Below are positions 1 to 64,000 of a DNA stretch of 64,000 bases, one piece after another. Below the pieces are notes generated by a model. It was not told the DNA's origin. It saw only the letters and a list, made by a program, of their open reading frames with translations, and made no database searches. The number at the start of each line of letters is the position of its first letter. Position 1 is the stretch's first letter. The stretch comes from Candidatus Minusculum obligatum (GTDB lineage Bacteria > Patescibacteriota > Minisyncoccia > Phycocordibacterales > Phycocordibacteraceae), in NCBI GenBank assembly GCA_045401155.1, contig CP174360.1, positions 233,403 to 297,402 of the forward strand. Reading direction: 5' to 3'. The position numbers and the translations under genes were made by a program.

Positions 1-32
1 TATCAACAAAAGAGGCTGAGAGTCTAAAAGAG

Positions 33-1247
33 GTGTCTCGAGCAGTATATGCAATGCTCGAAGAGTGTTTTGAAAATACCAACAAAACAACTTTTGTTGT
101 TTCTGGAGAAGAAGATGCGAGTGTTTCTGGGGTGCATACAAAAATTGCGTACGCAACATTTGCTCGTATGCCTACAGAGAAAGCTCATGGTGCGTCTATT
201 GCACATATGTGCACCTCTTTTGTAAAGAGCGGGTTTGAAGTGCAACTTATAACGCCAGAGCGGAAAAATGTAATTGATACAGATATATATGAATACTATG
301 GTGTGCCGAACGTGTTCTCGCACACATATCTATCAGTACGGGATCTGTTATCTTTTTGTACGTCACAACTTTGTTTTTTCTTACAAAAAATATTATTTGC
401 ACGAGCTGTAGCAAAGAAGGCTCTTGCTCCAATTGTGTATACGCGAGATCCAGAGGTTGCGTTTTTCTTGAAGAAAAAGCGTACGGTTGTATTTGAGGCA
501 CACCGCATGCCTTCTGGAGTAAAGGCATCTATTGTTGGGTGGTTGTTGCGCGGAGTTTCTCTTGTTGTTGCAAACTCAAAAGGAACTGCCCAGGCATATG
601 CCTCTCAGGGTATAGAGAATATTGTTGTGGCGCCAAATGGTTTTGATGCAGCATCTTTTGATGTGGCGCATGCAAAAAAAGATGCACGTGCTGATCTTGG
701 AATTAAGGAGAGTATAAATGTTGCAATGTATGTTGGATCGCTAGAGTTGTGGAAGGGTGTGAAGACACTTTTTGAAGCAGCAGAAGGTTTGAGGCAGCAT
801 GGTATTGAAACGGTTGTTATAGGAGGAGGTGACAAGGAAGTAGAAAAACTTAAGGTAAAGTATCGCTCAGTTACATTTCTCGGATTTAAGCCGTATAAGG
901 ATTTGGCAAAAAATCTTCAAGCCGCAGATGTGCTCGTGTTGCCAAATACCAAGAAAGACACGCAGTCATTGAAGTACACGTCTCCTATTAAGCTATTTGG
1001 CTACATGGCCTCTGGGGTTCCTGTTGTTGCTTCAGATATTGAATCTATTCGAGAAGTTCTTACAGAAGATATGGGTGTTTTGGTTGCGCCAGATAATGTA
1101 GATGCACTTATCTCGGGAATTATTGGAGTTGTAGAGAGTGAGGGAAAAGGTCAGGAGCTTGCAGCTAATGCAAAAGAAGAGAGTAAGAAGTACACGTGGG
1201 ATATGCGTGGAAAGGCTGTTACTAGTGCAATACGTAACGTTATATGA
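33..1247 (+). CDS. Glycosyltransferase family 1 (GT4-like, GT-B fold)
   Basis: The 404-aa ORF has a C-terminal half with typical GT1 features: a FLG...K..L....ADVLVLP block and the EGFG-equivalent region 'KLFGYMASGVPVVASD'. The start is uncertain: GTG at 33, an alternative GTG at 132 giving '...HTKIAYATF', and the frame stays open to the window edge. Confidence 0.8.
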   Translation: MSRAVYAMLEECFENTNKTTFVVSGEEDASVSGVHTKIAYATFARMPTEKAHGASIAHMCTSFVKSGFEVQLITPERKNVIDTDIYEYYGVPNVFSHTYLSVRDLLSFCTSQLCFFLQKILFARAVAKKALAPIVYTRDPEVAFFLKKKRTVVFEAHRMPSGVKASIVGWLLRGVSLVVANSKGTAQAYASQGIENIVVAPNGFDAASFDVAHAKKDARADLGIKESINVAMYVGSLELWKGVKTLFEAAEGLRQHGIETVVIGGGDKEVEKLKVKYRSVTFLGFKPYKDLAKNLQAADVLVLPNTKKDTQSLKYTSPIKLFGYMASGVPVVASDIESIREVLTEDMGVLVAPDNVDALISGIIGVVESEGKGQELAANAKEESKKYTWDMRGKAVTSAIRNVI

Positions 1248-2263
1248 AAATCTGTCTTTTTGGTTTTTTTGATCCCTCTTACTCACGCAACAGTATTGTT
1301 GTAAAAAGCCTTTTGGCGTGTGAGGCGGAAGTTGTTTCAGTGCAAAAAGAGAAAGTGAGTTTAGGTGGGATTTTTTCACTCCTATTTTCAATTCCAAAAG
1401 ATATAGATGTTGTGCTTGTGGGATATTCAGATAATCGTATAGGAGTATTGCTCGCAAAAATCTTTTTTAGAGGTCCTGTTATTTGGGATGCATTTTATTC
1501 ACTCTATGATACGCGAGTACATGATAGAAACCTTGTATCAAAACATAATCTAAAAGCCTGGCTATATTGGTTTTTGGATTGGATGAATATTACTCTTGCC
1601 GATGGGTATGTATTTGATACTGCAGCACACAGGGAGTATTTTGAGAAAACGTTTGGTGCAAAAAGAAATAAAGGTAAGGTTTTGTATATTGGTTCAGATA
1701 CAGAAGAAGTTAGCTGTGAGGAGCGGGACGTCATTGGTTTTTATGGAAAGTACATTCCATTGCAGGGGGTTGAAAAAATAGTGGAGGCAGCAGCGTTGCT
1801 GCCCGAGTATTCTTTTGAATTTATTGGTTCAGGGCAAACGTATAAAGCAGTGCAAGAGCGCATAAAAGAACTTGGTGTAGAGAATATTACGTGTATTGAT
1901 CGTCTTCCATACGATGAGCTTATGCAGCGTGTTTGTTCATGGAAGCTCGCACTCGGTATTTTTGGCGCATCAGAGAAAGCGTCTCGTGTAATTCCAAATA
2001 AGATTTATGATGCTGCAGCTTTAGGTAAGGCAATTATCACACTTGATACACCTGCTGTTCGGGAATTATTTGTACACGATAGAGACATTATTCTTGTAGA
2101 TGGAAGTCCGGAGTCTGTTGCAAGGGAGATTAAAGACCTCATGGAGGACGCTGAACGCAGAGTGCGTATTGGAGACTCTGCAAAGATGCTTTCAAAGAAA
2201 AAACTGGCAAAGAAAGTGCTTGGCATAGAGCTTATTTCCTTTTTGCGTAAATACGTGGGATAG
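1244..2263 (+). CDS. Glycosyltransferase, GT1-like (GT-B fold)
   Basis: 339 aa. The C-terminal region 'NKIYDAAALGKAIITLD...DIILVD' resembles the GT1 nucleotide-sugar binding domain. There is a 4-nt start/stop overlap with the upstream GT, suggesting translational coupling. Confidence 0.65.
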   Translation: MKICLFGFFDPSYSRNSIVVKSLLACEAEVVSVQKEKVSLGGIFSLLFSIPKDIDVVLVGYSDNRIGVLLAKIFFRGPVIWDAFYSLYDTRVHDRNLVSKHNLKAWLYWFLDWMNITLADGYVFDTAAHREYFEKTFGAKRNKGKVLYIGSDTEEVSCEERDVIGFYGKYIPLQGVEKIVEAAALLPEYSFEFIGSGQTYKAVQERIKELGVENITCIDRLPYDELMQRVCSWKLALGIFGASEKASRVIPNKIYDAAALGKAIITLDTPAVRELFVHDRDIILVDGSPESVAREIKDLMEDAERRVRIGDSAKMLSKKKLAKKVLGIELISFLRKYVG

Positions 2264-2279
2264 GGCACTATAACTATAT

Positions 2280-3596
2280 ATGGAGCAGAAAAGCTACTAC
2301 AATACGCGTACTCCGTACGAGAAAATATCTCGAGGTAGATACGAGTCTATCGCTCGTCTTCTTAAGAAAAAGAACGTGCGTGCGGTTCTTGATATTGGTT
2401 GTGGTGTAGGAGGTCTTGGAAAAAAGTTAAAAGAGGACGGTATTGTTTCTTCTGTATACGGTCTTGATATCTCTAAGGAGGCTGTGGGAGAGGCAAAGAG
2501 CGTACTTGATGGCGCGTGGGTATTTGATGCAGAGAGTAATTCTTTCCCCAAAGAAGTTCCGCTTGAAGATGTTGATATCATTATTATTTCAGAAGTACTA
2601 GAGCATCTTTTTGATCCAGAAGAATTTCTTAAAAATGTTCGGGCGGTATCTAGTGCACCGATTTTAATTTCAGTTCCAAACATTCTCTTCTGGAAAAATA
2701 GATTAAAGTTATTGTTTGGTTCATTTCGGTATACACAAAGCGGTCTGATGGATCGGGGTCACATTCGTTTCTTTACACCAGACACGCTCAAAGAAACGCT
2801 TATTCGTGCGGGGTATGAGACTGTTGGTACAGACCATGTCTTCCCAACACGTATCACATCACTTTTAAATAACGTCTTCCCGGGCTTGTTTGCCCGGCAG
2901 TTTGTTGTATTGGCAGATCCTATCGATGTGCTGGTATATACTGCAATATTTGGAAAGTACGACACGCTTGCACCAGCGCCATCTATTCCAGGAGTTGCTT
3001 TTGTTTGCGTAACTGATTCAGAGAAATACAAAGTTTCGGGATGGACGATGCAATATATGGAGCCACAGTATGAAGATGTGGTGCGTAATGCACGGTTTGT
3101 AAAAGTAAATCCGCACATTGTATTTCGGCACATTCCTACAAGCATCTGGATAGATGGAAATATTTCTGTTGTTGGAGATGTAAAAGAGGCCTTGGAAAAG
3201 TATCTTGCAGATGGCGTGTCTATGGCCGTGTATGACCATGGGTCAACTGTAGGAGATGCTCGCACCTCGCTTTTTGAAGAGGCAGGTGTGCTTATCGCTT
3301 CAGGAAAGAAGGATGATCCAGAGGTGATGCAGAAACAGATTGATCGATATAAGGAGGAGGGGTATGCGGATGATCAAGGGCTTATCTCAAGTATGGTTAT
3401 GTTTCGTCGGCATATGGATCCTGTGCTTCAGAAGGGTCTTTCTCGTTGGTGGGAAGAAATAGAGGGAGGCAGCCGTCGTGATCAGCTCTCATTTAATTAT
3501 GCGATGTGGAAAGAGGGCGTGCCATTTACATATATAAAGGAAGATTCTCGAAATAATGCATATTTCGTACATGTTCCACATAAGAAGCGATCATGA
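2280..3596 (+). CDS. Fusion protein: class I SAM-dependent methyltransferase domain + DUF616-like putative glycosyltransferase domain
   Basis: The N-terminus carries SAM motif I 'VLDIGCGVGGLG' and a post-I acidic 'ISEVLEHL' block. The C-terminal ~240 aa ('YTAIFGKYD...IWIDGNISV...RRDQLSFNYAMW') resembles DUF616 (TOD1/MUCI70-like) as recalled from memory. Confidence 0.6.
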   Translation: MEQKSYYNTRTPYEKISRGRYESIARLLKKKNVRAVLDIGCGVGGLGKKLKEDGIVSSVYGLDISKEAVGEAKSVLDGAWVFDAESNSFPKEVPLEDVDIIIISEVLEHLFDPEEFLKNVRAVSSAPILISVPNILFWKNRLKLLFGSFRYTQSGLMDRGHIRFFTPDTLKETLIRAGYETVGTDHVFPTRITSLLNNVFPGLFARQFVVLADPIDVLVYTAIFGKYDTLAPAPSIPGVAFVCVTDSEKYKVSGWTMQYMEPQYEDVVRNARFVKVNPHIVFRHIPTSIWIDGNISVVGDVKEALEKYLADGVSMAVYDHGSTVGDARTSLFEEAGVLIASGKKDDPEVMQKQIDRYKEEGYADDQGLISSMVMFRRHMDPVLQKGLSRWWEEIEGGSRRDQLSFNYAMWKEGVPFTYIKEDSRNNAYFVHVPHKKRS

Positions 3597-4444
3597 AAGT
3601 AAGTGTAGTTATTCCAACGTACAATAGAGTAGATCTCCTAAAGAAGGCGATTGATTCTGTCGCAGCACAAACGTATAGAGATTTTGAAATTATCGTAGTT
3701 GATGATGGAGAAGACTCTCCAGAGGAAATGCTCGCCGCATTTTCAAACCTCTCTATTACGTATCATAAGAATGAAAAGAAGTTAGGTGGTGGCGGGTCTC
3801 GCAATAAAGGAGTGTCGCTTGCAGCACATGATGTTATTGCATTTTTAGATGATGATGACTCTTGGGTTCCCGAAAAGCTGGAGAAGCAGGTGGCAGCACT
3901 AAGGGAACACAAAGAAGCTCTATTTTGTTTTTGCGCGGTACTAAATGTGTTTCCAGATAAGGAAGAGCGCACGCATGTAGTAGAAGGGCTTTCTGATGTA
4001 CATCTACTATCTCTTCGTCGATTCAAAGGTTTTCTTACAAGCGGGCTTGTTGTGTATAAGGATGTGTTTGAGCGTATTGGTGGATTTGATGCTACCTTTC
4101 CAAGTCATCAAGAAGCTGAGCTTATGATTAGACTCTCGAGAGAGGGTAAGGGTGTTGGTATAGATGAACCACTTGTTCGCATGAACTTAGCGCATGGGAG
4201 AGATCATATTGGCGGAAATATAGAGCGAAGAATTAAAGGAAGAGAAATGCTTTTAAAAAAGCATGAAGGAGTATATAAAGAACATAAGGATATATATGCG
4301 CTTCAGTGGTACCGGCTCTCCTTTTTATACAGAGATGCTAAAAAAAGCGTTGTCGCAGCTTCATGCCTGCTTCATGCCTGGAGATTTAGTCTGAACCCGT
4401 ATTACCTGATCAGGTGCATTGTAATGTTGGTTTTTAAAAGGTAG
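3593..4444 (+). CDS. Glycosyltransferase family 2
   Basis: N-terminal 'VSVVIPTYNRVDLLKKAIDSVAAQTYRDFEIIVVDDGED' is a classic GT-A/GT2 signature with a DxD-like 'DDDD' block. It overlaps the upstream stop by 4 nt. Confidence 0.8.
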   Translation: MKVSVVIPTYNRVDLLKKAIDSVAAQTYRDFEIIVVDDGEDSPEEMLAAFSNLSITYHKNEKKLGGGGSRNKGVSLAAHDVIAFLDDDDSWVPEKLEKQVAALREHKEALFCFCAVLNVFPDKEERTHVVEGLSDVHLLSLRRFKGFLTSGLVVYKDVFERIGGFDATFPSHQEAELMIRLSREGKGVGIDEPLVRMNLAHGRDHIGGNIERRIKGREMLLKKHEGVYKEHKDIYALQWYRLSFLYRDAKKSVVAASCLLHAWRFSLNPYYLIRCIVMLVFKR

Positions 4445-4448
4445 TATT

Positions 4449-5174
4449 TTGGACATGAGAAATTTTGTAAAAGAGTTTAAGAGGCGAAACCTATATTTGA
4501 AGGGTGGAAGAGAAATTTTTTATGATCTTGCTGGAGAGTACCTTCCAGAAAACGATGATGCGGTTGTTGTTGATGTGGGTAGTGGCTTTGGTGTTTTTGC
4601 AAAACACCTGGGGCTGCATGACAGGTATAAGAACCTTCACCTTCTTGATGGAAGCAAAGAGGCTTTTAGAGTTGTTCCTCTAACTACGCTCTACACAATA
4701 CCTGAAAAACTTCCTTTTAAAGATGAAAGTGTAGATTTTTTGCACGCAAGCCATATCGTTGAGCATTTGTACTATGAAGACCTGCATTTTTTCATGAAAG
4801 AAGTAAATAGAACACTTAAAAATGGAGGAGTCTTTGTGGTAAGTGCACCGTTGTTTTGGAAGAAGTTTTTTGGGAATCTAACACACATAAAGCCATATGA
4901 GCCGAGAATGTTTGAGCGTTATTTAGGTCCGGAGGGAAATGGCCCTACGGCAGGCACAACACTTCCTAAAATTGCAGACACTTTCCATACTGAACGCCTA
5001 GAGTACAGGTATACAGAGCACGGGAGTGTTAGCGAGCTTGGATCTCGTTACTTCGTTGTTGATGTTTTAATGAAAATTACCCAGAATATCTTATGGCATT
5101 TTGGATTTAGGAGGTATCAAAAGAACGGTTATACGCTCGTGCTTAGAAAATTAGAGTCTGTTGAAAAGAAATAA
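4449..5174 (+). CDS. Class I SAM-dependent methyltransferase
   Basis: Motif I 'VVVDVGSGFGVFAKHL', the 'ASHIVEHL' block and 'LKNGGVFVVSAP' match the Methyltransf_11/23-like fold. Confidence 0.7.
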   Translation: MDMRNFVKEFKRRNLYLKGGREIFYDLAGEYLPENDDAVVVDVGSGFGVFAKHLGLHDRYKNLHLLDGSKEAFRVVPLTTLYTIPEKLPFKDESVDFLHASHIVEHLYYEDLHFFMKEVNRTLKNGGVFVVSAPLFWKKFFGNLTHIKPYEPRMFERYLGPEGNGPTAGTTLPKIADTFHTERLEYRYTEHGSVSELGSRYFVVDVLMKITQNILWHFGFRRYQKNGYTLVLRKLESVEKK

Positions 5175-6422
5175 AAGGAGGGCAATTCCAATTGCTCTAG
5201 AAGAGACAAGAGCATATATTGCACCCCAAAGCCCAAAGAGTGGAAGCAGTATAAGTAGTAGTGTTATCCGAACAATAGGCATTGTAATTTGAATAACATA
5301 AAGCTCTTTTGTGCGCATGTGTGCTGTTAGAACATTTGAAAAAAACATTGAAGGTAATGCAAGAAGAGTGAGAGAGAATATCTGAGAGTACGGAACAGCG
5401 TTTAAATAAAGAGGGAAAAAGATTTTAAATATATATGGCGCTGTAACAATATATAGCCCTACAACAAAAGTAATAAAGATAAAAAATAAGAATGCCTTGC
5501 GCGGCACACTTTCTTTTAGGCGATCTAATTTCTGCGTGCTTGTTTTGGGCAGGAGTAGTGTTGAAATAATTCTAGAAGACCCTTGTATTTGAGAAGGGAT
5601 TCCTGTTGCAAAGGCATATATTGCAGTTGGTAGTGCTCCTAGGAAGTGAAAAACAAGAATAGTATCAACATTATTGGCAACACTTCCAAGTATATTCATA
5701 AGACTTAGGTGAAGTCCGTAGGCGGGAAGTTCAGGGTCTGTTTTTTTCTCGGAACTTACATTTTTTTGTACGTATACAAAAAACACGAAAGAGATCAACG
5801 CGTGAGAAAAGAAGTGGGCAAATAAAATCAAAAGCACTTCTTTTGTAACTAAGAGAGTTGCAATAATTGTTGCGGTTGCAAGTGTGTTACGTATAAGAAA
5901 TAAGATTGTTTTTGTTTTAAACTTTTTCTTTCCAACAAGAAAAGCGTCATAGTAACCACCTGCTATGGATATTATTGAAAATACTCCTCCCAAAAGAATT
6001 CCACCTGCAAGAGTTAAGTTTTGATTTAGGAAGTAGTAGGCTCCAAGTCCTAAAGCTATAGTGATTGGAATAAAGCTCCAACGAATTTGAGTTAGAAAAC
6101 CTTGTAACAGCGCTCCATCAAAACCTTTTGCTGCAGAGCGTGTGATTGCCGCAGCCATGCTAGAAAGGGAAAATGCTGTAATAATTCCAACAATTGCAAG
6201 CACAAACTTATAATTGCCATACGTTGTCGCGGGGAGAAGGTTTGCAAAAAGAACAGTAAGGAGGAAAGTTAAGAAAATTCCGCCTATTTGGCCAACACTA
6301 AGCCAAAAGCCTCCATGGGCAAGGTAGACCATGTCTGTTTTTGTATATTTTTCACTCCATCTGAGTGTTTGCACAAGCATGTTTCTCATAAATATAAGTA
6401 TAGCAGCGAAGTTTGGTACCAT
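5151..6422 (-). CDS. Polysaccharide/oligosaccharide flippase (Wzx-like, MOP superfamily) membrane protein
   Basis: 423 aa and hydrophobic throughout with about 12 predicted TM helices. Its position inside a GT locus and its length are typical of Wzx/MurJ-like flippases. Confidence 0.7.
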   Translation of the reverse strand: MVPNFAAILIFMRNMLVQTLRWSEKYTKTDMVYLAHGGFWLSVGQIGGIFLTFLLTVLFANLLPATTYGNYKFVLAIVGIITAFSLSSMAAAITRSAAKGFDGALLQGFLTQIRWSFIPITIALGLGAYYFLNQNLTLAGGILLGGVFSIISIAGGYYDAFLVGKKKFKTKTILFLIRNTLATATIIATLLVTKEVLLILFAHFFSHALISFVFFVYVQKNVSSEKKTDPELPAYGLHLSLMNILGSVANNVDTILVFHFLGALPTAIYAFATGIPSQIQGSSRIISTLLLPKTSTQKLDRLKESVPRKAFLFFIFITFVVGLYIVTAPYIFKIFFPLYLNAVPYSQIFSLTLLALPSMFFSNVLTAHMRTKELYVIQITMPIVRITLLLILLPLFGLWGAIYALVSSRAIGIALLLFLFNRL

Positions 6423-6429
6423 AGTACAT

Positions 6430-6762
6430 ATGTACCTCTGGCTTGCAATTAGTTTTATCGCTGGCGTTTTTATAGGAAGAATGTTTTTAGGTAAGAAACA
6501 TAATGTTTTTTCTCATAAAGAAGCTGTAGAGTTTGGTAAAAAAGGAAGGGAGGCTCAGCAAGAAAGGGTGCAGCGCCGAAAAGAAAGAATTTTGGCGTAT
6601 GCAATAAAGAAGGGGAGAGTTGTAAATGATGATGCAGAAGACATGTTTTGCATTAGTGACTCTACGGCGTATAAGTATTTGCGCGAGTTAACTGATGAGG
6701 GAAAGCTAGAGAAACATGGGGAAGGTAGAGATACGTACTATGTGCCCATAAAGACACAGTAA
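6430..6762 (+). CDS. Small membrane-anchored protein with C-terminal winged-helix (HTH) domain
   Basis: Starting at ATG 6430 ('MYLWLAISFIAGVFIG', one TM) avoids overlap with the convergent flippase. The C-terminal 'RILAYAIKKGRVVNDDAEDMFCISDSTAYKYLRELTDEGKLEKHGEGRDTYYV' looks like a wHTH DNA-binding domain (DeoR/MarR-like). Confidence 0.45.
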   Translation: MYLWLAISFIAGVFIGRMFLGKKHNVFSHKEAVEFGKKGREAQQERVQRRKERILAYAIKKGRVVNDDAEDMFCISDSTAYKYLRELTDEGKLEKHGEGRDTYYVPIKTQ

Positions 6763-6771
6763 TAATTTGTA

Positions 6772-8628
6772 ATGAAAAAAGCACTTACATATTTTCTTGT
6801 CGGAATTACATTTTGTATAACCATTTTGCCGCTGCTGGTGTTTGATGGTCTATTTTTTCCATTTATTACGAGCAAGGCATTTGCATTTAGGTTTCTTGTT
6901 GAGTTTGGGGTAATTGCATTGTTGCTTCTTGCAACAATGGATAAGAAATTTATTCCAAAAATTACTCCGGTAACGGTATTCTTTTTTGTATTTGTAGGAG
7001 TAATGTTAATCGCAGATCTTTTGGGTCTTAATGTTACGCGAAGTGTATGGAGTAATTTTGAGCGTATGGAGGGGTGGGTAATGTTGGCGCACTTGTTTGG
7101 GCTGTTTCTTATATTTGATCGAGTGCTTTTTGTTAATGAATTATGGAAGCGTTTTTTACAGGCATCTCTAGGAGTTTCATTTTTGGTTGGGGTTCATGGC
7201 GCAGCTCAGCTTTTAGGATATGCAGAAATTCACCAGGGAGGTGTACGTCTTGATGCAAACTTTGGAAACGCAACATATCTTGCGGTATATACACTATTTC
7301 ATATCTTCTTTGCAGCATGGCTATTCTTTTCTACAAAGGTATCGTGGTTGCGATTCTTATACGTCGGAGTTGGTGCACTGAATCTTGTACTTTTGTACTT
7401 TAGTGGGACACGTGGTGCGCTTCTTGGTCTTATTGGAGGAGTGTTTGTGTCATTGCTTGTATATGGGTTTGCGAAGAAGAGTAAAAAAATACTTTCATTT
7501 GGACTAGGGTTTGTTTTGCTATCAGTCTTAGGTTTGGGAGTATTAAGTGCATATAAAGAGCACTCAGTTATTAAGGACGATCCTGTGCTTACACGTATTG
7601 CGGACATCTCGTTTCAGGCAGGAGAGACACGTTTTCGTATTTGGGATATCGCACTACAGGGATTTTATGAGCGACCACTTTTAGGTTGGGGGCAAGGGAA
7701 TTTCAATCTAGTATTTTCTAAGTATTACAATCCAAAACTTTATGCACAGGAGCCGTGGTTTGATCGTGCACACAATGTGTTTCTTGATTGGTTGATTGCA
7801 GGAGGAGCTTTTGGACTGTTGGCATATCTTCTGTTTTTCCTCTCCCTCTTTTTCTTTGTGTGGAGAGGTTCTTTTAGTCCAACAGAGAAAGGTCTTGTTA
7901 TAGGAGCATTAAGTGCGTATGCAATAAATAATTTATTTGTATTTGATAATCTTTTGAGTTACGTACCGTTTGTGTTTATTGCCGCGTTTGTAAGTAGTAG
8001 GGTTGTCAGGACATATAGCTTGCCAAAGATTTTACTACCCATCTCTATCACTCAGTCTCTCATTATTATTATTGGACTGTGTGTGGTGTATGTAGTGAAT
8101 ATCCCAGCGCTAAATGCAAATGGCGCGCTGCTTCGTGCACTTAACGGCACATATGCGCTTGAAGAGCGTCGTACATTCTTTGTAGAGGCGCTTTCATATA
8201 ACTCGTTTGCAGATCAAGAGATTCGAGAGCAGATGGTGCAGGTTGCGCTTTTGGGTGTGCGTAGCCCAAATCTTTCAGACCAGGCAAAGTTTGCACTTAT
8301 TGCTGATGCTGCTATTGAGATAGGGAAGCAAGCGCAGATTATGGAAGAGAGTGCTCGTATTCATATATTGTATGGAATCATGCTTCGTCTTCTTGGAAGC
8401 TTTGAAGATGCAGAAGTTGTGTTAGAGCGCGCATATAATGCCGCGCCAAACAAGCAAAGTGTTATTTTTGAATATGCACTCACAAAAGATCTTTTAGGTA
8501 AGCAAGAAGAGGCTGTTGCGTTGTTTAAGAAGGCGTATGAGTTAGAGCCAGGTTATTCAAAGGCAGAAGAGCTGTACCGTGCCATACTTGAAAAATATGA
8601 AAATTCTGCTATAGTATCGCCTAAGTGA
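6772..8628 (+). CDS. O-antigen ligase/polymerase family (Wzy_C) membrane protein with C-terminal TPR repeats
   Basis: Multi-TM N-terminal region with 'FSGTRGALLGLIGG', 'RFRIWDIALQGFYERPLLGWGQGNF' and 'AHNVFLDWL', matching Wzy_C/WaaL/PglL-type signatures. The C-terminal ~200 aa is TPR-like helical repeats ('EDAEVVLERAYNAAPNK...EEAVALFKKAYELEPGYSKAEELY'). Confidence 0.75.
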   Translation: MKKALTYFLVGITFCITILPLLVFDGLFFPFITSKAFAFRFLVEFGVIALLLLATMDKKFIPKITPVTVFFFVFVGVMLIADLLGLNVTRSVWSNFERMEGWVMLAHLFGLFLIFDRVLFVNELWKRFLQASLGVSFLVGVHGAAQLLGYAEIHQGGVRLDANFGNATYLAVYTLFHIFFAAWLFFSTKVSWLRFLYVGVGALNLVLLYFSGTRGALLGLIGGVFVSLLVYGFAKKSKKILSFGLGFVLLSVLGLGVLSAYKEHSVIKDDPVLTRIADISFQAGETRFRIWDIALQGFYERPLLGWGQGNFNLVFSKYYNPKLYAQEPWFDRAHNVFLDWLIAGGAFGLLAYLLFFLSLFFFVWRGSFSPTEKGLVIGALSAYAINNLFVFDNLLSYVPFVFIAAFVSSRVVRTYSLPKILLPISITQSLIIIIGLCVVYVVNIPALNANGALLRALNGTYALEERRTFFVEALSYNSFADQEIREQMVQVALLGVRSPNLSDQAKFALIADAAIEIGKQAQIMEESARIHILYGIMLRLLGSFEDAEVVLERAYNAAPNKQSVIFEYALTKDLLGKQEEAVALFKKAYELEPGYSKAEELYRAILEKYENSAIVSPK

Positions 8629-8659
8629 GTGCTTTGAGCGCACACCGATGTTTGTAGAG

Positions 8660-8684
8660 ATCCGCCTTTCGGCGGATTTTTGCA
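8660..8684 (+). terminator. Rho-independent terminator hairpin
   Basis: Stem ATCCGCC/GGCGGAT with a TTTC loop followed by a T-run (TTTTTGCATTTTTT), 30 nt after the stop of the upstream + strand gene. Confidence 0.5.
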
Positions 8685-8951
8685 TTTTTTACAACTCCTC
8701 TATACACTATATATAGTTTGTAGGAAGAAGTGGGGGCGGCTGCACTCACGTATTAACATCGGTGGAGCTCGCACCCGTCCCCGCTTCTCTCTAGAAACAA
8801 TCTACATAAACTACGTAGTTACAATTTATCCACACAAAACATGATTCATGCGTCATGTTTTTTGTTTTGTGTTCGATAATACATGCATGGACACGCAGGT
8901 GAGTTCCTGCAACAGGGGTCGACTTTTATTTCAGTAAACTACGTAGATTCT

Positions 8952-9194
8952 ATGCCGGCAAAAAAGAAAGCTGCGCCTAAGCGAAAGACTGCTAAGAAAG
9001 CAGCTCCAAAGCGAAAGGTTGCAAAAAAGGCAGCACCTAAGAAAAAGGTGGCCAAGAAGGCTGCACCAAAGCGAAAGGCAGCACCTAAGAAAAAGGTGGC
9101 CAAGAAGGCTGCACCAAAGAAGAAAGCAGCTCCAAAGCGAAAGGTTGCAAAAAAGGCAGCTCCTAAGAAGCGAGTTGCAAAGCGACGAAAGTAG
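8952..9194 (+). CDS. Histone H1-like / AlgP-like lysine-alanine repeat DNA-binding protein
   Basis: The protein is almost entirely tandem KKAAPKRKVA / KKAAPKKKVA decapeptide repeats, like bacterial histone H1-like proteins (Hc1/AlgP/HU C-tail type). The start is taken at ATG 8952 (MPAKKK) rather than 8883, because the 5' extension is not repeat-like and contains an intergenic palindrome. Confidence 0.6.
   Translation: MPAKKKAAPKRKTAKKAAPKRKVAKKAAPKKKVAKKAAPKRKAAPKKKVAKKAAPKKKAAPKRKVAKKAAPKKRVAKRRK
8990..9170 (+). repeat. Tandem ~30-nt coding repeats (KKAAPKRKVA units)
   Basis: Reiterated aaagcagc(t/a)cc(a/t)aagcgaaaggttgcaaaaaaggcagc... units are visible directly. The out-of-frame ORF 9019-9246 is the same repeat read in another frame. 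Confidence 0.7.
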
Positions 9195-9252
9195 TTTCGT
9201 AGCGTATCAAAACCCTCCAGAAATGGGGGGTTTTGTGCTATCTTAGGGCAAT

Positions 9253-11739
9253 ATGATGGATATGCTCAGTCGAGTATTTGGAGGAAAACCAGGCGCTTCA
9301 GAAGTGAAGCGTTTTACACCTGTAGTTTCGCAAATTAATGCTCTTGAGGAAGAGTTTAAAGGAAAAACTGATGAAGAGCTTATTGCGGTTACAGAGTCTC
9401 TCAAGAAAGAGTTAAAAGATGGCGCATCATTTGAAAGCGTACTGCCACGAGCATTTGCAAATGTGCGAGAGGTCTCAGCGCGTCGCTCTGGCATGCGTCA
9501 CTATGACGTACAGCTTATAGGAGGACTCATTCTTACAGATGGGAAGATTGCAGAGATGCGTACGGGAGAAGGAAAGACACTTGTGGCGACACTTCCAGCG
9601 TATGCGCATGCGCTTAAGGGTAAGGGGGTACATGTTATTACGGTGAATGATTATCTTGCTCGTCGAGATGCGGCATGGATGGGGCAAGTGTATTACGGTC
9701 TTGGTATGAGTGTTGGGGTTACCACTGGTGCGGGTGCATTTATATATGACCCAGAGCACCCAGAGGTAGATGAGAAAAGAGATGAGGAAGGATTTTTCAA
9801 AATTTATGAAGAATACCTTCGTCCATGTACAAAGAAGGAGGCATACGAGGCAGATATTACATACGGTACAAACAATGAGTTTGGATTTGATTATCTTCGA
9901 GACAATACCGTATACAGCAAAGAGCAGCGAGTGCAGCGTGGTCATCACTTTGCGCTTGTCGATGAGGTGGACTCAGTATTGATTGATGAGGCACGTACAC
10001 CTCTTATTATTTCTACTCCAGATACAGAGCGGGAGAATCTGTATGAGCGCTTTGCGCAGATTGTGAAAGGCTTTACAGAAGAGGACTACACAATTGATGA
10101 GAAGCAGAAGGCGGTGCAGATTTCAGACTCTGGTATTGATAAGGCGGAGCGTGCGCTTAATGTAGATAATCTATATGTAGAAGGAGGAGTAAAGTACGTA
10201 CATCTTCTTGAGAATGCGATTCGTGCAAAGGCTTTGTTTAATAAAGATAAAGAGTACGTAGTTAAAAATGGTGAAGTAATTATTGTCGATGAGTTTACGG
10301 GGCGTATGCAGCCAGGGCGACGATGGAGTGAGGGATTACATCAGGCTGTAGAGGCAAAAGAAGGCGTGCAAATTCAAAGAGAGAGTAGGACACTTGCTTC
10401 TATTACGTTCCAGAATTATTTCCGTATGTACGATGAGCTTGCCGGTATGACTGGTACCGCACTCTCTTCAAAGGAGGAACTTTATACTGTGTATGAACTT
10501 GATACGGTTCCTGTGCCTACACATCGGGATATTCAGCGTATTGATCACAATGACCTTATTTTCCAGACTGCAAAAGGTAAGTATCAAGCGCTTGCAAAGA
10601 AGGTGAAGGAATTACATGAGAAGGGGCAGCCGGTACTTATTGGTACGGTTTCTATTGATGATAATGAAGTGGTAGATCACGTGCTTACTGATGCAAAGAT
10701 TCCGCATGAGGTGCTTAACGCAAAGAATCATGAGCGAGAGGGAGAGATTGTTGCTGATGCGGGGCGCAAAGGTGGCGTTACGGTTGCTACAAACATGGCA
10801 GGTCGTGGAGTTGATATTAAACTCGGAGGAGAGTCTGCAACTAAAGAAGAAGAAGAAGAGATCAAGAAGCTTGGAGGGCTCTTTGTGATCGGTACAGAGC
10901 GACATGAGGCTCGACGTATCGATGATCAGCTTCGTGGACGTTCAGGGCGTCAGGGAGATCCAGGGGAAACACAGTTCTATGTGTCACTTGAAGATAAGCT
11001 GATGCGTATCTTTGCCACAGATTCTATAAAAGCAATGATGGGGCGTTTTGGTATTCCAGAAGATGAGCCTATTGCAAACAAGATGATCACCGGAGCACTT
11101 GAGAACGCACAGAAGAAAATTGAGGGCGTAAACTTTGATACACGTAAGCAGATTCTTGCGTATGACGATATTCTTAATCACCAGCGACAGATCTTCTATG
11201 AGAAGCGCAATACAATCGTAGATGGAGAGAAAGAAGATATTGAAGCTTACATTAAGAGTGTTGTTGCAGGTACTCCTGCAGAGGAGGCGCTTAAGAATAA
11301 AGAAGAAGCTTTTGGAGAAGAGAAACTTTATACAGGTATGCGGGGATTGCTACTACAACTTCTTGATGCACTGTGGCTCGATCATCTTGAGACTATGGAG
11401 TACCTACGACGATCTGTATCGCTTCGGGCGTACGGGCAGCGTGATCCACTCATCGAGTATCGTCGGGAGGGTCTACGGCTCTTCAAAGAGCTTGAGGAGG
11501 CTATTAATGCTCGTATTGTTGAGCTTGTTCCGCACATTGAAGAGAAGAAGTCTGAGCCAAAGCCGGTTGAGATTGTGATGGAAGGTGGATCAGAAGAGGC
11601 AAGTACAACCACTGTAGTAAAGGGTGATAGTTACGGTCGTAATGATATGGTGAAGGTGACAGATGGAAAGGAGGTAAAGGAGATGAAGTACAAGAAAGCA
11701 GAGGCACTTCTTGCTGCTGGTTGGCGTATCCAAAAATAA
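9253..11739 (+). CDS. secA: Preprotein translocase ATPase SecA
   Basis: 828 aa with the DEAD-like motor motifs ('MRTGEGKTLVATLPAY', 'LVDEVDSVLIDEARTPLIIS', 'TNMAGRGVDIKLGG') and collinear SecA architecture. Confidence 0.95.
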   Translation: MMDMLSRVFGGKPGASEVKRFTPVVSQINALEEEFKGKTDEELIAVTESLKKELKDGASFESVLPRAFANVREVSARRSGMRHYDVQLIGGLILTDGKIAEMRTGEGKTLVATLPAYAHALKGKGVHVITVNDYLARRDAAWMGQVYYGLGMSVGVTTGAGAFIYDPEHPEVDEKRDEEGFFKIYEEYLRPCTKKEAYEADITYGTNNEFGFDYLRDNTVYSKEQRVQRGHHFALVDEVDSVLIDEARTPLIISTPDTERENLYERFAQIVKGFTEEDYTIDEKQKAVQISDSGIDKAERALNVDNLYVEGGVKYVHLLENAIRAKALFNKDKEYVVKNGEVIIVDEFTGRMQPGRRWSEGLHQAVEAKEGVQIQRESRTLASITFQNYFRMYDELAGMTGTALSSKEELYTVYELDTVPVPTHRDIQRIDHNDLIFQTAKGKYQALAKKVKELHEKGQPVLIGTVSIDDNEVVDHVLTDAKIPHEVLNAKNHEREGEIVADAGRKGGVTVATNMAGRGVDIKLGGESATKEEEEEIKKLGGLFVIGTERHEARRIDDQLRGRSGRQGDPGETQFYVSLEDKLMRIFATDSIKAMMGRFGIPEDEPIANKMITGALENAQKKIEGVNFDTRKQILAYDDILNHQRQIFYEKRNTIVDGEKEDIEAYIKSVVAGTPAEEALKNKEEAFGEEKLYTGMRGLLLQLLDALWLDHLETMEYLRRSVSLRAYGQRDPLIEYRREGLRLFKELEEAINARIVELVPHIEEKKSEPKPVEIVMEGGSEEASTTTVVKGDSYGRNDMVKVTDGKEVKEMKYKKAEALLAAGWRIQK

Positions 11740-11745
11740 AATACT

Positions 11746-12753
11746 ATGGCATTCGTAGATGAGGTATACATATTTGCCCGTGCGGGTAATGGAGGAGACG
11801 GTGTTGTTCGTTGGTCTACTTCACGTGGGAAGCCAAAGGGAGGGCCTGCAGGAGGAGATGGAGGTCGTGGAGGAGACGTATATTTTGAGGCCGTACGAGA
11901 TCTCGCATTTTTGAGCACATATCGACATACTAAAAGCTTTGCCGCAGAGGATGGGGGAGATGGAATGAAGAATGATATGGAGGGTAAAAATGGAGAAGAT
12001 CTCATTCTCCAGGTTCCTGTGGGAAGCGTGGTAGTAAATAAAGACACTGACGAAGTGTTTGAGCTTGTTCATGAAGGAGAGCGGGTGCGTGTGCTTCAAG
12101 GTGGTCGAGGAGGTTTTGGAAACACTCATTTTAAAAGTTCTCGCAACGTTGCGCCAAGGCAGTCTACGACCGGGAAGCCAGGAGATCGAGGCAATTTTCA
12201 TATTGAACTAAAACTTTCTGCCGATATCGGCCTTATCGGATTTCCAAATGCAGGGAAGAGTTCACTATTAAACGCGCTTACAAATGCAAAGTCGCAGATT
12301 GGCGCATATCCATTTACGACACTAGAGCCACATCTCGGAAGCTTTTTTGGATACGTGCTTGCAGATATTCCTGGTCTTATCGAAGGCGCTTCATCTGGGA
12401 AGGGGCTTGGAGATAAGTTTTTACGCCATATCTCGCGTACCCGAGTATTATTTCATCTTGTTTCAGCAGAAGAGGAGGATGTATTGGAGCGATATCATAC
12501 TATCCGAGATGAGCTAAAAGCCTACGGAAAGGGGCTAGATGAGAAGCGCGAGATTATCGTGTTGTCTAAGGTAGATACTGTAGACCCTGAATCACAGGAG
12601 AAATATGTGAAAGAATTAGAGGGAGAGGGGAAGGAAGTATGGGTACTCTCTGTAGAGGATTCTAAGATTTTGAAGGAATTCTCAGCCAAAGTGTCACAGT
12701 TGCTTCAGGAGGAAGAGGCTAGTAAAGTAAAGGAAACGGAAGAAGATGTCTAA
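11746..12753 (+). CDS. obg: GTPase Obg/CgtA
   Basis: The Gly-rich N-terminal Obg fold 'GGDGGRGGDVYF' is followed by G-domain motifs 'GFPNAGKSSLLN' and 'DIPGLIEGAS'. Confidence 0.93.
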   Translation: MAFVDEVYIFARAGNGGDGVVRWSTSRGKPKGGPAGGDGGRGGDVYFEAVRDLAFLSTYRHTKSFAAEDGGDGMKNDMEGKNGEDLILQVPVGSVVVNKDTDEVFELVHEGERVRVLQGGRGGFGNTHFKSSRNVAPRQSTTGKPGDRGNFHIELKLSADIGLIGFPNAGKSSLLNALTNAKSQIGAYPFTTLEPHLGSFFGYVLADIPGLIEGASSGKGLGDKFLRHISRTRVLFHLVSAEEEDVLERYHTIRDELKAYGKGLDEKREIIVLSKVDTVDPESQEKYVKELEGEGKEVWVLSVEDSKILKEFSAKVSQLLQEEEASKVKETEEDV

Positions 12754-14152
12754 ATACAAACCAACAATTGGACTTGAGATTCATGCGGAGCTAAAGACAG
12801 CTACGAAGATGTTTTGTGACTCTAAGAATGCGCCGCATGCAAGTGAGCCTAATACGCACGTATGTCCTATTTGTATGGCGCACCCAGGAACACTTCCTGT
12901 GATCAATAAAGAGGCGGTACGACATGTGTGTCGTGTGGGAGTTGCGCTTGGCGCAAAACTTGCAGACTTTACCGAGTTTGATCGGAAGAATTATTTCTAT
13001 CCAGATATTCCAAAGGGGTATCAGATTAGTCAGTACAAGTATCCTCTAGTCTCTGGAGGAAGTTTAAATAATATAGAGATCACACGTGTGCATCTTGAAG
13101 AAGATACTGCGCGATCTTCTCACAAGGGGAATGAATCACTCATTGATTTTAATAGAGCGGGAGTTCCACTTATGGAGCTGGTGACGGAGCCGGTGATTCA
13201 TTCAGCAGAAGAGGCGAGTGCATTTGCCCGCGAACTTCAGATGCTTCTTCGTACACTTGGGGTGTCAGATGCAAATCTTGAGAAAGGGGAGATGCGTATC
13301 GAGGCAAATATTTCTATTAGTGATACTGATGCGCTTGGAACAAAAGTTGAGGTTAAAAATCTAAACTCATTTAGATCAGTTGAGCGTGCGATTGCGTATG
13401 AGCTTAAGCGACATGAGAAAGTGCTTGAGGAGGGAGGAGAGCTTCTTCAGGAGACTCGTGGATGGGATGAGGGTAAGCAGGAGACATTCTCTCAGCGTCT
13501 TAAGGAGGGTGCTGCGGACTATCGATATTTCGCAGAACCAGATCTTCCAAAATTGAAACTCTCAGAGATTCCAGAGTTTGCAGAAGATGTGTTGAAAGAA
13601 ACTCTTCCAGAGCTTCCGTGGGAGAAGCGTACTCGCTACGAAGGTCTTGGACTTAAGGAAGAAGATGTTACGTATCTTGTATCAAGTGTTGAGCGGGCAG
13701 AGTTTTTCGATACAGTGCTTGAGTCTATTGATGAGAAAAATATTGCAAAGGCAGTTAACTACCTAACCTCAGATGTTGCTGGTTTTTATAATGAGGTAGA
13801 TACACCAGAGTTTGAGAAACTCTCACCTAAAGCATTTGCAGAAGTGATTAGCATGCTTGCGGCAGATGAGATTTCATCTCGGGGAGCAAAAGATATTCTA
13901 CGAGTCCTTATGGAGGAGGGAGGAGAAGCACGCACTGTTGCAGAAGAAAAGAGTTTATTCCAAGTACAGGACACAGAGGCTCTTAAAGAAGTAGTGCTTG
14001 AAATCATCAAAGAAAATGAATCTGTTGTTGAGGAGTACAAGGGAGGTAAGGAAGCATCTCTTCAGTTTTTGGTAGGGCAAGGTATGAAGAAAACTAAAGG
14101 TGCTGCAAACCCGGGTCTTCTAAAAGAGGCTATTCTTGCCGAGATAGGCTAG
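12746..14152 (+). CDS. gatB: Asp-tRNA(Asn)/Glu-tRNA(Gln) amidotransferase subunit B
   Basis: 'PTIGLEIHAELKTATKMFC' and 'NYFYPDIPKGYQISQY' are GatB signatures. It overlaps the obg stop by 8 nt. Confidence 0.93.
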   Translation: MSKYKPTIGLEIHAELKTATKMFCDSKNAPHASEPNTHVCPICMAHPGTLPVINKEAVRHVCRVGVALGAKLADFTEFDRKNYFYPDIPKGYQISQYKYPLVSGGSLNNIEITRVHLEEDTARSSHKGNESLIDFNRAGVPLMELVTEPVIHSAEEASAFARELQMLLRTLGVSDANLEKGEMRIEANISISDTDALGTKVEVKNLNSFRSVERAIAYELKRHEKVLEEGGELLQETRGWDEGKQETFSQRLKEGAADYRYFAEPDLPKLKLSEIPEFAEDVLKETLPELPWEKRTRYEGLGLKEEDVTYLVSSVERAEFFDTVLESIDEKNIAKAVNYLTSDVAGFYNEVDTPEFEKLSPKAFAEVISMLAADEISSRGAKDILRVLMEEGGEARTVAEEKSLFQVQDTEALKEVVLEIIKENESVVEEYKGGKEASLQFLVGQGMKKTKGAANPGLLKEAILAEIG

Positions 14153-14178
14153 AAAATAAGGTTATCTCGTTGTTATTC

Positions 14179-14208
14179 TTGCCGAGACCGGAGGGTCTCG
14201 GCTATAAT
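14179..14208 (+). promoter_or_regulatory. Candidate sigma70-type promoter (TTGCCG-N18-TATAAT) overlapping a hairpin, immediately upstream of the 14216 ATG
   Basis: The -35-like TTGCCG at 14179-14184 and TATAAT at 14203-14208 are visible. The hairpin GCCGAGACC-GGAG-GGTCTCGGC at 14181-14202 sits between them, and the start codon is only 7 nt after the -10, which suggests a leaderless or very short leader mRNA. Confidence 0.4.
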
Positions 14209-14215
14209 ATATGTA

Positions 14216-14992
14216 ATGAAAGAGCTTACATTAAACGGGCGCACGTATTTGAGCACGAAGCGCGCAGCAGAAATTACTGGTTATACAACAGACTATGTCG
14301 GGCAGCTTGCTCGACAGGGAAAGGTGGATGCGCAACTTGTTGGGCGCAATTGGTATATAAGTGAAGAGGCAATTAAAAAGCACAAGTTTGGAGAGGCTTC
14401 GGTAGTGATAAAAAGAGAAGAGGAAGAAGTATCAGCTCCGCAGCTTGAAGTTCTTGTAAGTGCCACTGATGATGTTCTTGAAGTGGATGAAAAAGAAGAG
14501 GTTCCAGTTGAAGAAAACGTTGCAGAAGAAAAAGTTTCATCAGAAAACTCTCTTACAGAAATGCAAAGTGCGTGGCAAGAATGGTACAAGGCTCAACGAT
14601 CAGTTCCTACAGAAGAGGAAGAAGTTTTCTTAAGCAAAAATGATATTGAGGAAGAGAAGGCTTCAGAAGAAGTTTCTGTACCGATAACTAAAATGGAGTC
14701 TCCAAAAATAACACGTATTAACAATGATGTTAGTGCACCAACAGAAGTTGTTGAAGTTAAGCATGAAGAGGAGCGTGCACCCATGCCCTCACCTGTACAG
14801 GTAAGAGATCTTCCAGCAAAGCGTTCATGGACAGGAACAGGGTTGGTCGCTGCTGCGCTCGTAGCAATTCTGTTTGTAGGTGTCATTACAGTTTCTACTA
14901 CGTACGTACTCACAAAAAATACGGATACGCCTGTTGCAGCAGCTTTTCAAAGTCTTGAGGATTACCTACTTGGAATCAAGCGAATTGAATAG
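14216..14992 (+). CDS. Membrane protein with N-terminal excisionase/MerR-type HTH domain, acidic linker and C-terminal TM helix
   Basis: The N-terminus 'TKRAAEITGYTTDYVGQLARQGKVDAQLVGRNWYISEEAIKKH' is an HTH_17/excisionase-type HTH. A long E/D-rich linker follows, then a TM segment 'GLVAAALVAILFVGVITV' near the C-terminus. The HTH is clearly paralogous to the N-terminus of the downstream giant ORF. Confidence 0.6.
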   Translation: MKELTLNGRTYLSTKRAAEITGYTTDYVGQLARQGKVDAQLVGRNWYISEEAIKKHKFGEASVVIKREEEEVSAPQLEVLVSATDDVLEVDEKEEVPVEENVAEEKVSSENSLTEMQSAWQEWYKAQRSVPTEEEEVFLSKNDIEEEKASEEVSVPITKMESPKITRINNDVSAPTEVVEVKHEEERAPMPSPVQVRDLPAKRSWTGTGLVAAALVAILFVGVITVSTTYVLTKNTDTPVAAAFQSLEDYLLGIKRIE

Positions 14993-15100
14993 TTATTCTA
15001 TCCGAGATCTCCGAGATAGGTTATAAATAAAGCATATATCGGTCACCGAGATATCCGATAAGTCAGTAAAAGTAAGGTAAATAGAGCTTGGAGTGGTGTA

Positions 15101-15133
15101 AAAGCCCAGGAAACACAATTCCTGGGCTTTTTG
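15101..15133 (+). terminator. Rho-independent terminator
   Basis: AAAGCCCAGG-aaacacaatt-CCTGGGCTTT followed by TTTT, about 110 nt downstream of the stop at 14992. Confidence 0.55.
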
Positions 15134-15656
15134 TACAAGTCTTTGTAGAGAAAGATTCTTTATATACTCTTTCTTTGCTTAAGCAACTTATATCCTTAGG
15201 AGTTTTTTATTTAAAAATATCTCGGATACATATATATAGGTATAAGGGCAGGCGTATCTTCAAATATTAAGACCCTCAAGTTTTATTTTTTTATTGATTT
15301 ATATAGCTATTCTTTCAGTTCGTTAAAATTTTGTGTCGCAAAACAGCTTATATAAATTTACTTTATAAAAAATCCATTTCATCATTTCGAGTAAGTGTTT
15401 TTTGTTTGAACTGGGTATTTAAAATACGTTTCTAGTACAGCAGGTTTATGTGTAGTGTTTCTTTGGAGAAATATTTAATACTTTTCAAAGTAAATTTTGC
15501 TTCGAAATAAGAGGTTTAACAGTTTAATTTTTTATAATTCTCGGTAGGAAAACTTTTCTACGTAAACTACGTATTTATTAAAAAAGTATCCACATACAAA
15601 GTGCGTCAATACGGGAAATATTAGGTAAAATAATAGGGAAATCGTATATCCGTACT

Positions 15657-18600
15657 GTGTCTGCCGATTCAGAAAAATTTATTCCAACAAAGGAAGCTGC
15701 GTCTCTAGTCGGGCGTACTTCTGATTACGTTGGTCGACTTGCTCGAGAAGGGAAAATACCTGCGAGTCGGATTGGTCGATCTTGGGTTGTGAGTAAAAGA
15801 GCACTTCTGGAATATTTTGATGTTCAAGAGTCTGTAAAAGAAATTAAAAAAGAAAAACTTTCTCAAACAAGAAAAGAAGAATACAAGGAGGTCCAGAGGC
15901 CAAAAGCTAACGTTGGAAAAAGCTTAACAATTTTTGTTCAGAAGCTGCCAGTTGAAAATCTTGTTTCTTTTGCAGTTGCGGTCCTTGTTGTGTTTGGAAG
16001 TTTTTCTCTAGTGCATGCTTCTGGTTTAGCAAAGCTTCCAAAAGTTGCTCTTGATGTGATTCATGAAAAGGTTGTCTCTTTGAATCGAGGAATTGCAAGT
16101 GCAACAAACGGTCCTCGTCCAACATATGTAGGGAACTACGTAGTTGAAAAAGAAAACTTTGAAGTAGAGGGGTTTGAGATGAACAATATTTTTGCATCAG
16201 CCCTCGAAGGGTTTGAGAGTGTTGGAGAAGGTTTTGAATATCAAGGATTTTCAAAAAAGAATGACTACGTAGTTGAAGGTGATGATGGTCTGTCTCTCGT
16301 TGCTGTTTGGAATAATTACGTTGCACTAGGAGAAGGGATCGTGGAGACCTCTCATGTTTTGTCTCAAGCATATGTAGATCTTGTGCACGCGTTAGGTAAG
16401 GGGACTCTGCAGAACGCACTTGCCGCGAGAGATCTCTCACGAGCACTACATAGAAACACATTTGTTGCATATGAGTCTGGCGTGAACACTTACGTGAGTT
16501 CTCTTCAGGTAGCTCCAGATGCGTATACGGGTGCTGTATACGCTTTCGTAGATGAGAGTTATAAGATTACTAATGCTTTCGCTAAGGCTCCACTTCAGGT
16601 TGGTAATGCGATTCTTTCTTCGTCTCAGTCTATTCCTGAAGGGAACCAAAAGATCGGTTCTGGATTGCGTATAATAATGCCGGCTTTAGGTGAGGCTATT
16701 ATTAGCAGCCATGAACGTCTTGTGTATGGTTTTGTCGAGTCTTCATACGCTGTTGTAGATGCGTATAAGGATTCAATTATGCGTGCTGGTGACCATGTTG
16801 GAGGAGCGTATGCTTTTGCTCGTTTTGATTTGCCACCTAAGGTCGGCAAGGGTCTCGCAAATGCCTTTATGGCAACTACAGATGTTGTAGACGAGAGTGT
16901 AGAGCGCGCAGGAGAATATCTAGCGCAAGCATACATTGTACCAGCCGTTACAGTTACTTTGTCTGGGATTGAGGGTGTTCAGCATGATGTAGAGGGCTTC
17001 TCTAAAAATCTTGCGTCCGGGACTATTGCTAAAAAGAGTCTTTTTGAAGATGTTGCAGAGTCTGCACAGGCAAATGTTGTGGATGGTGTTCAGAACTTCT
17101 TTGCTCGAATCTTTGGGCGCGGAGAAGATCCTGTGCTTCTTGTAAACCCAGGGCCAGCTCAGACGAATGTTGTTATTAAAGAAGATGAGCCTGCGGTAAT
17201 CACTCCTGGAAACGTTGTTCAGAACTTCTTTGCAACAACAGATGTAAGTAAGAGCTACGTAGATGCCGGTATTACTTCATTGCATGCTGCGCTTTCTGCA
17301 GAAATACAAAAGCTTACTTCATTGAACCGCAACCAGATTATTCAGAACATTCAAACTACACATGTTCTTAATCGAATTGAAGATCTTACAGATACAATTC
17401 TTCGTACACCTGAAATTATCGGAGGAACACTCGATGATGTAGACATTCGAGGAAATTCTAATTTCTCAGGAAACACAGTCTCAGGAAATGAGTTTATTGG
17501 TGGTACCGCAAGCTTTGGAACAACAACTGTTTCTGAGATTAACGTAACAAATAACATTACAGCAGGAGGAGTACTTTCTGTTGCAGGTCTTACATCAAAC
17601 GGAGTTCTAACAGGACCGTACTTTACTGCAACAAGTACCACTGCAACTTCTACATTTGCTGGAAGTATAGCGGTTGATACAGACGGGTTCGTGTATGCAA
17701 CAAGCACTCGAAATGTTGGTATTGGAGTACTCTCTCCAAGTGCGCTTCTTTCGCTTCAAAACTCTACAAGTACACAGCCAATTGCGACGTTTGCAAATGA
17801 TTCTGGTTCTGAGTTATTCCGGTTTACAAATACTGGATATTTAGGAATTGGAACAACAAGTCCATATGAAGCGCTTTCAGTAGATGGAAATGGTGTGTTT
17901 ACAGGAACACTTACAGCAGGAGCAACGACGCTTTCGGGGGCGTTGGTTGGTACAACGGCAGAATTTACTTCTGGAACTACCACAAATGCTACAAGTACTA
18001 ACTTCTTTGCAACAAATGGGCGGTTTACCAATCTGATTGGCACAAATGCCACTATTACTGCAGCTACAACCACAAACTTCTACGCATCTATTTTTGACGC
18101 CGCGACAGCTGCACTCACAAATCTTGTAGCCACAAACGCCACAAGTACTAACTTTGCAGTTAGCTCTCTTGCACAAGGTTCAGTTCCATTTATTGGAACA
18201 GGGGGACGGTTAATTGATGATAATGCCAACTTCTATTGGGATGATACAAATAACCGTCTTGGCATTGGAACAAGTTCTCCGTATGCGAAGCTTTCTGTAG
18301 TAGGACAAACAGTGTCTGAATACTTTACAGCAACAAGCACCTCGCTTGTATCTACATTTCCGCTTGCGAGTTTTACATCTGCAACATCAACACAGCTTGC
18401 AGTAAATTCTCTGACATCAGGACGCCTGCCGTATGTCACTACAGGAGGTCGGTTGATCGATGATGCAGACCTTACATTCGACGGCACAACGCTTACGGGG
18501 ACAGATTTGATCTTCACTCGAGCAACCACCACAAATGCAACAAGTACCAACTTATCTGTGTCAGGAACCTTTAATGCGGTGACAGGAGGAGCTCAAGCTG

Positions 18601-21600
18601 CTGGAATTACAGTAAATGCAGATGGGTATGTAGGTATTAATAATACGAGTCCATTATCCCCACTTGATGTGACTGTTTCTGCGGCAAAGCCAGCTGTATT
18701 CAGAGGAACAACTGAGCCACGTGTTCGATTTGTTGCAAATGGAAGCAATGTCGGACTTCTAAATGGATATGTTGGAGATTCTTTCCGTGTGTACTCTTCA
18801 AGTGGGCTGCCGCTTCACATAGGAGCAAATGAGAGCACGCAGCTCCGCTTTACCACAACAGAGATTAATGTAAGTGATGATCTTATTCCTACTGCAAATG
18901 CAACATATGATCTTGGTTCTCCATCATTTTATTGGGACGATGCATACCTAGATTCTTTGACGGTAAATAACCTTTCAGCTGCATCTACATCTATTGCAGG
19001 TACAAATAATGCTTCATTCTCAATTAACTCAGACAACGCAACATCAGATGGTGAAGATGCATCACTTGTGTTTTATCGAGGCGTGGTGGTGCCAAATGCA
19101 GTGATTACGTGGGATGCAAGCGAAGATCATTTTGATTTCAACCAGAATATATTTATTCAAAATGATAATGGAGGAATTGCAACATCAACACTTGCGATTC
19201 GTGCGGCAAGTGGGCAGACAGGAAATCTATTTACAGTGCAGGATGTAAATGGTCTTGAGCTTGCAAACTTTGGGGTAAATGGATACTTGGGACTTGGGAG
19301 CTCAAGTCCATCAGTGCGCCTTACAGTTGGTACAGGCACCCCAAGTTCAATCGCTTCAGGTAATTACTATAATAGTGCGTATGTAAGTGGGGATCTTGAA
19401 GTGGATGGAACTATTTACGGAACGGTAAGTGGGGCAGTGACACCTGCTGGATTTACAGAAGGTTCGGTGGTGTTTGCGGGATCTGGAGGGACACTAACGC
19501 AAGATAATAGTAATTTTTACTGGGATGACTCAAATAATAGACTTGGAATCGGAACCTCAAGTCCGCGTAGAGCACTTCATATTGCAGAGAACAATCCATC
19601 ATTCCTCCTTGAAGATGTTTCTGGAGCTTCTGCAGGACAAAAGGTTTTGCGATTTAACTATACAGGGGGAACGGTAGATTCAGAGAGTAATTTTGCAGTA
19701 CAGTCTGCAACTGATATTGGGGGATTTTCTGAAAATCTTTTCCAGATTTTCAGAAACGGACAGGTAAGTATTAATGGAGACGCAACCCCAGAGTTTACGC
19801 TTGAGGTTTCAGGCAATGAAGGAAGTGCTGGATATTTTGGACTGTCTTCAAATACCTCAAGCGCTGGAAACATATTTATTGTTGATGGTTCAGGAAATGT
19901 TGGAATTGGTACAACTACCCCGGGGGCACGACTTCATTCTCTAAGTACAGGTACACAGCTTAGACTTGGATACGATTTTGATACGTATGCTGATTTTCAG
20001 GTTGGGTCAGGTGGCGTAACCACATTTAGTGGCGCTGGTCTTGAGTTGGATAATACAGCTGGTAATAGAATTAAACTTTCGCAAGATGGTGCAAGCGGAT
20101 GGTCAAATGAGCTTGCACTTACAGATGGATCTCAGGAATGGTGGATTCGTACAATCGCAGGACGCTTTAGTGTTCGTGATCAAACAGGCGGATCAAATGG
20201 AGTGTTTGATATTGAGGCAGGAGCTCCTGCTGAATCACAAAGTATCCAGTCAGACGGAGATGTCATCTTTGGTGTAGGAAATGTAGGAATTGGAACCACT
20301 TCTCCATATGCAAAGCTTTCAGTAGTCGGGCAAGCAGTTGCTGAGTACTTCACTGCAACAAGCACGTCGCTTGTTTCTACGTTCCCTCAGGCAAGCTTTA
20401 CATCAGCAACATCAACAAACTTCTATACCAGCACCTTTGGTATTAATAGTGAATACATTTCAGATCTTACAGGAAATGGTCTTTCAATCTCAGGCGGGCA
20501 GCTAAACGTTGCAACGAGCTCGCTTTCTGCAACCTCTGGATTCTTTTTGCAAAATGGAAATAGTTTTGGAGAAACTGCAGTTCTTGGAACAAATGATAGT
20601 AATAGTCTGGCATTTGAGACAGGAGGGTCTACAAGAGTAACTATTGATACAAGTGGAAACGTGGGAATCGGTGATACAAGCCCTGATGCTCAACTTGATA
20701 TTGTGGATACATCAACAACAGGAGCAGGTCTTATTGTTCAGAAAGATCTTGCAGCATCACGCTACACTACGAATGTTGAATCACAGTTCTCAATTCGAGG
20801 AAATACAGATGATACGGAGCGGTTGTTAATTGGGTACGCCACTGATGAAAATTATGGATATATAGAAGCTGTAGATTTCGGGAGCACCTTTAACAGGGAT
20901 TTGGTGCTTAATAGTCAGGGTGGAAACGTAGGAATTGGAACTACAACTCCTAATGTTCCACTTGAGGTACTTCGTTCAGGTGCTGCTGGGTATACATGGA
21001 CTCCAAATGCTCGTACCGCAGCACTATTCCAAAATAGTAGCGCTTCAGGTTCTGCTATTGGAATTATTGGAAAATCAACAGGATCAAGTTTTATCTGGTT
21101 TGGAGACGAGGCTTCAGAGACAATTGGACAGATTGGATTTAATCACACAAGTAATACCTTCTCTATTGAAACAGCGGGAGGGGCTGGAGACTTGTTCATC
21201 AACTCTAGTGGAAACGTAGGTATTGGAACCACAACAATAAACGCAAGCTTGACTGCGAGTGTTGCCTCAACAGGAGATGTGCTTTCTCTTGTGCGAAATG
21301 ACAACGGAAATAGGTGGGCGCTAGATCTTGGAGGAAATAATCTTAATTTCAAGTTTAATGGTGGAAATGATATTGTCACTATTAATAATGGTGCCCCAGC
21401 TGCTTCTCTTTATGTAGGGACTACAGGTGTGGGAATCGGTACAACAAGTCCATTAAGTAAGCTACATGTTGCTGGGCAAGTTACTATTGATGGCACAAAC
21501 TATTCTCGAGTAGAGTACGCGCGCAATGGTACAGATGTATGGACTGCTGGACTGCACGAAAGTGATGATTTTGAATTTTTCCGAACAAGTGGTTCGGGGA

Positions 21601-24600
21601 ATATTATTCTCCGAGCGGGCAACTTGAGTGTTGGTACAACAAGCCCAGCTGGGAAGTTGCATGTAGAGGGGTCCGGAACACAAAATGTTTTGGTTAAAGG
21701 TATTGGCAGTTCAGATCAGACAATACAATTTGGTCGTTCAGATCTTGCAACAAACTGGGTTGTTGGGCGTGATAATACAAGTAGCCGTTTTGGTATTGAG
21801 TACTTTTCTGAAGTTGGAGCAAGTCAGCTTACCGATAATTCCGTGTTCACCATTCTTCAGGGTGGAAACGTAGGTATTGGAACCACAACACCAGCACACC
21901 TCCTTGATGTAGATGGAGACTTCCGAGTAGGAGAGGCAGGAAGTTCAGACGCCTTCTTTGTAGATGCAACAAATGCATACATTGGAGTTGGTACTACAGC
22001 GCCAACTTCAAATCTTCATGTTGCTGGAACTGGAAACACTTTCCTTACAGTTGAGGCTGTAAATGGAAATGCTGTGCAGTGGATTTTGAAGACTGATAGC
22101 GGTAACCGTCGTTTTGTGGCTACTGATAATTCAAATGTACAACAATCTCAAATTCACTTTGCAGGGCAGAGAGAAATTGATTTCATTGGGGATTCTGTAA
22201 ATGATCCACTTGGAACATTTGAGGGCGGGAAGTTTGCGGTAGGAAAGACAAGTACACCAAACTTTGGTCTCGAGATTGCAACAAGTACTACAAACGGTTG
22301 GTTTGGTATTACAGATTCAACAGCTGGAGACATCTTCATTGTTGATGGTTCAGGAAACGTAGGAATTGGTACCACTACGCCAGTTGCAAAGCTTACCGTG
22401 CTGGACACATCGGCAGGTGCAGAAACGTTTGCGTTGTTTGGCCAGAACTCATCAGGTAGTGCGGGTACTGGTACTGGAATCAGGCTCGCACCGAGTGCTT
22501 TCTCATCAGGAGCAACGGTTCGAGCATTTGATATTGTTGCGGTAAATGATGGCGCAAATACCATTGATCTTGATTTCAGAGGTTCAAGTGGAGGAAGTCC
22601 AGCATCGCGTGTGCGAATTACTGGTGCTGGAAACGTAGGTATTGGTACTACTACGCCAGACGCAAACCTTTCTATTGTTAGTTCATCAGGAAACGATGCA
22701 ATTGTAAAGATAGAAGGAATACATAATGCTGTACCAGCTATTAAAATTACAGATGTAAGTGATAGTTCAGGAGGAATTGCACAAGTGATTCTTACTGGAA
22801 GACGTTTAGATGCAAATGTATCAGGTTCATTTGCAGGTAACTTTGCAGTAGGAAAACATTACAGTGGTGGTGCTGTTACAAGTGGGCAAAGGTTGGGAAG
22901 GTTTTTGTTTGGAGGAAATCATACGGATGGAACAATTGATAATCTTCTATACTCAGCAGGGATTACTGCAGTTGCAGAAGGTACGTTTACTAATGCCACA
23001 ACCATGCCAACAGGACTTGCGTTTTATACTGGCTCTGCAGGAGTGGCGCCAGGTACACCAAATGTAGAGCCTGGTACAGAACGTCTGCGTATTGATAATA
23101 GTGGAAACGTAGGTATTGGCACTCAAGCTCCAGGACGTAAGTTTGAGGTGGTTGATGCAACACAGCCGGCAATAAATGAAGTTGGATCATTTGGGGTTGG
23201 CGCAAGTGCTACAGAACAGGTTCGTATCGGGTACGATACCGCAGGTAGTGATTATGGGTGGATTCAATCTGCTGTATTTGGCACAAGCGCGACTAGTCTC
23301 TCACTTAATCCAAGGGGTGGAAACGTAGGAATTGGTACTACAACGCCATCTACAAAACTTGTTATTGCTGGGGCAAATTACAATGGAGAGCCAACCCACA
23401 AAGCAAAAGTGTTAATTCAAAATGATAATGCTAGCCAAACATTAAATAACACGGGAGGTATCGAATTTAGGTTAAGTGGATTTGGTTCAGGGTATGGATG
23501 GCGTATTGGAGGGTGGGACCTTGCTGCGTCTGGTGGAGGTGCGCCGTATGTGTGGGAGTTCCGAGGAAACTCTGCAACATGGTCAGAGCAGATGCGCCTT
23601 ACTGCAGATGGAAAGCTTGGTATTGGAACCACGAGTCCAACAGAGAAGCTTGAGGTGTATGGAGGAAAGATTTCAGTAGATTCTGGCGGGGCAACAGACA
23701 CAGAGTATCTAGAGTTTAGTTCTAGTGGAACAACGATTGGAGGAATTGGAAGAGACACAAATGATCTTGTGCTTTCAAGTCCATTTGGTATTCGACTTAC
23801 TGAAGGAAGCACGGATGTGCTGACTGTTGCGGGTGAAAATGTGATTATTGGTGGATCAAGCTTTGCCGGGCAAAGGGTGCAGATTACTGCAGATGCTGCG
23901 GTGCCGCTTGCGCTAAATCGTACAACAGATGATGGTGTGCTTGTCGATTTCTATCAGGCAACAACTGCTGAAGGATCAATTTCTGTTTCTGGAAACACAG
24001 TATCGTACAATGCCTTTACGGGGTCTCACTACGCAACTACAAATGAAAATATTCAAAAGGGACGCCTAGTTACCTTTACAGGAAATAATGCTCGCCTGAA
24101 TGGAAATCCAAGTTCTGAAATTTTGTATGGTATTACAGAGTCTTCAGTAGAAAACTCATCAAAGGTGTTGGGGTCAATGCTTGCGCTGGAAAGTCCAAGT
24201 AAGGTTCATTCAAATACAAATCCGTACCTTGTAATGGCGGTTGGTAACGGTGAAGTGTGGGTGGTAGATGAGGGAGAGAACCTTGAGCCAGGAGATTATC
24301 TTATTTCTTCAGATACGCTTGGGCATGCAGAGAAAGATACAGGAGCATATCCAATTTCACATATTGTTGCGCGTGTAGCAGAGCCAGTAGATTGGAGTAC
24401 GATTTCTGCAACCGTGGATGGAAAGAAACATGCGCTTGTAAGTGTTACGTTTGAGCAGTTTGATAAGCCAAACGGTATTAGTGTTGATGCGCTTGGAAAC
24501 GTAGGAATTGGAACAAGTGCGCCAGAGTACAAACTGCACGTTCTTGGGGATGCTGCTGCTACAAGCTTTGTAAACATTTCAACTCGTGAACAAAAGAAAG

Positions 24601-25949
24601 GTATTGCATATCTAGATGAAGCTCGAAAGGAAGACATTCTTGAGAAGCTAAAGGAGGTACAAATTGCAGAGTATCGATACAATTATGAGGATGATAATAA
24701 CCCGCTGCGCCTAGGGCTAATTGCAGAGGAGGCGCCCACAGAAGTACTGTCAGTATCAGGTAAGGGAGTTGATATCTATAAACTTGCAACCTTTACACTT
24801 GCGTCAGTACAGGAGCTTGCAACTCGTGTTGAGTCTCTTGAGGAGCGTGTCGCGGCCCTTGAGGCGCAAGGTGTAATGTCAGGATCTGGAGGAGTATTCA
24901 GTACCTCAACACTGCAGTCTGCACTTTCAGAGCTTGGTGTATTGATTGAGAGGGGGTTTGCACAGTTTGATAAGCTTGCATTCCGTCAGTTGATTGCACA
25001 GAAGGATAATGATGGACAGGGTGCTGCAGGTACAGGAACCGTACGTCTTGGAGACAAACTTGTGCTTGTTGAAAATAAGCAAATCAAAGCAAGTTCTAAG
25101 GTGTTTGTAACCTTCACGTCTCCAGTGGTTGGAAGCTGGTTTATCACAGACAAGGCAAATGGAAGCTTCCGTGTGACCCTAGATCAGGTGCAGACAAGTG
25201 ATGTAACCTTTGATTACTTCATTGTGCAGACTGAGCGAGAGGCTGTACCTACATCAGATACAGGAGTGGTAGATACTGAGGCACCTATTATTGAAATTAT
25301 TGGAGCAAATCCATACTACATAATTACAGGTAATACATTTACTGATCCAGGAGTAAATATCACAGACAATGTAGATCAAAATCTAGAGCACGAGCTATTT
25401 GTAGATGGGTATCCAGCAGCAGAGCGGCCACTTGATACGTCTGTAGCAGGAGAGCACGTGCTGACATACAAGGTGCTTGATACAGCAGGCAACCTTACAA
25501 CTGCGACACGAGCTGTGGTGGTTGGGTCGGGAGCAGGTCTTGGATCAACCGACACAGGAACTACAACACCAGCAACTACAGGAGACACAGGAACCTCTAC
25601 ACCTCCAGTTGTAGAGGAAGAAGGGGTTGTGGTTGAGGAGGAAGCAGAAGAAGTTCCAGTAGATGAGGTGGCGCCTGTAATTACGCTTACAGGAAAGGCG
25701 GCGCTTAAGGTTGCAGTTGGAGATACGTTTGTTGATGCGGGCGCAACCGCAACAGATGATGTAGATGGAGATCTTACCGCAGGTATTGTGGTAAGCGGAT
25801 CAGTTGATACAGCTACCGCAGGGCTATATACGCTCACATACACTGTTGCTGATGCGGCAGGAAATGAGTCTTCTGTATCACGTATTGTGACCGTTGAAGC
25901 TCCTGTGGAAGAAGAAGAGGAGGAAGTTACTGAAGAGGTGGTAGAGTAA
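15657..25949 (+). CDS. Giant (3430 aa) membrane-anchored surface protein: N-terminal HTH domain, TM helix, tail-fibre-like GNVGIGTTxP repeat array, internal intramolecular-chaperone (peptidase S74-like) domain, C-terminal Ig-like (DUF5011-like) domains
   Basis: An uninterrupted 10.3-kb ORF. It has an N-terminal excisionase-type HTH (aa ~10-55) and one TM helix (aa ~101-119, 'LVSFAVAVLVVFGSFSLV'). At least 12 copies of '(D)GSGNVGIGTT(T/S)P...KL.V' are Thr/Ser/Gly/Asn-rich beta-type repeats. Near aa 2975 sits 'STREQKKGIAYLDEARKEDILEKLKEVQIAEYRYNY...LGLIAEEAPTEVLSV...GVDIYKLATFTLASVQELATRVESLEERVAALEA', which matches the tail-fibre/endosialidase C-terminal intramolecular chaperone domain. Two Ig-like modules close the protein. 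Confidence 0.85.
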   Translation: MSADSEKFIPTKEAASLVGRTSDYVGRLAREGKIPASRIGRSWVVSKRALLEYFDVQESVKEIKKEKLSQTRKEEYKEVQRPKANVGKSLTIFVQKLPVENLVSFAVAVLVVFGSFSLVHASGLAKLPKVALDVIHEKVVSLNRGIASATNGPRPTYVGNYVVEKENFEVEGFEMNNIFASALEGFESVGEGFEYQGFSKKNDYVVEGDDGLSLVAVWNNYVALGEGIVETSHVLSQAYVDLVHALGKGTLQNALAARDLSRALHRNTFVAYESGVNTYVSSLQVAPDAYTGAVYAFVDESYKITNAFAKAPLQVGNAILSSSQSIPEGNQKIGSGLRIIMPALGEAIISSHERLVYGFVESSYAVVDAYKDSIMRAGDHVGGAYAFARFDLPPKVGKGLANAFMATTDVVDESVERAGEYLAQAYIVPAVTVTLSGIEGVQHDVEGFSKNLASGTIAKKSLFEDVAESAQANVVDGVQNFFARIFGRGEDPVLLVNPGPAQTNVVIKEDEPAVITPGNVVQNFFATTDVSKSYVDAGITSLHAALSAEIQKLTSLNRNQIIQNIQTTHVLNRIEDLTDTILRTPEIIGGTLDDVDIRGNSNFSGNTVSGNEFIGGTASFGTTTVSEINVTNNITAGGVLSVAGLTSNGVLTGPYFTATSTTATSTFAGSIAVDTDGFVYATSTRNVGIGVLSPSALLSLQNSTSTQPIATFANDSGSELFRFTNTGYLGIGTTSPYEALSVDGNGVFTGTLTAGATTLSGALVGTTAEFTSGTTTNATSTNFFATNGRFTNLIGTNATITAATTTNFYASIFDAATAALTNLVATNATSTNFAVSSLAQGSVPFIGTGGRLIDDNANFYWDDTNNRLGIGTSSPYAKLSVVGQTVSEYFTATSTSLVSTFPLASFTSATSTQLAVNSLTSGRLPYVTTGGRLIDDADLTFDGTTLTGTDLIFTRATTTNATSTNLSVSGTFNAVTGGAQAAGITVNADGYVGINNTSPLSPLDVTVSAAKPAVFRGTTEPRVRFVANGSNVGLLNGYVGDSFRVYSSSGLPLHIGANESTQLRFTTTEINVSDDLIPTANATYDLGSPSFYWDDAYLDSLTVNNLSAASTSIAGTNNASFSINSDNATSDGEDASLVFYRGVVVPNAVITWDASEDHFDFNQNIFIQNDNGGIATSTLAIRAASGQTGNLFTVQDVNGLELANFGVNGYLGLGSSSPSVRLTVGTGTPSSIASGNYYNSAYVSGDLEVDGTIYGTVSGAVTPAGFTEGSVVFAGSGGTLTQDNSNFYWDDSNNRLGIGTSSPRRALHIAENNPSFLLEDVSGASAGQKVLRFNYTGGTVDSESNFAVQSATDIGGFSENLFQIFRNGQVSINGDATPEFTLEVSGNEGSAGYFGLSSNTSSAGNIFIVDGSGNVGIGTTTPGARLHSLSTGTQLRLGYDFDTYADFQVGSGGVTTFSGAGLELDNTAGNRIKLSQDGASGWSNELALTDGSQEWWIRTIAGRFSVRDQTGGSNGVFDIEAGAPAESQSIQSDGDVIFGVGNVGIGTTSPYAKLSVVGQAVAEYFTATSTSLVSTFPQASFTSATSTNFYTSTFGINSEYISDLTGNGLSISGGQLNVATSSLSATSGFFLQNGNSFGETAVLGTNDSNSLAFETGGSTRVTIDTSGNVGIGDTSPDAQLDIVDTSTTGAGLIVQKDLAASRYTTNVESQFSIRGNTDDTERLLIGYATDENYGYIEAVDFGSTFNRDLVLNSQGGNVGIGTTTPNVPLEVLRSGAAGYTWTPNARTAALFQNSSASGSAIGIIGKSTGSSFIWFGDEASETIGQIGFNHTSNTFSIETAGGAGDLFINSSGNVGIGTTTINASLTASVASTGDVLSLVRNDNGNRWALDLGGNNLNFKFNGGNDIVTINNGAPAASLYVGTTGVGIGTTSPLSKLHVAGQVTIDGTNYSRVEYARNGTDVWTAGLHESDDFEFFRTSGSGNIILRAGNLSVGTTSPAGKLHVEGSGTQNVLVKGIGSSDQTIQFGRSDLATNWVVGRDNTSSRFGIEYFSEVGASQLTDNSVFTILQGGNVGIGTTTPAHLLDVDGDFRVGEAGSSDAFFVDATNAYIGVGTTAPTSNLHVAGTGNTFLTVEAVNGNAVQWILKTDSGNRRFVATDNSNVQQSQIHFAGQREIDFIGDSVNDPLGTFEGGKFAVGKTSTPNFGLEIATSTTNGWFGITDSTAGDIFIVDGSGNVGIGTTTPVAKLTVLDTSAGAETFALFGQNSSGSAGTGTGIRLAPSAFSSGATVRAFDIVAVNDGANTIDLDFRGSSGGSPASRVRITGAGNVGIGTTTPDANLSIVSSSGNDAIVKIEGIHNAVPAIKITDVSDSSGGIAQVILTGRRLDANVSGSFAGNFAVGKHYSGGAVTSGQRLGRFLFGGNHTDGTIDNLLYSAGITAVAEGTFTNATTMPTGLAFYTGSAGVAPGTPNVEPGTERLRIDNSGNVGIGTQAPGRKFEVVDATQPAINEVGSFGVGASATEQVRIGYDTAGSDYGWIQSAVFGTSATSLSLNPRGGNVGIGTTTPSTKLVIAGANYNGEPTHKAKVLIQNDNASQTLNNTGGIEFRLSGFGSGYGWRIGGWDLAASGGGAPYVWEFRGNSATWSEQMRLTADGKLGIGTTSPTEKLEVYGGKISVDSGGATDTEYLEFSSSGTTIGGIGRDTNDLVLSSPFGIRLTEGSTDVLTVAGENVIIGGSSFAGQRVQITADAAVPLALNRTTDDGVLVDFYQATTAEGSISVSGNTVSYNAFTGSHYATTNENIQKGRLVTFTGNNARLNGNPSSEILYGITESSVENSSKVLGSMLALESPSKVHSNTNPYLVMAVGNGEVWVVDEGENLEPGDYLISSDTLGHAEKDTGAYPISHIVARVAEPVDWSTISATVDGKKHALVSVTFEQFDKPNGISVDALGNVGIGTSAPEYKLHVLGDAAATSFVNISTREQKKGIAYLDEARKEDILEKLKEVQIAEYRYNYEDDNNPLRLGLIAEEAPTEVLSVSGKGVDIYKLATFTLASVQELATRVESLEERVAALEAQGVMSGSGGVFSTSTLQSALSELGVLIERGFAQFDKLAFRQLIAQKDNDGQGAAGTGTVRLGDKLVLVENKQIKASSKVFVTFTSPVVGSWFITDKANGSFRVTLDQVQTSDVTFDYFIVQTEREAVPTSDTGVVDTEAPIIEIIGANPYYIITGNTFTDPGVNITDNVDQNLEHELFVDGYPAAERPLDTSVAGEHVLTYKVLDTAGNLTTATRAVVVGSGAGLGSTDTGTTTPATTGDTGTSTPPVVEEEGVVVEEEAEEVPVDEVAPVITLTGKAALKVAVGDTFVDAGATATDDVDGDLTAGIVVSGSVDTATAGLYTLTYTVADAAGNESSVSRIVTVEAPVEEEEEEVTEEVVE
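24570..24870 (+). other. Intramolecular chaperone auto-processing (peptidase S74-like) domain inside the giant ORF
   Basis: The Ser of 'NISTREQKK' is encoded at 24579. The stretch shows the S(D/T)R..K ... AxEYxY ... GxIAQE..xV.PEVV ... GVDYxxL ... QEL ... LE.R. pattern of tail-spike/endosialidase chaperone domains. It is preceded by 'GNVGIGTSAPEYKLHVLGDAAATSF', as in many bacterial tail-fibre-domain proteins. Confidence 0.6.
25276..25905 (+). other. Two Ig-like DUF5011-type domains at the C-terminus of the giant ORF, separated by an acidic PT/E-rich linker
   Basis: 'APIIEIIGANPYYIITGNTFTDPGVNITDNVDQNL...EHVLTYKVLDTAGNLTTATRAVVV' and 'APVITLTGKAALKVAVGDTFVDAGATATDDVDGDLT...LYTLTYTVADAAGNESSVSRIVTVEA' have the G(D/N)xFxDPG(V/A)TATD..DG.LT...YT.TY.V.D.AGN pattern typical of DUF5011 Ig-like domains. 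Confidence 0.5.
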
Positions 25950-25956
25950 TAGACAT

Positions 25957-26976
25957 ATGGCAAAGATAGCAATAAATGGATTTGGAAGAATTGGACGAGC
26001 GTTTTTTAAATTGGCGCTTGAGAGAGATGAGTTAGAGATTGTTGCAATAAATGATCTGGGAGATCCAGAGAATCTTGCATACCTCCTTAAATATGACTCT
26101 GTGTATGGAGCAAGTGGTTTAGAAGTTGATGTAGAGGAAGGGAGGTTGATTGTAAATGGGAAGGAGGTACTCCTTCTTTCTGAGAGAGATCCAGCCAAGC
26201 TTCCGTGGAAGAAGCTTGGCATTGATGTTGCTCTTGAAGCAACAGGAATATTCGCAAGTTATAAAGATGCACAAATGCATCTAAAGGCCGGTGCAAAACG
26301 TGTTGTGGTATCTGCTCCAGTTAAAGACGTGCCGCCAAGTGGTGTAAATGGAGCAACAGTTTTGATGGGGGTAAATGATGAAAAGCTTAAGACATGTGAC
26401 ATTTCATCAAATGCATCATGTACAACAAATGCAGGAAGCCCGCTTGTTGCAATTCTTGATGAAGCTATTGGAATTGAGAAGGCAATTCTAAATACTGTGC
26501 ACGGATATACAAGTACGCAAAATCTTATTGATGGCCCAAACAAAAAGATGCGTCGTGGACGAGCGGCTGCATTAAATATTGTGCCAAGCTCTACAGGTGC
26601 TGCTGTTGCAACAACACAAGCTTACACATCTCTTGAAGGGAAGTTTGATGGTGTTGCAATGCGTGTCCCTGTGCCTGCAGGCTCAATTGTAGACATCACA
26701 TTTATTGCAAAGAAAGATGTGACGGTTGAAGAGGTAAATCAGGCGCTTATTGATGCGGCGCACGAAGATAGATGGAAGGGAATCTTCACAGTCACCACAG
26801 ATCCAATTGTTTCTACAGACATTTTGGGATCTCCGTTTGCATCTATTGCAGACCTTGATATGACACGCGTGGTCGATGGAAACCTTATTAAGGTATGTGC
26901 GTGGTACGACAATGAGATGGGGTACTCACACATGCTTGTAGATCATGTGGTTAAGACAGCTGGGTATGCAAAATAA
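25957..26976 (+). CDS. gap: Glyceraldehyde-3-phosphate dehydrogenase
   Basis: 'KIAINGFGRIGR' is the NAD-binding motif, 'SNASCTTN' is the catalytic Cys motif, and the protein is collinear over 339 aa. Confidence 0.95.
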   Translation: MAKIAINGFGRIGRAFFKLALERDELEIVAINDLGDPENLAYLLKYDSVYGASGLEVDVEEGRLIVNGKEVLLLSERDPAKLPWKKLGIDVALEATGIFASYKDAQMHLKAGAKRVVVSAPVKDVPPSGVNGATVLMGVNDEKLKTCDISSNASCTTNAGSPLVAILDEAIGIEKAILNTVHGYTSTQNLIDGPNKKMRRGRAAALNIVPSSTGAAVATTQAYTSLEGKFDGVAMRVPVPAGSIVDITFIAKKDVTVEEVNQALIDAAHEDRWKGIFTVTTDPIVSTDILGSPFASIADLDMTRVVDGNLIKVCAWYDNEMGYSHMLVDHVVKTAGYAK

Positions 26977-27412
26977 AACTGTACTATTTGCAACAGACCA
27001 CGCGGGATTTGAGTTGCGTGAGTTTGTGCTTGATCATCTTCGGTCTCTTGAATACACTGTTGAGGACATGGGGCCACAAAAACTAAAGGAGGGAGATGAT
27101 TATCCTGAATATATGAATCCTCTGGCACAAAAGATCTCAGAGAATCCCGATAAGTATGTCGGCATTGTTATGGGAGGATCGGGGCAAGGGGAAGCAATGG
27201 TGTGCAATCGATATAAGAATGTGCGTGCCGCAGTGTACTATGGAGCAGATGAGGAGATCGTAAAACTCTCTCGAGAGCACAATGATGCAAACGTGCTTTC
27301 TCTTGGGGCCCGATTTCTTTCAGCAGATCAGGCACGTAAAGCTTGTGAGCTCTGGCTCTCTACAGCGTTTAGTGGAGATGATCGTCACGTGCGTAGGTTA
27401 GAAAAGTTTTAG
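26966..27412 (+). CDS. rpiB: Ribose-5-phosphate isomerase B (RpiB/LacAB family)
   Basis: 'KTVLFATDHAGFELREF' and 'GIVMGGSGQGEAMVCNRYKNVRAA' are RpiB signatures. The start is taken at ATG 26966, which overlaps the gap stop by 11 nt. Confidence 0.9.
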   Translation: MQNKTVLFATDHAGFELREFVLDHLRSLEYTVEDMGPQKLKEGDDYPEYMNPLAQKISENPDKYVGIVMGGSGQGEAMVCNRYKNVRAAVYYGADEEIVKLSREHNDANVLSLGARFLSADQARKACELWLSTAFSGDDRHVRRLEKF

Positions 27413-27413
27413 C

Positions 27414-27878
27414 ATGAAAAAAGGATTTACACTCATTGAATTGCTTGTGGTGGTTGCCATCATTGGCATGCTTTCATCTGTAGTGCTTTCTTCTTTGAAC
27501 ACTGCTCGTGCAAGTGCTCGTGATGCACGTCGTGCACAAGATGGGAAGCAGGTGGCTGCTGCACTCGAACTTTACTATAGTGCAAATAATGGATTTCCTG
27601 CCAATGGGGGGACCGGTTGTTCTACAAACTATTGTTTATCTCATATAAGCGCAGCACTTACGCCTACGTATATTCCAAACTTACCTACGGATCCTATTTA
27701 TGGAGACTCAGGAACGTATCCATATCGGTATTGTGTGACAGGGAATGCATTTGAGCTCCTTGTGTACGATGAAGGCCTATCGTCTTGGTGTCATATTAGA
27801 CATGGATCAAATGACTCTGGAAGTGGGTGTTGGATGACAAATGGAGTTCCAAATAGTGGAACTGTTTGGTGTGACTAA
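27414..27878 (+). CDS. Type IV pilin-like protein (prepilin-type N-terminal cleavage/methylation domain)
   Basis: 'MKKG|FTLIELLVVVAIIGMLSSVVLSSLNTARA' is a class III signal peptide with a conserved Glu at +5. It is about 150 aa with C-terminal Cys residues. Confidence 0.85.
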   Translation: MKKGFTLIELLVVVAIIGMLSSVVLSSLNTARASARDARRAQDGKQVAAALELYYSANNGFPANGGTGCSTNYCLSHISAALTPTYIPNLPTDPIYGDSGTYPYRYCVTGNAFELLVYDEGLSSWCHIRHGSNDSGSGCWMTNGVPNSGTVWCD

Positions 27879-27899
27879 GGGCATGCTACAATTTTCTTA

Positions 27900-28619
27900 A
27901 TGCTTGTTACTCCAGCAATACTTCCAAAAAGCTTTGCAGAATTAAGTGAAAAGATCACGCAAATACGCCCATTTGTAAAAAATGTGCAGCTTGATGTGTG
28001 TGATGGGAAGTATGTAGACACAATGACGTGGCCGTATACAGAAGCCGGTCCTTCTGTTGAGGAAATGAAAAGAAGAGGTGAGGTGTTGCCCGAGGCAGAC
28101 ACGATTCACTATGGTGTTGATCTTATGGTTTCGAACCCAGATGAGGTGATCGGTGATTTTATTGCTCTCGGTGCTACGCGAGTCATCATTCATTTCAAGA
28201 GCACTAAGGATTTTAAAAAAACGATTGATCGCATCACTCGTGACTTTGGATACGATAAAGAATTTGCACCAGATCTTCTTTCCGTTGGTATGGCGGTGCC
28301 AATTGACTTGCCACTTACAGAATTTGCACCGTACGTGCAGCATGTAGATTTCATTCAGTTTATGGGGATTGTAGATATTGGAAGACAGGGACAGGGATTT
28401 GATCCTCGTGTGGTCGCAAAGATAAAAGATTTCCATAAGCGATATCCTGACGTAACAATTCAAGTAGATGGTGGCATCTCGCTTGAAACGGCACCTGCAC
28501 TGTTGGGGGCAGGTGCAGATAGATTAGCTGTGGGTTCTGCACTATTTAAAACACCAAACATAGGTCATACTATAAAAGAGTTTGAGAAGCTCTCAGAGCA
28601 ATATGGTATTTACGAATAA
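27900..28619 (+). CDS. rpe: Ribulose-phosphate 3-epimerase family protein
   Basis: 'VQLDVCDGKYV', 'DLMVSNP', 'IHFKS' and 'IQVDGGIS' are characteristic RPE TIM-barrel motifs. Confidence 0.88.
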   Translation: MLVTPAILPKSFAELSEKITQIRPFVKNVQLDVCDGKYVDTMTWPYTEAGPSVEEMKRRGEVLPEADTIHYGVDLMVSNPDEVIGDFIALGATRVIIHFKSTKDFKKTIDRITRDFGYDKEFAPDLLSVGMAVPIDLPLTEFAPYVQHVDFIQFMGIVDIGRQGQGFDPRVVAKIKDFHKRYPDVTIQVDGGISLETAPALLGAGADRLAVGSALFKTPNIGHTIKEFEKLSEQYGIYE

Positions 28620-29070
28620 CAAAGGGTTTACACTTATTGAATTGCTTGTGGTGGTTGCCATCATCGGCATGCTTTCTTCCGTTGTTTTAAGTTCTTTAAA
28701 TCAGGCACGAGCAAATTCTCGAGATGCTCGACGTACAGGTGATATACATTCTATACGTACTGCACTTGAGCTTTTTTATAATGCTTATAACAGGTATCCA
28801 TCATCTGCAGATGGTAATTGTGTTTATAATAACAGCTTTGCTTCAGGTGGGTGTTTACAAGTGCTTGTTTCAAACGGTTTTATTCAAGCTTTGCCAGAAG
28901 ATCCTGTCGGAACACAAACGTACTACTACGATAATTGGTGTCGAGAGATCGGTTCAAATAATCAGAATTTTCGTGTATGGGCAAATGGAGAAACAGACAA
29001 CAATGGTCTTGCTGAAAATTGGTGGTATGAGGAAACAATTGGTGAGACAACGTGTTATGACCCGAGTTAA
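28603..29070 (+). CDS. Type IV pilin-like protein (prepilin-type N-terminal domain)
   Basis: 'MVFTNNKG|FTLIELLVVVAIIGMLSSVVLSSLNQARA'. The start at ATG 28603 overlaps the rpe 3' end by 17 nt. Confidence 0.8.
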   Translation: MVFTNNKGFTLIELLVVVAIIGMLSSVVLSSLNQARANSRDARRTGDIHSIRTALELFYNAYNRYPSSADGNCVYNNSFASGGCLQVLVSNGFIQALPEDPVGTQTYYYDNWCREIGSNNQNFRVWANGETDNNGLAENWWYEETIGETTCYDPS

Positions 29071-29174
29071 TCACTCTGAGCACATGCTACAATTTTTCTA
29101 ATGCGTAATAGGAGCATGGGTGCAGATAATAAATTTCTTGTACATAATTTGATGGGTACTCGCTGCTGGTAAAT

Positions 29175-30008
29175 ATGATTTCAGAAAAACAAATACAAAT
29201 TATAAAAGATAGAGCTCAAGATATTCGTGAAAGCATTATTGAGATGCTTGTTGAAGCCAAAAGTGGTCATACTGCAGGGCCACTTGGTATGGCAGATATC
29301 TTTGCTACATTCTATTTTCATATTTTAAAGCATGATCCCAAGAGGCCTGATTGGGAGGAGCGTGATCGTCTTATTCTTTCAAACGGGCACATTGTGCCAG
29401 TTCGCTATGCAACGATGGCGCACGCAGGATATTTCCCAGTAAAGGAGATCATGACGCTTCGTAAATTTGGAAGTCGTCTGCAGGGGCATCCAGAGCCAGA
29501 GCGATTGCCTGGGCTTGAAAGCACCTCAGGACCTCTTGGAAGTGGTCTCTCTCAAGCTTCCGGTATTGCGTATGCAAATAAGATGGATGGGAAGGAGAAT
29601 TATACATACTGCTTCCTTTCAGATGGGGAGCTGCAAGCAGGCAATACATGGGAGGCGGCAATGTTTGCGGGGAACAATAAACTAAATCGTTTGATTTGTG
29701 TTGTAGATCGCAACTTTATTCAAATTAATGGGAATACTCAGGATGTGATGCCGCTTGAGCCACTTGCTGATAAGTTCCGATCGTTTAATTTCCACGTTAT
29801 TGATATAGACGGTCATGATATTGAGGCAATTATTGCTGCGGTTGAAGAGGGGAAAGCTCAAGCGGATAAGCCAACAATGATTTTGGCAAAAACAATTCCA
29901 GGCAAAGGAGTTCCTGAGATTGAGGGAAATTATATTTGGCACGGGAAGCCACCAACTCCTGAGGAAGCAGAGCGATTTCTAGAAGCAATACGCGGATACT
30001 ATGATTAA
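29175..30008 (+). CDS. tkt: Transketolase, N-terminal (TPP-binding) subunit
   Basis: 'GHTAGPLGMADIFATFYFHIL', 'DRLILSNGH' and 'GSRLQGHPE' are present. The gene is split, with the C-terminal subunit encoded immediately downstream (an 8-nt overlap). Confidence 0.9.
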   Translation: MISEKQIQIIKDRAQDIRESIIEMLVEAKSGHTAGPLGMADIFATFYFHILKHDPKRPDWEERDRLILSNGHIVPVRYATMAHAGYFPVKEIMTLRKFGSRLQGHPEPERLPGLESTSGPLGSGLSQASGIAYANKMDGKENYTYCFLSDGELQAGNTWEAAMFAGNNKLNRLICVVDRNFIQINGNTQDVMPLEPLADKFRSFNFHVIDIDGHDIEAIIAAVEEGKAQADKPTMILAKTIPGKGVPEIEGNYIWHGKPPTPEEAERFLEAIRGYYD

Positions 30009-31002
30009 TAAGAATGCACATATACATGAAGATGTTTTTACTCCTGAGAAGTTAGAGCAGGGTTCTACTCGCGATGGGTATGGAAAGGGTGTTGTAGAGG
30101 CTGGAGAGGAGGATGTAAACATATGTGTGCTTTGTGCAGATCTTATGGAAAGCACGCGCTCACATTGGTTTTATGAAAAGTTTCCTGAGCGATACATAGA
30201 GCTTGGGGTGGCTGAGCAAAACTTAGCAGCTCTTGGTGCGGGACTGGCTCTTGGCGGAAAGGTTCCATTTATTGCCTCATATGCTGCATTTTCTCCAGGG
30301 CGAAATAATGAGCAGATACGCACACTTATTTCATTGCAAGGCACAAATGTAAAAGTGTGCGGTATGCATGCGGGGGTTTCTGTAGGGCCAGATGGCGCAA
30401 CACATCAAGCGCTTGAAGATGTTGCGCTTATGCGTACACAGCCAAACATGACAGTTATTGTTCCTGCAGATGTAGAAGAAGCTCGTAAGGCAACTATTGC
30501 TGCAGCAAAGTATAAGGGGCCAGTGTACCTCCGTTTTGGACGAAGTAAGTTTCCTATCTACACTACAAAAGATACGCCGTTTGAAATTGGGAAAGCATAC
30601 CGTGTTTGGGAGAGTGAGAATCCAAAGGTTGGTATTGTCGCAGCAGGAGGACTGCTTCACAATGCGCTTCTTGCTGCAAAGAAATTAGATGAAGCTGGTA
30701 TTGGAAGTATTGTGCTTAATTTACACACCATAAAACCACTTGATGGAAAGGCACTTCTTGCGCTTTCTGAAGAGGTAGGTGCGATTGTTACTGTTGAGGA
30801 GCATCAAGTTGCCGGAGGGATGGGGTCTGCTGTTGTAGAGTACCTCTCTCAAGTTAAACCGATGCCGTTTGAGTTTGTCGGCGTGCGGGATCAGTATGGT
30901 CAGTCAGGTAATCCTGATGAATTAATAGAGCACTATGGTATGGGCGTATCTCATATCGAGCGTGCGGTTCATAAAGCAATTGATCGTGTTAAGGCTATTT
31001 AA
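30001..31002 (+). CDS. tkt: Transketolase, C-terminal (pyrimidine-binding) subunit
   Basis: 'ELGVAEQNLAALGAGLALGGKVPFIASYAAF' and 'GPDGATHQALEDVALMRTQPNMTV' are present. Confidence 0.9.
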   Translation: MINKNAHIHEDVFTPEKLEQGSTRDGYGKGVVEAGEEDVNICVLCADLMESTRSHWFYEKFPERYIELGVAEQNLAALGAGLALGGKVPFIASYAAFSPGRNNEQIRTLISLQGTNVKVCGMHAGVSVGPDGATHQALEDVALMRTQPNMTVIVPADVEEARKATIAAAKYKGPVYLRFGRSKFPIYTTKDTPFEIGKAYRVWESENPKVGIVAAGGLLHNALLAAKKLDEAGIGSIVLNLHTIKPLDGKALLALSEEVGAIVTVEEHQVAGGMGSAVVEYLSQVKPMPFEFVGVRDQYGQSGNPDELIEHYGMGVSHIERAVHKAIDRVKAI

Positions 31003-31145
31003 AAACAAGTGGTTCATTATTATTTTATTCTTTGCGTTTGCAATTTTTGCTATTACAGTAATTGCGCAATCAAGTGGAGACCATGACTTTCTTTATCATG
31101 ACGAAGAAGGGGATATATTTGATGTAATAGATACACTTGAGTAAT

Positions 31146-31172
31146 AAAAAGCCCTCAGTTGAGGGCTTTTTA
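31146..31172. terminator. Bidirectional rho-independent terminator between convergent genes
   Basis: AAAAAGCCCTC-agtt-GAGGGCTTTTT with A/T runs on both sides, lying between the tkt (+) stop and the PfkB kinase (-) stop. Confidence 0.6.
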
Positions 31173-32162
31173 TTATAGTTCTTGTACTTTGTAATCCTCT
31201 GGAGCGTTTTCGAGGTGATCGAGTAGCTTGCCTCGTGTAAGGAGTCCTTTTTGTGCTCCCATGTATTGCACTACAGACATTGAGTTAATTGGCCCCCAAA
31301 GAAGCGCGTGTTCAAGTGGTTCACCAAGTGCTAGCGCTGCGGTTACGGTTGAAGAGAAAGCGTCTCCCGCGCCGGTTCTATCTACAGGTTTTTTGGGATC
31401 TGGGTACATTGGCGCAAAGAGAAACCTGTTTCCATCATAGCTATATGCGCCATTTGGGCCGTCGGTGATGATTGGCACCTTTGGTCCTTTCTTCTTCATC
31501 ATCTTAAGAAGTTCTTTGATGTCAAGTTCGTCAGTTTTTAGAATTCGTTGCGCCTCTTGTTTGTTACAGAAGAATAGATATGAGGCTTGGTATAGATCTT
31601 TTAGTTCTTCATACCCCTGGTTTATCTGGAATGTGCCCGGTTGGAATGCAAGACGGATATCAGGGTGCCTTTTTACATAGTCTGCAATTTCATGTTGAAA
31701 AGGAAGAGAGTTCTCAGCAAGGCTTGAAAGGTACATGTACTTAGGAGGTGCCATTTGAGGAAGTTTGTAATCATATTCGTAGTGTTTTACGAGAATAGTT
31801 CGCTCTGCGTTATAGCTAAGTACGTAGTGGTAGTTACTTCCCATACCTGCCTGGCGTGTAAGGTATGTAAGATCAATACCTTCTTTTGTAAACGCATCTT
31901 CAATCTCATCTCCAAACTTATCGTCTCCAATCCAGGCCATAATGCCACTATTAAGTCCTAGGCGATGTGCAGATACGGTTGCATTTGCAGCGTTTCCTAC
32001 GGCAGGCACTACCGTCACGCCATCAAAAGGGATTTTATCTCCCCAGTTCATTGAAATCTTGCAATTATCTTTATCTATATCGCAGGTAATTTCAGGGTTG
32101 TGTAATTGGATAAAGGCATCAATTACGGGGTCTCCAATTCCTAAGAAGTCTAGTTTTTTCAT
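31173..32162 (-). CDS. Carbohydrate/nucleoside kinase, PfkB (ribokinase) family
   Basis: The C-terminal 'DRTGAGDAFSSTVTAALALG' is the PfkB signature 2. The N-terminal 'MKKLDFLGIGDPVIDAF' gives the likely start at 32162; an alternative upstream ATG is at 32195. Confidence 0.8.
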   Translation of the reverse strand: MKKLDFLGIGDPVIDAFIQLHNPEITCDIDKDNCKISMNWGDKIPFDGVTVVPAVGNAANATVSAHRLGLNSGIMAWIGDDKFGDEIEDAFTKEGIDLTYLTRQAGMGSNYHYVLSYNAERTILVKHYEYDYKLPQMAPPKYMYLSSLAENSLPFQHEIADYVKRHPDIRLAFQPGTFQINQGYEELKDLYQASYLFFCNKQEAQRILKTDELDIKELLKMMKKKGPKVPIITDGPNGAYSYDGNRFLFAPMYPDPKKPVDRTGAGDAFSSTVTAALALGEPLEHALLWGPINSMSVVQYMGAQKGLLTRGKLLDHLENAPEDYKVQEL

Positions 32163-32208
32163 ATGTCCGTATTGTAACAGGAGAGTGGTGTACACTTACG
32201 CATATATG

Positions 32209-32772
32209 AAAGTTTTTCTTGTAGATAATGGCACAACACTTCTTGAGAAGTTACAGAAACTTATTCCAGGAGAGGAAGAGGTGGTTTGTTTTGACTCGTT
32301 TGATAGTGCTGCCGCACAAGATGCTGATCTTGTAGTGCTCTCAGGTAGTAGTATCGGACCTTTGTATGGAAATGAAGATAAGTACAAAGAAGAGATCGAG
32401 TTTATAAAAAACACAGACAAGCCCATTTTTGGTATTTGTTTTGGATGTGAACTCATCGTGCACGCATTTGGTGGTACGCTAAAAAAACTAGATGAACATG
32501 AGCATGGAGAAGTGTTGGTTTCTGTCGTAGATAATAAAGAACTTTTTTGTGGCAAGGATTCTTTTACAGCATTTGAGAATCATAGATGGGGTATAGATGT
32601 TTTGCCTGAAGGATTTAGCACTCTTGCAGAGTCTGAGCATGGTCCAGAAGTGATTGTAGACAGAAAAAGGAATATGTATGGAATTCAGTACCATCCAGAG
32701 AATCAAGTAGAAGAACATGAGGCAGATGAAGTGTTCTTACACATGTTTGAGAGTGTTGTGCGTGGAATCTAA
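32209..32772 (+). CDS. Class I glutamine amidotransferase, stand-alone (possibly GMP synthase GATase subunit-like)
   Basis: 'PIFGICFGCELIVHAFGG' is the Cys nucleophile elbow and 'GIQYHPE' is the His-x-Glu motif. The start is taken at ATG 32209 (MKVFLVDNG), because the longer ORF from 31942 overlaps the divergent kinase gene. Confidence 0.65.
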   Translation, partial: KVFLVDNGTTLLEKLQKLIPGEEEVVCFDSFDSAAAQDADLVVLSGSSIGPLYGNEDKYKEEIEFIKNTDKPIFGICFGCELIVHAFGGTLKKLDEHEHGEVLVSVVDNKELFCGKDSFTAFENHRWGIDVLPEGFSTLAESEHGPEVIVDRKRNMYGIQYHPENQVEEHEADEVFLHMFESVVRGI

Positions 32773-32808
32773 AATTGTACGGTTAGAGTGCGTGCTAGAG
32801 TAGAGGTA

Positions 32809-33831
32809 ATGAAAAATCTAAAAGATGTTGCCGCAGCACTTGTTGCGCCCGGAAAGGGTATTTTGGCTGCAGATGAAAGTACAAAATCTGCAAATAAAAG
32901 ATTGCGTAGCGTTGGTATTGCAGAGACACCAGAGATGCGTCGTGTGTATCGAGAGGTGTTTCTAACTGCTCCGCAAGTAGAAAAGTATCTTTCGGGAGTA
33001 ATTTTATATGAAGAAACGTTTAATGATCATACTCGATCAGGTGTTTCTTTCATTGATCTTTTAAATCAAAAAGGAATTTTGGTTGGTATTAAGGTAGACC
33101 AAGGAACAGCTCCATTTGGAAAGGACGAGCTTACAACAGATGGGCTAGAAGGTCTTCCTGGAAGACTAAAGGGATATAAAGAAAAGGGCGCGCATTTTGC
33201 AAAGTGGCGTGCAGTAATTGAGATTAAAGGGGATGAGCTTCCAACTGCTGCAGCCCTTAAAGAAAACGCAGGACGTCTTGCACAGTATGCAAAAGATTGT
33301 CAGGAAGCAGGTATTGTTCCAATTCTTGAACCAGAAGTTTTACTTCAAGGAAATCATACTCGAGCACGAGCGTGTGAAGTAATAACAGAGACACTGCAGG
33401 CTGTATTTAAGGAGGTTGTGGCGCTTGGCGTTGACCCTGAGGCTCTCATTATCAAATCATCTATGGCAGTTTCTGGTTCTGAATCTCATTGTAAAGACCG
33501 ACCACATGATGTGGCAGAAGATACACTTGCTGCTTTTCACGACTCTGTTCCAGAAGAGGTGCCCGGAATCGTATTTCTTTCAGGTGGACAGTCTGCTGCT
33601 CAGGCCACAGAAAATTTACAAGCAATAGCATCTAGAAAAGAAACAATGTGGCAGCTTACATTTTCATACGCTAGAGCCCTTCAGGGAGAAGCGCTTCAGG
33701 CTTGGGCAGGAAAAGATGAGAATATTCCACGTGCTCAGCAAATCTTCTTAAAGAGATTAGAGCTTGTGGCGCTTGCAAGAGATGGGCGATACAAGGAGGA
33801 AATGGAGGACGAACTATCTGAAATTTTGTAA
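32809..33831 (+). CDS. fba: Fructose-bisphosphate aldolase, class I
   Basis: 'GKGILAADES', the Schiff-base Lys region 'IKSSMAVSG...' and 'ARALQGEAL' are present, and the length fits class I FBA. A GAGG lies 4 nt before ATG 32809; the ORF also opens at 32788. Confidence 0.88.
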   Translation: MKNLKDVAAALVAPGKGILAADESTKSANKRLRSVGIAETPEMRRVYREVFLTAPQVEKYLSGVILYEETFNDHTRSGVSFIDLLNQKGILVGIKVDQGTAPFGKDELTTDGLEGLPGRLKGYKEKGAHFAKWRAVIEIKGDELPTAAALKENAGRLAQYAKDCQEAGIVPILEPEVLLQGNHTRARACEVITETLQAVFKEVVALGVDPEALIIKSSMAVSGSESHCKDRPHDVAEDTLAAFHDSVPEEVPGIVFLSGGQSAAQATENLQAIASRKETMWQLTFSYARALQGEALQAWAGKDENIPRAQQIFLKRLELVALARDGRYKEEMEDELSEIL

Positions 33832-33833
33832 GT

Positions 33834-34796
33834 ATGGGAATCGTATACGTTACAAGGCATATACCAGAAGTTGGTATTGATCTGTTAAAAGATGCGGGGC
33901 ATGAAGTTATCGTCTCAAAAAAAGACGGGGTTCTTGAAAAAGGTGAGTTATTAAAAGAACTTTCTTCTCGACCGTTTGATGCGGTGCTTTGTCTGCTTAC
34001 AGACGCAATTGATGCAGAGGTTTTTGACACGGTTCCTTCTGCAAAGGTTTTTTCTAATTATGCGGTTGGTTTCAATAATATAGATATAGATGAGGCAAAG
34101 AAGCGGGGTATTACGGTTACAAATACTCCAGGAGTGTTAAGTGATACTGTCGCTGAATACACATTTTCTCTTATGCTTTCACTACTACATCGTATTCCTG
34201 AGGGAGATCGTTTTGTGCGTAGAGGCAAATATGAAGGGTGGGCACCAGAGCTTTTACTAGGGGATGATATTAAAGGGAAGGTAATTGGTATCTTGGGCGC
34301 AGGTCGTATTGGCTCTTCTGTTGCAAAGTGCGCAGCATGTTTTGGGGCCTCAGTTATATATAACGATGTAGTAAGGAATAATGCTTTTGAAAAGGAAACA
34401 GGTGCAGTGTTTAAGGATATAGATGATGTGTTTAAAGAGGCAGATATTGTGTCTGTACATGTGCCGCTCCTAGATAGTACGCACCACTTTGTCTCAAAAG
34501 AAAGGTTAGAGATGATGAAGAAAGATGCGTATCTTATAAATACATCACGGGGAGCTGTTGTTGATGAGCGCGCACTTATTGATCACCTTAGAGCAAAAAA
34601 GATTAAAGGTGCGGCTATAGATGTGTTTGAGTATGAGCCTAAACTTACGCCCGGAGCAGTTGAGTTAGATAATCTTATTGTTACGCCACATATTGCTTCT
34701 GCAACACATAAGGTTCGGGAAGAAATGGCAATCCTTGCAGCAGAAAATGTTATCAACTTCTTAAAGGGAAAGGTTCCCAAACATGTAGTATCGTAA
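33834..34796 (+). CDS. D-isomer-specific 2-hydroxyacid dehydrogenase (glycerate/hydroxypyruvate/phosphoglycerate dehydrogenase-like)
   Basis: 'GILGAGRIGSSVAKCA' is the NAD-binding GxGxxG motif, and 'VHVPLLDSTHHFV' and 'INTSRGAVVDE' are family motifs. Confidence 0.85.
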   Translation: MGIVYVTRHIPEVGIDLLKDAGHEVIVSKKDGVLEKGELLKELSSRPFDAVLCLLTDAIDAEVFDTVPSAKVFSNYAVGFNNIDIDEAKKRGITVTNTPGVLSDTVAEYTFSLMLSLLHRIPEGDRFVRRGKYEGWAPELLLGDDIKGKVIGILGAGRIGSSVAKCAACFGASVIYNDVVRNNAFEKETGAVFKDIDDVFKEADIVSVHVPLLDSTHHFVSKERLEMMKKDAYLINTSRGAVVDERALIDHLRAKKIKGAAIDVFEYEPKLTPGAVELDNLIVTPHIASATHKVREEMAILAAENVINFLKGKVPKHVVS

Positions 34797-34802
34797 AAGT
34801 AT

Positions 34803-35030
34803 ATGAACAACGTTCAATTTGATGATCAGCAACAGTTTCGTACTGTGCAAAAGAAAAAGGGCTTGACCCAAATGGTTATTAATATGGGGCTCGCAAAGGA
34901 TGAGAAGGGTGCGCAGGTAGTGCTTCTTATTGTGGGGGTGGTTGCGCTTGCAGTCATGTTCTTCTTTATGTTTTCAGGAGGAGGCGCACCTGCTCCAGCT
35001 GAGCTTCCAGATCCAAATGTAGGTCTATAG
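34803..35030 (+). CDS. Small single-TM protein, pilin-associated family (paralog of 60129-60368)
   Basis: 'MNNVQFDDQQQFRTVQKKKGLTQMVINMGLAKDEKGAQVVLLIVGVVALAVMFFFMF' then a short Gly/Pro tail. It ends 4 nt before a pilin gene. The N-terminal 45 aa are about 80% identical to ORF 60129. Confidence 0.55.
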   Translation: MNNVQFDDQQQFRTVQKKKGLTQMVINMGLAKDEKGAQVVLLIVGVVALAVMFFFMFSGGGAPAPAELPDPNVGL

Positions 35031-35033
35031 ATT

Positions 35034-35534
35034 GTGAGAAAAGGATTTACACTTATTGAACTTCTTGTAGTAGTAGCCATTATTGGCATGCTTTCTTCAG
35101 TGGTACTGTCGTCACTTAATACTGCACGCGCAAATACCCGTGACGCAAGACGCTATGCTGATCTACGCCAAATAGCAAACGCCCTTGAGTTGTATTATCA
35201 AGCAAATGGTCGCTATCCGATACAGACAACGTGGAGAGGGACAACTCCCGGATGTTATGGGACAGGAAGTGATCCAAATACGTCTATTCCAGGTCTTGTA
35301 CCAACATATATACCAGTCATACCACAAGATCCTCGGTGGGTGCCAAACTCGTATTGCTATCTGTATGTTTCGTATGCTCCTTACCAAGACTATAAACTGC
35401 TTGCGTACGGCACAGTTGAGGGTGGTCAGGTACCGGTAAGTGACCCTAAGTCACGGTATGCGGGGTGCTCATCTGGTGGCGCCGCCGAAGCATCCTACGG
35501 GATTGCGTCAAGCCCAACATCAGCCTGTTGGTAG
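35034..35534 (+). CDS. Type IV pilin-like protein (prepilin-type N-terminal domain)
   Basis: GTG start. 'MRKG|FTLIELLVVVAIIGMLSSVVLSSLNTARA'. Confidence 0.85.
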   Translation: MRKGFTLIELLVVVAIIGMLSSVVLSSLNTARANTRDARRYADLRQIANALELYYQANGRYPIQTTWRGTTPGCYGTGSDPNTSIPGLVPTYIPVIPQDPRWVPNSYCYLYVSYAPYQDYKLLAYGTVEGGQVPVSDPKSRYAGCSSGGAAEASYGIASSPTSACW

Positions 35535-35694
35535 CTTTTCATCACTACTCATCAATAGGTACTAAAGCTCTTTGTTATGCTAAAGGCGTATATGATTGTT
35601 GATTGTGCAATTTCAGGAAATGCTGGCAAGGTTTGTTTTTAACGAGTTTAGTCATGATATGTGTTGAAATAACGGCATGCGCCTACGCATAGGC

Positions 35695-35722
35695 TTGCAA
35701 AACATCAATTTATCGCTATACT
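35695..35722 (+). promoter_or_regulatory. Candidate promoter TTGCAA-N16-TATACT upstream of rplY
   Basis: The hexamers are visible at 35695-35700 and 35717-35722. The ATG at 35733 is only about 10 nt downstream, suggesting a short or absent leader. Confidence 0.35.
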
Positions 35723-35732
35723 CCTTCCTATT

Positions 35733-36371
35733 ATGATCAAACTAGAAGCAAGTCCTCGAGAGGCGGGGAAGAATGTGGTTAAAACTCTTCGAGAAGAAGA
35801 GCGTATTCCTGCTGTGGTATATGGGGCAAAGGTAGAGGCTGCACCTATTTCTGTAGGGCGCGCAGACCTTGAGAAGATCCTCCGAGAAGAGGGAGAGACA
35901 GTACTTATTACTCTTACTGGGCTAGGAGAGGATCACGAGGTGCTTATGCACGATATCGAGGTAGATCCTGTAAAGGGATTTGTGTCGCATATTGATTTTT
36001 ATGCAGTAGAGCGAGGAAAAGAAATTGAGGTTACCGTACCGTTTGAGTTTATTGGAGAGAGTGCTGCTGAGAAGGGTGGTGCAAATATTGTTAAGACAAT
36101 GCACGAGCTTGATGTAAAGACTACTCCAGGAAAGATTCCTTCACACATTGAGGTGGATCTTGCAAAGCTTGCTGCAGTTGGAGATCAGATTCTTATTAAA
36201 GACATTACGTTCCCAGAGGGTGTAGCGCCTGTTGCTGAGGAAGATGAGGTGGTTATCTTGGCGCAGGAGCATGTTGAGGAGGCTGAAGAGGAGACAACAG
36301 CAGTTGATATGGACAGTATCGAAGTTGCTCAAAAAGGTAAGGAAGAGCAAGAAGGAGGAGAAGAAGAGTAA
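35733..36371 (+). CDS. rplY: 50S ribosomal protein L25 / general stress protein Ctc form, with acidic C-terminal tail
   Basis: 'KTLREEERIPAVVYG', 'DFYAV' and 'LPFEFIGES' are bL25 Ctc-type signatures. The C-terminus is an E-rich low-complexity tail. Confidence 0.85.
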   Translation: MIKLEASPREAGKNVVKTLREEERIPAVVYGAKVEAAPISVGRADLEKILREEGETVLITLTGLGEDHEVLMHDIEVDPVKGFVSHIDFYAVERGKEIEVTVPFEFIGESAAEKGGANIVKTMHELDVKTTPGKIPSHIEVDLAKLAAVGDQILIKDITFPEGVAPVAEEDEVVILAQEHVEEAEEETTAVDMDSIEVAQKGKEEQEGGEEE

Positions 36372-36375
36372 GGAA

Positions 36376-36403
36376 AAGCCCGGGACAGCACCCGGGCTTT
36401 TGC
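36376..36403 (+). terminator. Rho-independent terminator
   Basis: AAAAGCCCGGG-acagca-CCCGGGCTTTTG immediately after the rplY stop. Confidence 0.6.
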
Positions 36404-36418
36404 TATACTAGGCACTGC

Positions 36419-37792
36419 ATGATACGTGCTCTTATATTTTCATTTTTGTTTTTATTGCCAGGCATCGCATTTGCTGATGTTGTAGCAGAGCGTAGAGCGC
36501 AGCTTGAGGCTGAGCTTAGAGATCTTGAAGTGCAGATTGCAGCGCAGCAAGAGCTTTTGAATGATAAGGCGCGAGAGCGAACAACGCTTGAGCGAGATGT
36601 GGCGATTCTAGACGCACAGATTAAGAAGGCAGAGCTTCAGATTCGTGCACGTACTGTCGCAATCCAGCAGTTAAATAATGGTATTGCACAAAAACAAGAA
36701 ACTATTGGAGAGCTTGGGGAGAAGCTTGTGCGGGAAAAGAATTCTCTTGCGCAAATTTTACGCAAAACAAGCCGTATTGATGATATTTCATTAGTTGAAA
36801 TTGTATTAAGTCAGGAAACACTCTCAGACTTCTTTGGAGATTTAGATAACTTCTCAGATATTAAGGTTGCACTCTCTGCTTCTTTTGATGAAATTGCATA
36901 CACAAGTGCTCAAACTGAGGAAGAAAAAGTGGTGCTTACAGATCGTAGAGCTGAGGAGCTTGAGCTTAAGCAGCTTCAAGAGCTTGAACGACAGAAGATC
37001 GCAGGATTTAAGGCAGAGAAGGATGAAATTCTAAAGATTACAAAAGGAGAAGAGGCGGCATACCAGGCGCTTGTGAATACAAGTAAAAAGACTGCAGCAG
37101 AGATTCGCTCAGAGTTATTTGCGCTGCGAGATTCTGCAGCCATTCCATTTGGAGAGGCGCTTGCGCTTGCGGAGAAGGCGGGTGCTGCAGTTGGAGTACG
37201 TCCCGCAGTTATTCTTGGAGTGCTGAAACAGGAGACTCGGCTTGGAGAGTTTTTAGGTACTGGTAGTTGGTTAACTGACGCACACCCAACAAGAGATCGT
37301 CCTGTGTTTGCATACATTATGGCTGAGCTTGGGCTTGACCCAGATCAGATGCCGGTTTCTAAGGCACCAAGTTATGGTTGGGGAGGAGCTATGGGGCCAT
37401 CTCAGTTTATTCCTTCTACATGGGTGTGTTATGGAGGATTTATTAATGTAAATACAGGGGATTGTAATAATGCCAAGCGTTCAATGAGTTGGGATAACTT
37501 CTGGCAAGGACCATGGGAGTATCGAGCAAATAAAGACCGTATTCGGAATGCGCTTGGTTCAGGTCGTGTTTCAAATCCTTACAATAACCAGGATGCTTTT
37601 ACCGCTACCGGTATGCTTATGGCAGATAATGGGGCAGATGCGGGCACATGGGCGTCTGAGCGACTTGCCGCACTCCGGTACTTTGCGGGATGGGGAAATG
37701 CAAATAAGCCACAGTATGCCTTTTATGGAGATTCTGTGATGGAGCATGCTGATTTCTTCCAGGAGCAGATTGATATCTTGTATGGAAACTAA
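36419..37792 (+). CDS. Secreted coiled-coil protein with C-terminal MltB-like lytic transglycosylase domain
   Basis: A signal peptide 'MIRALIFSFLFLLPGIAFA' is followed by about 200 aa of heptad-rich coiled coil. The C-terminal 'YGWGGAMGPSQFIPSTW' resembles the family-3 lytic transglycosylase (MltB/Slt35) catalytic motif AGAMGxxQFMPS. Confidence 0.5.
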   Translation: MIRALIFSFLFLLPGIAFADVVAERRAQLEAELRDLEVQIAAQQELLNDKARERTTLERDVAILDAQIKKAELQIRARTVAIQQLNNGIAQKQETIGELGEKLVREKNSLAQILRKTSRIDDISLVEIVLSQETLSDFFGDLDNFSDIKVALSASFDEIAYTSAQTEEEKVVLTDRRAEELELKQLQELERQKIAGFKAEKDEILKITKGEEAAYQALVNTSKKTAAEIRSELFALRDSAAIPFGEALALAEKAGAAVGVRPAVILGVLKQETRLGEFLGTGSWLTDAHPTRDRPVFAYIMAELGLDPDQMPVSKAPSYGWGGAMGPSQFIPSTWVCYGGFINVNTGDCNNAKRSMSWDNFWQGPWEYRANKDRIRNALGSGRVSNPYNNQDAFTATGMLMADNGADAGTWASERLAALRYFAGWGNANKPQYAFYGDSVMEHADFFQEQIDILYGN

Positions 37793-37836
37793 AGGTGGTG
37801 TAGTATGTATTATATAATCATATTATATTTTAATAT

Positions 37837-38049
37837 ATGGCAACAATTTCAGTACCATTAAGTAGTGAGCTTGAAGCGCGTCTAGATGCGCTTATTGCAG
37901 ATGGGGCAGGCTCAAACCGTGCAGATGTCATGCGTCGAGCTCTTGAGCAGTTTGCAGAAGATGAGGCTGTTCGAAAAGTTCTAGAATCAGAGCAAGAAGT
38001 AAAAGAAGGAAAAATTATTCGAGGCGACATTGATGCGCTTCTTGCATGA
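37837..38049 (+). CDS. Type II antitoxin, ribbon-helix-helix (ParD/CopG-like)
   Basis: 70 aa, 'ISVPLSSELEARLDALIADGAGSNRADVMRRALEQF' is an RHH fold. It overlaps the downstream toxin gene in an ATGA arrangement. Confidence 0.7.
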   Translation: MATISVPLSSELEARLDALIADGAGSNRADVMRRALEQFAEDEAVRKVLESEQEVKEGKIIRGDIDALLA

Positions 38050-38309
38050 TTGAAGCAAGTGTAACGCCACGGTTTCTTAAAAGCTTTAAGAAACTACATC
38101 CTGACCTTAAGGATGAGGTTAGGATTGCGATAAAGGAGTTTTCAGACCCCAGTCTTCACGAGAAACGAAAGGTGCATAAGCTTAAGGGTCGTATGGAGGG
38201 GTACTATAGCTTTTCTGTTAATTACAAGTATCGAGTTGTTTTCTCTTGGGAAAAGAAGAATACTTCAGTGATTTTAAGAATGGTTGGCGATCATTCAATC
38301 TATAATTAG
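38046..38309 (+). CDS. Type II toxin, RelE/ParE superfamily
   Basis: 87 aa. 'FLKSFKKL...KLKGRMEGYYSFSVNYKYRVVFSWEKKNTSVILRMVGDHSIY' matches the ParE/RelE core (L.G....Y..R.G.YR..Y.......V.I..I.HR..Y). Confidence 0.75.
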   Translation: MIEASVTPRFLKSFKKLHPDLKDEVRIAIKEFSDPSLHEKRKVHKLKGRMEGYYSFSVNYKYRVVFSWEKKNTSVILRMVGDHSIYN

Positions 38310-38347
38310 TTGCCAAATAAGCTTTTTCCGGTATACTCCACCCACAT

Positions 38348-38602
38348 ATGAAGAAAGATATTCATCCAGAGAATCATCGACCAGTTATCTTTGAAGACAC
38401 CGAGGCAGGTGCCCGATTTTTGGTAATGTCTACAATCAAGACAGATGAGACTGATAAGTGGGAGGATGGTAATGAGTATCCAAAGGTTTCTATCGAGGTA
38501 AGTAGCGCATCTCACCCATTTTATACTGGAGAGGATCGTACAATCGACAAGGCTGGACGTGTAGAGCGATTTAAGGCTCGCGCAGCAAAAGCAAAGAAGT
38601 AA
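38348..38602 (+). CDS. rpmE: 50S ribosomal protein L31, type B (non-zinc form)
   Basis: '[10 protein letters not shown]' and '[20 protein letters not shown]' are present. The CxxC pairs are replaced (DTEAG / SSAS), so this is a zinc-independent paralog type. Confidence 0.85.
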
Positions 38603-38618
38603 GTACAAGCGCCCACTC

Positions 38619-39578
38619 TTGGGCGTTTTACGTTATATTTTGTATATGGAATACGATCCAGCATTTAAAGAGAACATAAAGACGCAGTATCTTGCTGCGG
38701 AGTATGAGCGCCTTGAAGAGGAGAAGGCGAAGGTTATTGCTGATGGTGAGGGAGATGTGGATCTAAAAGAGCTTGCGGATGAAGAAGTAAGGACTATTAC
38801 CGAAGCGCAGGAGGGGATTTTAAATACTATTAAGGGAATCCTTGAGGAAGAAAAAGAGGAGCTAGCATCTCCCAAAAAGATTGTGATGGAGTTCCGTGCG
38901 GGAGCCGGGGGAGATGAAGCAAATATTTTTGCGCAGGACCTGCGTGATATGTATCTAAAATTTGCAGAGCATCGAGGGTACAAGAGTAAGTTTGTGGATG
39001 ATTATACGCTTGAGGTAGATGGAAAGGGTGCGTGGGAGGATCTTAAGTATGAGACAGGCGTGCATCGTGTACAGCGTGTTCCTGAGACGGAGAAGTCAGG
39101 GCGTATTCATACCTCTACCGCATCTGTTGCTGTGCTTCCTCTTCGAGAGAAATCTACGATTGAGATTAATCCATCTGATATTGAGATGGAATTCTCACGT
39201 GCGGGGGGTGCAGGAGGACAGAACGTGAACAAGGTGGAGACCGCAGTGCGATTGGTGCATACGCCAACCGGTATTGATGTGCGAAGCTCAAGCGAGAGAA
39301 GCCAGCTTGCAAACCGTGAGAAGGCCATGGCTATTTTGACCGCTAAGCTTGAGCAGCTACATGAGGAGCAAGAGGCGAAAAAGCACGCAGAAGAGCGGAA
39401 AAATCAGATTGGAACAGGTGATCGTTCAGAAAAAATCAGGACGTATAATGTGCTTCAGGACCGTATTACAGACCACCGGATTAAGGAGAGTTGGCATAAT
39501 CTTCCAAAGATTATGGGAGGTAATTTAGATGATATTATTGATACCCTAAAAGAAAGAGAATCTGCTATTGCCGAATAA
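38619..39578 (+). CDS. prfA: Peptide chain release factor 1
   Basis: '[23 protein letters not shown]' holds the GGQ motif. '[14 protein letters not shown]' is the RF1-type PxT tripeptide region, where RF2 would have SPF. The N-terminus is shorter than canonical RF1; an alternative start is at 38646. Confidence 0.9.
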
Positions 39579-39607
39579 GGTTTTATTTGGTAGTGTAGCC
39601 CCCGTAT

Positions 39608-40312
39608 ATGGCAACAGAGAACACACAGGTAAATGTTGACGCGCTCGTAGCAACTGGAGCGCATTTTGCGCATGTTAAGAGTCGTCGGCATCCTTCAATG
39701 AAGAAGTTTATTCTTGGAAACAAGAACAAGGTAGATCTTATTGACCTTTCAAAGAGCGTTGAGCTTCTTGGGGAGGCGGCTAAGACTATTGAGCGATACG
39801 GAGCAGAAGGAAAGACTGTGTTGTTTGTTGCAGGTAAGCGAGAGGCAATTAAACCAACACGTGCGATTGCTGAGTCTCTATCAATGCCACACGTAACAGG
39901 ACGATGGCTTGGAGGTACGCTTACAAACTTCTCTGAAATCAAGAAGCGACTTGCGCGACTTGAGGAGCTTAAGAAAATGCGAGAGTCAGCCGATTTCTCA
40001 AAGAAGTACACAAAGCTTGAGCGACTGATGCTCTCTCGAGAGGAGAATCGTCTGGAGACACGTCTTGGAGGTCTTTCAGGACTTAGCAAGCTTCCAGATC
40101 TTATGGTTGTAGTTGATACAAAGGCAGAGGCTATTGCGATTGCTGAGGCAAAGGGACGAGGCGTTCCTGTGATCGGTATCATGAGTTCAGACTGTGATAC
40201 TGCTGATGCGACATACCCAATCGTGGTAAACGATGCATCAGTGAAGACTATTGAGCTTGTGCTATCTGCACTTGCAGGAGCGTACAAGAAGGGGCGAGAC
40301 GGTACTGCCTAG
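39608..40312 (+). CDS. rpsB: 30S ribosomal protein S2
   Basis: 'GAHFAHVKSRRHPSMKKFI' and 'VLFVAGKREA' are present, with full-length uS2 collinearity. Confidence 0.95.
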   Translation: MATENTQVNVDALVATGAHFAHVKSRRHPSMKKFILGNKNKVDLIDLSKSVELLGEAAKTIERYGAEGKTVLFVAGKREAIKPTRAIAESLSMPHVTGRWLGGTLTNFSEIKKRLARLEELKKMRESADFSKKYTKLERLMLSREENRLETRLGGLSGLSKLPDLMVVVDTKAEAIAIAEAKGRGVPVIGIMSSDCDTADATYPIVVNDASVKTIELVLSALAGAYKKGRDGTA

Positions 40313-40315
40313 TAC

Positions 40316-40352
40316 CTCTAGGGCATACCTAGTTTACTAGTTATGCCCTAGG
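40316..40352 (+). terminator. Inverted repeat / attenuator-terminator hairpin between rpsB and tsf
   Basis: TCTAGGGCATA ... TATGCCCTAGG is a perfect 11-bp stem with a palindromic loop, and a T-run follows about 10 nt later. The rpsB-tsf intergenic attenuators of other bacteria are established knowledge. Confidence 0.4.
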
Positions 40353-40388
40353 TGTAGTAGGTTTTATTTTTGTAAATAGAAAAACATC

Positions 40389-40973
40389 ATGAGTATTTCA
40401 ACAGACGACGTAAAAGCACTTCGAGAAAAGACTGGAGTTTCTATCATGCAGTGTAAGAAAGCACTTGAGGATGCAGATGGAGACATGGAGCAGGCTATCG
40501 TACTTCTAAAGAAGCGTGCAGGAGCAATTGCGGAGAAGAAGTCAGATCGAGATCTTGGTGCGGGTTCTGTTGCTTCATACATTCATGGTGGAGAAGTTGG
40601 AGCACTTGTGGTTCTTTCTTGCGAGACAGACTTCGTAGGAAAGAATGAAGAGTTTGTAGCACTTGCACGTGAGATTGCGATGCAAGTTGCTGCTACAGAT
40701 CCTAAGTTCATCTCTGAGGCAGATATCACTCCTGAGGCTCGTGAAGCAGCTCACAAGGTGTTTGTAGAGGAGGTAAAAGATAAGCCTGCTGATATGCAGG
40801 AGAAGATCCTAGAAGGGAAGATGCAGTCATACTTTAAGGACATGGTGCTTCTATCCCAGCCATTTATTAAGAATGGTGATAAGACTATTGCAGATCTTCT
40901 TTCAGAGGGTACACAGAAGTTTGGGGAGCGAATTGAGGTAACACGTATTGCACGCTTTTCAGTACGGGGTTAG
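40389..40973 (+). CDS. tsf: Elongation factor Ts (short form)
   Basis: 'VKALREKTGVSIMQCKKALEDADGDMEQAIVLLKKRAGAIAEKKSDR' is the UBA-like N-domain and 'ASYIHGGEVGALVVLSCETDFVGKNEEF' is the core. Confidence 0.93.
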   Translation: MSISTDDVKALREKTGVSIMQCKKALEDADGDMEQAIVLLKKRAGAIAEKKSDRDLGAGSVASYIHGGEVGALVVLSCETDFVGKNEEFVALAREIAMQVAATDPKFISEADITPEAREAAHKVFVEEVKDKPADMQEKILEGKMQSYFKDMVLLSQPFIKNGDKTIADLLSEGTQKFGERIEVTRIARFSVRG

Positions 40974-40985
40974 CATACTCTGTAC

Positions 40986-41351
40986 ATGGTAGCCATGTAT
41001 TTCTTTCTTATTTTCTTTATTCTTCTATCCCTGTTTATGGGGGTGGTGTGGTTTGAGCGAAAGCGAAACAAAAAATTCTTTGAAGAAGTTCGTGCAAAGT
41101 TTGACGTATTTGTACAAGATCAGCAGGATGCACTATCCTCACTTGATATTATTCAAGCTCTCGAGTACATTATGCGGTATCTGGCACACCAGGTATCTCA
41201 TGTGACTGTTGCGCTGCTTCACTTTGCAGCACGTCGTAGCGAACGCATGTTGCGCAAGGCGCGCAAACGTCTCGCAGATGCAAAGCCGGTAGAAGAGCCT
41301 TCACACTTTGTAAAAAGCATGAAGGAGATCAAGGAGATTTCTCCTGAATAA
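40986..41351 (+). CDS. Hypothetical small membrane protein
   Basis: An N-terminal TM 'YFFLIFFILLSLFMGVVWF' is followed by a basic/helical tail. No recognisable family. Confidence 0.4.
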   Translation: MVAMYFFLIFFILLSLFMGVVWFERKRNKKFFEEVRAKFDVFVQDQQDALSSLDIIQALEYIMRYLAHQVSHVTVALLHFAARRSERMLRKARKRLADAKPVEEPSHFVKSMKEIKEISPE

Positions 41352-41353
41352 CT

Positions 41354-41427
41354 GCCACCTTAGCTCAGTTGGCTAGAGCGGCGCTCTTGTAAAGCGCAGG
41401 TCCTCGGTTCGATCCCGAGAGGTGGCT
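41354..41427 (+). tRNA. tRNA-Thr (anticodon UGU)
   Basis: A cloverleaf folded by hand: acceptor GCCACCT/AGGTGGC; D-arm GCTC/GAGC; anticodon stem GCGCT/AGCGC with loop CTTGTAA (anticodon TGT at 41388-41390); T-arm CTCGG-TTCGATC-CCGAG; discriminator T. CCA is not encoded. Confidence 0.85.
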
Positions 41428-41437
41428 CAGAGTTTAG

Positions 41438-41462
41438 AAAAACGCCCGAGAGGGCGTTTTTC
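41438..41462. terminator. Bidirectional rho-independent terminator (AAAAACGCCC-gaga-GGGCGTTTTT)
   Basis: A perfect hairpin flanked by A and T runs between the tRNA (+) and the convergent gene 41463-42125 (-). A near-identical copy is at 48353-48378. Confidence 0.6.
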
Positions 41463-42125
41463 TTATTGTTCTGTACTTGTTGCAGTGAGTATCTCTGGGA
41501 GACGCTCTGTAAGCTCATCAAGGGTAGAGAATCCATTTGTCTTCTCTCCATCGATGATAAATACAGGAAGCTCTTCTTTTTGGATGTTATGGATTGCCGT
41601 TAGTGTTCTAAGTGCTGGCAGATCTAGATCATAATCAAATGAATATACGCGTAGCGCAGGAATGTCTTTTCGGAGCTTCGTGAGTGCATATCCTGCACGT
41701 GTACAGTCCTCACAGTCATTAGCGTAGAAATATAGTACGGGTGTGATTCCAGTATCGCATGTCTCAGATACTCGAGAGAGTAGAAGGTTGTCTTTGATTT
41801 GTAGAAGTGAGTACTGCTCCTTTAGTTGTAGCACCTCTTCATTATCTGCTCCTAGACGGATCTCTGTTGTCTGTAGGCGGTCTCCAAGGCTTCCAAGCTC
41901 ACGAGAGAGTAGCGGAGAGTCTTTTAGGGTCTCACACGACACTTGAGAAAGTAGATCAAACTGTGTCTCAAGTGAGAGAATGTCAATTGCAATACGATCT
42001 TGGATTCCTTGTAGTTGAGAGATGCGAATACCAGAGATTCGATCTCCTACAAAAAATGCGGTTACAAAAATAATTACAGTGATTACAAGTGCAATCACGT
42101 ATGTCTTTGGATTTGTGGTGTTCAT
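41463..42125 (-). CDS. Membrane-anchored thioredoxin-fold protein (CxxC)
   Basis: An N-terminal TM 'YVIALVITVIIFVTAFFV' and a coiled-coil middle are followed by the C-terminal 'VLYFYANDCEDCTRAGYAL...ELPVFIIDG', which has a CEDC active-site-like motif and a thioredoxin/DsbA-like layout. Confidence 0.5.
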   Translation of the reverse strand: MNTTNPKTYVIALVITVIIFVTAFFVGDRISGIRISQLQGIQDRIAIDILSLETQFDLLSQVSCETLKDSPLLSRELGSLGDRLQTTEIRLGADNEEVLQLKEQYSLLQIKDNLLLSRVSETCDTGITPVLYFYANDCEDCTRAGYALTKLRKDIPALRVYSFDYDLDLPALRTLTAIHNIQKEELPVFIIDGEKTNGFSTLDELTERLPEILTATSTEQ

Positions 42126-42126
42126 A

Positions 42127-43359
42127 TTAGCGCCAACTATTCTTTCTAATGACTATAGCGTCAAATACTGCCTTAGAGAGCCATAGTGGACCGAAGATAC
42201 CATAGAGGAAGATATAAAGCACGATACCTCTATCAAGACGTACTTTCTCGCCTCCAATATACTTTCCAGCAAGCACAAGGACTGCAGTAAGGACAAATAG
42301 GGCAAAGGTTACGTATACGATGGTGCTTGGGGTAAATGTGTACCAATCAATTGAAAGTGGGTTGAAATAAAATGCTGAAAATCCAATGGTTTGGAACTCT
42401 ACTGCTTTTGTTACTGCAGCGTGTGCGGTACTTGAAAGTAGGCGAATTGGCATGTACGCAGCAGCAAAGATAGATACAAGCGTAAGGGGAAGAATGAAGA
42501 ATCCAAGGTAGATATTTTTTGGGTTAAAGAAGAGGTGCTTGTATGGAAGTGTATTTCGGAGGAATCCGTATGCCCATCGTACGCGTTGTTTAAATAACGG
42601 GTGGAATGTCTTTGGTGCGCGTGTGTACACAACTGCTCGCGGTGCGTTTTCAATTACTTTTCCAGCTTCCTGAAGACGCAGTCCCATCTCAAGATCTTCT
42701 GTGTTGTGTGCAGATCGGAATTTCCCGATAGTTTCAAACACCTCTTTTCTATATAGAGAGAATGGTCCTGGAGTAATAAACTGAGCGTTTGCATCAGCAA
42801 AGATGCGACGGAAGAGAATTCCAACCTCATACTCTGCTTTTTGCATGTAGCGGAAGAAGCTGTCTGGCTTTTCAATCTTGATAGCCGGTGTTACCGCCAT
42901 TGCCTCTGTGTTTTCAAACACTTTAAGAATTTCAACAAGCGCCATAGAGTCTACAAATGAATCAGCATCAAGACATCCGATGATATCTGCATTTGATCGC
43001 TCGATCGCGTAGTTTAGGGCGGTGTGCTTTCCGCCATTTTCCTTATGAGAAACAATCACTTGCGGGTGATTTTGAAATTCTTTAAGTGCCTCTCTCGTTC
43101 CATCCGTGCTCCCGTCATTTACGACGTGTACACGTAGTTTTTTCTTTGGATACTCTAGAGAGAGGATAGACCTTATGGTTGCTGCTACCGTATGTTGCTC
43201 GTTGTAGCAAGGCACAACAATTTCAACCTTCGGGTGATAGGCAAGGCCTTTTGTTGTTTCTTTTGCGCTTTTTCGTAGTCGCTCTACAAATCCAATCAAA
43301 AGAAGGACCTCAAAGTAGAGAATAAAGAAAAAGAATGCCCATGTGAGCGCGCTTATCAT
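42127..43359 (-). CDS. Processive family 2 glycosyltransferase (cellulose/PNAG/chitin synthase-like membrane synthase)
   Basis: The N-terminal TM is followed by 'VVPCYNEQ', 'VNDGSTDGT', 'DADS' and the 'QRVRWAYGF' (QxxRW) motif diagnostic of processive GT2 synthases. C-terminal TM helices are present. Confidence 0.8.
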   Translation of the reverse strand: MISALTWAFFFFILYFEVLLLIGFVERLRKSAKETTKGLAYHPKVEIVVPCYNEQHTVAATIRSILSLEYPKKKLRVHVVNDGSTDGTREALKEFQNHPQVIVSHKENGGKHTALNYAIERSNADIIGCLDADSFVDSMALVEILKVFENTEAMAVTPAIKIEKPDSFFRYMQKAEYEVGILFRRIFADANAQFITPGPFSLYRKEVFETIGKFRSAHNTEDLEMGLRLQEAGKVIENAPRAVVYTRAPKTFHPLFKQRVRWAYGFLRNTLPYKHLFFNPKNIYLGFFILPLTLVSIFAAAYMPIRLLSSTAHAAVTKAVEFQTIGFSAFYFNPLSIDWYTFTPSTIVYVTFALFVLTAVLVLAGKYIGGEKVRLDRGIVLYIFLYGIFGPLWLSKAVFDAIVIRKNSWR

Positions 43360-43395
43360 TAGACGGATACTAGCACGATTTTAAGCGTTTTTATA

Positions 43396-44118
43396 TTGAC
43401 AGATATGCGCTATACTGCGCCTTATATGAAGGGGAGTAGACACCCAATTAACCACGCGATTCGTGAGTTTTACGACATTTTCTCTGAGATGGGCTTTGAT
43501 ATAGATATGGGGCCTGAGATTGAGACTGAGCATTACAACTTTGATGCACTCAATGTGCCCAAGGACCATCCAGCTCGGGATATGCAAGATACGTTTTATC
43601 TTGAGGATGGACGCGTGCTTCGCACACACACCTCTCCAGTACAGATCCATCACATGGAGAACAATAAACCTCCTATTCGCACTATTGTTGCAGGACGTGT
43701 ATATCGAAATGAGGCAACAGATGCGACACATGAGGCGCAGTTCCATCAGATTGAAGGTCTGGTAATAGATAAGGGTATTACGCTTGCGCATCTTAAGACC
43801 ACTTTGATGAAAGGTCTTTCAAAGTATTTTGGAAAGGAAACACAGCTTCGCTTTCGTCCGGGGTACTTTCCATTTGTGGAGCCAGGTGTAGAGGTAGACG
43901 TACTTTGGGAGATGAGTAATGGAGACAAGCGGTGGCTTGAAGTGTTGGGAGCTGGGATGGTGCATCCGAATGTGCTTAAGGGCGCAGGTATTGATCCAGA
44001 GGAGTATTCAGGATTTGCATTTGGTACAGGGCTTGAGCGTTTGTCTATGTTTAAGCACGGTATTGAGGATACACGGCGCTTTAGTAGTCCAGATCTTCGA
44101 ACGATAAATCAATTTTGA
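43396..44118 (+). CDS. pheS: Phenylalanine--tRNA ligase alpha subunit (catalytic core only; N-terminal coiled-coil domain absent)
   Basis: '[16 protein letters not shown]' is class II motif 2 and '[10 protein letters not shown]' ... '[11 protein letters not shown]' is motif 3. Only 240 aa. Confidence 0.9.
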
Positions 44119-44119
44119 T

Positions 44120-45982
44120 ATGATTGTAAGTTACAAATGGCTGCAAGAGTTTTTTGATGAGCCGCTTCCAAGTGCTAAGGAGGTTGCTGATTTACTATCG
44201 GTACATTCTTTTGAGATTGAAGGAGTAGAAGAGAAGGGGGATGATGTGCTTATTGATGTGGATGTGCTCCCAAACCGTGCGCATGATTGTCTCTCACATC
44301 GCGGTATTGCTAAAGAGGTTGGTGCGATCTTAGGGAGAGATTTATATAAGGATCCACTACGAGATGATTTTCTAGAGCTTCCAGAGGGTGGAATTGTTTC
44401 TTCAGTTGAAGAAGGGTTAGACGATGTGTCTACTGTTTCAATTCTGGTTAAGAATATTTCTATAAAAGAATCTCCAGACTGGCTTAAGGAGCGGCTTATA
44501 GTATTAGGGCAGCGCTCAATAAATAACATTGTAGACATTACAAACTACGTGATGCTTCTTACGGGACAGCCACTTCATGCATTTGATGCAAAAGCATTTG
44601 CTGATGGCGTGCTTAAGATAAAAAGAGCAGAGGAAGGTGAGAAGCTTACGCTTCTTGGAGATATTCCTGTAGAACTTACAAAAGAGGATGTGGTGGTCTC
44701 AGATGGAAAGAAGGCACTTGATGTTGCAGGTATTCGTGGGGGAGAAGATGCGGAGATTACAGAGTCTACAACTGACATTGTTATTTCAGCATCTCACTTC
44801 AATCCGACAATGGTTCGAAAGACTGCGCAGCGTCTAAAGCTCTGGACCGATGCGGCAAAGCGTTTCCAAAATGAACCATCTCCATATCTAGCTGAGCATG
44901 GTGCTCGCGAGTGTCTTGAAATGGTTCTTGATCTTGCAGGAGGAGAGGTTGTTGGTATTTCTCGAGCTGGTGCAAAGCTTCCTGAAGGGAAAAGTGTAGA
45001 GGTTTCAATGGATAAGATTAATGGCCTTCTAGGACTTCAGCTTTCCCTTGAAGAGGTGGGAGATATTCTAAAGCGTCTAGGGTGTCCATACTCTGGTACA
45101 GATGTGCTCACAGTCTCTATCCCTTTTGAGCGTTTAGATTTAAATATTGCAGAGGACATTATCGAAGAGGTGGGGAGAATTTATGGGTATGACAAATTAC
45201 CAGAGATGGATTTGCCTCCACGGGAGACGTCATATGTTGCTAAAGATTTTGTAGTTTCCGAGCATATTCGAGATCTATTGTTGTCTGCTGGGTACTCAGA
45301 AGTGTTTACATACGCACTTGTTGAGAAGGGTGAGGTGAAGCTACAAAATGCGCTAAATACAGAGAAGAGTTACATGCGTACAAATCTTGCCGAGGGGCTT
45401 GAGACTGCGTTGGTATTAAATAAAAATAACGCGCCACTTCTTGGGAAAGATCATATTGATATTTTTGAGATTGGAAATATCTTTTCTAAAGATGGGGAGT
45501 ATACGCACCTTGGTATTGCTACAACTCGCAAGAAGAAGGAGCAGGTGTTTGAGGAATTGGTACAGAAGTTGGAAGAGGCGCTTGGCACATCTCTTGAAGG
45601 AAAGGTTAATGGAAATGTGTATGAAGTTAATCTGGGTTCTGTAATTGAAAAAATGGAAGCGAAAGACCTTCCAGCGTATGAGGCATCTTCTGTAAAGTTT
45701 AAGATTCCATCTCCATATCCATTTGCGCTTCGAGATGTTGCGGTGTGGGTGCCAGAGAGTTTTAAAGAAGAAGAGCTTCGTTCTCTAATTGAAAAAGAGG
45801 CGGGGGAGCTTTTGTATAGAATGGATCTCTTTGATGATTTTAATAAAGAAGGACGTACGTCATACGCATACCACTTGGTGTTCCAATCTCCTACAGAGAC
45901 GTTAAACGATGATGAAATCAATACAATTATGGAGCGTGTATATGCTGTTTTATCTCAACAGGAAGGGTTTGAGGTCAGGTAG
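44120..45982 (+). CDS. pheT: Phenylalanine--tRNA ligase beta subunit (shortened)
   Basis: 'MIVSYKWLQEFFDEPLPSAKEVADLLSVHSFEIEGVE' is the PheT N-terminus, and the B3/4 and B5 regions are collinear. 620 aa. Confidence 0.9.
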   Translation: MIVSYKWLQEFFDEPLPSAKEVADLLSVHSFEIEGVEEKGDDVLIDVDVLPNRAHDCLSHRGIAKEVGAILGRDLYKDPLRDDFLELPEGGIVSSVEEGLDDVSTVSILVKNISIKESPDWLKERLIVLGQRSINNIVDITNYVMLLTGQPLHAFDAKAFADGVLKIKRAEEGEKLTLLGDIPVELTKEDVVVSDGKKALDVAGIRGGEDAEITESTTDIVISASHFNPTMVRKTAQRLKLWTDAAKRFQNEPSPYLAEHGARECLEMVLDLAGGEVVGISRAGAKLPEGKSVEVSMDKINGLLGLQLSLEEVGDILKRLGCPYSGTDVLTVSIPFERLDLNIAEDIIEEVGRIYGYDKLPEMDLPPRETSYVAKDFVVSEHIRDLLLSAGYSEVFTYALVEKGEVKLQNALNTEKSYMRTNLAEGLETALVLNKNNAPLLGKDHIDIFEIGNIFSKDGEYTHLGIATTRKKKEQVFEELVQKLEEALGTSLEGKVNGNVYEVNLGSVIEKMEAKDLPAYEASSVKFKIPSPYPFALRDVAVWVPESFKEEELRSLIEKEAGELLYRMDLFDDFNKEGRTSYAYHLVFQSPTETLNDDEINTIMERVYAVLSQQEGFEVR

Positions 45983-46028
45983 TTTATAGTGGGGATATAT
46001 GGTAAAATATCCCTAATTAAAAGGATAT

Positions 46029-48053
46029 ATGGCAAAAGGAACGCAAGGCGGTAAAGGTAGCTACGGCGCAAAAGACATTACAGTTCTCGAAGGTCTTGAG
46101 CCGGTACGTAAGCGACCAGGTATGTACATTGGTACTACTGGTCCTGATGGTCTTCATCATTTGATTTGGGAGGTTTTTGACAACTCTCGAGATGAGGCAA
46201 TGGCCGGAGAGGCTGATGATATTGAGGTTGCACTTTTGCCTGATCATACGATTCGTGTAGTTGATAACGGACGAGGTATTCCCGTTGATAAACATCCAAA
46301 GACAAAAGTTTCAGCACTTGAAACTATTATGACGACACTCCATGCAGGAGGTAAGTTTGGTGGTGAGGGATACAAGGTGTCAGGAGGACTCCATGGAGTG
46401 GGAGTATCTGTAGTGAACGCTCTTTCAACTATGGTGCGTGCAGAGGTGCACAAAGAGGGGGATGTGTACATGCAGGAGTATGCGATTGGAATTGCACAGG
46501 CGCCAGTTAAAAAGGTTGGAAAGAGTGACCGGCGTGGAACTGTAATTACATTCCGTGCAGATGATTCTATTTTTGAAACAGTTGAATACAACTGGGATAA
46601 GATCGTGTCTCACTTGCGACAGCAGGCATATCTTGTAAAAGGTACGCGCATTTCAGTACTTGATGCACGTGAGAAAGATTTAGATCTTAAGAATGTATTT
46701 TATATTCGAGATTTAGGTGAAGAGATGCCATCTCAGAGTTTTTACTTTGAGGAGGGGCTTCGGTCTCTTATTGGATTTAAGAATCAGTACCAGACACCCG
46801 TACACAAAAACATTTTCTATATAGATCGTCAGATTGAAGATGTGCAGGTTGAGGTTGCGCTTCAGTATGTAGATGATATTTCTTCACGACTTACTGCATT
46901 TGCGAACAATACATACAACCCAGAAGGGGGTACGCACGTAACTGGATTTAAGACTGCGCTTACGCGTACGCTCAATAACTACGCGAAAAAGAATAATCTT
47001 GGCGCAAAAGATGAGGCGTTTACGGGAGATGATGTGCTTGAGGGAATTACCGCCGTGGTCTCAGTAAAGCTTCCAGAGATTCAGTTTGAGGGGCAGACAA
47101 AGGCAAAGCTTGGATCTGTTGAAGCTCGTGGAGCAACTGACACGGTATTTGCAGAAGCATTCTCATATTTCCTTGAAGAGCATCCAGAGGATGCAAAGCA
47201 GATCATTTCTAAAATCACGCTTGCACTTAAGGCACGAAAGGCTGCCAAGGCTGCCAAAGAGTCAGTGCTTCGAAAGGGTGCGCTTGAAGGAATGACGCTT
47301 CCTGGAAAGCTCGCTGATTGTTCTTCACGAACTGCAGAAGATTCAGAGATCTTCATTGTAGAGGGAGACTCAGCGGGAGGTTCTTCAAAGCAGGCTCGAG
47401 ATCGAAAGACGCAAGCCATCTTGCCGCTTCGAGGAAAGATTCTAAATGTAGAGCGGGCTCGTATTGATCGTATGCTTGCATCAGCTGAGATTAAGGCGCT
47501 TGTGATTGCGATGGGTACTGCAATTGGAGATGTATTTGATATTTCAAAGCTTCGCTACCATAAGATTATTATCGCAACAGATGCCGACGTTGATGGAGCG
47601 CACATTAGAACACTGCTTTTGACTCTATTTTATCGATACTTCAAGCCAGTTATCGAGGGAGGGTATCTATATATTGCACAGCCACCGCTGTATAAGATTC
47701 AGCAAGGAAAGAAGATTGATTACGTATATACAGAAGATGAGAAGGCAAAGCTTCTTGGAGAAGGTGATGTAGATCTTGTTGAGGCAAATGATGATGAAGA
47801 TGCAGAAGATGAAGAAGTGCAGAAGAAAAATTCCACAAAGGCTCGCATCCAGCGATACAAGGGACTTGGAGAGATGAACCCAAGTGAGCTTTGGGAGACA
47901 ACTATGGACCCAGAGAATCGTGTGTTAAAGCAGGTAACTATTAAGGATGCACAGGAAGCAGACAAGGTATTTGATATTCTTATGGGTACAGATGTGCCTT
48001 CTCGAAAGAACTTTATTCAGACAAATGCCAAGATGGCGAATCTAGACGTGTAG
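46029..48053 (+). CDS. gyrB: DNA gyrase subunit B (type IIA topoisomerase ATPase/Toprim subunit)
   Basis: 'LEGLEPVRKRPGMYIGTT' and 'HHLIWEVFDNSRDEAMAG' form the GHKL ATPase region. 'EGDSAGGS' and 'PLRGKILNVE' form the Toprim region. 'KIIIATDADVDGAHIRTLLLTLFYRY' is also present. Confidence 0.9.
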   Translation: MAKGTQGGKGSYGAKDITVLEGLEPVRKRPGMYIGTTGPDGLHHLIWEVFDNSRDEAMAGEADDIEVALLPDHTIRVVDNGRGIPVDKHPKTKVSALETIMTTLHAGGKFGGEGYKVSGGLHGVGVSVVNALSTMVRAEVHKEGDVYMQEYAIGIAQAPVKKVGKSDRRGTVITFRADDSIFETVEYNWDKIVSHLRQQAYLVKGTRISVLDAREKDLDLKNVFYIRDLGEEMPSQSFYFEEGLRSLIGFKNQYQTPVHKNIFYIDRQIEDVQVEVALQYVDDISSRLTAFANNTYNPEGGTHVTGFKTALTRTLNNYAKKNNLGAKDEAFTGDDVLEGITAVVSVKLPEIQFEGQTKAKLGSVEARGATDTVFAEAFSYFLEEHPEDAKQIISKITLALKARKAAKAAKESVLRKGALEGMTLPGKLADCSSRTAEDSEIFIVEGDSAGGSSKQARDRKTQAILPLRGKILNVERARIDRMLASAEIKALVIAMGTAIGDVFDISKLRYHKIIIATDADVDGAHIRTLLLTLFYRYFKPVIEGGYLYIAQPPLYKIQQGKKIDYVYTEDEKAKLLGEGDVDLVEANDDEDAEDEEVQKKNSTKARIQRYKGLGEMNPSELWETTMDPENRVLKQVTIKDAQEADKVFDILMGTDVPSRKNFIQTNAKMANLDV

Positions 48054-48054
48054 C

Positions 48055-48351
48055 ATGAAAGCGGTCTTTAATGGACATATTCTTGCAGATAGTACACATA
48101 CAATAGTGATTGAGCTAAATCATCACTTTCCTCCGGATACAGTTAATTTTGAGTATTTGAAAGAGAATGGAAATACTTCAGAGTGTCCATGGAAGGGTGT
48201 TGCTGAGTATTTTGATGTGGATGTAAAGGGGCATGTAATTAAAGATGGTGCGTGGCATTATCCGAATCCTAAAAAGGGTTCAGCACAGAGAGTGGGAGAT
48301 GACTTTACTGGCTATGTTGGTTTTGCTGAAGCAGTAGATATAGTTCCGTAA
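48055..48351 (+). CDS. DUF427-family small protein
   Basis: 98 aa. 'TSECPWKGVAEYFDV' and 'AWHYPNP' resemble the DUF427 conserved CPYKG.A.Y motif. The start lies 1 nt after the gyrB stop. Confidence 0.5.
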   Translation: MKAVFNGHILADSTHTIVIELNHHFPPDTVNFEYLKENGNTSECPWKGVAEYFDVDVKGHVIKDGAWHYPNPKKGSAQRVGDDFTGYVGFAEAVDIVP

Positions 48352-48352
48352 C

Positions 48353-48378
48353 AAAAAACGCCCGAGAGGGCGTTTTTT
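48353..48378. terminator. Bidirectional rho-independent terminator (AAAAAACGCCC-gaga-GGGCGTTTTTT), copy 2
   Basis: The same hairpin core as 41438-41462, again between convergent genes (DUF427 + / CARDB protein -). Confidence 0.6.
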
Positions 48379-48398
48379 GATTAAGAGTTTTGTGAGTG

Positions 48399-49160
48399 TT
48401 AGTTGGTTACGGTGATTTTTACAAATGCGCCGTTATTATTCTCATCTGATTCAGTGACACCGTTATTCTGGTCTACTGCAACTGAGATTTGTAGATCTTC
48501 TCCAACCTTAGATCGGTCAAATCCGATTACGTACTCAATCTTTTCTCCAGGGAGAAGGTTTTGTACATGCTGCTCTTGTCCTTCAAAGATATACGTAGTC
48601 TCTGTAGGCATCACAACATTGAATCGCCAGTTAGTTCCAGTCTCCTTAGTTCCATTGTTTGCTACCTGGAACTTTACTGCAATTCGATCATTTTTTACAA
48701 GATCTGATGTTGGAATAAAGTTTTCTGCTTGTACTCCTCCTACAAGTTTTCCTGTAGCAAGGATTGTTGGCACAAGGTCTGCCAATCCATTTGGATCTGA
48801 CACTGGAGATGGGTTCTGAGTAATTACCTCAGTATCCTCATTTCCTGGTGTAGGAGTAACTGGTGTTGTAGGAGCCTCTGGCTCCTCAGTTTCTTCCTCT
48901 TTATCTTCAAGTACGATAGGGAAGTTTGTATTTGGTGTCTCTGTGTCTACTACAATGACATTCTCATCTTGTACAAAGATAGATGTCACACCAATTACAG
49001 TCGCTGATAGCCCTTCTACTGCTCCATTAACAATAGTTGGTACAAATCGTGCTGCATTTCCCGCAAGTACTACGGCCAAAGTAAGTAGGGTAATGAACCC
49101 AACTACTGCAAGACCATTTACTGCTGCTTGTTTTGTTTCCATATTGCTTATAACGCTCAC
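48399..49160 (-). CDS. Membrane-anchored protein with C-terminal CARDB-like domain
   Basis: An N-terminal signal-anchor 'LAVVGFITLLTLAVVLAG' is followed by a Pro/Thr/Glu-rich linker. The C-terminal 'RIAVKFQVANNGTKETGTNWRF...ESDENNNGAFVKITV' has the CARDB hallmark (E.NE.NN). Confidence 0.6.
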   Translation of the reverse strand: MSVISNMETKQAAVNGLAVVGFITLLTLAVVLAGNAARFVPTIVNGAVEGLSATVIGVTSIFVQDENVIVVDTETPNTNFPIVLEDKEEETEEPEAPTTPVTPTPGNEDTEVITQNPSPVSDPNGLADLVPTILATGKLVGGVQAENFIPTSDLVKNDRIAVKFQVANNGTKETGTNWRFNVVMPTETTYIFEGQEQHVQNLLPGEKIEYVIGFDRSKVGEDLQISVAVDQNNGVTESDENNNGAFVKITVTN

Positions 49161-49219
49161 AAATAATGTGGCAGATTTTTACCATACACAAAGTATAATG
49201 TCAAGGAAGGGGGATTTGC

Positions 49220-49948
49220 GTGCTCTTGACATTGGGCATGTTTTCGTGTATTAATATGCCGGTAGATATGAGCGACATGAGCACTAAAGCAAACGGTTTC
49301 GCGTACGTGCTAGGTACGATTTTCAAGAACAAATGGAAGTTCTTGGCTTTTTCAGTACTAGCCTTCATCTTTTTTGTATGGATTCTTGGGAAGCTAGATC
49401 TTCTTCCAGAACCTGATACATCAAAGAGTTTAAGTACGATTACGATTGCGTCTGCGGCTGCAGCATTTCCTGTAGTTACAGATGTTGAGGAAGTTGTTGT
49501 TCCGGAAAAGCCACTTCGGGTGTCTATTCCGTCGCTTGATATTGATGTGCGTGTTAACAACCCGTACAAGAGTGATATTAAGACACTTGATGCTGCACTG
49601 TATGACGGTGTGGTGCGGTACCCAGGATCTGGAATGCTTGGAGAGAATGGAAACGTTGTTATCTTCGGGCACAGCTCATACCTTCCGGTAGTGAAGAATG
49701 AATACTTTAAAGCATTTAATGGTGTTCAGAAGCTTTCTACAGGAGATGTGATTGAGGTATACGGACTTGATACCGTGTATCGATATGAGGTTGCGTCTGT
49801 ATATGAGGCGGATGCCACAGATACACGCATTGCTCTTAGTAAGGATAGTAAGAAGCTAACGCTTTCTACATGTAATTCATTTGGTGATTTAAATGACCGA
49901 TATGTAGTAGAGGCGTACTTCGTGGGAAGCACACAGATTTCTTCTTAG
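49220..49948 (+). CDS. Sortase family transpeptidase
   Basis: N-terminal TM 'FLAFSVLAFIFFVWIL', the catalytic His context 'VVIFGHSSY', the active-site 'LTLSTCNSF' (TLxTC) and the downstream Arg 'RYVVEAY' are all present. The exact start among several in-frame ATGs is uncertain. Confidence 0.8.
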   Translation: MLLTLGMFSCINMPVDMSDMSTKANGFAYVLGTIFKNKWKFLAFSVLAFIFFVWILGKLDLLPEPDTSKSLSTITIASAAAAFPVVTDVEEVVVPEKPLRVSIPSLDIDVRVNNPYKSDIKTLDAALYDGVVRYPGSGMLGENGNVVIFGHSSYLPVVKNEYFKAFNGVQKLSTGDVIEVYGLDTVYRYEVASVYEADATDTRIALSKDSKKLTLSTCNSFGDLNDRYVVEAYFVGSTQISS

Positions 49949-50037
49949 AGATCTGTGTGCTCTCCGTGAGGGAGAGTGGAAAGAACATTACAATTGTCGC
50001 CGAGAATATCGGCGACGCAATAGAGAGGAGAATCGAG

Positions 50038-51183
50038 ATGTTCAAATATCTCGCACTCGCCGCGTCGCTGGTCTTTGGACTGGCGACGCCCGCAATTGCT
50101 CAAGTCGGCATGCCTATGTCGTATGAGCTCATGTCTCGTCCAGATGATGGATACTCCCAAGATGATCTCTTTGAGATCCGGGAGCGCCTTATCGTTCAGA
50201 TCGAAGCTTCGCTTCGTCTGGATCCGCTCGGAGACGCCTATATCGTCGGAACTCCGTGTTCGACGCCGAATGACTTTTTTCGTGCGTTTCGGGAATACCA
50301 TCCTGAACACGCTCCGGAAAATGTCGAAGATCTTCCGAGGTTCTTGCGTACGCTTCAACTGATGCGTGCACAAGAGCTCGGAATTCAGGGTGACACGTAT
50401 GCGTCTACGCGCATGATGTGTCACTCTGCAGATTCTTCTTCTTCGGAAGATGAGTTGGATCTCGAAGGTGTCGAGCGAGCCGTGCGTCTGAATGAGTTCG
50501 TGTGGGTTCACCCCAATGGCTCAGTCATGATGCTCGGGGATTGTTCGAACATTGTTCGGGCTCCGGTTACCTCCCAAGAAGCTTCGCCTGTTCCGCCGGC
50601 TCTTGAGGAGCCGTGGTACCAGCAGTGCCTGTTTGTTCCCGTCGGAACACGTCGGGGTGCGTCCTATCAATGGGCACATTTCCTACGCGAACCGATCCCC
50701 GGATCAAACTCGCAGACTTGTCGGGTGCTTTGTCAGGGCGTCTTGCGCAATGACGGAACGCCCCTGGTGGTTGAGGACACATGCATTCGTGCACCGCGTC
50801 CTTGTCAGGATTGCGAATGGGGCGAACAGCCTATTCCTTCGAGGTTTGAGGTTCAGGACAGCTCCCAGTGGGATGCTGAATGGGACCTCACCATGATCGG
50901 CATTAGTGTCGATGATGCACGTCTTGGTGGATACTTCGCAATCTGTGGCTATCAGGATGATCGTGAGCGTACCGGGGTTCCAATTTTTGAACCCAACGAG
51001 CTCGCCGATGCTGCGGATGCCGGAGTCTGGAATCAGGGGATTGTTGTTCCGTACTGGAATCGCGGTCCTACTCGTCAGATGCAGGCAGTGTTCCGTGTTG
51101 GCGACCTGGTGTACTTCCAGGATCGTCGCGGAAACGTCGAGGTTCGGGAAGATCCTTTGGATTTTTCTCGAGGTAATGAGTAG
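50038..51183 (+). CDS. Secreted Cys-rich hypothetical protein in a locally GC-rich segment (probable horizontal acquisition)
   Basis: The start is taken at ATG 50038, where a classic signal peptide 'MFKYLALAASLVFGLATPAIAQ' begins. Codon usage (GCG/CGC/GTC-rich) and GC content differ from the flanks. No recognisable family. Confidence 0.5.
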   Translation: MFKYLALAASLVFGLATPAIAQVGMPMSYELMSRPDDGYSQDDLFEIRERLIVQIEASLRLDPLGDAYIVGTPCSTPNDFFRAFREYHPEHAPENVEDLPRFLRTLQLMRAQELGIQGDTYASTRMMCHSADSSSSEDELDLEGVERAVRLNEFVWVHPNGSVMMLGDCSNIVRAPVTSQEASPVPPALEEPWYQQCLFVPVGTRRGASYQWAHFLREPIPGSNSQTCRVLCQGVLRNDGTPLVVEDTCIRAPRPCQDCEWGEQPIPSRFEVQDSSQWDAEWDLTMIGISVDDARLGGYFAICGYQDDRERTGVPIFEPNELADAADAGVWNQGIVVPYWNRGPTRQMQAVFRVGDLVYFQDRRGNVEVREDPLDFSRGNE

Positions 51184-51232
51184 CATTCGTGTCCGGGCAG
51201 GAAACTGTCCGGACACATCACCTCTCTTTTTT

Positions 51233-54073
51233 ATGATTATGATTTCAAAACCAACAAATATTCTAAGTTATGCAAAAGCACATCCGATTAAATCGGGGTT
51301 ACTTGCTGTGTTTACATTTTTTACGATTCTAGGAACTGGTTTTGGAACACTTTATGTTGTTGCGCCCGACACAGCAGAGGCTGTGCTAGTTGGTAACCCT
51401 TGTTGTACAACTGGTTGGGATCCTTGGGGGCCAGGAGGATGGAATCCTGAACCTGTTATTGATCCAGGATTTCCTGGTGGAGGCGGAGGTGGGGGAACTG
51501 TTCCTGCGCCAGTGTGTTCTCTTACTGTAAATCCAACTTCAATTGTTGAGGGTGATTCGGCAACACTTACGTGGGTAACACGATACGCAGATCTTCTTGC
51601 AATTGATAATAGTATTGGGAACCTTTCTGAGATTACAGGATCAGTAAGTGTTTCTCCTACAGAAACGACAACATATACGCTTGTGGCTCAAAACAGTTAT
51701 ACAGGGCGAACTGTTGAGTGTAATGCAACAGTTACGGTTACTGAGCCACCTGTAGTGCCAGTGTGTACGCTAAACGTAAATCCATCAGCTATTGAGCGAG
51801 GGGGCAGCGCAACCATTTCTTGGACAACTACAAATGGATCAACATTCCGTATTGGAGGTATCGGTGATCTAACTCCAGTATCTGGAGGATCAACCGAGGT
51901 TACTCCAGTTGCTGCAGGTACCTATACATATGTTGGAGTTGTAACGAGTGCAGATGGAAGTACTGCAACGTGTGAAGACACACTTACTGTTACTCCTCCA
52001 ATTGTTGTAAATCCACCAGTGTGTACGCTTGATATTGTTCAAGACACAATTACGATTGGTGAAAAAATCAATATTGATTGGGAGACACGTCATGCGAATA
52101 CTTTTAGTATTGATAATGGAGTGGGAGACATAAATCTTTGGACAGATCCAATTGCGAGTGGATCAGTTTCAACTACTCCAGGTTCAGAAGGGACCATTAC
52201 GTATACAGGAACTGCAACAAATACAGATGGAGATACGGTTGAGTGTTCAGACACGGTAACCGTGCTTCCAATTGGGATTGATACGCCAGCATGTACGCTA
52301 ACAGCAGATAAGTTCTCACTACTTCCTGGTGAGACCACAACTATTCGATGGACGCTTATAAACGTTACAGAAGCAACACTACAGCATCTAGACGCGGTGC
52401 AGATCATCGATCCTACAGATGGATCTCAGTCTGCAGTTGCGGGTACGTATACGCTTCGAGCTGGGAATGGTCTAGCGAGTGTTGAGTGTGAGGTAACCAT
52501 TGTACGGGTTACAGTAGATGCGCCAGCATGTACGCTAACTGCAGATAAACTCTCACTACTCCCAGGAGAAACAACTACCATTAATTGGACTATTGAGAAT
52601 GCCACAGAGGCGACACTACAGCATCTAGACGCGGTACAGATTATTGATCCTACAGATGGATCCCAGTCTGCAGTTGCAGGTACGTACACACTTTCAGTTG
52701 GAAACGGAACGTTGTCTGAAACATGTGAAGTTACAATTGTGCGTATTACTCCAGGAACACTCAGTTGTGATCTAAATATTGATCGAGCAATTATTCGTTC
52801 TGGTGAGACTGCTGAAATTAGCTGGACCACAAACGAGGCGGTAAGTTTTGAGATTAATGGAGAAGACAAACCCCTTAATGGTTCTGAGACTATTCAACCG
52901 CTTGGTGTACAGATCCACACATACACGGGAATTGCGACTGATGCAGATGGAAATACAGTTGAGTGTGAAGACACTGTTCAAGTAACTGGAGGTTCAGGAG
53001 GTGGAGGTCTTTCGTGTGCGATGAGTTTTGATCGATCTGCAATTCGAGCAGGGCAATCAGCAACACTTCGTTGGGAGGTGCGCAATGCCGATGTTAATAC
53101 TATTGAGATCAATCAAGGTATTGGAAATGTAGCACCGCTTGCTTCAGAGGAGGTTCGTCGAAGCGATACTGGTACACATGAGTACGTTCTTACCGCTCGA
53201 GGAGATGGAGATCAGGTTACGTGTCGAGCGACACTAACTGTTTCAGGTGGATCAGGATGTTCTGGAAACTGTGGAGGTGGATCTACACCACAGATCAGTA
53301 TTGATTTCCTTAAGACTCCTGGAGAGCAGGCGCTTGCCTTCGTGACTCTTTCACAGATTCCATATACTGGACTTGAGCTAGGTCCTGTTGGAGCCGTAAT
53401 TTACTGGGTATTCCTAATTGTATGGAGTGGTGCTGTTGCATATCTTGTACTGTTTAAGGCTCTTCCATTTGCACGTCGAAAGCTTGTGATGGTTGGAGAA
53501 GACGTAATGGAGGTGCTTGATGCAAGTAAAGAGGATACAATGTACGCATCTATGCCAGAGGAAAAAGAGCACGTGGAATTTCTACCAAACCAGAAAGGGG
53601 ATGATGCGCTATCTGTAGAAGATATCGTACGTGGCCTCTCACGTATGCATAAGGAAAAGGCTCCAGAGGAGAATGTGCTTGATGAGATAGATGTTGCTGC
53701 TGAGATGGAGCTTCCTCCAGTTGAGAAGGTTGCACCAGTTACTAGTGGGGAAGATATGCGTCTTCTAAATGCAATTATCTCAGGTGATAAGGATGCAAGC
53801 TTTGGAATTCTTCGACGAGTTATCCGAAATGGTGCTCGAGCAGAGGATCTATTTGAAAAAGTCCTTGTGCATCTTGATAGCGCATACCGAGCACGTGTTG
53901 ATGGTGCGTATGTAGATGAAGATGTGCGTCGAGCAACCGCATCTCTCGACACAGCACTTCTTGAGGAGGTTATTACCGCACTTGCTCCGGCAATTGATAC
54001 AACCTACTCACATGCACAAACTGGTGCAAAACTTGCACTTACTCGAGTGCATCAGGTGATTGCGCGTGGTTAA
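51233..54073 (+). CDS. Large surface protein: N-terminal TM, ~8 Cys-bracketed Ig-like repeats, LPXTG-like IPYTG + TM + RRK segment, and a ~230-aa C-terminal cytoplasmic domain
   Basis: The start is taken at ATG 51233 (MIMISKP...), downstream of the GC-rich gene. The repeats look like 'P.C.L...P..I..G...T..W.T......I....G.........V.P..TT.YT..A.N..G..V.C...VTV'. After the repeats comes 'GGSGCSGNCGGG', then 'LSQIPYTGLELGPVGAVIYWVFLIVWSGAVAYLVLFKALPFARRK', then a soluble E/D-rich domain. Confidence 0.65.
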   Translation: MIMISKPTNILSYAKAHPIKSGLLAVFTFFTILGTGFGTLYVVAPDTAEAVLVGNPCCTTGWDPWGPGGWNPEPVIDPGFPGGGGGGGTVPAPVCSLTVNPTSIVEGDSATLTWVTRYADLLAIDNSIGNLSEITGSVSVSPTETTTYTLVAQNSYTGRTVECNATVTVTEPPVVPVCTLNVNPSAIERGGSATISWTTTNGSTFRIGGIGDLTPVSGGSTEVTPVAAGTYTYVGVVTSADGSTATCEDTLTVTPPIVVNPPVCTLDIVQDTITIGEKINIDWETRHANTFSIDNGVGDINLWTDPIASGSVSTTPGSEGTITYTGTATNTDGDTVECSDTVTVLPIGIDTPACTLTADKFSLLPGETTTIRWTLINVTEATLQHLDAVQIIDPTDGSQSAVAGTYTLRAGNGLASVECEVTIVRVTVDAPACTLTADKLSLLPGETTTINWTIENATEATLQHLDAVQIIDPTDGSQSAVAGTYTLSVGNGTLSETCEVTIVRITPGTLSCDLNIDRAIIRSGETAEISWTTNEAVSFEINGEDKPLNGSETIQPLGVQIHTYTGIATDADGNTVECEDTVQVTGGSGGGGLSCAMSFDRSAIRAGQSATLRWEVRNADVNTIEINQGIGNVAPLASEEVRRSDTGTHEYVLTARGDGDQVTCRATLTVSGGSGCSGNCGGGSTPQISIDFLKTPGEQALAFVTLSQIPYTGLELGPVGAVIYWVFLIVWSGAVAYLVLFKALPFARRKLVMVGEDVMEVLDASKEDTMYASMPEEKEHVEFLPNQKGDDALSVEDIVRGLSRMHKEKAPEENVLDEIDVAAEMELPPVEKVAPVTSGEDMRLLNAIISGDKDASFGILRRVIRNGARAEDLFEKVLVHLDSAYRARVDGAYVDEDVRRATASLDTALLEEVITALAPAIDTTYSHAQTGAKLALTRVHQVIARG
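52283..52762 (+). repeat. Tandem 240-bp (80-aa) near-identical duplication encoding two Ig-like repeat units
   Basis: The copies 52283-52522 and 52523-52762 align base-for-base at about 85% ('cgccagcatgtacgctaac(a/t)gcagataa...cagcatctagacgcggt(g/a)cagat(c/t)at(c/t)gatcctacagatggatc(t/c)cagtctgcagttgc'). The antisense ORFs 52090-52407 and 52426-52869 translate to near-identical peptides, which corroborates the duplication. Confidence 0.75.
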
Positions 54074-54095
54074 TCACTATATTTAACCGATGTAC

Positions 54096-54126
54096 AAAAA
54101 GAGCGTCCATATGGACGCTCTTTTTG
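54096..54126. terminator. Bidirectional terminator hairpin between convergent genes
   Basis: AAAGAGCGTCCAT/ATGGACGCTCTTT, a perfect palindrome, then TTTTG. It lies between the stop at 54073 (+) and the thrS stop at 54127 (-). Confidence 0.55.
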
Positions 54127-55899
54127 TTATTGTTTTGGCGCTAGAAGCCTTCCGTCTCTTTCCTCTCTAAGTTTTTCTACTGCCGCATCAATTGAAAGCG
54201 GGTCAAGTTTTCCAAGATCTCGGTGTTCAAGAATAATTTCATCACTCTCAACCTCCTTGTCTCCGAGCACGATCATGTACGGTACGTACTGTCCTTTAAA
54301 TGCATATAGTCGCTTACCAAGAGATGTGTCTTCTTTGTTTATGTTTGCACGAAGGCCAGCATCCTCAAGCTTTTGTTTTAGCTCCTCTGCTTTCTCATGG
54401 TGCGCCTCAGCTACGGGCACAATTCCAACTTGTACAGGTGAGAGCCATAGAGGGAATTTTCCAGCAAAGTGTTCGATCGCAACTCCAAGGAACCGCTCAA
54501 GAGATCCAGAGATGGCTCGGTGGATCATCACTGGGCGCTTCTTAGACCCATCTTTGTCCGTGTATTCAAGTTCAAATCGTTCTGGAAGGTTGAAATCAAG
54601 CTGTGCAGTTGCAAGCTGCCACTCTCGTCCAATTGCATCTGTTGCAATGAAGTCGATCTTTGGTCCATAGAATGCTGCCTCACCAACACCAATTTCAAAT
54701 GTCTGTCCCACAGCCTCAATACATTCTTTTAGTGTATTAATTGAGCTCTCCCATAGTTTCTCATCTCCAAGGTAGTTCTCTGGTTTCTCAGGATCATTTG
54801 TAGATAGGCGAATACGAAGGGGCATATCAAATACCTCATAGTACTTAGTGATGATATCGTAAATTGCGAGCACCTCATCCTTTACTTGGTCCTCGGTACA
54901 AAATACGTGTGCATCGTCTTGTGTAATGCTTCGTACACGTGTAAGTCCTGCAAGTTGTCCTGTATTCTCGTCTCGATATACGGTTGTTACTTCAGAGTAT
55001 CGAATAGGAAGATCTTTGTACGATCGGGGAGATGAAGCAAAGATCTGCGTGTGGTGCGGACAGTTCATGGGCTTCATGATGAACTCATCACTTGTTTTCT
55101 TGCTTTTTACAAAGAAGATATCATCTGCAAATTTATCGTAGTGGCCGCTTGTTTTGTATAGATCACACTTTGCCATGTGAGGGATATTTACACGCTCATA
55201 CCCATACGGCTTCATGAGGCTCCATACAAAGTCTTCAAGCTCCTTACGCATGATATTTCCTTTAGGGGTGAAAAGGGGGAGTCCGCTTCCCACAAGAGGA
55301 GAAAAGGCGAATAGGTCTAGTTCTTTTCCGATCTTTCGGTGATCCCGCTTCTTTGCCTCTTCTTGCTGCTCCTTGTACTTTTCAAGGTCTTCTTTTGTCT
55401 CAAATGCGATTCCATATACACGGGTAAGCATCTGATTATTCTCATCTGCTTGCCAGTATGCACCAGCAACATTGCTCAGCATGAATGACTCAGGATCAAT
55501 GTCTTTTGAGGATTCTACGTGTGGTCCTTCACAAAGGTCAGTAAAGGTTCCGATTGTATATGTGGTGATCTTTTCTCCTGCAGTATTGATTTTCTCGATC
55601 AACTCAAGTTTGTATGGCTGATCTTTAAATCGCTGCTTTGCGTCATCGTATGAAATCTCATGCATCTCTGGAGTAAATCCTTCTTTAAGGATCTCGCGCA
55701 TAATTTCTTCTAGTTTTGGAAGATCTTCAGGAGAGATAGGGTTTTGAAGCTCTACGTCGTAGTAGAAACCATTATCTGTTGCGGGTCCCGTTCCGAATTT
55801 CGCTGTCTCATCATGTTCTAGAATTGCGCCAGCTAATACGTGGGCAAGTGAGTGTCTGATCTTTAAAAGTTTTTCTTCCATATACTGTGTACTATACAA
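54127..55899 (-). CDS. thrS: Threonine--tRNA ligase (lacking N-terminal TGS domain)
   Basis: 'RHSLAHVLAGAI', class II motifs 'FRDE...GLTRVRSITQDDAHVF', 'HRAISGSLERFLGVAIEH' and the C-terminal anticodon-binding domain. 590 aa; an alternative start is at 55881. Confidence 0.9.
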   Translation of the reverse strand: MYSTQYMEEKLLKIRHSLAHVLAGAILEHDETAKFGTGPATDNGFYYDVELQNPISPEDLPKLEEIMREILKEGFTPEMHEISYDDAKQRFKDQPYKLELIEKINTAGEKITTYTIGTFTDLCEGPHVESSKDIDPESFMLSNVAGAYWQADENNQMLTRVYGIAFETKEDLEKYKEQQEEAKKRDHRKIGKELDLFAFSPLVGSGLPLFTPKGNIMRKELEDFVWSLMKPYGYERVNIPHMAKCDLYKTSGHYDKFADDIFFVKSKKTSDEFIMKPMNCPHHTQIFASSPRSYKDLPIRYSEVTTVYRDENTGQLAGLTRVRSITQDDAHVFCTEDQVKDEVLAIYDIITKYYEVFDMPLRIRLSTNDPEKPENYLGDEKLWESSINTLKECIEAVGQTFEIGVGEAAFYGPKIDFIATDAIGREWQLATAQLDFNLPERFELEYTDKDGSKKRPVMIHRAISGSLERFLGVAIEHFAGKFPLWLSPVQVGIVPVAEAHHEKAEELKQKLEDAGLRANINKEDTSLGKRLYAFKGQYVPYMIVLGDKEVESDEIILEHRDLGKLDPLSIDAAVEKLREERDGRLLAPKQ

Positions 55900-55902
55900 C
55901 GA

Positions 55903-55928
55903 AATGCGGCCTCTGGAGGCCGCATTTC
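55903..55928 (-). terminator. Hairpin (AAATGCGGCCTC-tgga-GGCCGCATTT), putative terminator for the upstream minus-strand small gene / 5' element of thrS
   Basis: A perfect 10-bp GC-rich stem with A/T flanks lies in the 183-bp gap between the gene 56083-56370 (-) and the thrS (-) start. A second GC hairpin sits at 56041-56067. Confidence 0.35.
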
Positions 55929-56082
55929 ATCTTTGAACTACAACCACCAGGGGGCGTCTACACGGTAGTAGTTGTTGTAGTTGTGTTATTCATAATCAAT
56001 ATCTAAAAGGTAGCAGATGGGAGAGGGAAGTCAATAATAAAGGGCGTCGCGGTATGTTGCGGCGCCCCAAAACAGAGGTGCG

Positions 56083-56370
56083 TTAAGCGATTGTTGCCTC
56101 GATTGCCTCGAGGACAATTTCTCGAAATGATTTACTGCCTTTACTCGAGAGTAAAAGCAGGTTTCCACCAAGACTCTCAACGTGTTCTACGAACGTGTCC
56201 CAGTAGAGTTCTGGACCTTTGCAGATCATGTTGATTGCCTTAATGTGGTCCCCGTTTTTTGCCTCCTTAAGGATCGGGGAGAAAAATTGTTGTTTAGCTC
56301 GCCATTCTTCCGAAAATGATTTTAGGAATATGGTGACGGGCTCGAAGGTGATTGAAAACTTTTCAAGCAC
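56083..56370 (-). CDS. Hypothetical protein (95 aa)
   Basis: An ORF with no recognisable motifs, in the same orientation as dnaE and thrS and followed by GC-rich hairpins. Confidence 0.35.
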   Translation of the reverse strand: MLEKFSITFEPVTIFLKSFSEEWRAKQQFFSPILKEAKNGDHIKAINMICKGPELYWDTFVEHVESLGGNLLLLSSKGSKSFREIVLEAIEATIA

Positions 56371-56420
56371 TGTTCCTCTCCCAGTTGCCTGTTTGTAAAG
56401 TAAAACATTTTATAGAAAAG

Positions 56421-59400
56421 TCAAAGAGACTGGAGCTTATCAATGATGATACTTGTTTCTCCATTTCGTCCCGAGAGACTTCCTTTAAGCACAACGCAAG
56501 AAGAAGGGTAGATTATTTCTGCAGATTGTTCGTATACCTTAGGGAATACTACGCACTCAATAGAGCCAGATTTGTCTTGGATTTTTACAAAGGCCATTCG
56601 ATCTCCTTTCTTTGTTAAAAATGGCTTTGCTTCTTCAATCATTCCTGCAATCACGATCGGTAACCCGCTCTTTGGTCCATGTAGGATGTGGTGAATATTT
56701 CTTTTTACCGTTTTTAGTTTCTCTTCAAATTCATCCAGTGGGTGTCCAGATACATAAATTCCAAGCAATTCTTTTTCCCATACAAGTTTTTCTTTAAGTG
56801 GCGCATCTTCTGCAGGAGCAAGATCAAGTCTGTGCGTTGGCATAAGTTCTCCAAAGAGAGAGTCTTGGGATCCTTTCTCATGGCCCGCTTCTTTATGGAA
56901 GGTGATGAGTTGGTCAATATTCTTTAGAAACTCTCCTCGAGTTCCAAGGGAATCAAGCGCTCCAGATTTGATAAGTGACTCCAGTCCTTTACGGTTCAGT
57001 GCACTACTTGTTACGCGAGAGAGGAAGTCTGCAATATTTGTAAACTTTCCGTTTTCTTCACGTTCCTTGATGATTGCTTCTGCCACTCCTGCTCCAAAGT
57101 TTTTAATAGACACAAGTCCAAAGCGGATCTTTGTATTGTTCTCCACGATGGTGAAATCACTATTACTTTCATTGATGTCAGGAGGAAGTACGGGGATTCC
57201 CATGCGCTCACATTCTGCAATAAGTATTGAAATCTTTTCAGTGTCTCCCGCATCAGCAGTTAGAAGGGCTGCCATATACGGCACAGGGTAATTAGCCTTC
57301 ATGTAGGCTGTTTGGTACGCCACACGTCCATAACTTGCGGCGTGTGCTTTGTTGAATCCGTATCCGGCAAATGGGGCAATAAGGTCCCAGATTTGATTTG
57401 CTTTTGCGAGGTCTGTGCCATTATCGACGCATCCTTGAAGGAATTTCTCTTTCTGCTTTTCCATCTCCTCTGGAATTTTCTTACCCATAGCTTTTCGGAG
57501 CTTGTCAGCTTCAAGCCATGAGTATCCTGCGATATTAATCGCAATGAGGAGCACGTCATCCTGATAGGTGATCACACCGTGAGATGCTTCGAGAATATCT
57601 TTCATTTTCTCATGCATATAACTCACTTTCTTTGGATTGTGTTTTCGCTCAATATATTCAGGAATAGAGTCCATCGGTCCAGGACGATACAGCGCCACCA
57701 TCGCGTTGATGTCATTAATGTTTGTGGGCTTTAGTTCCTTGAGGAATCTAGTCATTCCAGAACCATTAAGCTGAAAGAGTCCTTCTGTTTGTCCTGAGGC
57801 AAGGAGCTTAAAGGTGATTGGGTCATCTACCGGAACATTTTCAATATCAATTTCATCTCCTGTTTCTTCTTTAGCGCGCGCCACGGCATCAGCCAAAATC
57901 GCAAGGTTTTTAATACCAAGGAAGTCAAACTTAATAAGGCCCGCATCTTCTACGGCATGCATGTCGTACTGCGTGATAAGTTTTCCTCCCTTCGGGTCGT
58001 GCTGGATTGGTGTCCATTCATGAAGTGGAGAAGGGGAGATCACCACCCCGGCGGCGTGCACTCCAGTTTGCCTAGCGCATCCTTCAACTTTCTTAGCAAG
58101 ATCAATGATTTCCTTTGCATCTTCATCCCCTTTATAGAGTTTTTTAAGATCAGGCTCAATTTGAAGTGCTCGTTCGATTGTCATGGGGAATCCCTGGCTT
58201 CCCATAGGAATAAGTTTTGCAATCTTATCTCCAACCATGTAGGCGTGTCCGAGTGCTCGAGCAGTATCTCTGACCGCGGCACGGGCTGCCATGGTTCCAA
58301 ATGTACCAATCTGCGCTACGTGGTCTTCACCATACTTTTCTCGAGCATAGTTAATAACCTCATCACGACGGTTATCAGCAAAGTCCATATCGATATCAGG
58401 AGCAGAAGGTCGCTCAGGGTTTAGGAATCGTTCAAAAGGTAGTCGGTATTCAAGTGGATCCACATTTGTAATACCAAGCACATAGGTTGTAAGAGACCCA
58501 GCAACAGATCCTCGAATGGTTGTAAGGATTTTATTTTCTCTAGCAAAACGAAGGAGGTCCGCCACAATAAGGAAATATGGAGCAAATTTCTTTTGCTCAA
58601 TAATATCTAGTTCGTAGTTTAGACGATCTACGACCTCTTTAGTTTCTTCAAGGCCCCGATTTTTAATACCCTCAAAGGCAAGTCGCCTAAGCTCATCTTG
58701 GTACTCTAGGCCGCTTGGTACCTCAATGTCAGGGAACACCCATTTCCCAAGATCAAATGAAAGATCTATTTTATCTGCAATCTTTTTAGAGTTTTCAATT
58801 GCTTCTGGAAGATCCTTAAATGCTTTTTCAATATCTTTTGGCTTTTTAAATGAAAGGTCTAGGTTTCCAGCAGCTTTTGCATGTCGTCCTTCGCGGATAC
58901 GCATCAGCACTTCTCGCGCTTCTTTATCTTCAGGTTTGATGTAGTACACCTCTTGGTTCGCAACAAGGGGTACATTTTCTTTTTCTGAAAGAGTTACGAT
59001 CTTTTCATTTAACGCTTTACGATCTTTATTTTCTGGGTGATCAGTGATTTCAAGATATAGATCGTCTTTGTATATATCTTTATAGGTAGCAAGGAGTGCT
59101 GAGGCACCCTCGATGTCATTTTGAAGGAGTAGGTTAGAAGTTTCGCTTTGGTACGCTGGAAGAATCGCAATTACTCCTTCGCTGTGGTTGGTAAGAAGTT
59201 CTAGATCTACACGTGGCCGCTCCCAAAAGCCAGTAAGGTATGAGTCTGAGACAATTGCAAGAAGGTTTTTATATCCTTTTTCATTCTTTGCAAGAAGGAT
59301 AATTCGAGCCAGATCATGCTCTCTGTCATGCGGGTCAGTTCTATTACCTGGAGCAACGTATGTGTGTACACCAAGAATGGGTTTAATTTCTTGTTTCTCA

Positions 59401-59564
59401 CACTCTTTATAAAAGGCGATAGCGCCGTGTAAGTTTCCGGCATCAGTAAGTGCGATTGCGGGCAATTCGTGCTTTTTTGCCTCTGCTACAAGCTCTTTTA
59501 TCTTTGGGAGTGCCCGAAGGAAGCTGTAGTGGCTGTGAGTGTTTATTTGCACATAATTGCTCAT
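56421..59564 (-). CDS. dnaE: DNA polymerase III alpha subunit
   Basis: 'MSNYVQINTHSHYSFL' is the PHP domain start. 'GSVAGSLTTYVLGITNVDPL', 'PDIDMDF' and 'GLFQLNGSGM' mark the polymerase core, and a C-terminal OB region is present. The start is taken at ATG 59564. Confidence 0.93.
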   Translation of the reverse strand: MSNYVQINTHSHYSFLRALPKIKELVAEAKKHELPAIALTDAGNLHGAIAFYKECEKQEIKPILGVHTYVAPGNRTDPHDREHDLARIILLAKNEKGYKNLLAIVSDSYLTGFWERPRVDLELLTNHSEGVIAILPAYQSETSNLLLQNDIEGASALLATYKDIYKDDLYLEITDHPENKDRKALNEKIVTLSEKENVPLVANQEVYYIKPEDKEAREVLMRIREGRHAKAAGNLDLSFKKPKDIEKAFKDLPEAIENSKKIADKIDLSFDLGKWVFPDIEVPSGLEYQDELRRLAFEGIKNRGLEETKEVVDRLNYELDIIEQKKFAPYFLIVADLLRFARENKILTTIRGSVAGSLTTYVLGITNVDPLEYRLPFERFLNPERPSAPDIDMDFADNRRDEVINYAREKYGEDHVAQIGTFGTMAARAAVRDTARALGHAYMVGDKIAKLIPMGSQGFPMTIERALQIEPDLKKLYKGDEDAKEIIDLAKKVEGCARQTGVHAAGVVISPSPLHEWTPIQHDPKGGKLITQYDMHAVEDAGLIKFDFLGIKNLAILADAVARAKEETGDEIDIENVPVDDPITFKLLASGQTEGLFQLNGSGMTRFLKELKPTNINDINAMVALYRPGPMDSIPEYIERKHNPKKVSYMHEKMKDILEASHGVITYQDDVLLIAINIAGYSWLEADKLRKAMGKKIPEEMEKQKEKFLQGCVDNGTDLAKANQIWDLIAPFAGYGFNKAHAASYGRVAYQTAYMKANYPVPYMAALLTADAGDTEKISILIAECERMGIPVLPPDINESNSDFTIVENNTKIRFGLVSIKNFGAGVAEAIIKEREENGKFTNIADFLSRVTSSALNRKGLESLIKSGALDSLGTRGEFLKNIDQLITFHKEAGHEKGSQDSLFGELMPTHRLDLAPAEDAPLKEKLVWEKELLGIYVSGHPLDEFEEKLKTVKRNIHHILHGPKSGLPIVIAGMIEEAKPFLTKKGDRMAFVKIQDKSGSIECVVFPKVYEQSAEIIYPSSCVVLKGSLSGRNGETSIIIDKLQSL

Positions 59565-59607
59565 ATTGGAGCTAGTATACCAAATCAAGATGGTATAGTT
59601 ATTTTAT

Positions 59608-60117
59608 ATGAAACGAGGATTTACCCTGATTGAGCTTCTTGTAGTGGTTGCCATTATTGGAATGCTTTCATCTGTGGTGTTGTCATCTCTAAACCAGGCT
59701 CGTTCTGGTGCTCGAGATGCACGCCGCGCGCAAGATATTAAGCAGTTCCAGGCTGCGCTAGAGCTTTACTATAATGACAATAATTCTTATCCAGTATCTG
59801 GATGGGCACACAGTAGCGGAGGTACAAACTGGACAAATCTACAAACGGCTTTGTCTTCATACATCACATCTCTTCCAACAGATCCGATTAATACAGCAGG
59901 TGGTGCAGGGTATAATAACGATCAATATGTGTATTCATACTATGCATCAGGGTATGGAGGATCGGGACAGTGGTACATGATTATCTGGGAGCTTGAGAAC
60001 TCAAATCAGGCATTTGAGGGTACCGATGGAGTAACTGCATGTAATGGACAAGTATTCCATTATGGTAGTGGAACAGATGGTCGTGTTAGCACCGGTGGAA
60101 CCTGTGCAGGTCAGTAA
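59608..60117 (+). CDS. Type IV pilin-like protein (prepilin-type N-terminal domain)
   Basis: 'MKRG|FTLIELLVVVAIIGMLSSVVLSSLNQARSGARDARR'. Confidence 0.85.
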   Translation: MKRGFTLIELLVVVAIIGMLSSVVLSSLNQARSGARDARRAQDIKQFQAALELYYNDNNSYPVSGWAHSSGGTNWTNLQTALSSYITSLPTDPINTAGGAGYNNDQYVYSYYASGYGGSGQWYMIIWELENSNQAFEGTDGVTACNGQVFHYGSGTDGRVSTGGTCAGQ

Positions 60118-60128
60118 TGTAAATAATT

Positions 60129-60368
60129 ATGGATAACAACGTTCAATTTCAAGATCAACAAAATCAATACACAGTCTCTAAGAAAAAGGGGCTGACACAA
60201 ATGGTGATTAATATGGGGCTTGCAAAAGATGCAAAAGGGGCACAAATGGTGCTTCTCGTGGTTGCGGTTGTTGCAGTTCTTATCGCTGGATTCTTTATGT
60301 TCACTGGAAATTCTGTCGGAGACGGGCAGCCAAATGTGCTTCCTGAAGGACAGTTTATTCCAGAATAA
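60129..60368 (+). CDS. Small single-TM protein, pilin-associated family (paralog of 34803-35030)
   Basis: 'MDNNVQFQDQQNQYTVSKKKGLTQMVINMGLAKDAKGAQMVLLVVAVVAVLIAGFFMF'. Its stop overlaps the start of the next pilin gene. Confidence 0.55.
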   Translation: MDNNVQFQDQQNQYTVSKKKGLTQMVINMGLAKDAKGAQMVLLVVAVVAVLIAGFFMFTGNSVGDGQPNVLPEGQFIPE

Positions 60369-60823
60369 TGAAGAAAGGGTTTACATTGATTGAGCTTCTT
60401 GTAGTGGTTGCCATTATCGGCATGCTGTCTTCAGTGGTATTAAGTTCTCTTAATACAGCGCGAGCTGGTGCTCGAGATGCAAGGCGTCAGCAAGACATAA
60501 AGCAGATTCAGACGGCTCTTGAGCTTTACTACAATGTAAACAATGCATACCCGCTTGAGGTTGGGTGTGACACAAGTAAAGGGAGCGGTTCAAGTGGCTG
60601 CAATAGTTCAGGAACGGATTGGGATGAAAGTAGCTATATTCATAGCGGTCTTGTGCCGGGCTTCATTGCTGATCTTCCTGTTGACCCCATAAACGACAGC
60701 ACCTATTACTACAACTATGAGCCGGGAAATCCCGCAGGGCAAAACTATTGCATCGGTGCAACTCTTGAGGGGGGAGGACGTTTCCGTGTATATGATGGAA
60801 CTCCATCGTATACTAACTGTTAA
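60368..60823 (+). CDS. Type IV pilin-like protein (prepilin-type N-terminal domain)
   Basis: 'MKKG|FTLIELLVVVAIIGMLSSVVLSSLNTARAGARDARR'. Confidence 0.85.
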   Translation: MKKGFTLIELLVVVAIIGMLSSVVLSSLNTARAGARDARRQQDIKQIQTALELYYNVNNAYPLEVGCDTSKGSGSSGCNSSGTDWDESSYIHSGLVPGFIADLPVDPINDSTYYYNYEPGNPAGQNYCIGATLEGGGRFRVYDGTPSYTNC

Positions 60824-61389
60824 TGTACGTTGCGGGTGTAGATGAAGTAGGAAGGGGGCCACTTGCTGGTCCTGTTTCTATAGGGGTTGCGTGGTGTAAG
60901 GAGGATGTGGATCTGATGAAGCTTTTTCCGTTTTTAAATGATTCAAAAAAGGTTACAGAAAAGAGAAGGGAGGAAATATATGAAGCGGTAAAGAAATGTG
61001 ATGACATTTCATTTGTGGTGGTGAGCTCATCAAATAAAGTGATAGATGAAAAGGGAATTAGTTTTGCAATTGAAGATGCAATAGAAAGAGGGTGTAAGGA
61101 TCTACCAGAAGATGTGTTTGTGTATCTAGACGGAAGGCTTTCTGCTCCAGAGAAATTTAAACAAAAAAGTGTAATAGGAGGAGATGGAAGTGTTCCAATT
61201 ATTTCTCTTGCTTCTATCGTCGCAAAAGTAGAGCGAGATAAGTATATGGAGAAAATAGGAGAAGATTACCCAGAGTATGGACTGGGGAAGCATAAGGGGT
61301 ATGGAACAAAGGTGCATAGGGAGGCGATTGTTGAGTTTGGGCTATCTGAAATACATAGGGAGAGTTTTTGTAAGAATTTGACCAAATAA
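60823..61389 (+). CDS. rnhB: Ribonuclease HII
   Basis: 'VAGVDEVGRGPLAGPV' is the DEDD site 1, and 'DSKK' and 'GYGT' are present. It overlaps the pilin stop (TAATG). Confidence 0.9.
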   Translation: MYVAGVDEVGRGPLAGPVSIGVAWCKEDVDLMKLFPFLNDSKKVTEKRREEIYEAVKKCDDISFVVVSSSNKVIDEKGISFAIEDAIERGCKDLPEDVFVYLDGRLSAPEKFKQKSVIGGDGSVPIISLASIVAKVERDKYMEKIGEDYPEYGLGKHKGYGTKVHREAIVEFGLSEIHRESFCKNLTK

Positions 61390-61429
61390 ATTTTTCATTG
61401 TACTTTTTTCTTAGAAAGAGAGGTGAGCT

Positions 61430-61624
61430 ATGGAATTTCCACTTATTATATGGCTCTTTGGTGGAGCAATTTTTGTCGGACTGTTTGGGGTTATAGCGGT
61501 CAGCATTCGAGAGTTTGCAGATCGACCGTCTATGCCGCCTGTTCGATTCTGGGGCCTTACTTTGGCGTCCATCGCATTCGTGCTTTTGGGAGCTTTTGGT
61601 CTCTATCTTGAACTTTCTCACTAG
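61430..61624 (+). CDS. Hypothetical small membrane protein (2 TM)
   Basis: 64 aa with two hydrophobic helices. A GAGGTGAG lies 8 nt upstream. Confidence 0.35.
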   Translation: MEFPLIIWLFGGAIFVGLFGVIAVSIREFADRPSMPPVRFWGLTLASIAFVLLGAFGLYLELSH

Positions 61625-61635
61625 AGGAGGAGAAC

Positions 61636-61824
61636 ATGGACATTTTTTGGTTTGGTTTCGGCATGTTGATATTTGGCATCATTGTTGGCGGAATCGTTCC
61701 TGAGTATGTGAAAGATGAAGTGGTGCCGAGAGTATTTTTCTATATAATCGGTGTCGTGTTCATCATTGTTGGGGCGCTCATGGCCATCTCAGGCGCCGTT
61801 CAAGATATACCCGCTGCTATGTAG
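61636..61824 (+). CDS. Hypothetical small membrane protein (2 TM)
   Basis: 62 aa with two hydrophobic helices. A GGAGGAG lies 5 nt upstream. It is adjacent to and similar in layout to 61430-61624. Confidence 0.35.
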   Translation: MDIFWFGFGMLIFGIIVGGIVPEYVKDEVVPRVFFYIIGVVFIIVGALMAISGAVQDIPAAM

Positions 61825-61874
61825 CGGGTATTCTCTTGCCTTTTTTCTTGTATTTAGTATAGTGTTGGCCACAT

Positions 61875-62234
61875 ATGAGTTCACGAATGCGAATCACAAA
61901 AGGAAAGACGGGAAGCCGTCGATCTCACCACGGGCTTTCTGCACCGCGGCTTTCGCATGACAAGGAAACAGATTCTACACACAAGCGACATCATGTAGAT
62001 CTTGAGACAGGAATGTATCGAGGAAAGAAGATTTTTGAACCTAAAGTAAAAGTAGCTGCACCAGTAGCAGAAGAAAAAGAGGAGAAAGAAAATGTAGTTG
62101 AGGAAGTGGTAGAAGAAGTAAAGGAGACTGCAGAGGAAGTGAAGGAAAAAGTAGAGGAGATCGGAGAGGAAATCAAAGAAGAGATCGAAGAGGTGGTAGA
62201 GGCAGTCACTGAAGAGAAAAAAGAAGAGAAGTAA
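61875..62234 (+). CDS. rpmF: 50S ribosomal protein L32 with long Glu/Lys-rich C-terminal extension
   Basis: 'RITKGKTGSRRSHHGLSAPRLSHDKETDSTHKRHHVDLETGMYRGKKI' matches the bL32 core (RRSH.AL.AP.LS.....G..H..HH....G.YRG.K.). The start may be ATG 61887. The roughly 60-aa EEVKE-type tail is unusual. Confidence 0.65.
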   Translation: MSSRMRITKGKTGSRRSHHGLSAPRLSHDKETDSTHKRHHVDLETGMYRGKKIFEPKVKVAAPVAEEKEEKENVVEEVVEEVKETAEEVKEKVEEIGEEIKEEIEEVVEAVTEEKKEEK

Positions 62235-62300
62235 TCAACAACATCCCGCAGTACATGCGGGATTTTGTGTGGTACTTTTTATGTATACGTTCTTTGTATG

Positions 62301-63185
62301 GCAAACCGACACCTTGCACGAAGTATAGTGTTACAGACACTCTTTGAGTGGGACTCTGCTGAAGCAGGGAAGATTGATGTTGCCGATGCATTGACTCGAA
62401 ATATAGAAGAGTTTGCTCCAGACTCTAAAGATCACGCCTTTATGGAAGGGCTTCTAGATGGTGTGCTTGCAAAGCAAAAGGACATTGATCTTATTATTGA
62501 AAAAGCTGCACCGGATTGGCCGCTTGAGAAAATTTCTACGGTAGATAGAAATATTTTACGTATTGGATTGTTTGAGCTGTTGTTTGCAGATCGAGAGCAG
62601 GTTCCTGCAAAAGTGGCAATTAACGAAGCAATTGAGCTTGCTAAAACATTTGGAGGAGAGAGTAGTGGACGTTTTGTAAATGGAGTATTGGGAGCGGTAT
62701 ATAAAGAGATTGGAGAGCCAGGGAAAAATGATACTGGAAAGAAGAATAAAAAAGATATTCCAGTAGAGAAATATGGTGGAGCAGTAGTCTATGCCATTGA
62801 TGATGGGCAGACGTACCTTGCGCTTGTGCATGATATCTTCGGGCACTGGACGTTATCTAAAGGGCATATTGAAGAAGATCCTTCTGTTGAAGCTGGCATT
62901 AAGCGCGTAATTAAAGATGAGCTTGATCTTGATGTCGAGGTAGAGGAAAAGGTTGGAGAAAATGATTATGTTGCAAGTCATCCTGAAAAAGGAAAGATAA
63001 AAAAGGTTGGAATTTATCATTTGGCACGGGCTGATTTTGCTCCACTGACACTAAAAAAATCAGGAGGACTAGATGACGCAAAGTGGTTTAAATTGCAAGA
63101 CATACTTGAGCTCAATTTCTATCGTGATATGCTCCCTGTAGTTACCGAGGCGGTACAGACTCTGGCAGCTAAGAAAGATTCATGA
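62301..63185 (+). CDS. nusB: Transcription antitermination factor NusB fused to a C-terminal Nudix-like domain
   Basis: Residues 1-140 are a NusB fold ('ARSIVLQTLFEWD', 'RNILRIGLFELLF', 'AINEAIELAKTFGGESSGRFVNGVLG'). The C-terminal ~150 aa ('GAVVYAIDDGQTYLALVHDIFGHWTLSKGHIEEDPSVEAGIKRVIKDELDL...') has a Nudix-fold layout with a degenerate box (REx2EE replaced by RVx2DE). The start is taken at ATG 62301. Confidence 0.75.
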   Translation, partial: ANRHLARSIVLQTLFEWDSAEAGKIDVADALTRNIEEFAPDSKDHAFMEGLLDGVLAKQKDIDLIIEKAAPDWPLEKISTVDRNILRIGLFELLFADREQVPAKVAINEAIELAKTFGGESSGRFVNGVLGAVYKEIGEPGKNDTGKKNKKDIPVEKYGGAVVYAIDDGQTYLALVHDIFGHWTLSKGHIEEDPSVEAGIKRVIKDELDLDVEVEEKVGENDYVASHPEKGKIKKVGIYHLARADFAPLTLKKSGGLDDAKWFKLQDILELNFYRDMLPVVTEAVQTLAAKKDS

Positions 63186-63871
63186 GTACAATCAAAGATT
63201 TTGAAGAAGTAATTGGCGTTTCTTTTTCCAATGCGTCACTTATTGAACAGGCCTTAACACACAGGTCGTTTTTAAATGAAAATAAAGGAGATGTACTAGG
63301 GCACAATGAGCGTCTTGAGTTTTTGGGAGATGCGGTGCTTGAGCTTGCGACTACAGATCGTTTGTATAGAGAGTATCCAAATGCACCAGAAGGTGAGCTT
63401 ACGGCATATCGGGCAGCACTCGTTAACACACAGTCTCTAGCAGATATTGCAGAGAAGCTTGGGGTAAATGATTTTATGCGCCTTTCAAAGGGTGAGGCAA
63501 AGGACACAGGGCGCGCTCGTCAGTTTATTCTTGCAAATTCAGTTGAGGCAATCATTGGAGCAATTTATTTAGATAAGGGGTATGAAGCTGCAGAGAAGTT
63601 TATTGCAGATAATTTTTATCCAAAGCTTGATGAGATTATCAGCAAGCGACTATGGCAGGACTCAAAGAGTGCCTTTCAGGAGAAGGCTCAGGAAAAGGTT
63701 TCTATTACACCTGAGTACAAGGTGGTAAGTGAAGAAGGCCCAGATCACGATAAGACATTTACCATTGCGGTATTTCTTGGAGAAGAGGAAGTTGCAAAGG
63801 GGAGTGGAAGCTCTAAGCAGGAGGCAGAGCAAGAGGCGGCTCGCTCTGGACTTGTGGCAAAGGGTTGGTAA
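63182..63871 (+). CDS. rnc: Ribonuclease III
   Basis: 'ERLEFLGDAVLELATTDRLY' is the RNase III signature, and a C-terminal dsRBD is present. It overlaps the nusB stop by 4 nt. Confidence 0.93.
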   Translation: MSTIKDFEEVIGVSFSNASLIEQALTHRSFLNENKGDVLGHNERLEFLGDAVLELATTDRLYREYPNAPEGELTAYRAALVNTQSLADIAEKLGVNDFMRLSKGEAKDTGRARQFILANSVEAIIGAIYLDKGYEAAEKFIADNFYPKLDEIISKRLWQDSKSAFQEKAQEKVSITPEYKVVSEEGPDHDKTFTIAVFLGEEEVAKGSGSSKQEAEQEAARSGLVAKGW

Positions 63872-63891
63872 AAAAGTGATACACTAGGCGC

Positions 63892-64000
63892 ATGCAGCTT
63901 AAGGCGCTCGAGCTTTCTGGATTTAAGTCGTTTGGTAAGAAAACGACGCTTTCTTTTACACGGCCCATTACTGCTATCGTGGGACCAAATGGTAGTGGAA
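63892..64000 (+). CDS. smc: Chromosome segregation protein SMC, N-terminal fragment (runs off window)
   Basis: '[36 protein letters not shown]' is the SMC N-terminal Walker A region. Confidence 0.7.

Follow-up and report, generated by a model that had tools for sequence, protein, structure and literature searches.

The Wzy_C-TPR membrane protein encoded at 6772-8628 of a 64-kb stretch of Candidatus Minusculum obligatum DNA (here called the window) is the last gene product of a glycan-assembly locus. Our leading, though tentative, interpretation is that this enzyme joins a finished glycan to an acceptor at the cell surface, probably a protein, without polymerising it. With similar reserve, we regard the locus as what the window shows of a surface-glycan island that varies between strains and has at its boundary a conserved terminal transferase, inherited vertically.

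The glycan locus

Pfam confirmed every domain that a first-pass annotation had assigned to the named genes of 33-8628, and the eighth, unnamed gene is real as well (Table 1). The first two genes overlap by 4 nt. The first could begin at either of two codons, GTG at 33 or ATG at 54, and its product matches no NCBIfam model at or above cutoff. In the fusion protein, an N-terminal SAM methyltransferase (aa 23-182) precedes a C-terminal TOD1/MUCI70 (DUF616) glycosyltransferase-like domain (aa 250-411). The GT2 enzyme is soluble, with neither a transmembrane nor any other hydrophobic segment, and the Wzx-like protein is polytopic, with at least nine hydrophobic blocks. The Wzx-like gene faces the cassette in convergent orientation and diverges from the transferase gene.

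Table 1. Features of the glycan locus, in window coordinates
Feature	Position	Strand	Evidence
GT4-family glycosyltransferase (GT-B)	33..1247	+	Pfam Glycos_transf_1 5.9e-25, Glyco_transf_4 1.1e-10
Second Glycos_transf_1-type glycosyltransferase (Pfam 'group 1', GT-B)	1244..2263	+	Pfam Glycos_transf_1 6.8e-14
Methyltransferase-TOD1/DUF616 fusion	2280..3596	+	Pfam Methyltransf_23 1e-16, TOD1_MUCI70 (=DUF616) 2.4e-13
GT2-family glycosyltransferase	3593..4444	+	Pfam Glycos_transf_2 1.8e-32
SAM-dependent methyltransferase	4449..5174	+	Pfam Methyltransf_11 3.1e-12
Wzx-like (MOP/Polysacc_synt) lipid-linked oligosaccharide flippase	5151..6422	-	Pfam Polysacc_synt 1.4e-13
Small conserved membrane-anchored wHTH protein	6430..6762 (ORF listed 6331-6762)	+	Weak HTH-type Pfam/NCBIfam matches; relatives' copies
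WaaL-fold membrane core of Wzy_C-TPR protein (aa 1-445)	6772..8106	+	
C-terminal helical/TPR domain (aa 446-618) of Wzy_C-TPR protein	8107..8628	+	TPR_14/TPR_8/TPR_2/TPR_19/TPR_12 matches, helix pattern in model
Intrinsic-terminator-like hairpin	8653..8684	+	Strong; 14 bp stem + T-run

The small gene ahead of the transferase probably starts at Met34 of the listed ORF, and its product has one transmembrane helix and a basic, wHTH-like cytoplasmic C-terminal domain. It is a real gene, since conserved copies (66% and 51% identical) occupy the same position in loci L001 and L002 of relatives. It is confined to the closest relatives and may encode a membrane-anchored regulator. The hairpin lies directly 3' of the Wzy_C-TPR stop codon and ends the transcription unit ahead of the genes for a basic protein and SecA.

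The assembly pathway had earlier been described as complete, which overstates its content: neither an initiating phosphoglycosyltransferase (WbaP-type) nor a nucleotide-sugar synthesis gene is present among the window ORFs scanned. The cassette lies against the window's left edge and could extend past it.

A fixed transferase gene beside exchangeable cassettes

The Wzy_C-TPR protein is a member of a large lineage-specific family. Among more than 2170 matches, the named source organisms are all Patescibacteria except one (candidate division KSB1). The corresponding loci come from at least 593 GTDB species, and nearly all of the best 80 loci carry Patescibacteria or Parcubacteria-group labels, four being labelled merely 'bacterium'. 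The gene occupies the same place in 67 related loci, mostly just upstream of SecA; in 52 of 60 loci SecA follows it within four genes. The cassette upstream of the transferase gene is completely variable among the same 67 loci. Comparison of the window with a Wolfebacteria locus illustrates this pattern: SecA, Obg and GatB are 75% identical, the Wzy_C-TPR protein 63% and Wzx 35%, and the cassette enzymes of the window have no counterpart there. A conserved enzyme beside a variable cassette is also seen at about 40% identity.

The cassettes differ in export route. Three mutually exclusive routes were found upstream of the transferase gene: Wzx (26 of the 67 loci), Wzm with Wzt (Wzt_C; 13 loci) and a PglK-like fused ABC_membrane+ABC_tran protein (13 loci). 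The remaining 15 have none of these exporter types within 10 kb; this, and the absence of an initiating transferase from the window, we count as observations against our preferred interpretation. The divergence of the Wzy_C-TPR protein follows that of SecA (r = 0.81 over 861 pairs) and is unaffected by export class (40.9% versus 40.2% identity). Even near relatives that differ in export route, with SecA 77-83% identical, retain Wzy_C-TPR proteins that are 69-74% identical. By the measure of comparative genomics, the enzyme is thus indifferent to glycan structure and export route.

These data bear directly on whether the protein is a genuine Wzy-type polymerase that joins flipped repeat units, with a separate enzyme attaching the polymer. 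Pfam Wzy_C takes in some polymerases too, and the window cassette has a Wzx and no other polymerase candidate. In loci L001, L002, L005 and L008, too, the cassette ORFs without Pfam annotation that were checked include no second polytopic Wzy-like protein. However, Wzm/Wzt or PglK-like ABC exporters lie directly beside orthologues in 26 of the 67 loci, and Wzm/Wzt routes, being ABC-dependent, operate without a Wzy. A Wzy protein usually varies in step with the repeat unit, whereas the divergence of the Wzy_C-TPR protein is independent of cassette and route and tracks SecA whatever the exporter, which argues for a glycan-agnostic terminal transferase. We therefore consider a polymerase very unlikely, in agreement with the first-pass annotation, which had proposed that the protein does not polymerise an O-antigen. 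Because its orthologues serve Wzx-, Wzm/Wzt- and PglK-like-exported glycans, the enzyme is more plausibly a ligase or an oligosaccharyltransferase.

Fold and active site of the Wzy_C-TPR protein

The 618-residue protein matches Wzy_C at aa 202-353 with 73.2 bits against a gathering cutoff of 31.7 (Pfam PF04932), and TPR models at aa ~510-600. Its membrane core, which comprises 13 predicted transmembrane helices, is polytopic and WaaL-like in fold, and a large external loop joins TM9 to TM10. The conserved external loops (aa 84-101, 148-166 and 261-335) are the best-conserved parts of the protein (0.71-0.78). Such class-wide conservation suits a single invariant acceptor, for instance a lipid or a cell-wall component, no less than it suits an assortment of proteins, and we note it as a point against a protein acceptor. 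The residues R214, R287 and H334 are invariant across 57 homologues and align with identical residues of WaaL 7tpg and of E. coli WaaL. Conserved Arg/Arg/His residues have been described in E. coli WaaL (R215/R288/H338) and in PglL (R224/R298/H349) (PMC3643930). In two sequence comparisons, both of them weak tests, the protein aligned with E. coli WaaL across 245 columns, the triads matching position for position, and showed no detectable similarity to E. coli K-12 Wzy (WbbH), a single divergent template (hhalign, only 20 columns, E 0.21). No NCBIfam O-OTase or ligase model was matched; the highest-ranking NCBIfam model, that of the uncharacterised IctB family, fell short of its cutoff.

From the extra helix TM13 ahead of it and the positive-inside pattern of the loops, we predict that the TPR domain sits on the outer side of the membrane, next to the catalytic loops. 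A 13th helix and some 170-300 residues of TPR on the outer face are predicted for almost all members of the family, which number more than 2000. The domain described here is shorter than usual, most members of the family having ~720-750 aa; within it, E483, R529 and P559 are invariant. TPR domains occur in polysaccharide-export scaffolds too, so the presence of one is no proof of a protein substrate, and this also counts against our preferred interpretation.

WaaL (7TPG/7TPJ of Cupriavidus metallidurans; E. coli RfaL) is the closest solved structure and the closest sequence, at ~15% identity, and like the Wzy_C-TPR enzyme it is indifferent to glycan structure and export pathway. Unlike WaaL, the Wzy_C-TPR protein has TM13, the external TPR domain and the extra invariant external motifs SNFERMEGW and QGGVRLDA.FGNATY. 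Lipid A-core is not an expected acceptor, since Patescibacteria are considered to lack LPS and the annotated ORFs of the window include no LPS genes.

The acceptor and the proposed pathway

A serious rival to a protein acceptor is a lipid ligase of the TacL/WaaL type, which would transfer the exported glycan from undecaprenyl-pyrophosphate (Und-PP) to a glycolipid of the membrane or to some other invariant lipid anchor. We think this possible, if on the unlikely side; the same applies to its proposed product, a lipoglycan or lipoteichoic-acid-like molecule, with the TPR domain acting as a scaffold or chain-handling module. The relationship to WaaL, the indifference to glycan and export route that WaaL enzymes share, and the highly conserved external loops, suggestive of one conserved acceptor, are all consistent with a lipid ligase, as are the missing PglL_A motif and the lack of an acceptor protein gene next door. 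Patescibacteria, however, are regarded as having reduced lipid biosynthesis, and neither the window nor the neighbouring genes yielded a recognisable glycolipid-anchor synthase. A further precedent is TacL (RafX) of Streptococcus pneumoniae, a Wzy_C protein of a monoderm bacterium that ligates Und-PP-linked chains to a glycolipid, the final acceptor outside the membrane (PMC5727136). TacL, at 397 aa (PMC5727136), and WaaL, at ~400-420 aa, nevertheless have no extra transmembrane helix or TPR domain, features that are near-universal in the Wzy_C-TPR family. Between protein and lipid, we tentatively favour a protein acceptor by analogy with the S-layer enzymes WsfB and WsaB and from the TPR domain itself.

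WsfB combines Wzy_C with a C-terminal TPR; WsaB is a Wzy_C protein encoded adjacent to the TPR protein WsaA. Both are predicted O-OTases of Gram-positive S-layer glycosylation (slg) clusters, which also contain Wzm/Wzt and a terminating O-methyltransferase (PMC2943079). The likeness of the Wzy_C-TPR enzyme to them is drawn from these descriptions. The slg clusters of Paenibacillus alvei and Geobacillus stearothermophilus resemble the locus in their monoderm-type envelope setting, their glycosyltransferases, O-methyltransferase domain and exporter (Wzm/Wzt in slg), and in having as final transferase a Wzy_C membrane protein that either contains a TPR module or has one encoded next to it. Their central genes are strain-specific as well (PMC2943079). 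In contrast to the slg clusters, the locus has no S-layer or other acceptor gene adjacent to it and no WbaP-type initiating transferase in the window, and in Patescibacteria the enzyme is encoded by a core gene that stays beside SecA, with the cassette being swapped around it.

Pilins had been put forward as acceptors through an analogy with PglL/PilO. The window does contain five pilin-like genes (N_methyl) and a giant surface protein of 3430 aa (Thr 10.6%, Ser 9.8%), as the first-pass annotation had reported. Several of the pilins have Ser/Gly-rich loops, and one (28582-29070) has a C-terminal Ser. PglL/TfpO (PilO) of Gram-negative bacteria shares with the Wzy_C-TPR protein a Wzy_C core with the Arg/Arg/His triad and a relaxed glycan specificity, and moves single Und-PP-linked units onto Ser/Thr residues of proteins that include pilins (PMC3643930); PglL is also described with a C-terminal TPR motif (PMC2943079). 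The motif PglL_A (Pfam PF15864), which separates PglL from WaaL, has no match in the protein even at E<=10, so that the proposed HMM comparison returned Wzy_C above cutoff and no PglL_A. When a motif scan that recovers all five window pilins was applied to 84 other loci, none had a pilin-like gene within 10 kb on either side of the orthologue, whereas PglL genes adjoin pilins in 21 of 31 cases (PMC3643930). The nearest window pilin is ~19 kb away amid housekeeping (pentose-phosphate) genes, and the giant protein gene is linked to the locus solely through a run of housekeeping genes, the terminator closing the unit. Neither a pilin nor another obvious acceptor gene adjoins the transferase gene, and lineage and architecture differ from those of PglL/TfpO. 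A pilin-specific O-oligosaccharyltransferase of this kind, with the window's type IV pilin-like proteins as acceptors, is therefore improbable. Of the earlier proposal that a methylated oligosaccharide is transferred to surface proteins, en bloc transfer to a surface acceptor remains the best reading, while the link to pilins is unsupported.

We propose that a pathway ending in a protein acceptor would proceed as follows. An initiating phosphoglycosyltransferase encoded elsewhere would begin the chain, and the soluble GT4, GT1 and GT2 enzymes, the DUF616-type domain and the two methyltransferases would build a short methylated oligosaccharide on Und-PP at the cytoplasmic face. The Wzx-like protein would move this lipid-linked glycan to the outer face, where the WaaL-fold enzyme, through its external R214/R287/H334 site and without reading the glycan, would transfer it en bloc to an acceptor outside the membrane. 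The likeliest acceptor class would be a secreted surface protein, O-glycosylated as by WsfB and WsaB, with the external TPR domain holding the protein substrate or a partner.

A possible, if doubtful, extension of this pathway is a general protein O-glycosylation system throughout the Paceibacteria/Parcubacteria type, in which the core WaaL-fold oligosaccharyltransferase would capture, through its external TPR domain, surface proteins exported by Sec (for instance giant adhesins, pilins or an S-layer) and would receive its glycan from the rapidly exchanged adjacent cassette. If so, the locus would represent a serotype island on ultra-small epibionts, shaping host attachment and the evasion of phages.

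Gene content and boundaries of the window locus

The domains that the first-pass annotation had assigned to the glycan locus were all recovered by Pfam where it had placed them (see the table). Its description of a complete pathway did not hold: neither an initiating phosphoglycosyltransferase nor nucleotide-sugar genes were found in the window by Pfam annotation and motif scan, and the pathway is thus incomplete as seen. The cassette, the variable glycan-building genes upstream of the Wzy_C-TPR gene, reaches the left edge of the window and may extend past it. An exact protein match bears the organism name 'Patescibacteria group bacterium UBA2103'. A scan for Bac_transf and MraY/WecA signatures gave matches in three related loci (L040, L046, and L082) only and none in the window, a weak negative. 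The Bac_transf-type motif RPGLSGWAQI lies at about 1098 (minus strand) in L040, 1730 (minus) in L046, and 5318 (plus) in L082, in each case upstream of the Wzy_C-TPR gene: about 4.7 kb away in L082 and closer in L040 and L046, at distances between a few hundred bp and about 1.2 kb. This suggests that the initiating enzyme sometimes belongs to the island, though it is absent from the window.

A strong hairpin resembling an intrinsic terminator ends the transcription unit ahead of SecA, and a promoter-like site also lies between the Wzy_C-TPR gene and SecA. An operon with SecA was therefore rejected, and the conserved SecA neighbourhood represents synteny rather than co-transcription here. The same interval encodes a very basic protein of 103 aa with its own promoter-like site, Lys/Ala/Pro repeats (AKKAAPKRKV), and a weak HC2 histone-H1-like match; the Wolfebacteria relative has a 103-aa ORF at the equivalent position. 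Directly upstream of the Wzy_C-TPR gene is a small membrane-anchored protein that is kept in the closest relatives only: L001 and L002 have it in the equivalent place, 66% and 51% identical. This protein may regulate the neighbouring glycan genes.

Features of the window, with coordinates, strand and basis of assignment
Feature	Coordinates	Strand	Basis
GT4 glycosyltransferase	33-1247	+	Pfam
GT1 glycosyltransferase	1244-2263	+	Pfam
Methyltransf_23 fused to TOD1/MUCI70 (DUF616)	2280-3596	+	Pfam
GT2 glycosyltransferase	3593-4444	+	Pfam
Methyltransf_11 methyltransferase	4449-5174	+	Pfam
Polysacc_synt, Wzx-like, polytopic	5151-6422	-	Pfam and hydrophobic segments
Small one-TM protein with wHTH-like tail	ORF listed 6331-6762, start probably 6430	+	
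Wzy_C (73 bits), then TPR repeats	6772-8628	+	Pfam
Terminator-like hairpin	8653-8684		
Basic 103-aa protein	8883-9194	+	
258-aa HTH_17-like protein	14216-14992	+	
Giant 3430-aa surface protein	15657-25949	+	
Five pilin-like genes	27414-35534, 59608-60823		
410-aa membrane-type GT2, then 220-aa protein	41463-43359	-	
Region with CARDB-domain protein (-)	48399-54073		
Sortase	49220-49948		
Large ORF	49957-51183		No Pfam match
Large ORF, overlapping the preceding	50906-54073		No Pfam match

The Wzy_C-TPR protein and its family

The family of the Wzy_C-TPR protein comprises more than 2170 matches, and those with a named source are all from Patescibacteria except one (candidate division KSB1). Relatives occur in at least 593 species-level loci; among the best 80 of these nearly all are labelled Patescibacteria or Parcubacteria-group, four bearing the generic label 'bacterium' only. 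Most members are 720-750 aa long and have a longer TPR region than the window protein. In an alignment of 57 members the invariant residues fall in three loops: SNFERMEGW (aa 94-101), QGGVRLD..FGN (aa 155-166), and the Wzy_C loop (R214, R287, P302-G305-G307, and E327..D331-R332-H334). R214, R287, and H334 pair with identical residues in the WaaL structure 7TPG and in E. coli WaaL, and correspond to the R/R/H triad common to WaaL and PglL (PMC3643930).

The predicted model has 13 long helices ahead of the TPR region. The N-terminus is Lys-rich, the loops assigned to the cytoplasm are all short and basic, and the conserved loops are all predicted to be outside. The thirteenth helix, which WaaL lacks, would put the TPR domain on the outer face, beside the catalytic loops. 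The external loops are the best-conserved part of the protein (mean column identity 0.71-0.78), the TPR region is moderately conserved (about 0.48-0.50), and the cytoplasmic loop at 410-423 is the least conserved (0.22).

The HMM check of Wzy_C against PglL recovered Wzy_C at 73 bits, whereas Pfam PglL_A did not match even at E<=10. None of the curated NCBIfam ligase or O-OTase models was matched; the nearest NCBIfam model, the uncharacterised IctB family (58.6 bits), is far below its cutoff and functionally uninformative. A fold comparison against the PDB matched no PglL, TfpO, or Wzy structure, so that ligase and O-OTase are not separable by fold. Aligned by hhalign with one WaaL and one Wzy sequence of E. 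coli, the family profile scored weakly, and these scores count as supporting evidence only.

Inheritance, export routes, and probable terminal transfer

The comparison of neighbourhoods took in 80 GTDB loci and relatives whose identity was 74%, 63%, and about 40%. The Wzy_C-TPR gene holds a fixed position, with SecA no more than four genes downstream in 52 of 60 loci. A gene of about 340 aa, annotated MurB in two loci (L007 and L008), often lies between them, and Obg, GatB, an HTH_17-TM protein, and a giant surface protein commonly come next. The upstream cassette is wholly different between genomes, and includes genes for NeuB/CMP-sugar, GDP-mannose dehydratase, Rml, DegT, carbamoyltransferase, asparagine-synthase-like, and 2OG-oxygenase functions as well as many methyltransferases. 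Between the window and the Wolfebacteria locus, SecA, Obg, and GatB are 75% identical and the Wzy_C-TPR protein 63%, Wzx is just 35% identical, and the cassette enzymes have no counterpart.

The export route varies as well. Among the 67 non-redundant loci in which 5 kb or more lies upstream of the enzyme gene, 26 have Wzx there, 13 have Wzm and Wzt with a Wzt_C domain, 13 have an ABC_membrane+ABC_tran fusion of PglK/MsbA type, and 15 have no recognised exporter; the three classes never occur together in one locus. Over 861 pairs from 42 loci, the more SecA differs between two loci, the more the Wzy_C-TPR protein differs as well (r = 0.81), and export class makes no difference (40.9% versus 40.2% mean identity); near relatives with differing exporters, whose SecA proteins are 77-83% identical, still have Wzy_C-TPR proteins 69-74% identical.

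This vertical inheritance beside any glycan or export route is the behaviour of a WaaL or an O-oligosaccharyltransferase, and the Wzy_C-TPR protein is probably a terminal en bloc transferase rather than a polymerase, as the first-pass annotation had proposed. Glycans exported by Wzm/Wzt are finished in the cytoplasm and do not need Wzy, yet orthologues lie beside Wzm/Wzt; a polymerase, moreover, should diverge in step with the repeat unit that it links. We therefore regard a polymerase as highly improbable. No second Wzy-like protein was found in the Wzx-type cassettes: apart from the Wzx-like protein, nothing in the cassette of the window is polytopic (its enzymes have at most one hydrophobic segment), and the Pfam-unannotated cassette ORFs of 420-490 aa checked in four loci (L001, L002, L005, and L008) have at most two each. 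In the window, four glycosyltransferase domains and two methyltransferases would build the donor, a short methylated oligosaccharide, on a chain started by an enzyme encoded elsewhere. The Wzx-like protein would flip the lipid-linked glycan, and the Wzy_C-TPR enzyme would recognise its undecaprenyl-pyrophosphate end and hand the glycan to an acceptor.

The acceptor and the cell surface

We propose tentatively, at somewhat under an even chance for the full statement, that this acceptor is a protein. The external TPR domain is fused to the Wzy_C core throughout the family, and WaaL has none. WsfB, a predicted Gram-positive S-layer O-OTase, likewise carries a TPR motif at the C-terminus of a Wzy_C protein, and the gene next to that for WsaB encodes a TPR protein (PMC2943079). 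Their slg clusters encode Wzm/Wzt, glycosyltransferases, and a chain-terminating O-methyltransferase, with transfer thought to be co-secretional (PMC2943079), and resemble the related loci here in placing exporter, glycosyltransferases, and methyltransferase beside a Wzy_C protein. Neutral or contrary to a protein acceptor are the absence of an acceptor gene adjoining the Wzy_C-TPR gene, the lack of PglL_A and of an NCBIfam O-OTase model, and the terminator before SecA. Ligation to a lipid anchor is a less probable alternative: the strongly conserved external loops would also fit one invariant non-protein acceptor, and TacL (397 aa) is a Wzy_C enzyme serving a glycolipid in a monoderm bacterium, but it has no TPR domain (PMC5727136), whereas the fusion is family-wide here.

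The five pilin-like genes and the giant Thr/Ser-rich protein reported by the first-pass annotation are real, but the pilin-specific form of its proposal is improbable. PglL genes adjoin pilins in 21 of 31 cases (PMC3643930), whereas a motif scan of 84 other loci, able to pick up each of the five window pilins, detected no pilin-like gene closer than 10 kb to the gene for the enzyme; the window pilins lie at least about 19 kb away, amid pentose-phosphate and other housekeeping genes.

These pilin-like proteins have nearly identical N-termini (KGFTLIELLVVVAIIGMLSSVVLSSLN) and unrelated C-terminal halves, and their genes are scattered singly or in one pair among pentose-phosphate, glycolysis, and RNA-processing genes, with no pilus operon. 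The giant and the 258-aa protein have in common an HTH_17-like domain at the N-terminus (38% identical across about 65 aa). A TM helix comes straight after this domain in the giant, and an acidic linker and then a C-terminal TM helix in the other. Of 49 Paceibacteria loci, 24 also have such a pair downstream of GatB. The giant's huge Gly/Thr/Ser-rich exterior contains Peptidase_S74 and Bact_surface_Ig-like domains, an odd companion for a cytoplasmic DNA-binding-type domain. Elsewhere, the CARDB-sortase region (GC locally raised, 0.51 at 50-52 kb) may encode a surface protein or the substrate of a sortase, possibly with a frameshift. The 410-aa GT2 (Glyco_tranf_2_3/Glyco_trans_2_3, with a weak chitin-synthase-like match), with a 220-aa protein of unknown family after it, may represent another glycan system, of the synthase type and without connection to the locus described here.

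Patescibacteria live attached to hosts, and their surface chemistry is almost unknown. Full-text literature searches found no paper joining an O-antigen-ligase-family protein to Patescibacteria or CPR, bar one unrelated mention. Pathway-agnostic WaaL-like transfer is established biology; with precedents for both mechanism (WaaL pathway independence) and architecture (Wzy_C plus TPR in WsfB), the surprise is moderate. The novelty lies in a pattern that spans the lineage: a core transferase gene is the anchor of a hypervariable glycan island, in which three export routes are interchangeable. This pattern predicts strain-level glycan 'serotypes'. If the enzyme is promiscuous for glycans, glycoengineering would gain a monoderm-type O-OTase or ligase. 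The Wzy_C-TPR gene is the single gene without which the acceptor should lose its glycan, and the locus offers a directly testable way into the surface glycobiology of Patescibacteria.

What the first reader, a model, noticed from the sequence alone, without database searches (positions are those of the whole stretch)
8808..16274. Recurring palindrome (T)AAACTACGTAG(TT): three copies in the promoter regions of the histone-like gene and the giant gene, two more inside the 5' end of the giant ORF
AACTACGTAGTT at 8808-8819 is a perfect 12-bp palindrome. GTAAACTACGTAG is at 8934-8946, CGTAAACTACGTA at 15561-15573, AACTACGTAGTT at 16134-16145 and ACTACGTAGTT at 16264-16274.

A given 10-mer is expected about 0.1 times in 64 kb on both strands, so five copies clustered within 7.5 kb is non-random. 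The palindromic TACGTA core is typical of a dimeric HTH operator.

The sites flank exactly the genes encoding the nucleoid-like KKAAP protein and the two HTH-containing membrane proteins, suggesting a shared regulator, possibly those HTH domains themselves. The two intragenic copies fall in duplicated peptide segments (NYVVEKE / DYVVEGD), so they may instead be a by-product of an internal duplication.
Basis: seen in the sequence. Interest (0 to 1): 0.55.

Follow-up and report, generated by a model that had tools for sequence, protein, structure and literature searches.

The report
Conserved palindromic operator in a Parcubacteria lineage
The repeated palindrome is real and is kept by selection at the DNA level in six related uncultured Parcubacteria, where it most likely acts as a protein-binding switch shared by a histone-like gene and a giant surface-protein gene whose product carries its own DNA-binding domain.

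Summary
AACTACGTAGTT with at most one mismatch occurs 5 times in 64 kb (0.08 expected), all within 8.8-16.3 kb. One coordinate is off by one.

The window is a Parcubacteria/Paceibacterota (CPR) chromosome. I recovered five further syntenic lineages. All carry the motif (consensus AAYTACGTARTT) at the same places:
- A 9-bp-spaced tandem pair upstream of the histone-like KKAAP gene and of the giant gene (6/6 each).
- A copy next to the KKAAP start codon (5/6), always 127-129 bp from the tandem.
- A copy about 477 bp into the giant ORF (6/6).
- A second intragenic copy (4/6), lying in three different reading frames.

In 5.4 kb of aligned giant gene, AACTACGTAG is the only internal run of 9 or more nt identical in four lineages. 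The intragenic copies are therefore not a peptide-duplication by-product.

Both tandems lie 7-12 nt upstream of TTATCCACA (the DnaA-box consensus). That box precedes these same two gene families across Paceibacteria.

Best reading: the operator of an unidentified oligomeric DNA-binding protein that co-regulates the two genes, probably by bridging upstream and downstream sites. The best candidate, unproven, is the MerR/Xis/BldC-like winged helix at the N-terminus of the giant membrane protein. No genome-wide count was possible.

The parts
8802..8820 (.). Tandem pair upstream of the KKAAP gene. Unit 1 is CTACATAA (degenerate). Unit 2 is the perfect 12-bp palindrome AACTACGTAGTT. Units are spaced 9 bp apart.
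   Evidence: CTACGTAG at 8811-8818 is invariant in four independent lineages and the tandem is present in 6/6 lineages.
8826..8834 (+). TTATCCACA box (exact DnaA-box consensus), 7 nt downstream of the tandem and 40 nt upstream of GATAAT.
   Evidence: The box, its orientation and its 38-43 nt spacing to a GATAAT hexamer are conserved upstream of K/A/R-rich histone-like genes across Paceibacteria loci.
8875..8880 (+). GATAAT, the likely -10 hexamer of the KKAAP promoter (inferred).
   Evidence: GATAATACA is invariant in four lineages and conserved class-wide. No transcription start data exist.
8889..8922 (+). Conserved 5' leader: GGACACGCAGGTGAGTTCCTG hairpin followed by a GGTCGA box.
   Evidence: Invariant blocks. 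The GGTCGA box and a variable hairpin before it occur in 25 of 26 histone-like gene leaders examined.
8937..8948 (.). Downstream KKAAP site AACTACGTAGAT, ending 3 nt before the start codon, where a ribosome-binding site would sit. It lies 128 bp from the upstream palindrome.
   Evidence: Present in 5/6 lineages (absent in L141/L008). The distance to tandem unit 2 is 127-129 bp in all five.
8952..9194 (+). KKAAP histone-like gene (80 aa, Lys/Ala/Pro-rich), a target gene.
   Evidence: no Pfam match. The start at MPAKKK is conserved in relatives.
15558..15576 (.). Tandem pair upstream of the giant gene: CTACGTAA + ACTACGTATTT, spaced 9 bp apart.
   Evidence: CTACGTAA and TACGTATTT are invariant in four lineages. 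Present in 6/6 lineages.
15586..15595 (+). GTATCCACAT box (8/9 match to TTATCCACA), 31 nt upstream of TAAAAT.
   Evidence: TTATCC[AC]CA lies 31-32 nt upstream of a TAnnAT hexamer and 59-60 nt upstream of the start codon of the HTH membrane gene in roughly 25 other Paceibacteria loci.
15626..15631 (+). TAAAAT, the likely -10 hexamer of the giant-gene promoter (inferred).
   Evidence: Conserved in alignment A3 (TAAAAT, or TAAACT in L083). No transcription start data exist.
15657..25949 (+). Giant gene (3430 aa): N-terminal HTH_17 winged helix, one transmembrane segment, a large extracytoplasmic part with Peptidase_S74 and Ig-like domains. It is a target gene and the candidate regulator.
   Evidence: Structure model with pLDDT 84.6. 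Nearest folds are TraN, Xis, MerR (NmlR), BldC and RacA.
16134..16145 (.). Intragenic copy 1, AACTACGTAGTT (codons N-Y-V-V), 477 nt into the ORF.
   Evidence: Present in 6/6 lineages. It is the only run of 3 or more codons identical in four lineages over 1800 codons, and the only internal run of 9 or more nt.
16263..16274 (.). Intragenic copy 2, GACTACGTAGTT, 129 bp after copy 1.
   Evidence: A copy occurs near this place in 4/6 lineages but in three reading frames: xAC TAC GTA, TCT ACG TAT, GAA CTA CGT.
17253..17264 (.). Possible intragenic copy 3, AGCTACGTAGAT, about 1600 nt into the ORF.
   Evidence: CTACGTAGAT or TTACGTAGAT occurs at the homologous column in 4/6 lineages and is lost in two. 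Weaker evidence than for the other copies.
14216..14992 (+). Small membrane-anchored HTH protein (258 aa), a paralogue of the giant protein's N-terminus and a less likely candidate regulator.
   Evidence: HTH_17 at 21-24 bits, below Pfam's cut-off of 27. Its promoter carries the CCGAGA...TCTCGG inverted repeat, not the palindrome.

Best explanation
The palindrome (consensus AAYTACGTARTT with a TACGTA core) is a protein-binding DNA site, an operator. It is maintained by purifying selection in one lineage of Paceibacteria (Parcubacteria, CPR).

It marks a small regulon containing the histone-like KKAAP gene and the giant surface-protein gene. In both promoters a 9-bp-spaced tandem pair sits immediately upstream of a TTATCCACA box, which is the older, class-wide control element of these same two gene families. 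Further copies lie downstream of each promoter: one beside the KKAAP start codon, a constant 127-129 bp away, and two or three in the first 0.5-1.6 kb of the giant ORF.

Inferred mechanism: an oligomeric sequence-specific protein occupies the upstream tandem and the downstream sites and bridges them, as in gal- or lac-type looping. This represses the two promoters or modulates the TTATCCACA-dependent promoter.

The best candidate for the protein is the MerR/Xis/BldC-like winged helix at the cytoplasmic N-terminus of the giant membrane protein, which would make the system autoregulatory.

Shown: the sites, their symmetry, their orthologous conservation and their frame-independent conservation. 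Inferred: protein binding, looping, the sign of regulation and the identity of the protein. The confidence given (0.6) is for the general claim of a protein-bound regulatory DNA site shared by the two genes; for the giant protein as the binder I put about 0.3.
For: - Enrichment: 5 sites against 0.08 expected in the window. Across six lineages (214 kb) there are 24 exact CTACGTAG against about 3 expected from base composition, and 23 of them fall in the defined site classes.
- Orthologous conservation in six syntenic lineages whose giant proteins are 38-57% identical in the four lineages aligned. The sites form invariant islands in otherwise diverged intergenic DNA.
- DNA-level selection in coding sequence. 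AACTACGTA(G) is the only run of 3 or more identical codons, and the only internal run of 9 or more nt, over 1800 codons in four lineages. Identical-codon rates at conserved N, Y and V columns are otherwise 0.15, 0.08 and 0.10.
- Internal control: a strictly conserved D-Y-V in the HTH helix uses variable codons.
- Copy 2 lies in three reading frames.
- Symmetric conservation of the flanks across 46 units (A at -2 in 37/46, T at +9 in 36/46), as expected for a dimer.
- Fixed geometry: 7 nt (KKAAP) or 11-12 nt (giant) from tandem to TTATCCACA, and 127-129 bp between the upstream and start-codon sites in five lineages.
- The K-type and G-type versions of the tandem block differ in the same way in every lineage, so each is conserved independently rather than recently copied.
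- Candidate protein. The giant N-terminus matches HTH_17 at 38.7 bits (domain alone) or 31.7 bits (whole protein), against a cut-off of 27. The model has pLDDT 84.6. BldC, Xis, RacA and MerR are the nearest folds. BldC binds 9-bp direct repeats head to tail, while MerR and RacA bind palindromes as dimers (PMC5859096).
- All six motif-bearing lineages share the signature VGRTSDY(V/I)(G/S)RLAR(E/Q)G(K/R)IP. Relatives outside the clade mostly have GY..DY.
Against: - No binding or expression data exist. No transcription start sites are known, so the positions relative to the promoters are inferred from conserved hexamers.
- A genome-wide count was not possible. The source genome is not in the searchable contig collections, and only 24-64 kb per lineage was read.
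- One lineage pair has three more units at 12-bp spacing between two convergent gene ends (L138 29694-29730; the same place in L140). That is not a promoter position, so the binder may not be a simple transcription factor.
- Spacing between the intragenic copies is not constant (34, 126, 129, 134 bp).
- Co-occurrence of the motif with the HTH signature is clade-wide and would hold for any clade-specific protein.
- The recognition helix (DYxxxLxR) is nearly invariant across the whole family. That fits a family-wide target such as TTATCCACA better than a clade-specific one.
Confidence: 0.6

Rival explanations
1. Chromosome-organisation or tethering sites rather than operators. Clustered palindromes would be bound by the membrane-anchored winged-helix proteins to hold this chromosomal region at the membrane. 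This is analogous to RacA-ram or ParB-parS, and any effect on transcription would be secondary.
For: - Sites occur in promoters, in coding sequence (frame-independent) and between convergent 3' ends (L138 29694-29730). That is the distribution typical of parS-, ram- or matS-type sites.
- RacA's DNA-binding domain is among the nearest folds.
- Both HTH proteins have a transmembrane segment.
Against: - The promoter copies keep fixed distances to the TTATCCACA box and to the start codon in all lineages, which suggests a promoter-linked role.
- Only 8 units were seen in 64 kb, all at two genes.
- There is no sequence similarity to parS, and ParB is not involved.
Confidence: 0.12
2. An RNA-level element. 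Because the motif is self-complementary, two copies in one transcript can pair. In a long KKAAP leader, the upstream copy would pair with the copy at the start codon and hide the translation start.
For: - Folding 8800-8975 as RNA pairs the two copies in the minimum-energy structure (-45.7 kcal/mol, z = -3.0).
- A sigma-70-like promoter (8688-8717) and a conserved hairpin lie upstream, so a long leader is conceivable.
- Frame-independent conservation fits RNA as well as DNA.
Against: - L141/L008 keeps the upstream tandem although it has lost the start-codon copy.
- The giant-gene tandem lies upstream of the conserved -10 hexamer and has no partner in the short leader.
- The two intragenic copies are not paired in the predicted fold (z = -0.96).
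- RNA pairing needs complementarity between copies, not a palindrome within each copy, yet each unit is individually symmetric.
Confidence: 0.1
3. Operator of an ordinary soluble transcription factor encoded elsewhere in the genome (for example a ribbon-helix-helix protein, which typically binds tandem short palindromic units as MetJ does). The neighbouring HTH proteins would be unrelated to the motif.
For: - Tandem 8-bp palindromic units at 9-bp (promoters) or 12-bp (L138) spacing resemble the arrays bound by RHH repressors (own knowledge of MetJ, Arc and omega).
- The HTH recognition helix is nearly invariant family-wide while the motif is clade-specific.
Against: - The highest site density is at the 5' end of the giant gene itself, the usual signature of autoregulation.
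- No other DNA-binding gene was seen in the window apart from an RHH antitoxin at 37837-38049, identified from its sequence and its pairing with the adjacent toxin-like ORF. It was not scanned against Pfam.
Confidence: 0.25
4. No function: chance, oligonucleotide bias, a by-product of a duplicated NYVV/DYVV peptide, or a REP-like repeated palindrome.
For: - Two copies encode N/D-Y-V-V.
- A conserved D-Y-V in the HTH helix produces CTACGTAG by chance in one lineage (L081/L082 11519).
- TACGTA itself is not rare (32 sites in the window).
Against: - 0 of 100 shuffles reach the observed count.
- Orthologous conservation holds in six lineages with saturated synonymous sites.
- Copy 2 lies in three reading frames.
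- Sites occur inside a gene, unlike REP elements.
- The tandem pattern found in viral contigs lies in unrelated coding genes.
Confidence: 0.03

Closest known systems
gal (OE/OI, GalR with HU) and lac (O1/O2/O3) looping operators of E. coli
   Same: Palindromic operators sit both upstream of the promoter and downstream of the start, including inside the first structural gene (lac O2 lies about 400 bp inside lacZ). The KKAAP pair brackets the promoter at a fixed 127-129 bp, similar to the roughly 113 bp of gal (own knowledge for the E. coli values; here).
   Different: The protein is unknown and not of the LacI/GalR family as far as can be seen. The promoter sites are 9-bp tandem pairs. The intragenic spacing is variable. 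No binding or looping has been shown.
BldC, Xis, RacA and MerR group of winged-helix proteins (Pfam HTH_17 / MerR)
   Same: The N-terminal domain of the giant protein matches HTH_17 above Pfam's cut-off. Its model superposes on BldC (rmsd 1.3-1.8 A), Pukovnik Xis (1.6 A) and RacA (2.5 A). BldC binds 9-bp direct repeats head to tail, while MerR and RacA bind palindromes (PMC5859096). The sites here are palindromes arranged as 9-bp tandems.
   Different: Here the domain is fused through a long helix and a transmembrane segment to a 3300-aa extracytoplasmic protein. The BldC repeat (AATTxxxxC) and the RacA ram site (GC-rich) are unrelated in sequence to AAYTACGTARTT. Binding is untested.
Membrane-bound one-component regulators (ToxR, CadC, TcpP)
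   Same: The topology is an N-terminal cytoplasmic DNA-binding domain, a single transmembrane segment and an extracytoplasmic part (the N-in orientation is inferred from the Lys/Arg-rich stretch before the hydrophobic segment).
   Different: Those proteins carry an OmpR-type winged helix and a small periplasmic sensor. Here the domain is MerR/Xis-like and the external part is a giant adhesin-like protein with Peptidase_S74 and Ig-like domains. A regulatory role is not shown.
DnaA box (TTATCCACA) used as a transcriptional control site
   Same: An exact 9-mer consensus lies at 8826-8834 and an 8/9 match at 15586-15594, next to the palindromes. The box is conserved in one orientation at a fixed distance from the -10 hexamer upstream of the same two gene families across Paceibacteria.
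   Different: This is not the palindrome itself. There are single boxes rather than a cluster, and there is no GC-skew switch, so this is not an origin. Whether DnaA or the HTH family binds the box is unknown.

Membership tests
Palindromic operator of a dimeric DNA-binding regulator | Dyad symmetry of the site, with symmetric conservation of both halves | tested here: met
   Across 46 units, the TACGTA core is invariant apart from the two degenerate KKAAP upstream units (window CTACATAA, L138 CTACAGGA). Position 0 is Y and position 7 is R in 38/46. A occurs at -2 in 37/46 and T at +9 in 36/46.
Palindromic operator of a dimeric DNA-binding regulator | Conserved at orthologous regulatory positions in related genomes while the flanks diverge | tested here: met
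   Six lineages. The sites are invariant islands in alignments A2 and A3.
Palindromic operator of a dimeric DNA-binding regulator | A cognate protein binds the site | not testable with these tools
   Needs EMSA, footprinting or DAP-seq.
DNA-looping repression (gal/lac type) | Operators on both sides of the promoter or start site | tested here: met
   KKAAP: 8809-8820 and 8937-8948 bracket GATAAT at 8875. Giant gene: 15558-15576 lies upstream, and 16134, 16263 and 17253 lie inside the ORF.
DNA-looping repression (gal/lac type) | Conserved operator spacing or helical phasing | tested here: inconclusive
   The KKAAP pair is 127-129 bp apart in 5/5 lineages. The tandem to intragenic copy 1 distance is 567-573 bp. 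The intragenic pair is 34, 126, 129 or 134 bp apart.
HTH_17 / MerR-like winged helix (BldC, Xis, RacA) | Pfam HTH_17 match above the gathering score | tested here: met
   Giant protein: 31.7 bits for the whole protein and 38.7 bits for the domain alone, against a cut-off of 27. The small HTH protein scores 21-24 bits, below the cut-off.
HTH_17 / MerR-like winged helix (BldC, Xis, RacA) | Winged-helix fold of the MerR/Xis type | tested here: met
   AlphaFold2 model with pLDDT 84.6 and element order E-H-H-E-E-H. Foldseek top hits are TraN, Pukovnik Xis, NmlR, BldC and RacA, with probability 0.97-1.0 but weak E-values of 0.02-0.2.
HTH_17 / MerR-like winged helix (BldC, Xis, RacA) | The domain binds this motif | not testable with these tools
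   Only co-occurrence is available: all six motif-bearing lineages share VGRTSDY(V/I)(G/S)RLAR(E/Q)G(K/R)IP.
Membrane-bound one-component regulators (ToxR/CadC type) | OmpR-type winged-helix DNA-binding domain | tested here: not met
   The domain is HTH_17/MerR-like, and no OmpR-type match was found. The topology (N-terminal DNA-binding domain plus one transmembrane segment) is similar.
DnaA box | 9-mer TTATCCACA | tested here: met
   Exact at 8826-8834 and 8/9 at 15586-15594. This applies to the neighbouring box, not to the palindrome.
DnaA box | Cluster of boxes at a replication origin | tested here: not met
   Single boxes. Cumulative GC skew rises steadily through 0-54 kb with no switch at 8-16 kb.
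ParB parS site | 16-bp palindrome TGTTNCACGTGAAACA | tested here: not met
   Read directly from the site sequences, the motif shares only the central ACGT with parS. The parS consensus is from own knowledge.
REP / BIME repeated extragenic palindromes | Confined to extragenic regions, 20-40 bp imperfect palindromes, variable between relatives | tested here: not met
   The units are 12 bp, three copies lie inside an ORF, and positions are orthologously conserved.
By-product of an internal peptide duplication | The DNA motif follows the peptide repeat (same frame, free synonymous sites) | tested here: not met
   Three reading frames for copy 2, fixed codons for copy 1, and variable codons at a conserved D-Y-V control.

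The most novel reading that the evidence does not exclude
The giant surface protein is itself the regulator. Its N-terminal MerR/Xis-like winged helix, held at the membrane, would bind the palindromes in its own promoter, inside the 5' end of its own gene, and at the histone-like gene. This would be a membrane-tethered, self-sensing circuit, possibly acting in cis while the 3430-aa chain is still being made. It would also pin this chromosomal region to the envelope. It is layered on an older, class-wide TTATCCACA (DnaA-box-like) control of a histone-like gene.
Probability: 0.3. Interest if true: 0.8.

Novelty: new member of a known kind. Interest (0 to 1): 0.6.

Why it matters
Almost nothing is known about gene regulation in CPR/Patescibacteria, which are uncultured or hard to manipulate.

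This work gives a concrete, testable regulon:
- a defined 12-bp operator;
- two target genes, a nucleoid protein and a giant envelope protein;
- a defined geometry of sites;
- a short list of candidate binding domains that can be expressed and tested in vitro.

It also shows that the same two gene families share a TTATCCACA box across the whole class. That box could link nucleoid-protein and surface-protein expression to DnaA or to a widespread family of membrane-anchored winged-helix proteins.

If the giant protein binds its own gene, it would be an unusual kind of membrane-bound regulator.

Tried and rejected
- Known RNA families. Rfam at gathering score over the whole window found only tRNA-Thr. 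An E-value search up to 10 over 8600-9260 gave only noise. tmRNA and SRP RNA ideas for the conserved blocks near 8762-8785 and 8915-8923 were dropped.
- Exact-protein look-ups of window genes (14216, 63182, 1244) found nothing. The window could therefore not be extended, and no genome-wide count was possible.
- The search for homologous proteins with giant residues 1-350 at E <= 1e-5 returned nothing. The representative search worked instead.
- A scan of viral contigs for the tandem returned 40 hits, roughly the number expected by chance by my estimate. All hits inspected lie inside conserved phage coding genes (peptides TYVNYVW and ELRKLRS among them) and are unrelated.
- Single-sequence PDB searches of the HTH domains gave nothing significant. 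A profile hit only AM32/TraN-like proteins.
- Literature searches for the motif string, for TTATCCACA in Patescibacteria, for CPR regulons and for giant HTH proteins found nothing relevant.
- No convincing -35 element fits the idea that the tandem itself is a promoter (TAAACT as -10, or a minus-strand promoter). This was read from the sequence.
- DnaA-trio, R-M avoidance and invertible-promoter ideas were rejected. There is no 3-nt periodicity. TACGTA is not depleted (32 sites). The orientation is the same in all lineages.
- RNAalifold on the MAFFT alignment of class-wide KKAAP leaders predicted no pairs because the hairpins are not aligned.
- No dnaA gene lies in any fetched locus, so the DnaA-box consensus could not be checked in these organisms.

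Full report
**Observation.** AACTACGTAGTT is exact at 8809-8820 and 16134-16145. One-mismatch copies lie at 8937-8948, 15565-15576 and 16263-16274. That makes 5 matches against 0.08 expected, and no shuffle reaches 5. The exact 10-mer occurs 3 times against 0.03 expected. I add two things. Each promoter copy is preceded 9 bp upstream by a second unit (CTACATAA at 8802, CTACGTAA at 15558), so the promoter sites are tandem pairs. A further copy, AGCTACGTAGAT, lies at 17253 in the giant ORF. No other place in the 64 kb matches the tandem pattern with up to 3 mismatches in a convincing way.

**Context.** The window is a chromosome segment of a Parcubacteria/Paceibacterota (CPR) bacterium. Gene order around the finding is:
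- Wzy_C/TPR protein (6772-8628);
- an 80-aa Lys/Ala/Pro-rich histone-like gene (8952-9194);
- secA, obg and gatB;
- a 258-aa protein with an N-terminal HTH and a C-terminal transmembrane segment (14216-14992);
- a 664-bp AT-rich spacer;
- a 3430-aa gene (15657-25949) with an N-terminal HTH_17 domain, one transmembrane segment, and Peptidase_S74 and Ig-like domains;
- gap.

The best GatB relative in the genome collection is 75% identical (Candidatus Wolfebacteria NORP156). All others are at or below 65%. The order gatB, small HTH gene, HTH-giant gene recurs in more than 30 Paceibacteria loci.

**Relatives.** Three routes gave five more lineages of the same clade, all syntenic:
- L008/L141 (NVRX02000007);
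- L081/L082/L140;
- L083/L138/L139 (a 555-kb contig);
- L142;
- L143.

In the four lineages I aligned, the giant proteins are 38-57% identical. Where the amino acid is the same, the codon is the same in only 39-53% of cases. Synonymous sites are therefore largely randomised.

**Conservation of the sites.**
- The KKAAP tandem is present in 6/6 lineages. Two lineages use TTACGTAAATTACGTAG.
- The copy next to the KKAAP start codon is present in 5/6, and lies 127-129 bp from the tandem every time.
- The giant-gene tandem is present in 6/6.
- Intragenic copy 1 is present in 6/6.
- A second intragenic copy is present in 4/6.
- A third copy, near +1600, is present in 4/6.

In the two intergenic alignments, the blocks invariant in four independent lineages are few. 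Upstream of KKAAP they are CTACGTAG, TTATCC, GATAATACA, a 21-nt leader hairpin, GGTCGA, TCTATG, and two short blocks (GTGGAGCT and ACCCG) that belong to the upstream hairpin described below. Upstream of the giant gene they are TTCTCG, CTACGTAA, TACGTATTT, GTATCCACAT, TAATA, GGAAATCG and the start of the gene. Across the six lineages (214 kb) there are 24 exact CTACGTAG, and 23 of them lie in these site classes. From base composition I estimate about 3 by chance.

**Nucleotide-level selection inside the gene.** Over 1800 aligned codons in four lineages, the only run of three or more identical codons is N-Y-V (AAC TAC GTA). Conserved N, Y and V columns otherwise share a codon in only 15%, 8% and 10% of cases. 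Over 5.4 kb, the only runs of 9 or more invariant nucleotides are the gene start and AACTACGTAG. The flanking protein sequence is poorly conserved. A strictly conserved D-Y-V in the HTH helix uses GAT/GAC, TAC/TAT and GTT/GTA/GTG freely. The second copy reads GAC TAC GTA (window), AAC TAC GTA (L083), TCT ACG TAT (L081/L082) and GAA CTA CGT (L008), which is three different frames. This rules out the peptide-duplication by-product.

**Shape of the site.** Forty-six units give the consensus wAAYTACGTARTTw, with matching conservation on the two sides. In the promoters two units are 9 bp apart centre to centre. In L138 three units are 12 bp apart.

**The neighbouring TTATCCACA box.** Both tandems lie just upstream of TTATCCACA. 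The match is exact at 8826-8834 and 8/9 at 15586-15594. The gap from tandem to box is 7 nt at KKAAP and 11-12 nt at the giant gene, in every lineage. This 9-mer is the DnaA-box consensus (own knowledge).

Across the 97 loci then held plus the window, TTATCC[AC]CA occurs 101 times, 88 of them on the gene strand. Most copies lie upstream of one of two gene types. The first is the K/A/R-rich histone-like gene, with the box 38-43 nt before a GATAAT hexamer and 117-168 nt before the ATG. The second is the HTH membrane or giant gene, with the box 31-32 nt before a TAnnAT hexamer and 59-60 nt before the ATG.

So the pairing of the histone-like gene with the HTH-giant gene is class-wide and old. The palindrome is a clade-specific layer added next to the old box. 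None of L001-L080 except L008 has it. GC skew shows no origin here.

**Candidate binding protein.**
- The giant protein's N-terminus matches HTH_17 above Pfam's cut-off. The small protein scores below it.
- A model built on 32 family members has pLDDT 84.6. It shows a winged helix followed by a long helix (47-79) leading to the transmembrane segment.
- The nearest solved folds are TraN, Pukovnik Xis, the MerR protein NmlR, BldC and RacA. Foldseek probability is about 1, but E-values are weak, as expected for a 50-residue domain.
- In this class, BldC and Xis bind direct repeats head to tail, with a 9-bp repeat for BldC. MerR and RacA bind palindromes as dimers (PMC5859096).
- All six motif-bearing lineages share VGRTSDY(V/I)(G/S)RLAR(E/Q)G(K/R)IP. 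Other family members mostly have GY..DY.
- The small protein's helix (GYTTDYVGQLAR) also occurs outside the clade. Its own promoter is covered by a different inverted repeat, CCGAGA-N-TCTCGG.
- If one of the two neighbours binds the palindrome, the giant protein is therefore the likelier. This is inference. The near-invariant recognition helix across the family is a point against a clade-specific target.

**Mechanism.** I favour an oligomeric protein that occupies the upstream tandem and the downstream copies and bridges them. At KKAAP the two positions bracket the conserved GATAAT hexamer and the leader, and the downstream copy sits where a ribosome would bind. At the giant gene the downstream copies lie 567-573 bp and further from the tandem. 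This is the layout of gal and lac. Because the tandem abuts the TTATCCACA box, the protein could also act by helping or hindering whatever binds that box. The sign of regulation cannot be told from sequence.

**Rivals.**
- RNA pairing is possible for KKAAP if transcription starts upstream of 8802. It does not explain L141, the giant-gene tandem, the unpaired intragenic copies, or why each unit is itself symmetric.
- A role in chromosome tethering gains some weight from the non-promoter cluster in L138/L140 and from the RacA-like fold.
- A soluble factor encoded elsewhere cannot be excluded.
- Chance, codon effects and REP-like repeats are excluded by the comparative data.

**Limits.**
- No complete genome of the clade could be scanned.
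- No transcription starts are known.
- No binding data exist.
- L081 and L082 are close relatives that differ at a few positions, and L082 matches L140 at every site examined. L083, L138 and L139 are likewise one lineage. Each group counts once.

**Verdict.** This is a real, conserved, DNA-level operator-like element linking two genes in a little-known bacterial group. The class of element is familiar. The setting and the candidate regulator are unusual.

Noticed in passing
window 8826-8834 and 15586-15594; about 90 places in loci L002-L097: TTATCC[AC]CA, the DnaA-box consensus, sits in one orientation at a fixed distance upstream of two gene families across Paceibacteria. These are the K/A/R-rich histone-like gene (38-43 nt before GATAAT) and the HTH_17 membrane or giant gene (31-32 nt before TAnnAT, 59-60 nt before the ATG). 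It is either a DnaA-controlled pair or the family-wide operator of the HTH_17 proteins.
   Followed up: partly
window 8716-8798: An 85-nt hairpin just upstream of the KKAAP tandem, preceded by a sigma-70-like promoter (TTTACA-18-TATAGT, 8688-8717). Folding gives -42.9 kcal/mol and z = -5.6, with three compensated pairs in four sequences. L008 keeps only the 3' half. No Rfam match. It may be a small RNA.
   Followed up: partly
window 8881-8951; 25 other loci: The 5' leader of the histone-like gene is conserved class-wide. It has a variable hairpin closed by GUUUG...CAGAC-like arms, then an invariant GGTCGA(C) box 30-45 nt before an ATG that lacks a Shine-Dalgarno sequence (often ACCACCATGGCA). 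It may be a cis-regulatory RNA leader. RNAalifold on a MAFFT alignment failed to align the hairpins.
   Followed up: partly
window 14125-14208, 14995-15063, 15217-15232, 15538-15545: A second motif family: (TTATTCTTG)CCGAGA(T) and its complement TCTCGG. An inverted repeat, CCGAGACCGGAGGGTCTCGG, overlaps the TTGCCG-18-TATAAT promoter of the small HTH gene, and copies are scattered through the spacer before the giant gene. Positions are conserved in all six lineages. Other clades have TCGGATATCCGA directly before the giant gene's ATG, and L053 has four copies of TCTCGGATAGCCGAGA.
   Followed up: partly
window 15333-15343: GTGTCGCAAAA is conserved in the middle of the long spacer upstream of the giant gene in all six lineages. 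Its function is unknown.
   Followed up: no
L138 29694-29730; L139 25335-end; L140 25790-end: Three palindromic units at 12-bp spacing (TAACTACGTAGTTAATTACGTAATTAACTACGTAGATG) overlap the stop codon of an ABC2_membrane gene. They lie between two convergent genes, next to an ordinary terminator hairpin. The window lacks this transporter gene.
   Followed up: partly
proteins P0007-P0150: The HTH module is widespread: 3569 cluster representatives at E <= 1e-3. Most relatives of 150-900 aa carry two tandem copies of the domain. Several are giants of 1700-7200 aa.
   Followed up: no
window 49220-54073: A sortase gene (49220-49948) is followed by about 4 kb with the highest G+C of the window (0.51). 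This stretch holds two long overlapping ORFs (49957-51183, 50906-54073) with no Pfam match, and has no rRNA or other Rfam match. It may be a frameshifted or fast-evolving sortase substrate.
   Followed up: partly
window 27414, 28582, 35034, 59608, 60368: Five genes begin with the type IV pilin-like N-terminus GFTLIELLVVVAIIGMLSSVVLSSLN. The N_methyl motif was confirmed for one of them.
   Followed up: no
window 37837-38309: A small ribbon-helix-helix antitoxin-like ORF and an adjacent toxin-like ORF overlap by 4 nt. They were not scanned against Pfam.
   Followed up: no

What the first reader, a model, noticed from the sequence alone, without database searches (positions are those of the whole stretch)
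14216..15822. Two adjacent membrane proteins share a paralogous N-terminal excisionase-type HTH: candidate membrane-tethered DNA-binding pair
ORF 14216-14992 and the N-terminus of the giant ORF align clearly (T.DYVG.LAR.GK..A...GR.W..S..A). Both place the HTH in the cytoplasm and tether it to the membrane, through a C-terminal TM after an acidic linker in the small protein and an N-proximal TM in the giant one.

This resembles one-component transmembrane regulators (ToxR/CadC-like) or RodZ-like HTH-TM scaffolds, but with a MerR/excisionase-type HTH. The small protein could be a partner or regulator that heterodimerises with the giant protein through the HTH. It could also anchor the nucleoid to the site of appendage assembly.
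Basis: partly seen in the sequence, partly recalled or inferred. Interest (0 to 1): 0.55.

Follow-up and report, generated by a model that had tools for sequence, protein, structure and literature searches.

The report
Membrane-tethered DNA-binding pair beside giant fibre
A small membrane protein and the neighbouring 3,430-residue surface-fibre protein of this ultra-small (CPR/Paceibacteria) bacterium both carry the same excisionase/BldC-type DNA-binding domain on the cytoplasmic side. The pair and unusually conserved DNA motifs at both genes' promoters are kept across the whole class, which points to an undescribed membrane-anchored gene-control module.

Summary
ORF 14216-14992 ("S", 258 aa) and the N-terminus of ORF 15657-25949 ("G", 3,430 aa) share a winged HTH (BLASTP E 7e-14). 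Each has one transmembrane helix, and charge bias puts the HTH in the cytoplasm.

The pair is not a local oddity. It occurs in 76 of 80 informative Paceibacteria genomes, always as GatB-S-gap-G. The S and G HTHs form two ancient orthologous groups, and the S HTH is more conserved than GatB. A phmmer search found more than 3,500 related clusters; the six sampled small ones are 1-2 HTH plus a hydrophobic segment.

The predicted fold matches Xis, BldC, RdfS and TraN, all DNA binders. G's ectodomain is tail-fibre-like.

I found class-wide conserved DNA elements. CGAGA/CCGAGA repeats bracket S. A TAATTCGGATATCCGAC palindrome abuts G's start codon. A TTATCCACA box lies 52 nt upstream of that palindrome. 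The palindrome tracks the G HTH and is absent where the HTH is absent.

Best reading: two membrane-tethered BldC/Xis-like DNA binders that autoregulate their own genes. DNA binding is inferred, not shown. HTH-mediated heterodimerisation is unsupported. I found no description in the literature searched.

The parts
14216..14992 (+). Gene S: 258-aa membrane-tethered winged-HTH protein. Layout: HTH, acidic linker, conserved Trp-rich helix, TM, short tail.
   Evidence: ORF and translation. 260 homologues of 240-360 aa. Alignment A1. AF2 model.
14216..14395 (+). S winged HTH, residues 1-60. Secondary structure: beta-hairpin, helix 14-21, recognition helix 25-34, wing 39-49, helix 50-58.
14543..14599 (+). 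Conserved amphipathic helix in the S linker (residues 110-128, motif L-T/S-D/E-MQSAWQEW-F/Y). Function unknown.
   Evidence: W123 invariant, M116 and W120 at 90% or more. Predicted helix with pLDDT about 85.
14828..14911 (+). S transmembrane helix (about residues 205-232), followed by a 26-aa extracytoplasmic tail with conserved G253.
   Evidence: Hydropathy and charge bias in 76 of 76 orthologues. Predicted helix 209-234.
15657..25949 (+). Gene G: 3,430-aa protein. Layout: cytoplasmic winged HTH, basic linker, TM, about 3,300-aa tail-fibre-like ectodomain.
   Evidence: Orthologues are 3,195-4,698 aa among the closest relatives and reach 6,467 aa and 7,214 aa.
15657..15836 (+). G winged HTH, residues 1-60.
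   Evidence: Pfam HTH_17 31.7 bits, E 1.9e-7. Paralogous to S. G-clade consensus sGY.sDYl.RLcReGKI...vGR.W.
15960..16019 (+). G transmembrane segment (residues 102-121, LVSFAVAVLVVFGSFSLVHA). It ends in V-H-A|S-G, a possible signal-peptidase-type motif.
   Evidence: Cleavage is not tested.
22254..23165 (+). Tail-fibre-like part of the G ectodomain (residues 2200-2503).
   Evidence: phrog_9942 E 5e-44 and phrog_18345 E 1.5e-33, both 'tail fiber protein'. G/T/S/N-rich, Lys-poor and Cys-free.
24585..24734 (+). Peptidase_S74 intramolecular-chaperone domain (residues 2977-3026).
   Evidence: Pfam 22.0 bits at cutoff 22. Also annotated in orthologues.
25680..25895 (+). C-terminal bacterial surface Ig-like domain (one of the two matched stretches).
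   Evidence: PF16403 E 1.4e-34.
14181..14208 (+). S promoter. Inverted repeat GCCGAGACC-ggag-GGTCTCGGC (14181-14202) abuts a TATAAT -10 box (14203-14208). The ATG lies 7 nt later, which implies a leaderless mRNA.
   Evidence: Sequence. Scan hit for the TATAAT box. The same layout (repeats, then TATACT/TATAAT, then 6-7 nt, then ATG) recurs in the other loci.
14139..14145 (+). Extra CCGAGAT copy inside the 3' end of gatB.
15000..15020 (+). Direct repeat ATCCGAGAT / CTCCGAGAT in 9-bp register, 8 nt after the S stop codon. Further copies lie at 15046(+), 15220(-) and 15539(-).
   Evidence: 8 of the window's 24 CCGAGA copies lie in 14139-15539. Conserved in L001, L005 and L007. Other lineages carry TCTCG-tatata-CGAGA-CGAGA at the same place.
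15100..15131 (+). Intrinsic-terminator-like hairpin (13-bp perfect stem, then TTTTT) after S. S and G are therefore separate transcription units.
   Evidence: inverted repeat I11. Sequence.
15559..15573 (+). Lineage-specific TACGTA-aac-TACGTA repeat immediately 5' of the box below.
15586..15594 (+). GTATCCACA, the window's version of the class-wide TTATCC(A/C)CA box. The box matches the DnaA-box consensus and lies a fixed 52 nt before the palindrome element.
15626..15631 (+). Putative -10 box of the G promoter (TAAAAT).
   Evidence: Aligned with the consensus aG.TA.aAT from 39 loci.
15638..15654 (+). GAAATCGTATATCCGTA, the window's diverged copy (12/17) of the class-wide element TAATTCGGATATCCGAC. 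The element sits between the -10 box and the start codon of G.

Best explanation
S and G are an ancient paralogous pair of single-pass, N-in membrane proteins. Their cytoplasmic N-terminal domain is a BldC/Xis-type (MerR-superfamily) winged HTH that binds DNA.

G is a membrane-anchored, probably trimeric, tail-fibre-like surface fibre. S is the minimal form: an HTH on a long acidic tether.

I propose that each HTH recognises conserved operator DNA at its own gene:
- S binds the CGAGA/CCGAGA repeat arrays. One array sits in the spacer of its leaderless promoter and another sits just after its stop codon, so the gene is bracketed.
- G binds the TAATTCGGATATCCGAC element between its -10 box and its start codon.

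Binding would repress or tune transcription. The amount of fibre, or of its HTH-TM stub, already in the membrane would then feed back on fibre synthesis. As a by-product the locus would be held at the membrane.

Shown: homology, conservation, synteny, predicted fold, charge-based topology, and the existence, position and co-variation of the DNA elements.

Inferred: DNA binding, which protein binds which element, and the regulatory outcome.
For: 1. Paralogy is significant: E 7e-14, and each N-terminus finds only the other in the window.

2. The pair is conserved.
- 230 genomic relatives of S were found.
- In 76 of 80 informative loci S is followed by a large ORF that opens with the same HTH type. 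The gap between them is 230-985 bp in 74 of them (two outliers of 1.8 and 7.3 kb), median 558 bp.
- The upstream order SecA-Obg-GatB was seen in L001-L003, with variants in L004 and L085. A GatB-sized ORF directly upstream was seen in 70 loci.

3. S and G form two orthologous clades.
- 152 of 152 nearest neighbours fall in the same class.
- Mean identity is 68% within S, 49% within G and 30% between S and G, whatever the genome.
- The S HTH (71%) is more conserved than GatB (66%).

4. The fold is DNA-binding.
- HTH pLDDT is about 95.
- The closest solved relative by sequence is the dsDNA-binding TraN (E 1e-5).

5. hhalign aligns the HTH to BldC without gaps over residues 5-41. BldC's phosphate-contact K33 corresponds to the invariant R33. 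BldC's base-reading R30 is R in the G clade and Q in the S clade.

6. Operator-like DNA is present.
- Tandem CGAGA repeats occur 29 to 54 times (strict/loose pattern) just upstream of S on the + strand and 46 to 56 times just after its stop on the - strand. In 1.3 Mb there are only about 13 further copies apart from one recurrent coding-sequence motif.
- [AC]CGAGA[TC] is enriched 4.5-fold, while same-composition controls are depleted to 0.6.
- The G element is 17/17 identical in 24 loci and at least 15/17 in 49 of 76.

7. These elements resemble BldC sites. BldC's natural whiI repeats are AATCCGAGC and AATTCGGAC, each a 9-bp unit (PMC5859096). The G element begins AATTCGGA. The window's element after the S stop codon is ATCCGAGAT/CTCCGAGAT in 9-bp register.

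8. The element co-varies with the G HTH.
- G-HTH profile score against element match gives Spearman 0.64 (p 2.5e-10, not phylogenetically corrected). Against the TTATCCACA box it gives -0.15 (not significant).
- In three loci (L042, L048, L073) the downstream gene has no HTH. All three have only chance-level element matches but keep a perfect TTATCCACA box.
- Partial Mantel test of element against G-HTH, controlling for GatB distance: r 0.36, p 0.0005.

9. Many relatives carry two tandem HTHs before the TM, a pseudo-dimer as in TraN. That fits DNA binding.
Against: - No binding experiment exists, and no structure with DNA could be modelled here.
- The G element lies within about 20 nt of the G HTH coding sequence. 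Co-variation and co-loss could therefore reflect physical linkage or replacement of the 5' end of the gene rather than recognition. The statistics are not phylogenetically corrected.
- The pentamer repeats are spaced 5 bp apart in most lineages. This is not BldC's 9-bp register and is awkward for two adjacent winged HTHs.
- The palindrome half-sites are only about 6 bp apart.
- S scores below the Pfam and TIGRFAM cutoffs.
- At least one structural neighbour (CbpM) uses this fold to bind a protein.
- The conserved elements could be read by other factors, for example DNA-binding proteins encoded elsewhere in the genome.
- The sequence before the G start codon could act at the RNA or translation level.
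- The metagenome scan did not reveal further genes carrying the G element, but it was dominated by chance hits.
Confidence: 0.5

Rival explanations
1. Chromosome-to-membrane tether (RacA-like or centromere-like). The HTHs bind the conserved sites mainly to hold this chromosomal region, or the nucleoid in general, at the membrane or at the base of the fibre. Transcriptional control would not be the selected function.
For: - RacA and the pSK1 Par centromere-binding domain are among the structural neighbours.
- The binding-site-like repeats bracket the S gene, as partition sites often flank their own operon.
- Many family members have little or no ectodomain, so they are poor candidates for sensors.
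- In cells this small, all DNA lies near the membrane (general knowledge).
Against: - The sites sit exactly on promoter features: the -35/-10 spacer of S and positions +1 to +16 of G. That is typical of regulators.
- There are only two or three repeat units per site, not an array.
- No partner such as ParA or DivIVA is linked to the locus.
- This rival is not exclusive with the preferred explanation.
Confidence: 0.17
2. Protein-interaction module (RodZ-like or CbpM-like). The winged HTH has lost DNA binding and recruits a conserved cytoplasmic partner, such as the cytoskeleton, Sec machinery, RNA polymerase or a chaperone, to the membrane and to the base of the fibre. S and G would compete or cooperate for that partner.
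For: - The S HTH is more conserved than GatB over the whole recognition helix, not just on one face. That could reflect a conserved protein partner.
- RodZ sets a precedent for an HTH-TM protein that binds MreB (general knowledge).
- CbpM is a structural neighbour that binds a J-domain.
- The pair sits in a conserved block with SecA.
- S has a second conserved Trp-rich helix that looks like a binding motif.
Against: - Basic residues at BldC's DNA-contact positions are invariant (R33, R44).
- The domains carry a net positive charge (read from the sequences).
- Highly conserved operator-like DNA co-occurs with, and co-varies with, the HTH.
- Tandem double HTHs are typical of DNA-binding pseudo-dimers.
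- SecA, Obg and GatB are housekeeping genes whose order is simply conserved.
Confidence: 0.13
3. Cleavable leader. In G the HTH, linker and TM act as an exceptionally long signal peptide. Signal peptidase cuts after the TM (window V-H-A|S-G) and frees the fibre. The S-like HTH-TM stub that remains acts as the regulator, or is released by intramembrane proteolysis. Each exported fibre would then leave one regulatory token in the membrane.
For: - Small residues at positions -3 and -1 directly after the hydrophobic segment occur in the window and in many orthologues (for example AYA|S, VYA|A, VHA|S, AGA|T).
- The stub would have the same architecture as S.
- Three orthologous positions carry genes with an ordinary short N-terminus and a hydrophobic segment but no HTH.
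Against: - The hydrophobic segments are about 19-23 residues long, which is TM-like and longer than typical signal-peptide h-regions.
- AXA-like motifs are common by chance, and no signal-peptide predictor was available.
- A fibre with no other anchor would be lost from the cell.
- This is a refinement of the preferred explanation rather than an alternative to DNA binding.
Confidence: 0.12
4. Remnant of a mobile element. The HTHs are excisionases or recombination directionality factors, or AlpA-like phage regulators, left from a prophage whose tail-fibre gene became G.
For: - Pfam, TIGRFAM and PHROG hits are to excisionase families.
- The G ectodomain matches phage tail-fibre families and the S74 chaperone.
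- Inverted repeats flank S.
Against: - No integrase, recombinase or other phage gene was seen among the neighbours that were annotated.
- The position between gatB and gap/rpiB-type housekeeping genes is fixed in about 80 species-level genomes.
- Both genes have the same orientation in every locus.
- Fusion to a TM segment is incompatible with a diffusible recombination directionality factor.
Confidence: 0.02

Closest known systems
BldC (Streptomyces; PDB 6ama/6amk; PMC5859096)
   Same: - A MerR-superfamily winged HTH with no coiled-coil or effector domain.
- Ungapped profile alignment over residues 5-41, with R30 (G clade), R33, G35 and K36 matching.
- BldC's natural 9-bp repeats AATCCGAGC and AATTCGGAC resemble the conserved elements found here.
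   Different: - BldC is a soluble 68-residue protein. Here the domain is tethered to the membrane and, in G, fused to a fibre of more than 3,000 residues.
- Sequence identity is only about 16-19%.
- Binding to direct repeats is shown for BldC and only inferred here.
- In most lineages the repeats are in 5-bp register, not 9-bp.
Excisionases / recombination directionality factors (mycobacteriophage Pukovnik Xis 4j2n, RdfS 8dgl, Tn916 Xis 1y6u; Pfam HTH_17, TIGR01764)
   Different: There is no integrase, no att sites and no mobile-element context. The genes are conserved chromosomal core genes, and the domain is membrane-tethered.
TraN (AM32) of the pIP501 type IV secretion system (PDB 4p0y/6g1t)
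   Same: It is the closest solved relative by sequence (E 1e-5). It has two tandem excisionase-type winged HTHs, like the many double-HTH members of this family. The PDB entry title describes it as a double-stranded-DNA-binding type IV secretion protein.
   Different: TraN is described as a cytosolic monomeric protein (abstract of PMC10877727). It has no TM segment and no ectodomain.
ToxR/TcpP, CadC and VtrA-type membrane-bound one-component regulators
   Same: Same logic: a cytoplasmic winged HTH, one TM and an extracytoplasmic part. ToxR and TcpP are a pair of such proteins that co-occupy one promoter (general knowledge). Related 'co-component' systems are reviewed in PMC9214523.
   Different: Their DNA-binding domain is OmpR/PhoB-type (Trans_reg_C), which was not detected here. 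Their outer domains are small sensor domains, not a 26-aa tail or a 3,300-aa fibre.
RacA (Bacillus subtilis chromosome anchor; PDB 5i41/5i44)
   Different: RacA reaches the membrane indirectly, through a coiled coil and DivIVA (general knowledge). It binds as a symmetric dimer (PMC5859096).
RodZ
   Same: The architecture N-terminal cytoplasmic HTH, linker, single TM and short outer part is like S.
   Different: RodZ has an XRE-type HTH that binds MreB, and a RodZ_C domain. Neither was detected.
Phage tail fibres and tailspikes with a C-terminal S74 intramolecular chaperone
   Same: The G ectodomain matches tail-fibre PHROGs (E 5e-44 and 1.5e-33) and Peptidase_S74.
   Different: G is encoded in a cellular core locus. 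It is anchored by an N-terminal TM, preceded by a cytoplasmic HTH, and carries Ig-like domains after the S74 domain.

Membership tests
Pfam HTH_17 (PF12728) / TIGR01764 'excise' winged HTH | Profile score above the curated cutoff (protein G) | tested here: met
   PF12728 31.7 bits against a cutoff of 27. TIGR01764 28.3 against 28.8, just below.
Pfam HTH_17 (PF12728) / TIGR01764 'excise' winged HTH | Profile score above the curated cutoff (protein S) | tested here: inconclusive
   21 bits against 27, and 22.2 against 28.8. S is nevertheless homologous to G at E 7e-14, and some S orthologues carry a precomputed PF12728 hit.
Pfam HTH_17 (PF12728) / TIGR01764 'excise' winged HTH | Xis/MerR-type winged-helix fold | tested here: met
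Excisionase / recombination directionality factor | Encoded in a mobile element next to an integrase and att sites | tested here: not met
   Neighbours are SecA, Obg, GatB, GAPDH and RpiB. The same synteny holds across genomes.
Classical MerR regulators | C-terminal coiled-coil dimerisation helix and effector-binding domain | tested here: not met
   No MerR or MerR_1 Pfam hit. In S the HTH is followed by a disordered acidic linker; in G it is followed by a basic linker.
BldC family | Stand-alone small winged-HTH protein | tested here: not met
   Both proteins carry a TM segment and further regions.
BldC family | Head-to-tail binding to 9-bp direct repeats (AATTxxxxC) | not testable with these tools
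   Candidate sites exist: a 9-bp-spaced ATCCGAGAT/CTCCGAGAT repeat at 15000-15020, and AATTCGGA at the start of the G element. Binding itself needs an experiment.
ToxR/CadC/TcpP-type membrane-bound regulators | OmpR/PhoB-type winged HTH (Trans_reg_C) | tested here: not met
   No such hit at E up to 1.
ToxR/CadC/TcpP-type membrane-bound regulators | N-in single-pass topology with a cytoplasmic DNA-binding domain | tested here: met
   One TM per protein. K+R bias is 70:0 for S and 50:5 for G in favour of N-in. This uses the positive-inside rule only.
RodZ | XRE-type HTH (HTH_25) plus a RodZ_C domain | tested here: not met
   Neither domain was detected.
Anti-sigma factor (single-pass) | Match to an anti-sigma model above cutoff | tested here: not met
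   NF052375 16.2 bits against a cutoff of 100, over the TM region only.
Tail-fibre-like proteins with an S74 intramolecular chaperone (G ectodomain) | Tail-fibre homology and a Peptidase_S74 domain | tested here: met
   phrog_9942 E 5e-44 and phrog_18345 E 1.5e-33. PF13884 22.0 bits at cutoff 22. Trimerisation and autocleavage were not tested.
oriC / DnaA-box cluster (for the TTATCCACA box) | Cluster of several DnaA boxes with an AT-rich unwinding element and a GC-skew switch | tested here: not met
   There is a single box per promoter. Cumulative GC skew rises monotonically through the region.

The most novel reading that the evidence does not exclude
The giant fibre is itself a transmembrane transcription factor. 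Its N-terminal HTH emerges first from the ribosome and binds the TAATTCGGATATCCGAC element at the 5' end of its own gene, which is still being transcribed. That locks the 10-kb gene to the membrane while the remaining 3,300 residues are made and exported, and blocks re-initiation. Afterwards, the state of the fibre (assembled, cleaved, or engaged with a host cell) would be reported to the chromosome through the same HTH. S would be the constitutive minimal paralogue.

The thousands of related 1-2xHTH-TM proteins would then be the main one-component transmembrane signalling system of CPR bacteria. In these cells every gene lies within reach of the membrane.
Probability: 0.15. Interest if true: 0.9.

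Novelty: new variant of a known kind. Interest (0 to 1): 0.68.

Why it matters
CPR/Patescibacteria are ultra-small, mostly episymbiotic bacteria. How they regulate genes and sense hosts is largely unknown.

This locus gives a class-wide conserved and so far undescribed module, as far as the searched literature shows. It consists of a membrane-tethered BldC/Xis-type HTH protein and a giant tail-fibre-like surface protein carrying the same HTH. The promoter DNA is conserved almost base for base across genomes whose orthologous proteins are only 30-66% identical.

This offers three things:
- concrete, cheap experiments with defined 17-22-bp oligonucleotides and 60-residue domains;
- a candidate mechanism that couples synthesis of a host-attachment fibre to its presence in the membrane;
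- an entry point into a family of more than 3,500 sequence clusters, whose members are currently annotated only as 'helix-turn-helix domain-containing protein' in the examples checked.

It would also extend the known repertoire of membrane-bound transcription factors from OmpR-type to MerR/Xis-type domains.

Tried and rejected
- **Protein search with G residues 1-300.** The word-indexed search returned nothing at E up to 1e-3. The exhaustive phmmer search later found 3,523 relatives, so the first result was a sensitivity failure, not absence.
- **PDB sequence search with full-length S.** It gave only low-complexity noise. The HTH-only profile found TraN.
- **Rfam.** Nothing but a tRNA at gathering thresholds in the whole window. 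Permissive searches of 14950-15700 and 8600-9260 returned only terminator-like sub-threshold hits. No known RNA family explains the long S-G gap.
- **RNA-hairpin reading of the palindrome TCGGATATCCGA.** Rejected as the main explanation. The stem would be only 4 bp. Variants such as TTCGCTCATTCGTC and TTCGTTCATCCGAC break pairing instead of compensating.
- **Antisense promoter after the S stop codon.** The sequence beside the inverted repeat is the stop codon plus an AT-rich run and lacks a proper -10 box. Not supported.
- **oriC reading of the TTATCCACA box.** Rejected: single boxes and no skew switch.
- **Generic promoter element reading of the CGAGA repeats.** Rejected. Outside the flanks of S, almost all copies in 1.3 Mb are one conserved coding motif about 1.8 kb upstream.
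- **Metagenome scan for AATTCGGATATCCGAC, to look for a regulon.** 16 of 120 rows were G-type promoters. The other 99 informative rows looked like chance hits in unrelated contigs, so the scan was uninformative.
- **Mobile-element or excisionase origin.** Rejected on context.
- **A third HTH copy in the window.** None found, although some other genomes have extra copies.
- **Literature searches.** Searches for a description of this architecture found none.

Full report
**What is at the coordinates.** The window comes from a Patescibacteria (CPR) genome. The small protein is 100% identical to ACJKSS_01485 of 'Patescibacteria group bacterium UBA2103', on a contig of 578,798 bp.
- ORF 14216-14992 (+) encodes a 258-aa protein, here called S.
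- ORF 15657-25949 (+, GTG start) encodes a 3,430-aa protein, here called G. NCBI annotates G with the same ends as 'immunoglobulin-like domain-containing protein' (XKT75440.1).
- Upstream lie SecA (9253-11739), Obg (11746-12753) and GatB (12746-14152).
- Downstream lie GAPDH, RpiB, a pilin-like gene, Rpe and a split transketolase.

- The two N-termini align at 34% identity over 113 residues, E 7e-14.
- A phmmer search of each N-terminus against all six-frame ORFs of the window finds only the other one.
- G passes Pfam HTH_17. S is sub-threshold but clearly homologous to G.
- S has an acidic linker (net charge -22 in the window, median -20.5 in the family), one TM near the C-terminus and a 26-aa tail.
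- G has a basic linker and a TM at residues 102-121.
- In 76 genomes the K+R bias around the TM favours an N-in topology for S in 70 cases to 0, and for G in 50 cases to 5. This rests on the positive-inside rule only.

**The pair is conserved across a bacterial class.**
- S has 260 homologues of about 240-360 aa.
- Alignment A1 shows a nearly invariant HTH, a second conserved motif (MQSAWQEWF/Y in a predicted helix), a C-terminal TM and a short tail with a conserved Gly.
- A scan of species-representative genomes found 230 relatives and returned 80 loci. Their record titles name Kaiserbacteria, Wolfebacteria, Paceibacterota and Parcubacteria, and several carry other labels such as Saccharibacteria.
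- In 76 of 80 loci with enough downstream DNA, S is followed on the same strand by a large ORF that opens with the same HTH type and usually runs off the end of the locus. The gap is 230-985 bp in 74 of them (two outliers of 1.8 and 7.3 kb), median 558 bp. Called orthologues reach 4,097-6,467 aa, and one relative reaches 7,214 aa.
- The upstream order SecA-Obg-GatB was seen in L001-L003, with variants in L004 and L085.

**Two ancient orthologous HTH lineages.**
- All 152 HTHs have their nearest neighbour in their own class.
- Mean identity is 68% within S, 49% within G and 30% between S and G. The last figure is the same whether or not the two come from one genome.
- The duplication therefore predates the radiation, and there is no concerted evolution.
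- The S HTH (71%) is more conserved than GatB (66%) in the same genomes.
- Consensus for S: GYAKDYVGQLCREGrV...VGRnWYV. Consensus for G: sGY.sDYl.RLcReGKI...vGR.W.

**A very large family.**
- phmmer with G residues 1-140 against 1.84 billion cluster representatives gave 3,523 hits at E up to 1e-3 and 398 at E up to 1e-10.
- Apart from six giant orthologues, most of the 150 listed hits are 300-400-aa proteins with two matched stretches. The six I read show two tandem HTHs followed by a hydrophobic segment and a variable outer part.
- The names carried by the examples checked are only 'helix-turn-helix domain-containing protein' or 'tail fiber domain-containing protein'.

**Fold.**
- AF2 on alignment A1 predicts residues 1-60 at pLDDT about 95: a beta-hairpin, two helices, a beta-wing and a third helix.
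- By sequence, the HTH profile finds only TraN of pIP501, a dsDNA-binding protein with two tandem HTHs (E 1e-5).
- hhalign aligns the family to BldC without gaps over residues 5-41.
- In the numbering of the BldC paper (PMC5859096), phosphate-contact K33 corresponds to the invariant R33. The base-reading R30 is R in the G clade and Q in the S clade.
- By my own alignment of the wing, the invariant R44 sits where BldC has His46.

**The G ectodomain.** It is G/T/S/N-rich, Lys-poor and Cys-free. It matches tail-fibre PHROGs (E 5e-44 and 1.5e-33), Peptidase_S74 and two Ig-like domains. G is best read as a membrane-anchored tail-fibre-like surface fibre. By analogy with S74-containing phage fibres it is probably trimeric, but that was not tested.

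**Conserved DNA at S.**
- In most lineages the S promoter reads ...CTATTCCAtACGAGaCGAGAtAgccTTATACT, then 6-7 nt, then ATG. Tandem CGAGA units fill the spacer before the -10 box, and the mRNA is effectively leaderless.
- Between 10 and 25 nt after the stop codon lies the inverted copy, often as TCTCG-tatata-CGAGA-CGAGA.
- With the loose pattern there are 54 copies just upstream (+ strand) and 56 just downstream (- strand). With the strict pattern there are 29 and 46. Apart from one recurrent coding motif, only about 13 further copies occur in 1.3 Mb.
- In the window's lineage the unit is CCGAGA. An inverted repeat at 14181-14202 abuts TATAAT (14203-14208). A 9-bp-spaced direct repeat lies at 15000-15020. 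Further copies lie at 15046, 15220 and 15539.
- Eight of the window's 24 CCGAGA copies lie within these 1.4 kb.
- A terminator-like hairpin at 15100-15131 separates the S and G transcription units.

**Conserved DNA at G.**
- The consensus from 39 loci is TTATCCaCA-N19-cgaaataac-N-aG-N-TAnaAT-N-TAgtTAATTCGGatATCCGAC-aTG.
- The 17-mer TAATTCGGATATCCGAC is identical in 24 loci and matches at 15/17 or better in 49 of 76. In the large majority of loci where both are recognisable, the TTATCC(A/C)CA box lies 51-53 nt upstream of it.
- The window has GTATCCACA (15586-15594), TAAAAT (15626-15631) and a diverged element GAAATCGTATATCCGTA (15638-15654) before the GTG at 15657.

**Link to BldC sites.** BldC's natural whiI site is AATCCGAGC plus AATTCGGAC, and each protomer reads one 9-bp unit. 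The G element begins AATTCGGA. The window's repeat after the S stop codon is ATCCGAGAT/CTCCGAGAT. This resemblance is suggestive and nothing more.

**Co-variation of the G element with the G HTH.**
- How well a G HTH fits the clade profile correlates with the match of its element (Spearman 0.64, p 2.5e-10). It does not correlate with the TTATCCACA box (-0.15).
- In L042, L048 and L073 the gene after S has no HTH. All three lack the element but keep a perfect box.
- The partial Mantel test, controlling for GatB distance, gives r 0.36 and p 0.0005 for the G HTH, and r 0.20 and p 0.03 for the S HTH.
- Caveats: the element and the HTH coding sequence are physically adjacent, and none of these tests is phylogenetically corrected.

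**Interpretation.**
- The best-supported reading is a pair of membrane-tethered BldC/Xis-type DNA binders that act on their own promoters.
- The closest functional analogues are the ToxR/TcpP-type membrane-bound regulators and the chromosome anchor RacA. Membership of those families fails on the type of HTH.
- Excisionase function is excluded by context.
- Rivals that remain open are a pure tethering role, a protein-recruitment role, and cleavage of G after its TM (AXA-like motifs) that would leave an S-like stub.
- I found no description of this architecture in the searchable literature.

Noticed in passing
window 8826-8834 and 15586-15594; loci L001-L084: The DnaA-box consensus TTATCC(A/C)CA occurs 109 times in 1.3 Mb, and 106 of those are on the + strand. 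About 100 sit at just two conserved promoters per locus: the G promoter and a promoter about 5.4 kb upstream of S, ahead of a small basic gene that precedes secA. There is one box per promoter and no GC-skew switch, so this is not an obvious oriC. The protein that binds the box is unknown.
   Followed up: partly
window 8952-9194 (+): An 80-aa Lys/Ala/Pro-repeat protein (MPAKKKAAPKRKTAKKAAPKRK...) that looks like a histone-H1/Hc1-type nucleoid protein and has no Pfam hit. Its promoter carries ACTACGTAGT (8810) next to TTATCCACA (8826), with a second ACTACGTAGA (8938) 4 nt before the ATG. Small genes occupy the same position before secA in L001-L003.
   Followed up: partly
There it sits at conserved positions: the promoter of the small basic gene, the G promoter, and inside G about 505 nt after the start (codons N-Y-V-V) in all five. 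This suggests a lineage-specific operator, including an intragenic site.
   Followed up: partly
window 14203-14218 and equivalents in about 60 loci: The S gene appears to be leaderless. A TATAAT/TATACT box ends 6-7 nt before the ATG in nearly every locus, and no Shine-Dalgarno sequence is present. G likewise has a short leader of about 16 nt with no Shine-Dalgarno sequence.
   Followed up: partly
window 16011-16025 (G residues 119-123, V-H-A|S-G); orthologues: Many G orthologues have small residues at positions -3 and -1 right after the hydrophobic segment (AYA|S, VYA|A, AGA|T). This raises the possibility that the HTH-TM is cleaved off by signal peptidase. No predictor was available to test it.
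   Followed up: no
L042 ~11221, L048 ~4936, L073 ~2010: In three genomes the gene after S starts with an ordinary short N-terminus and a hydrophobic segment and has no HTH. The TAATTCGGATATCCGAC element is absent there, while the TTATCCACA box is perfect. These act as natural 'HTH deletions'.
   Followed up: partly
L004 (S with two HTHs), L010, L027, L083 (extra HTH ORFs after G), L077 (G with two HTHs), L085 (2xHTH S-like protein plus a 1,316-aa HTH-TM protein): The copy number of the HTH varies: tandem duplication occurs within S or G, and additional HTH-TM genes follow G. In L085 the GatB/S/G arrangement is kept, with a doubled HTH in S and a much shorter G.
   Followed up: partly
window 14543-14599 (S residues 110-128): A Trp-rich helix (L-T/S-D/E-MQSAWQEW-F/Y; W123 invariant) lies in the middle of the otherwise disordered acidic linker of S. 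It is conserved class-wide and its function is unknown. It could be a docking motif.
   Followed up: no
window 27414-27878 (+): A type IV pilin-like gene (N_methyl motif, E 1e-7) sits between the pentose-phosphate genes rpiB and rpe.
   Followed up: no
window 49957-54073: This stretch has higher G+C (0.51 against about 0.43). Its long overlapping ORFs (408 aa and 1,055 aa) have no Pfam hit, and there is no Rfam hit. Its nature was not determined.
   Followed up: no
window 33-8628: A surface-glycan cluster lies upstream: three glycosyltransferases (two GT1, one GT2), methyltransferases, a Polysacc_synt flippase and a Wzy_C/TPR protein. The Wzy_C gene is also syntenic with the SecA...S-G block in other genomes.
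   Followed up: no
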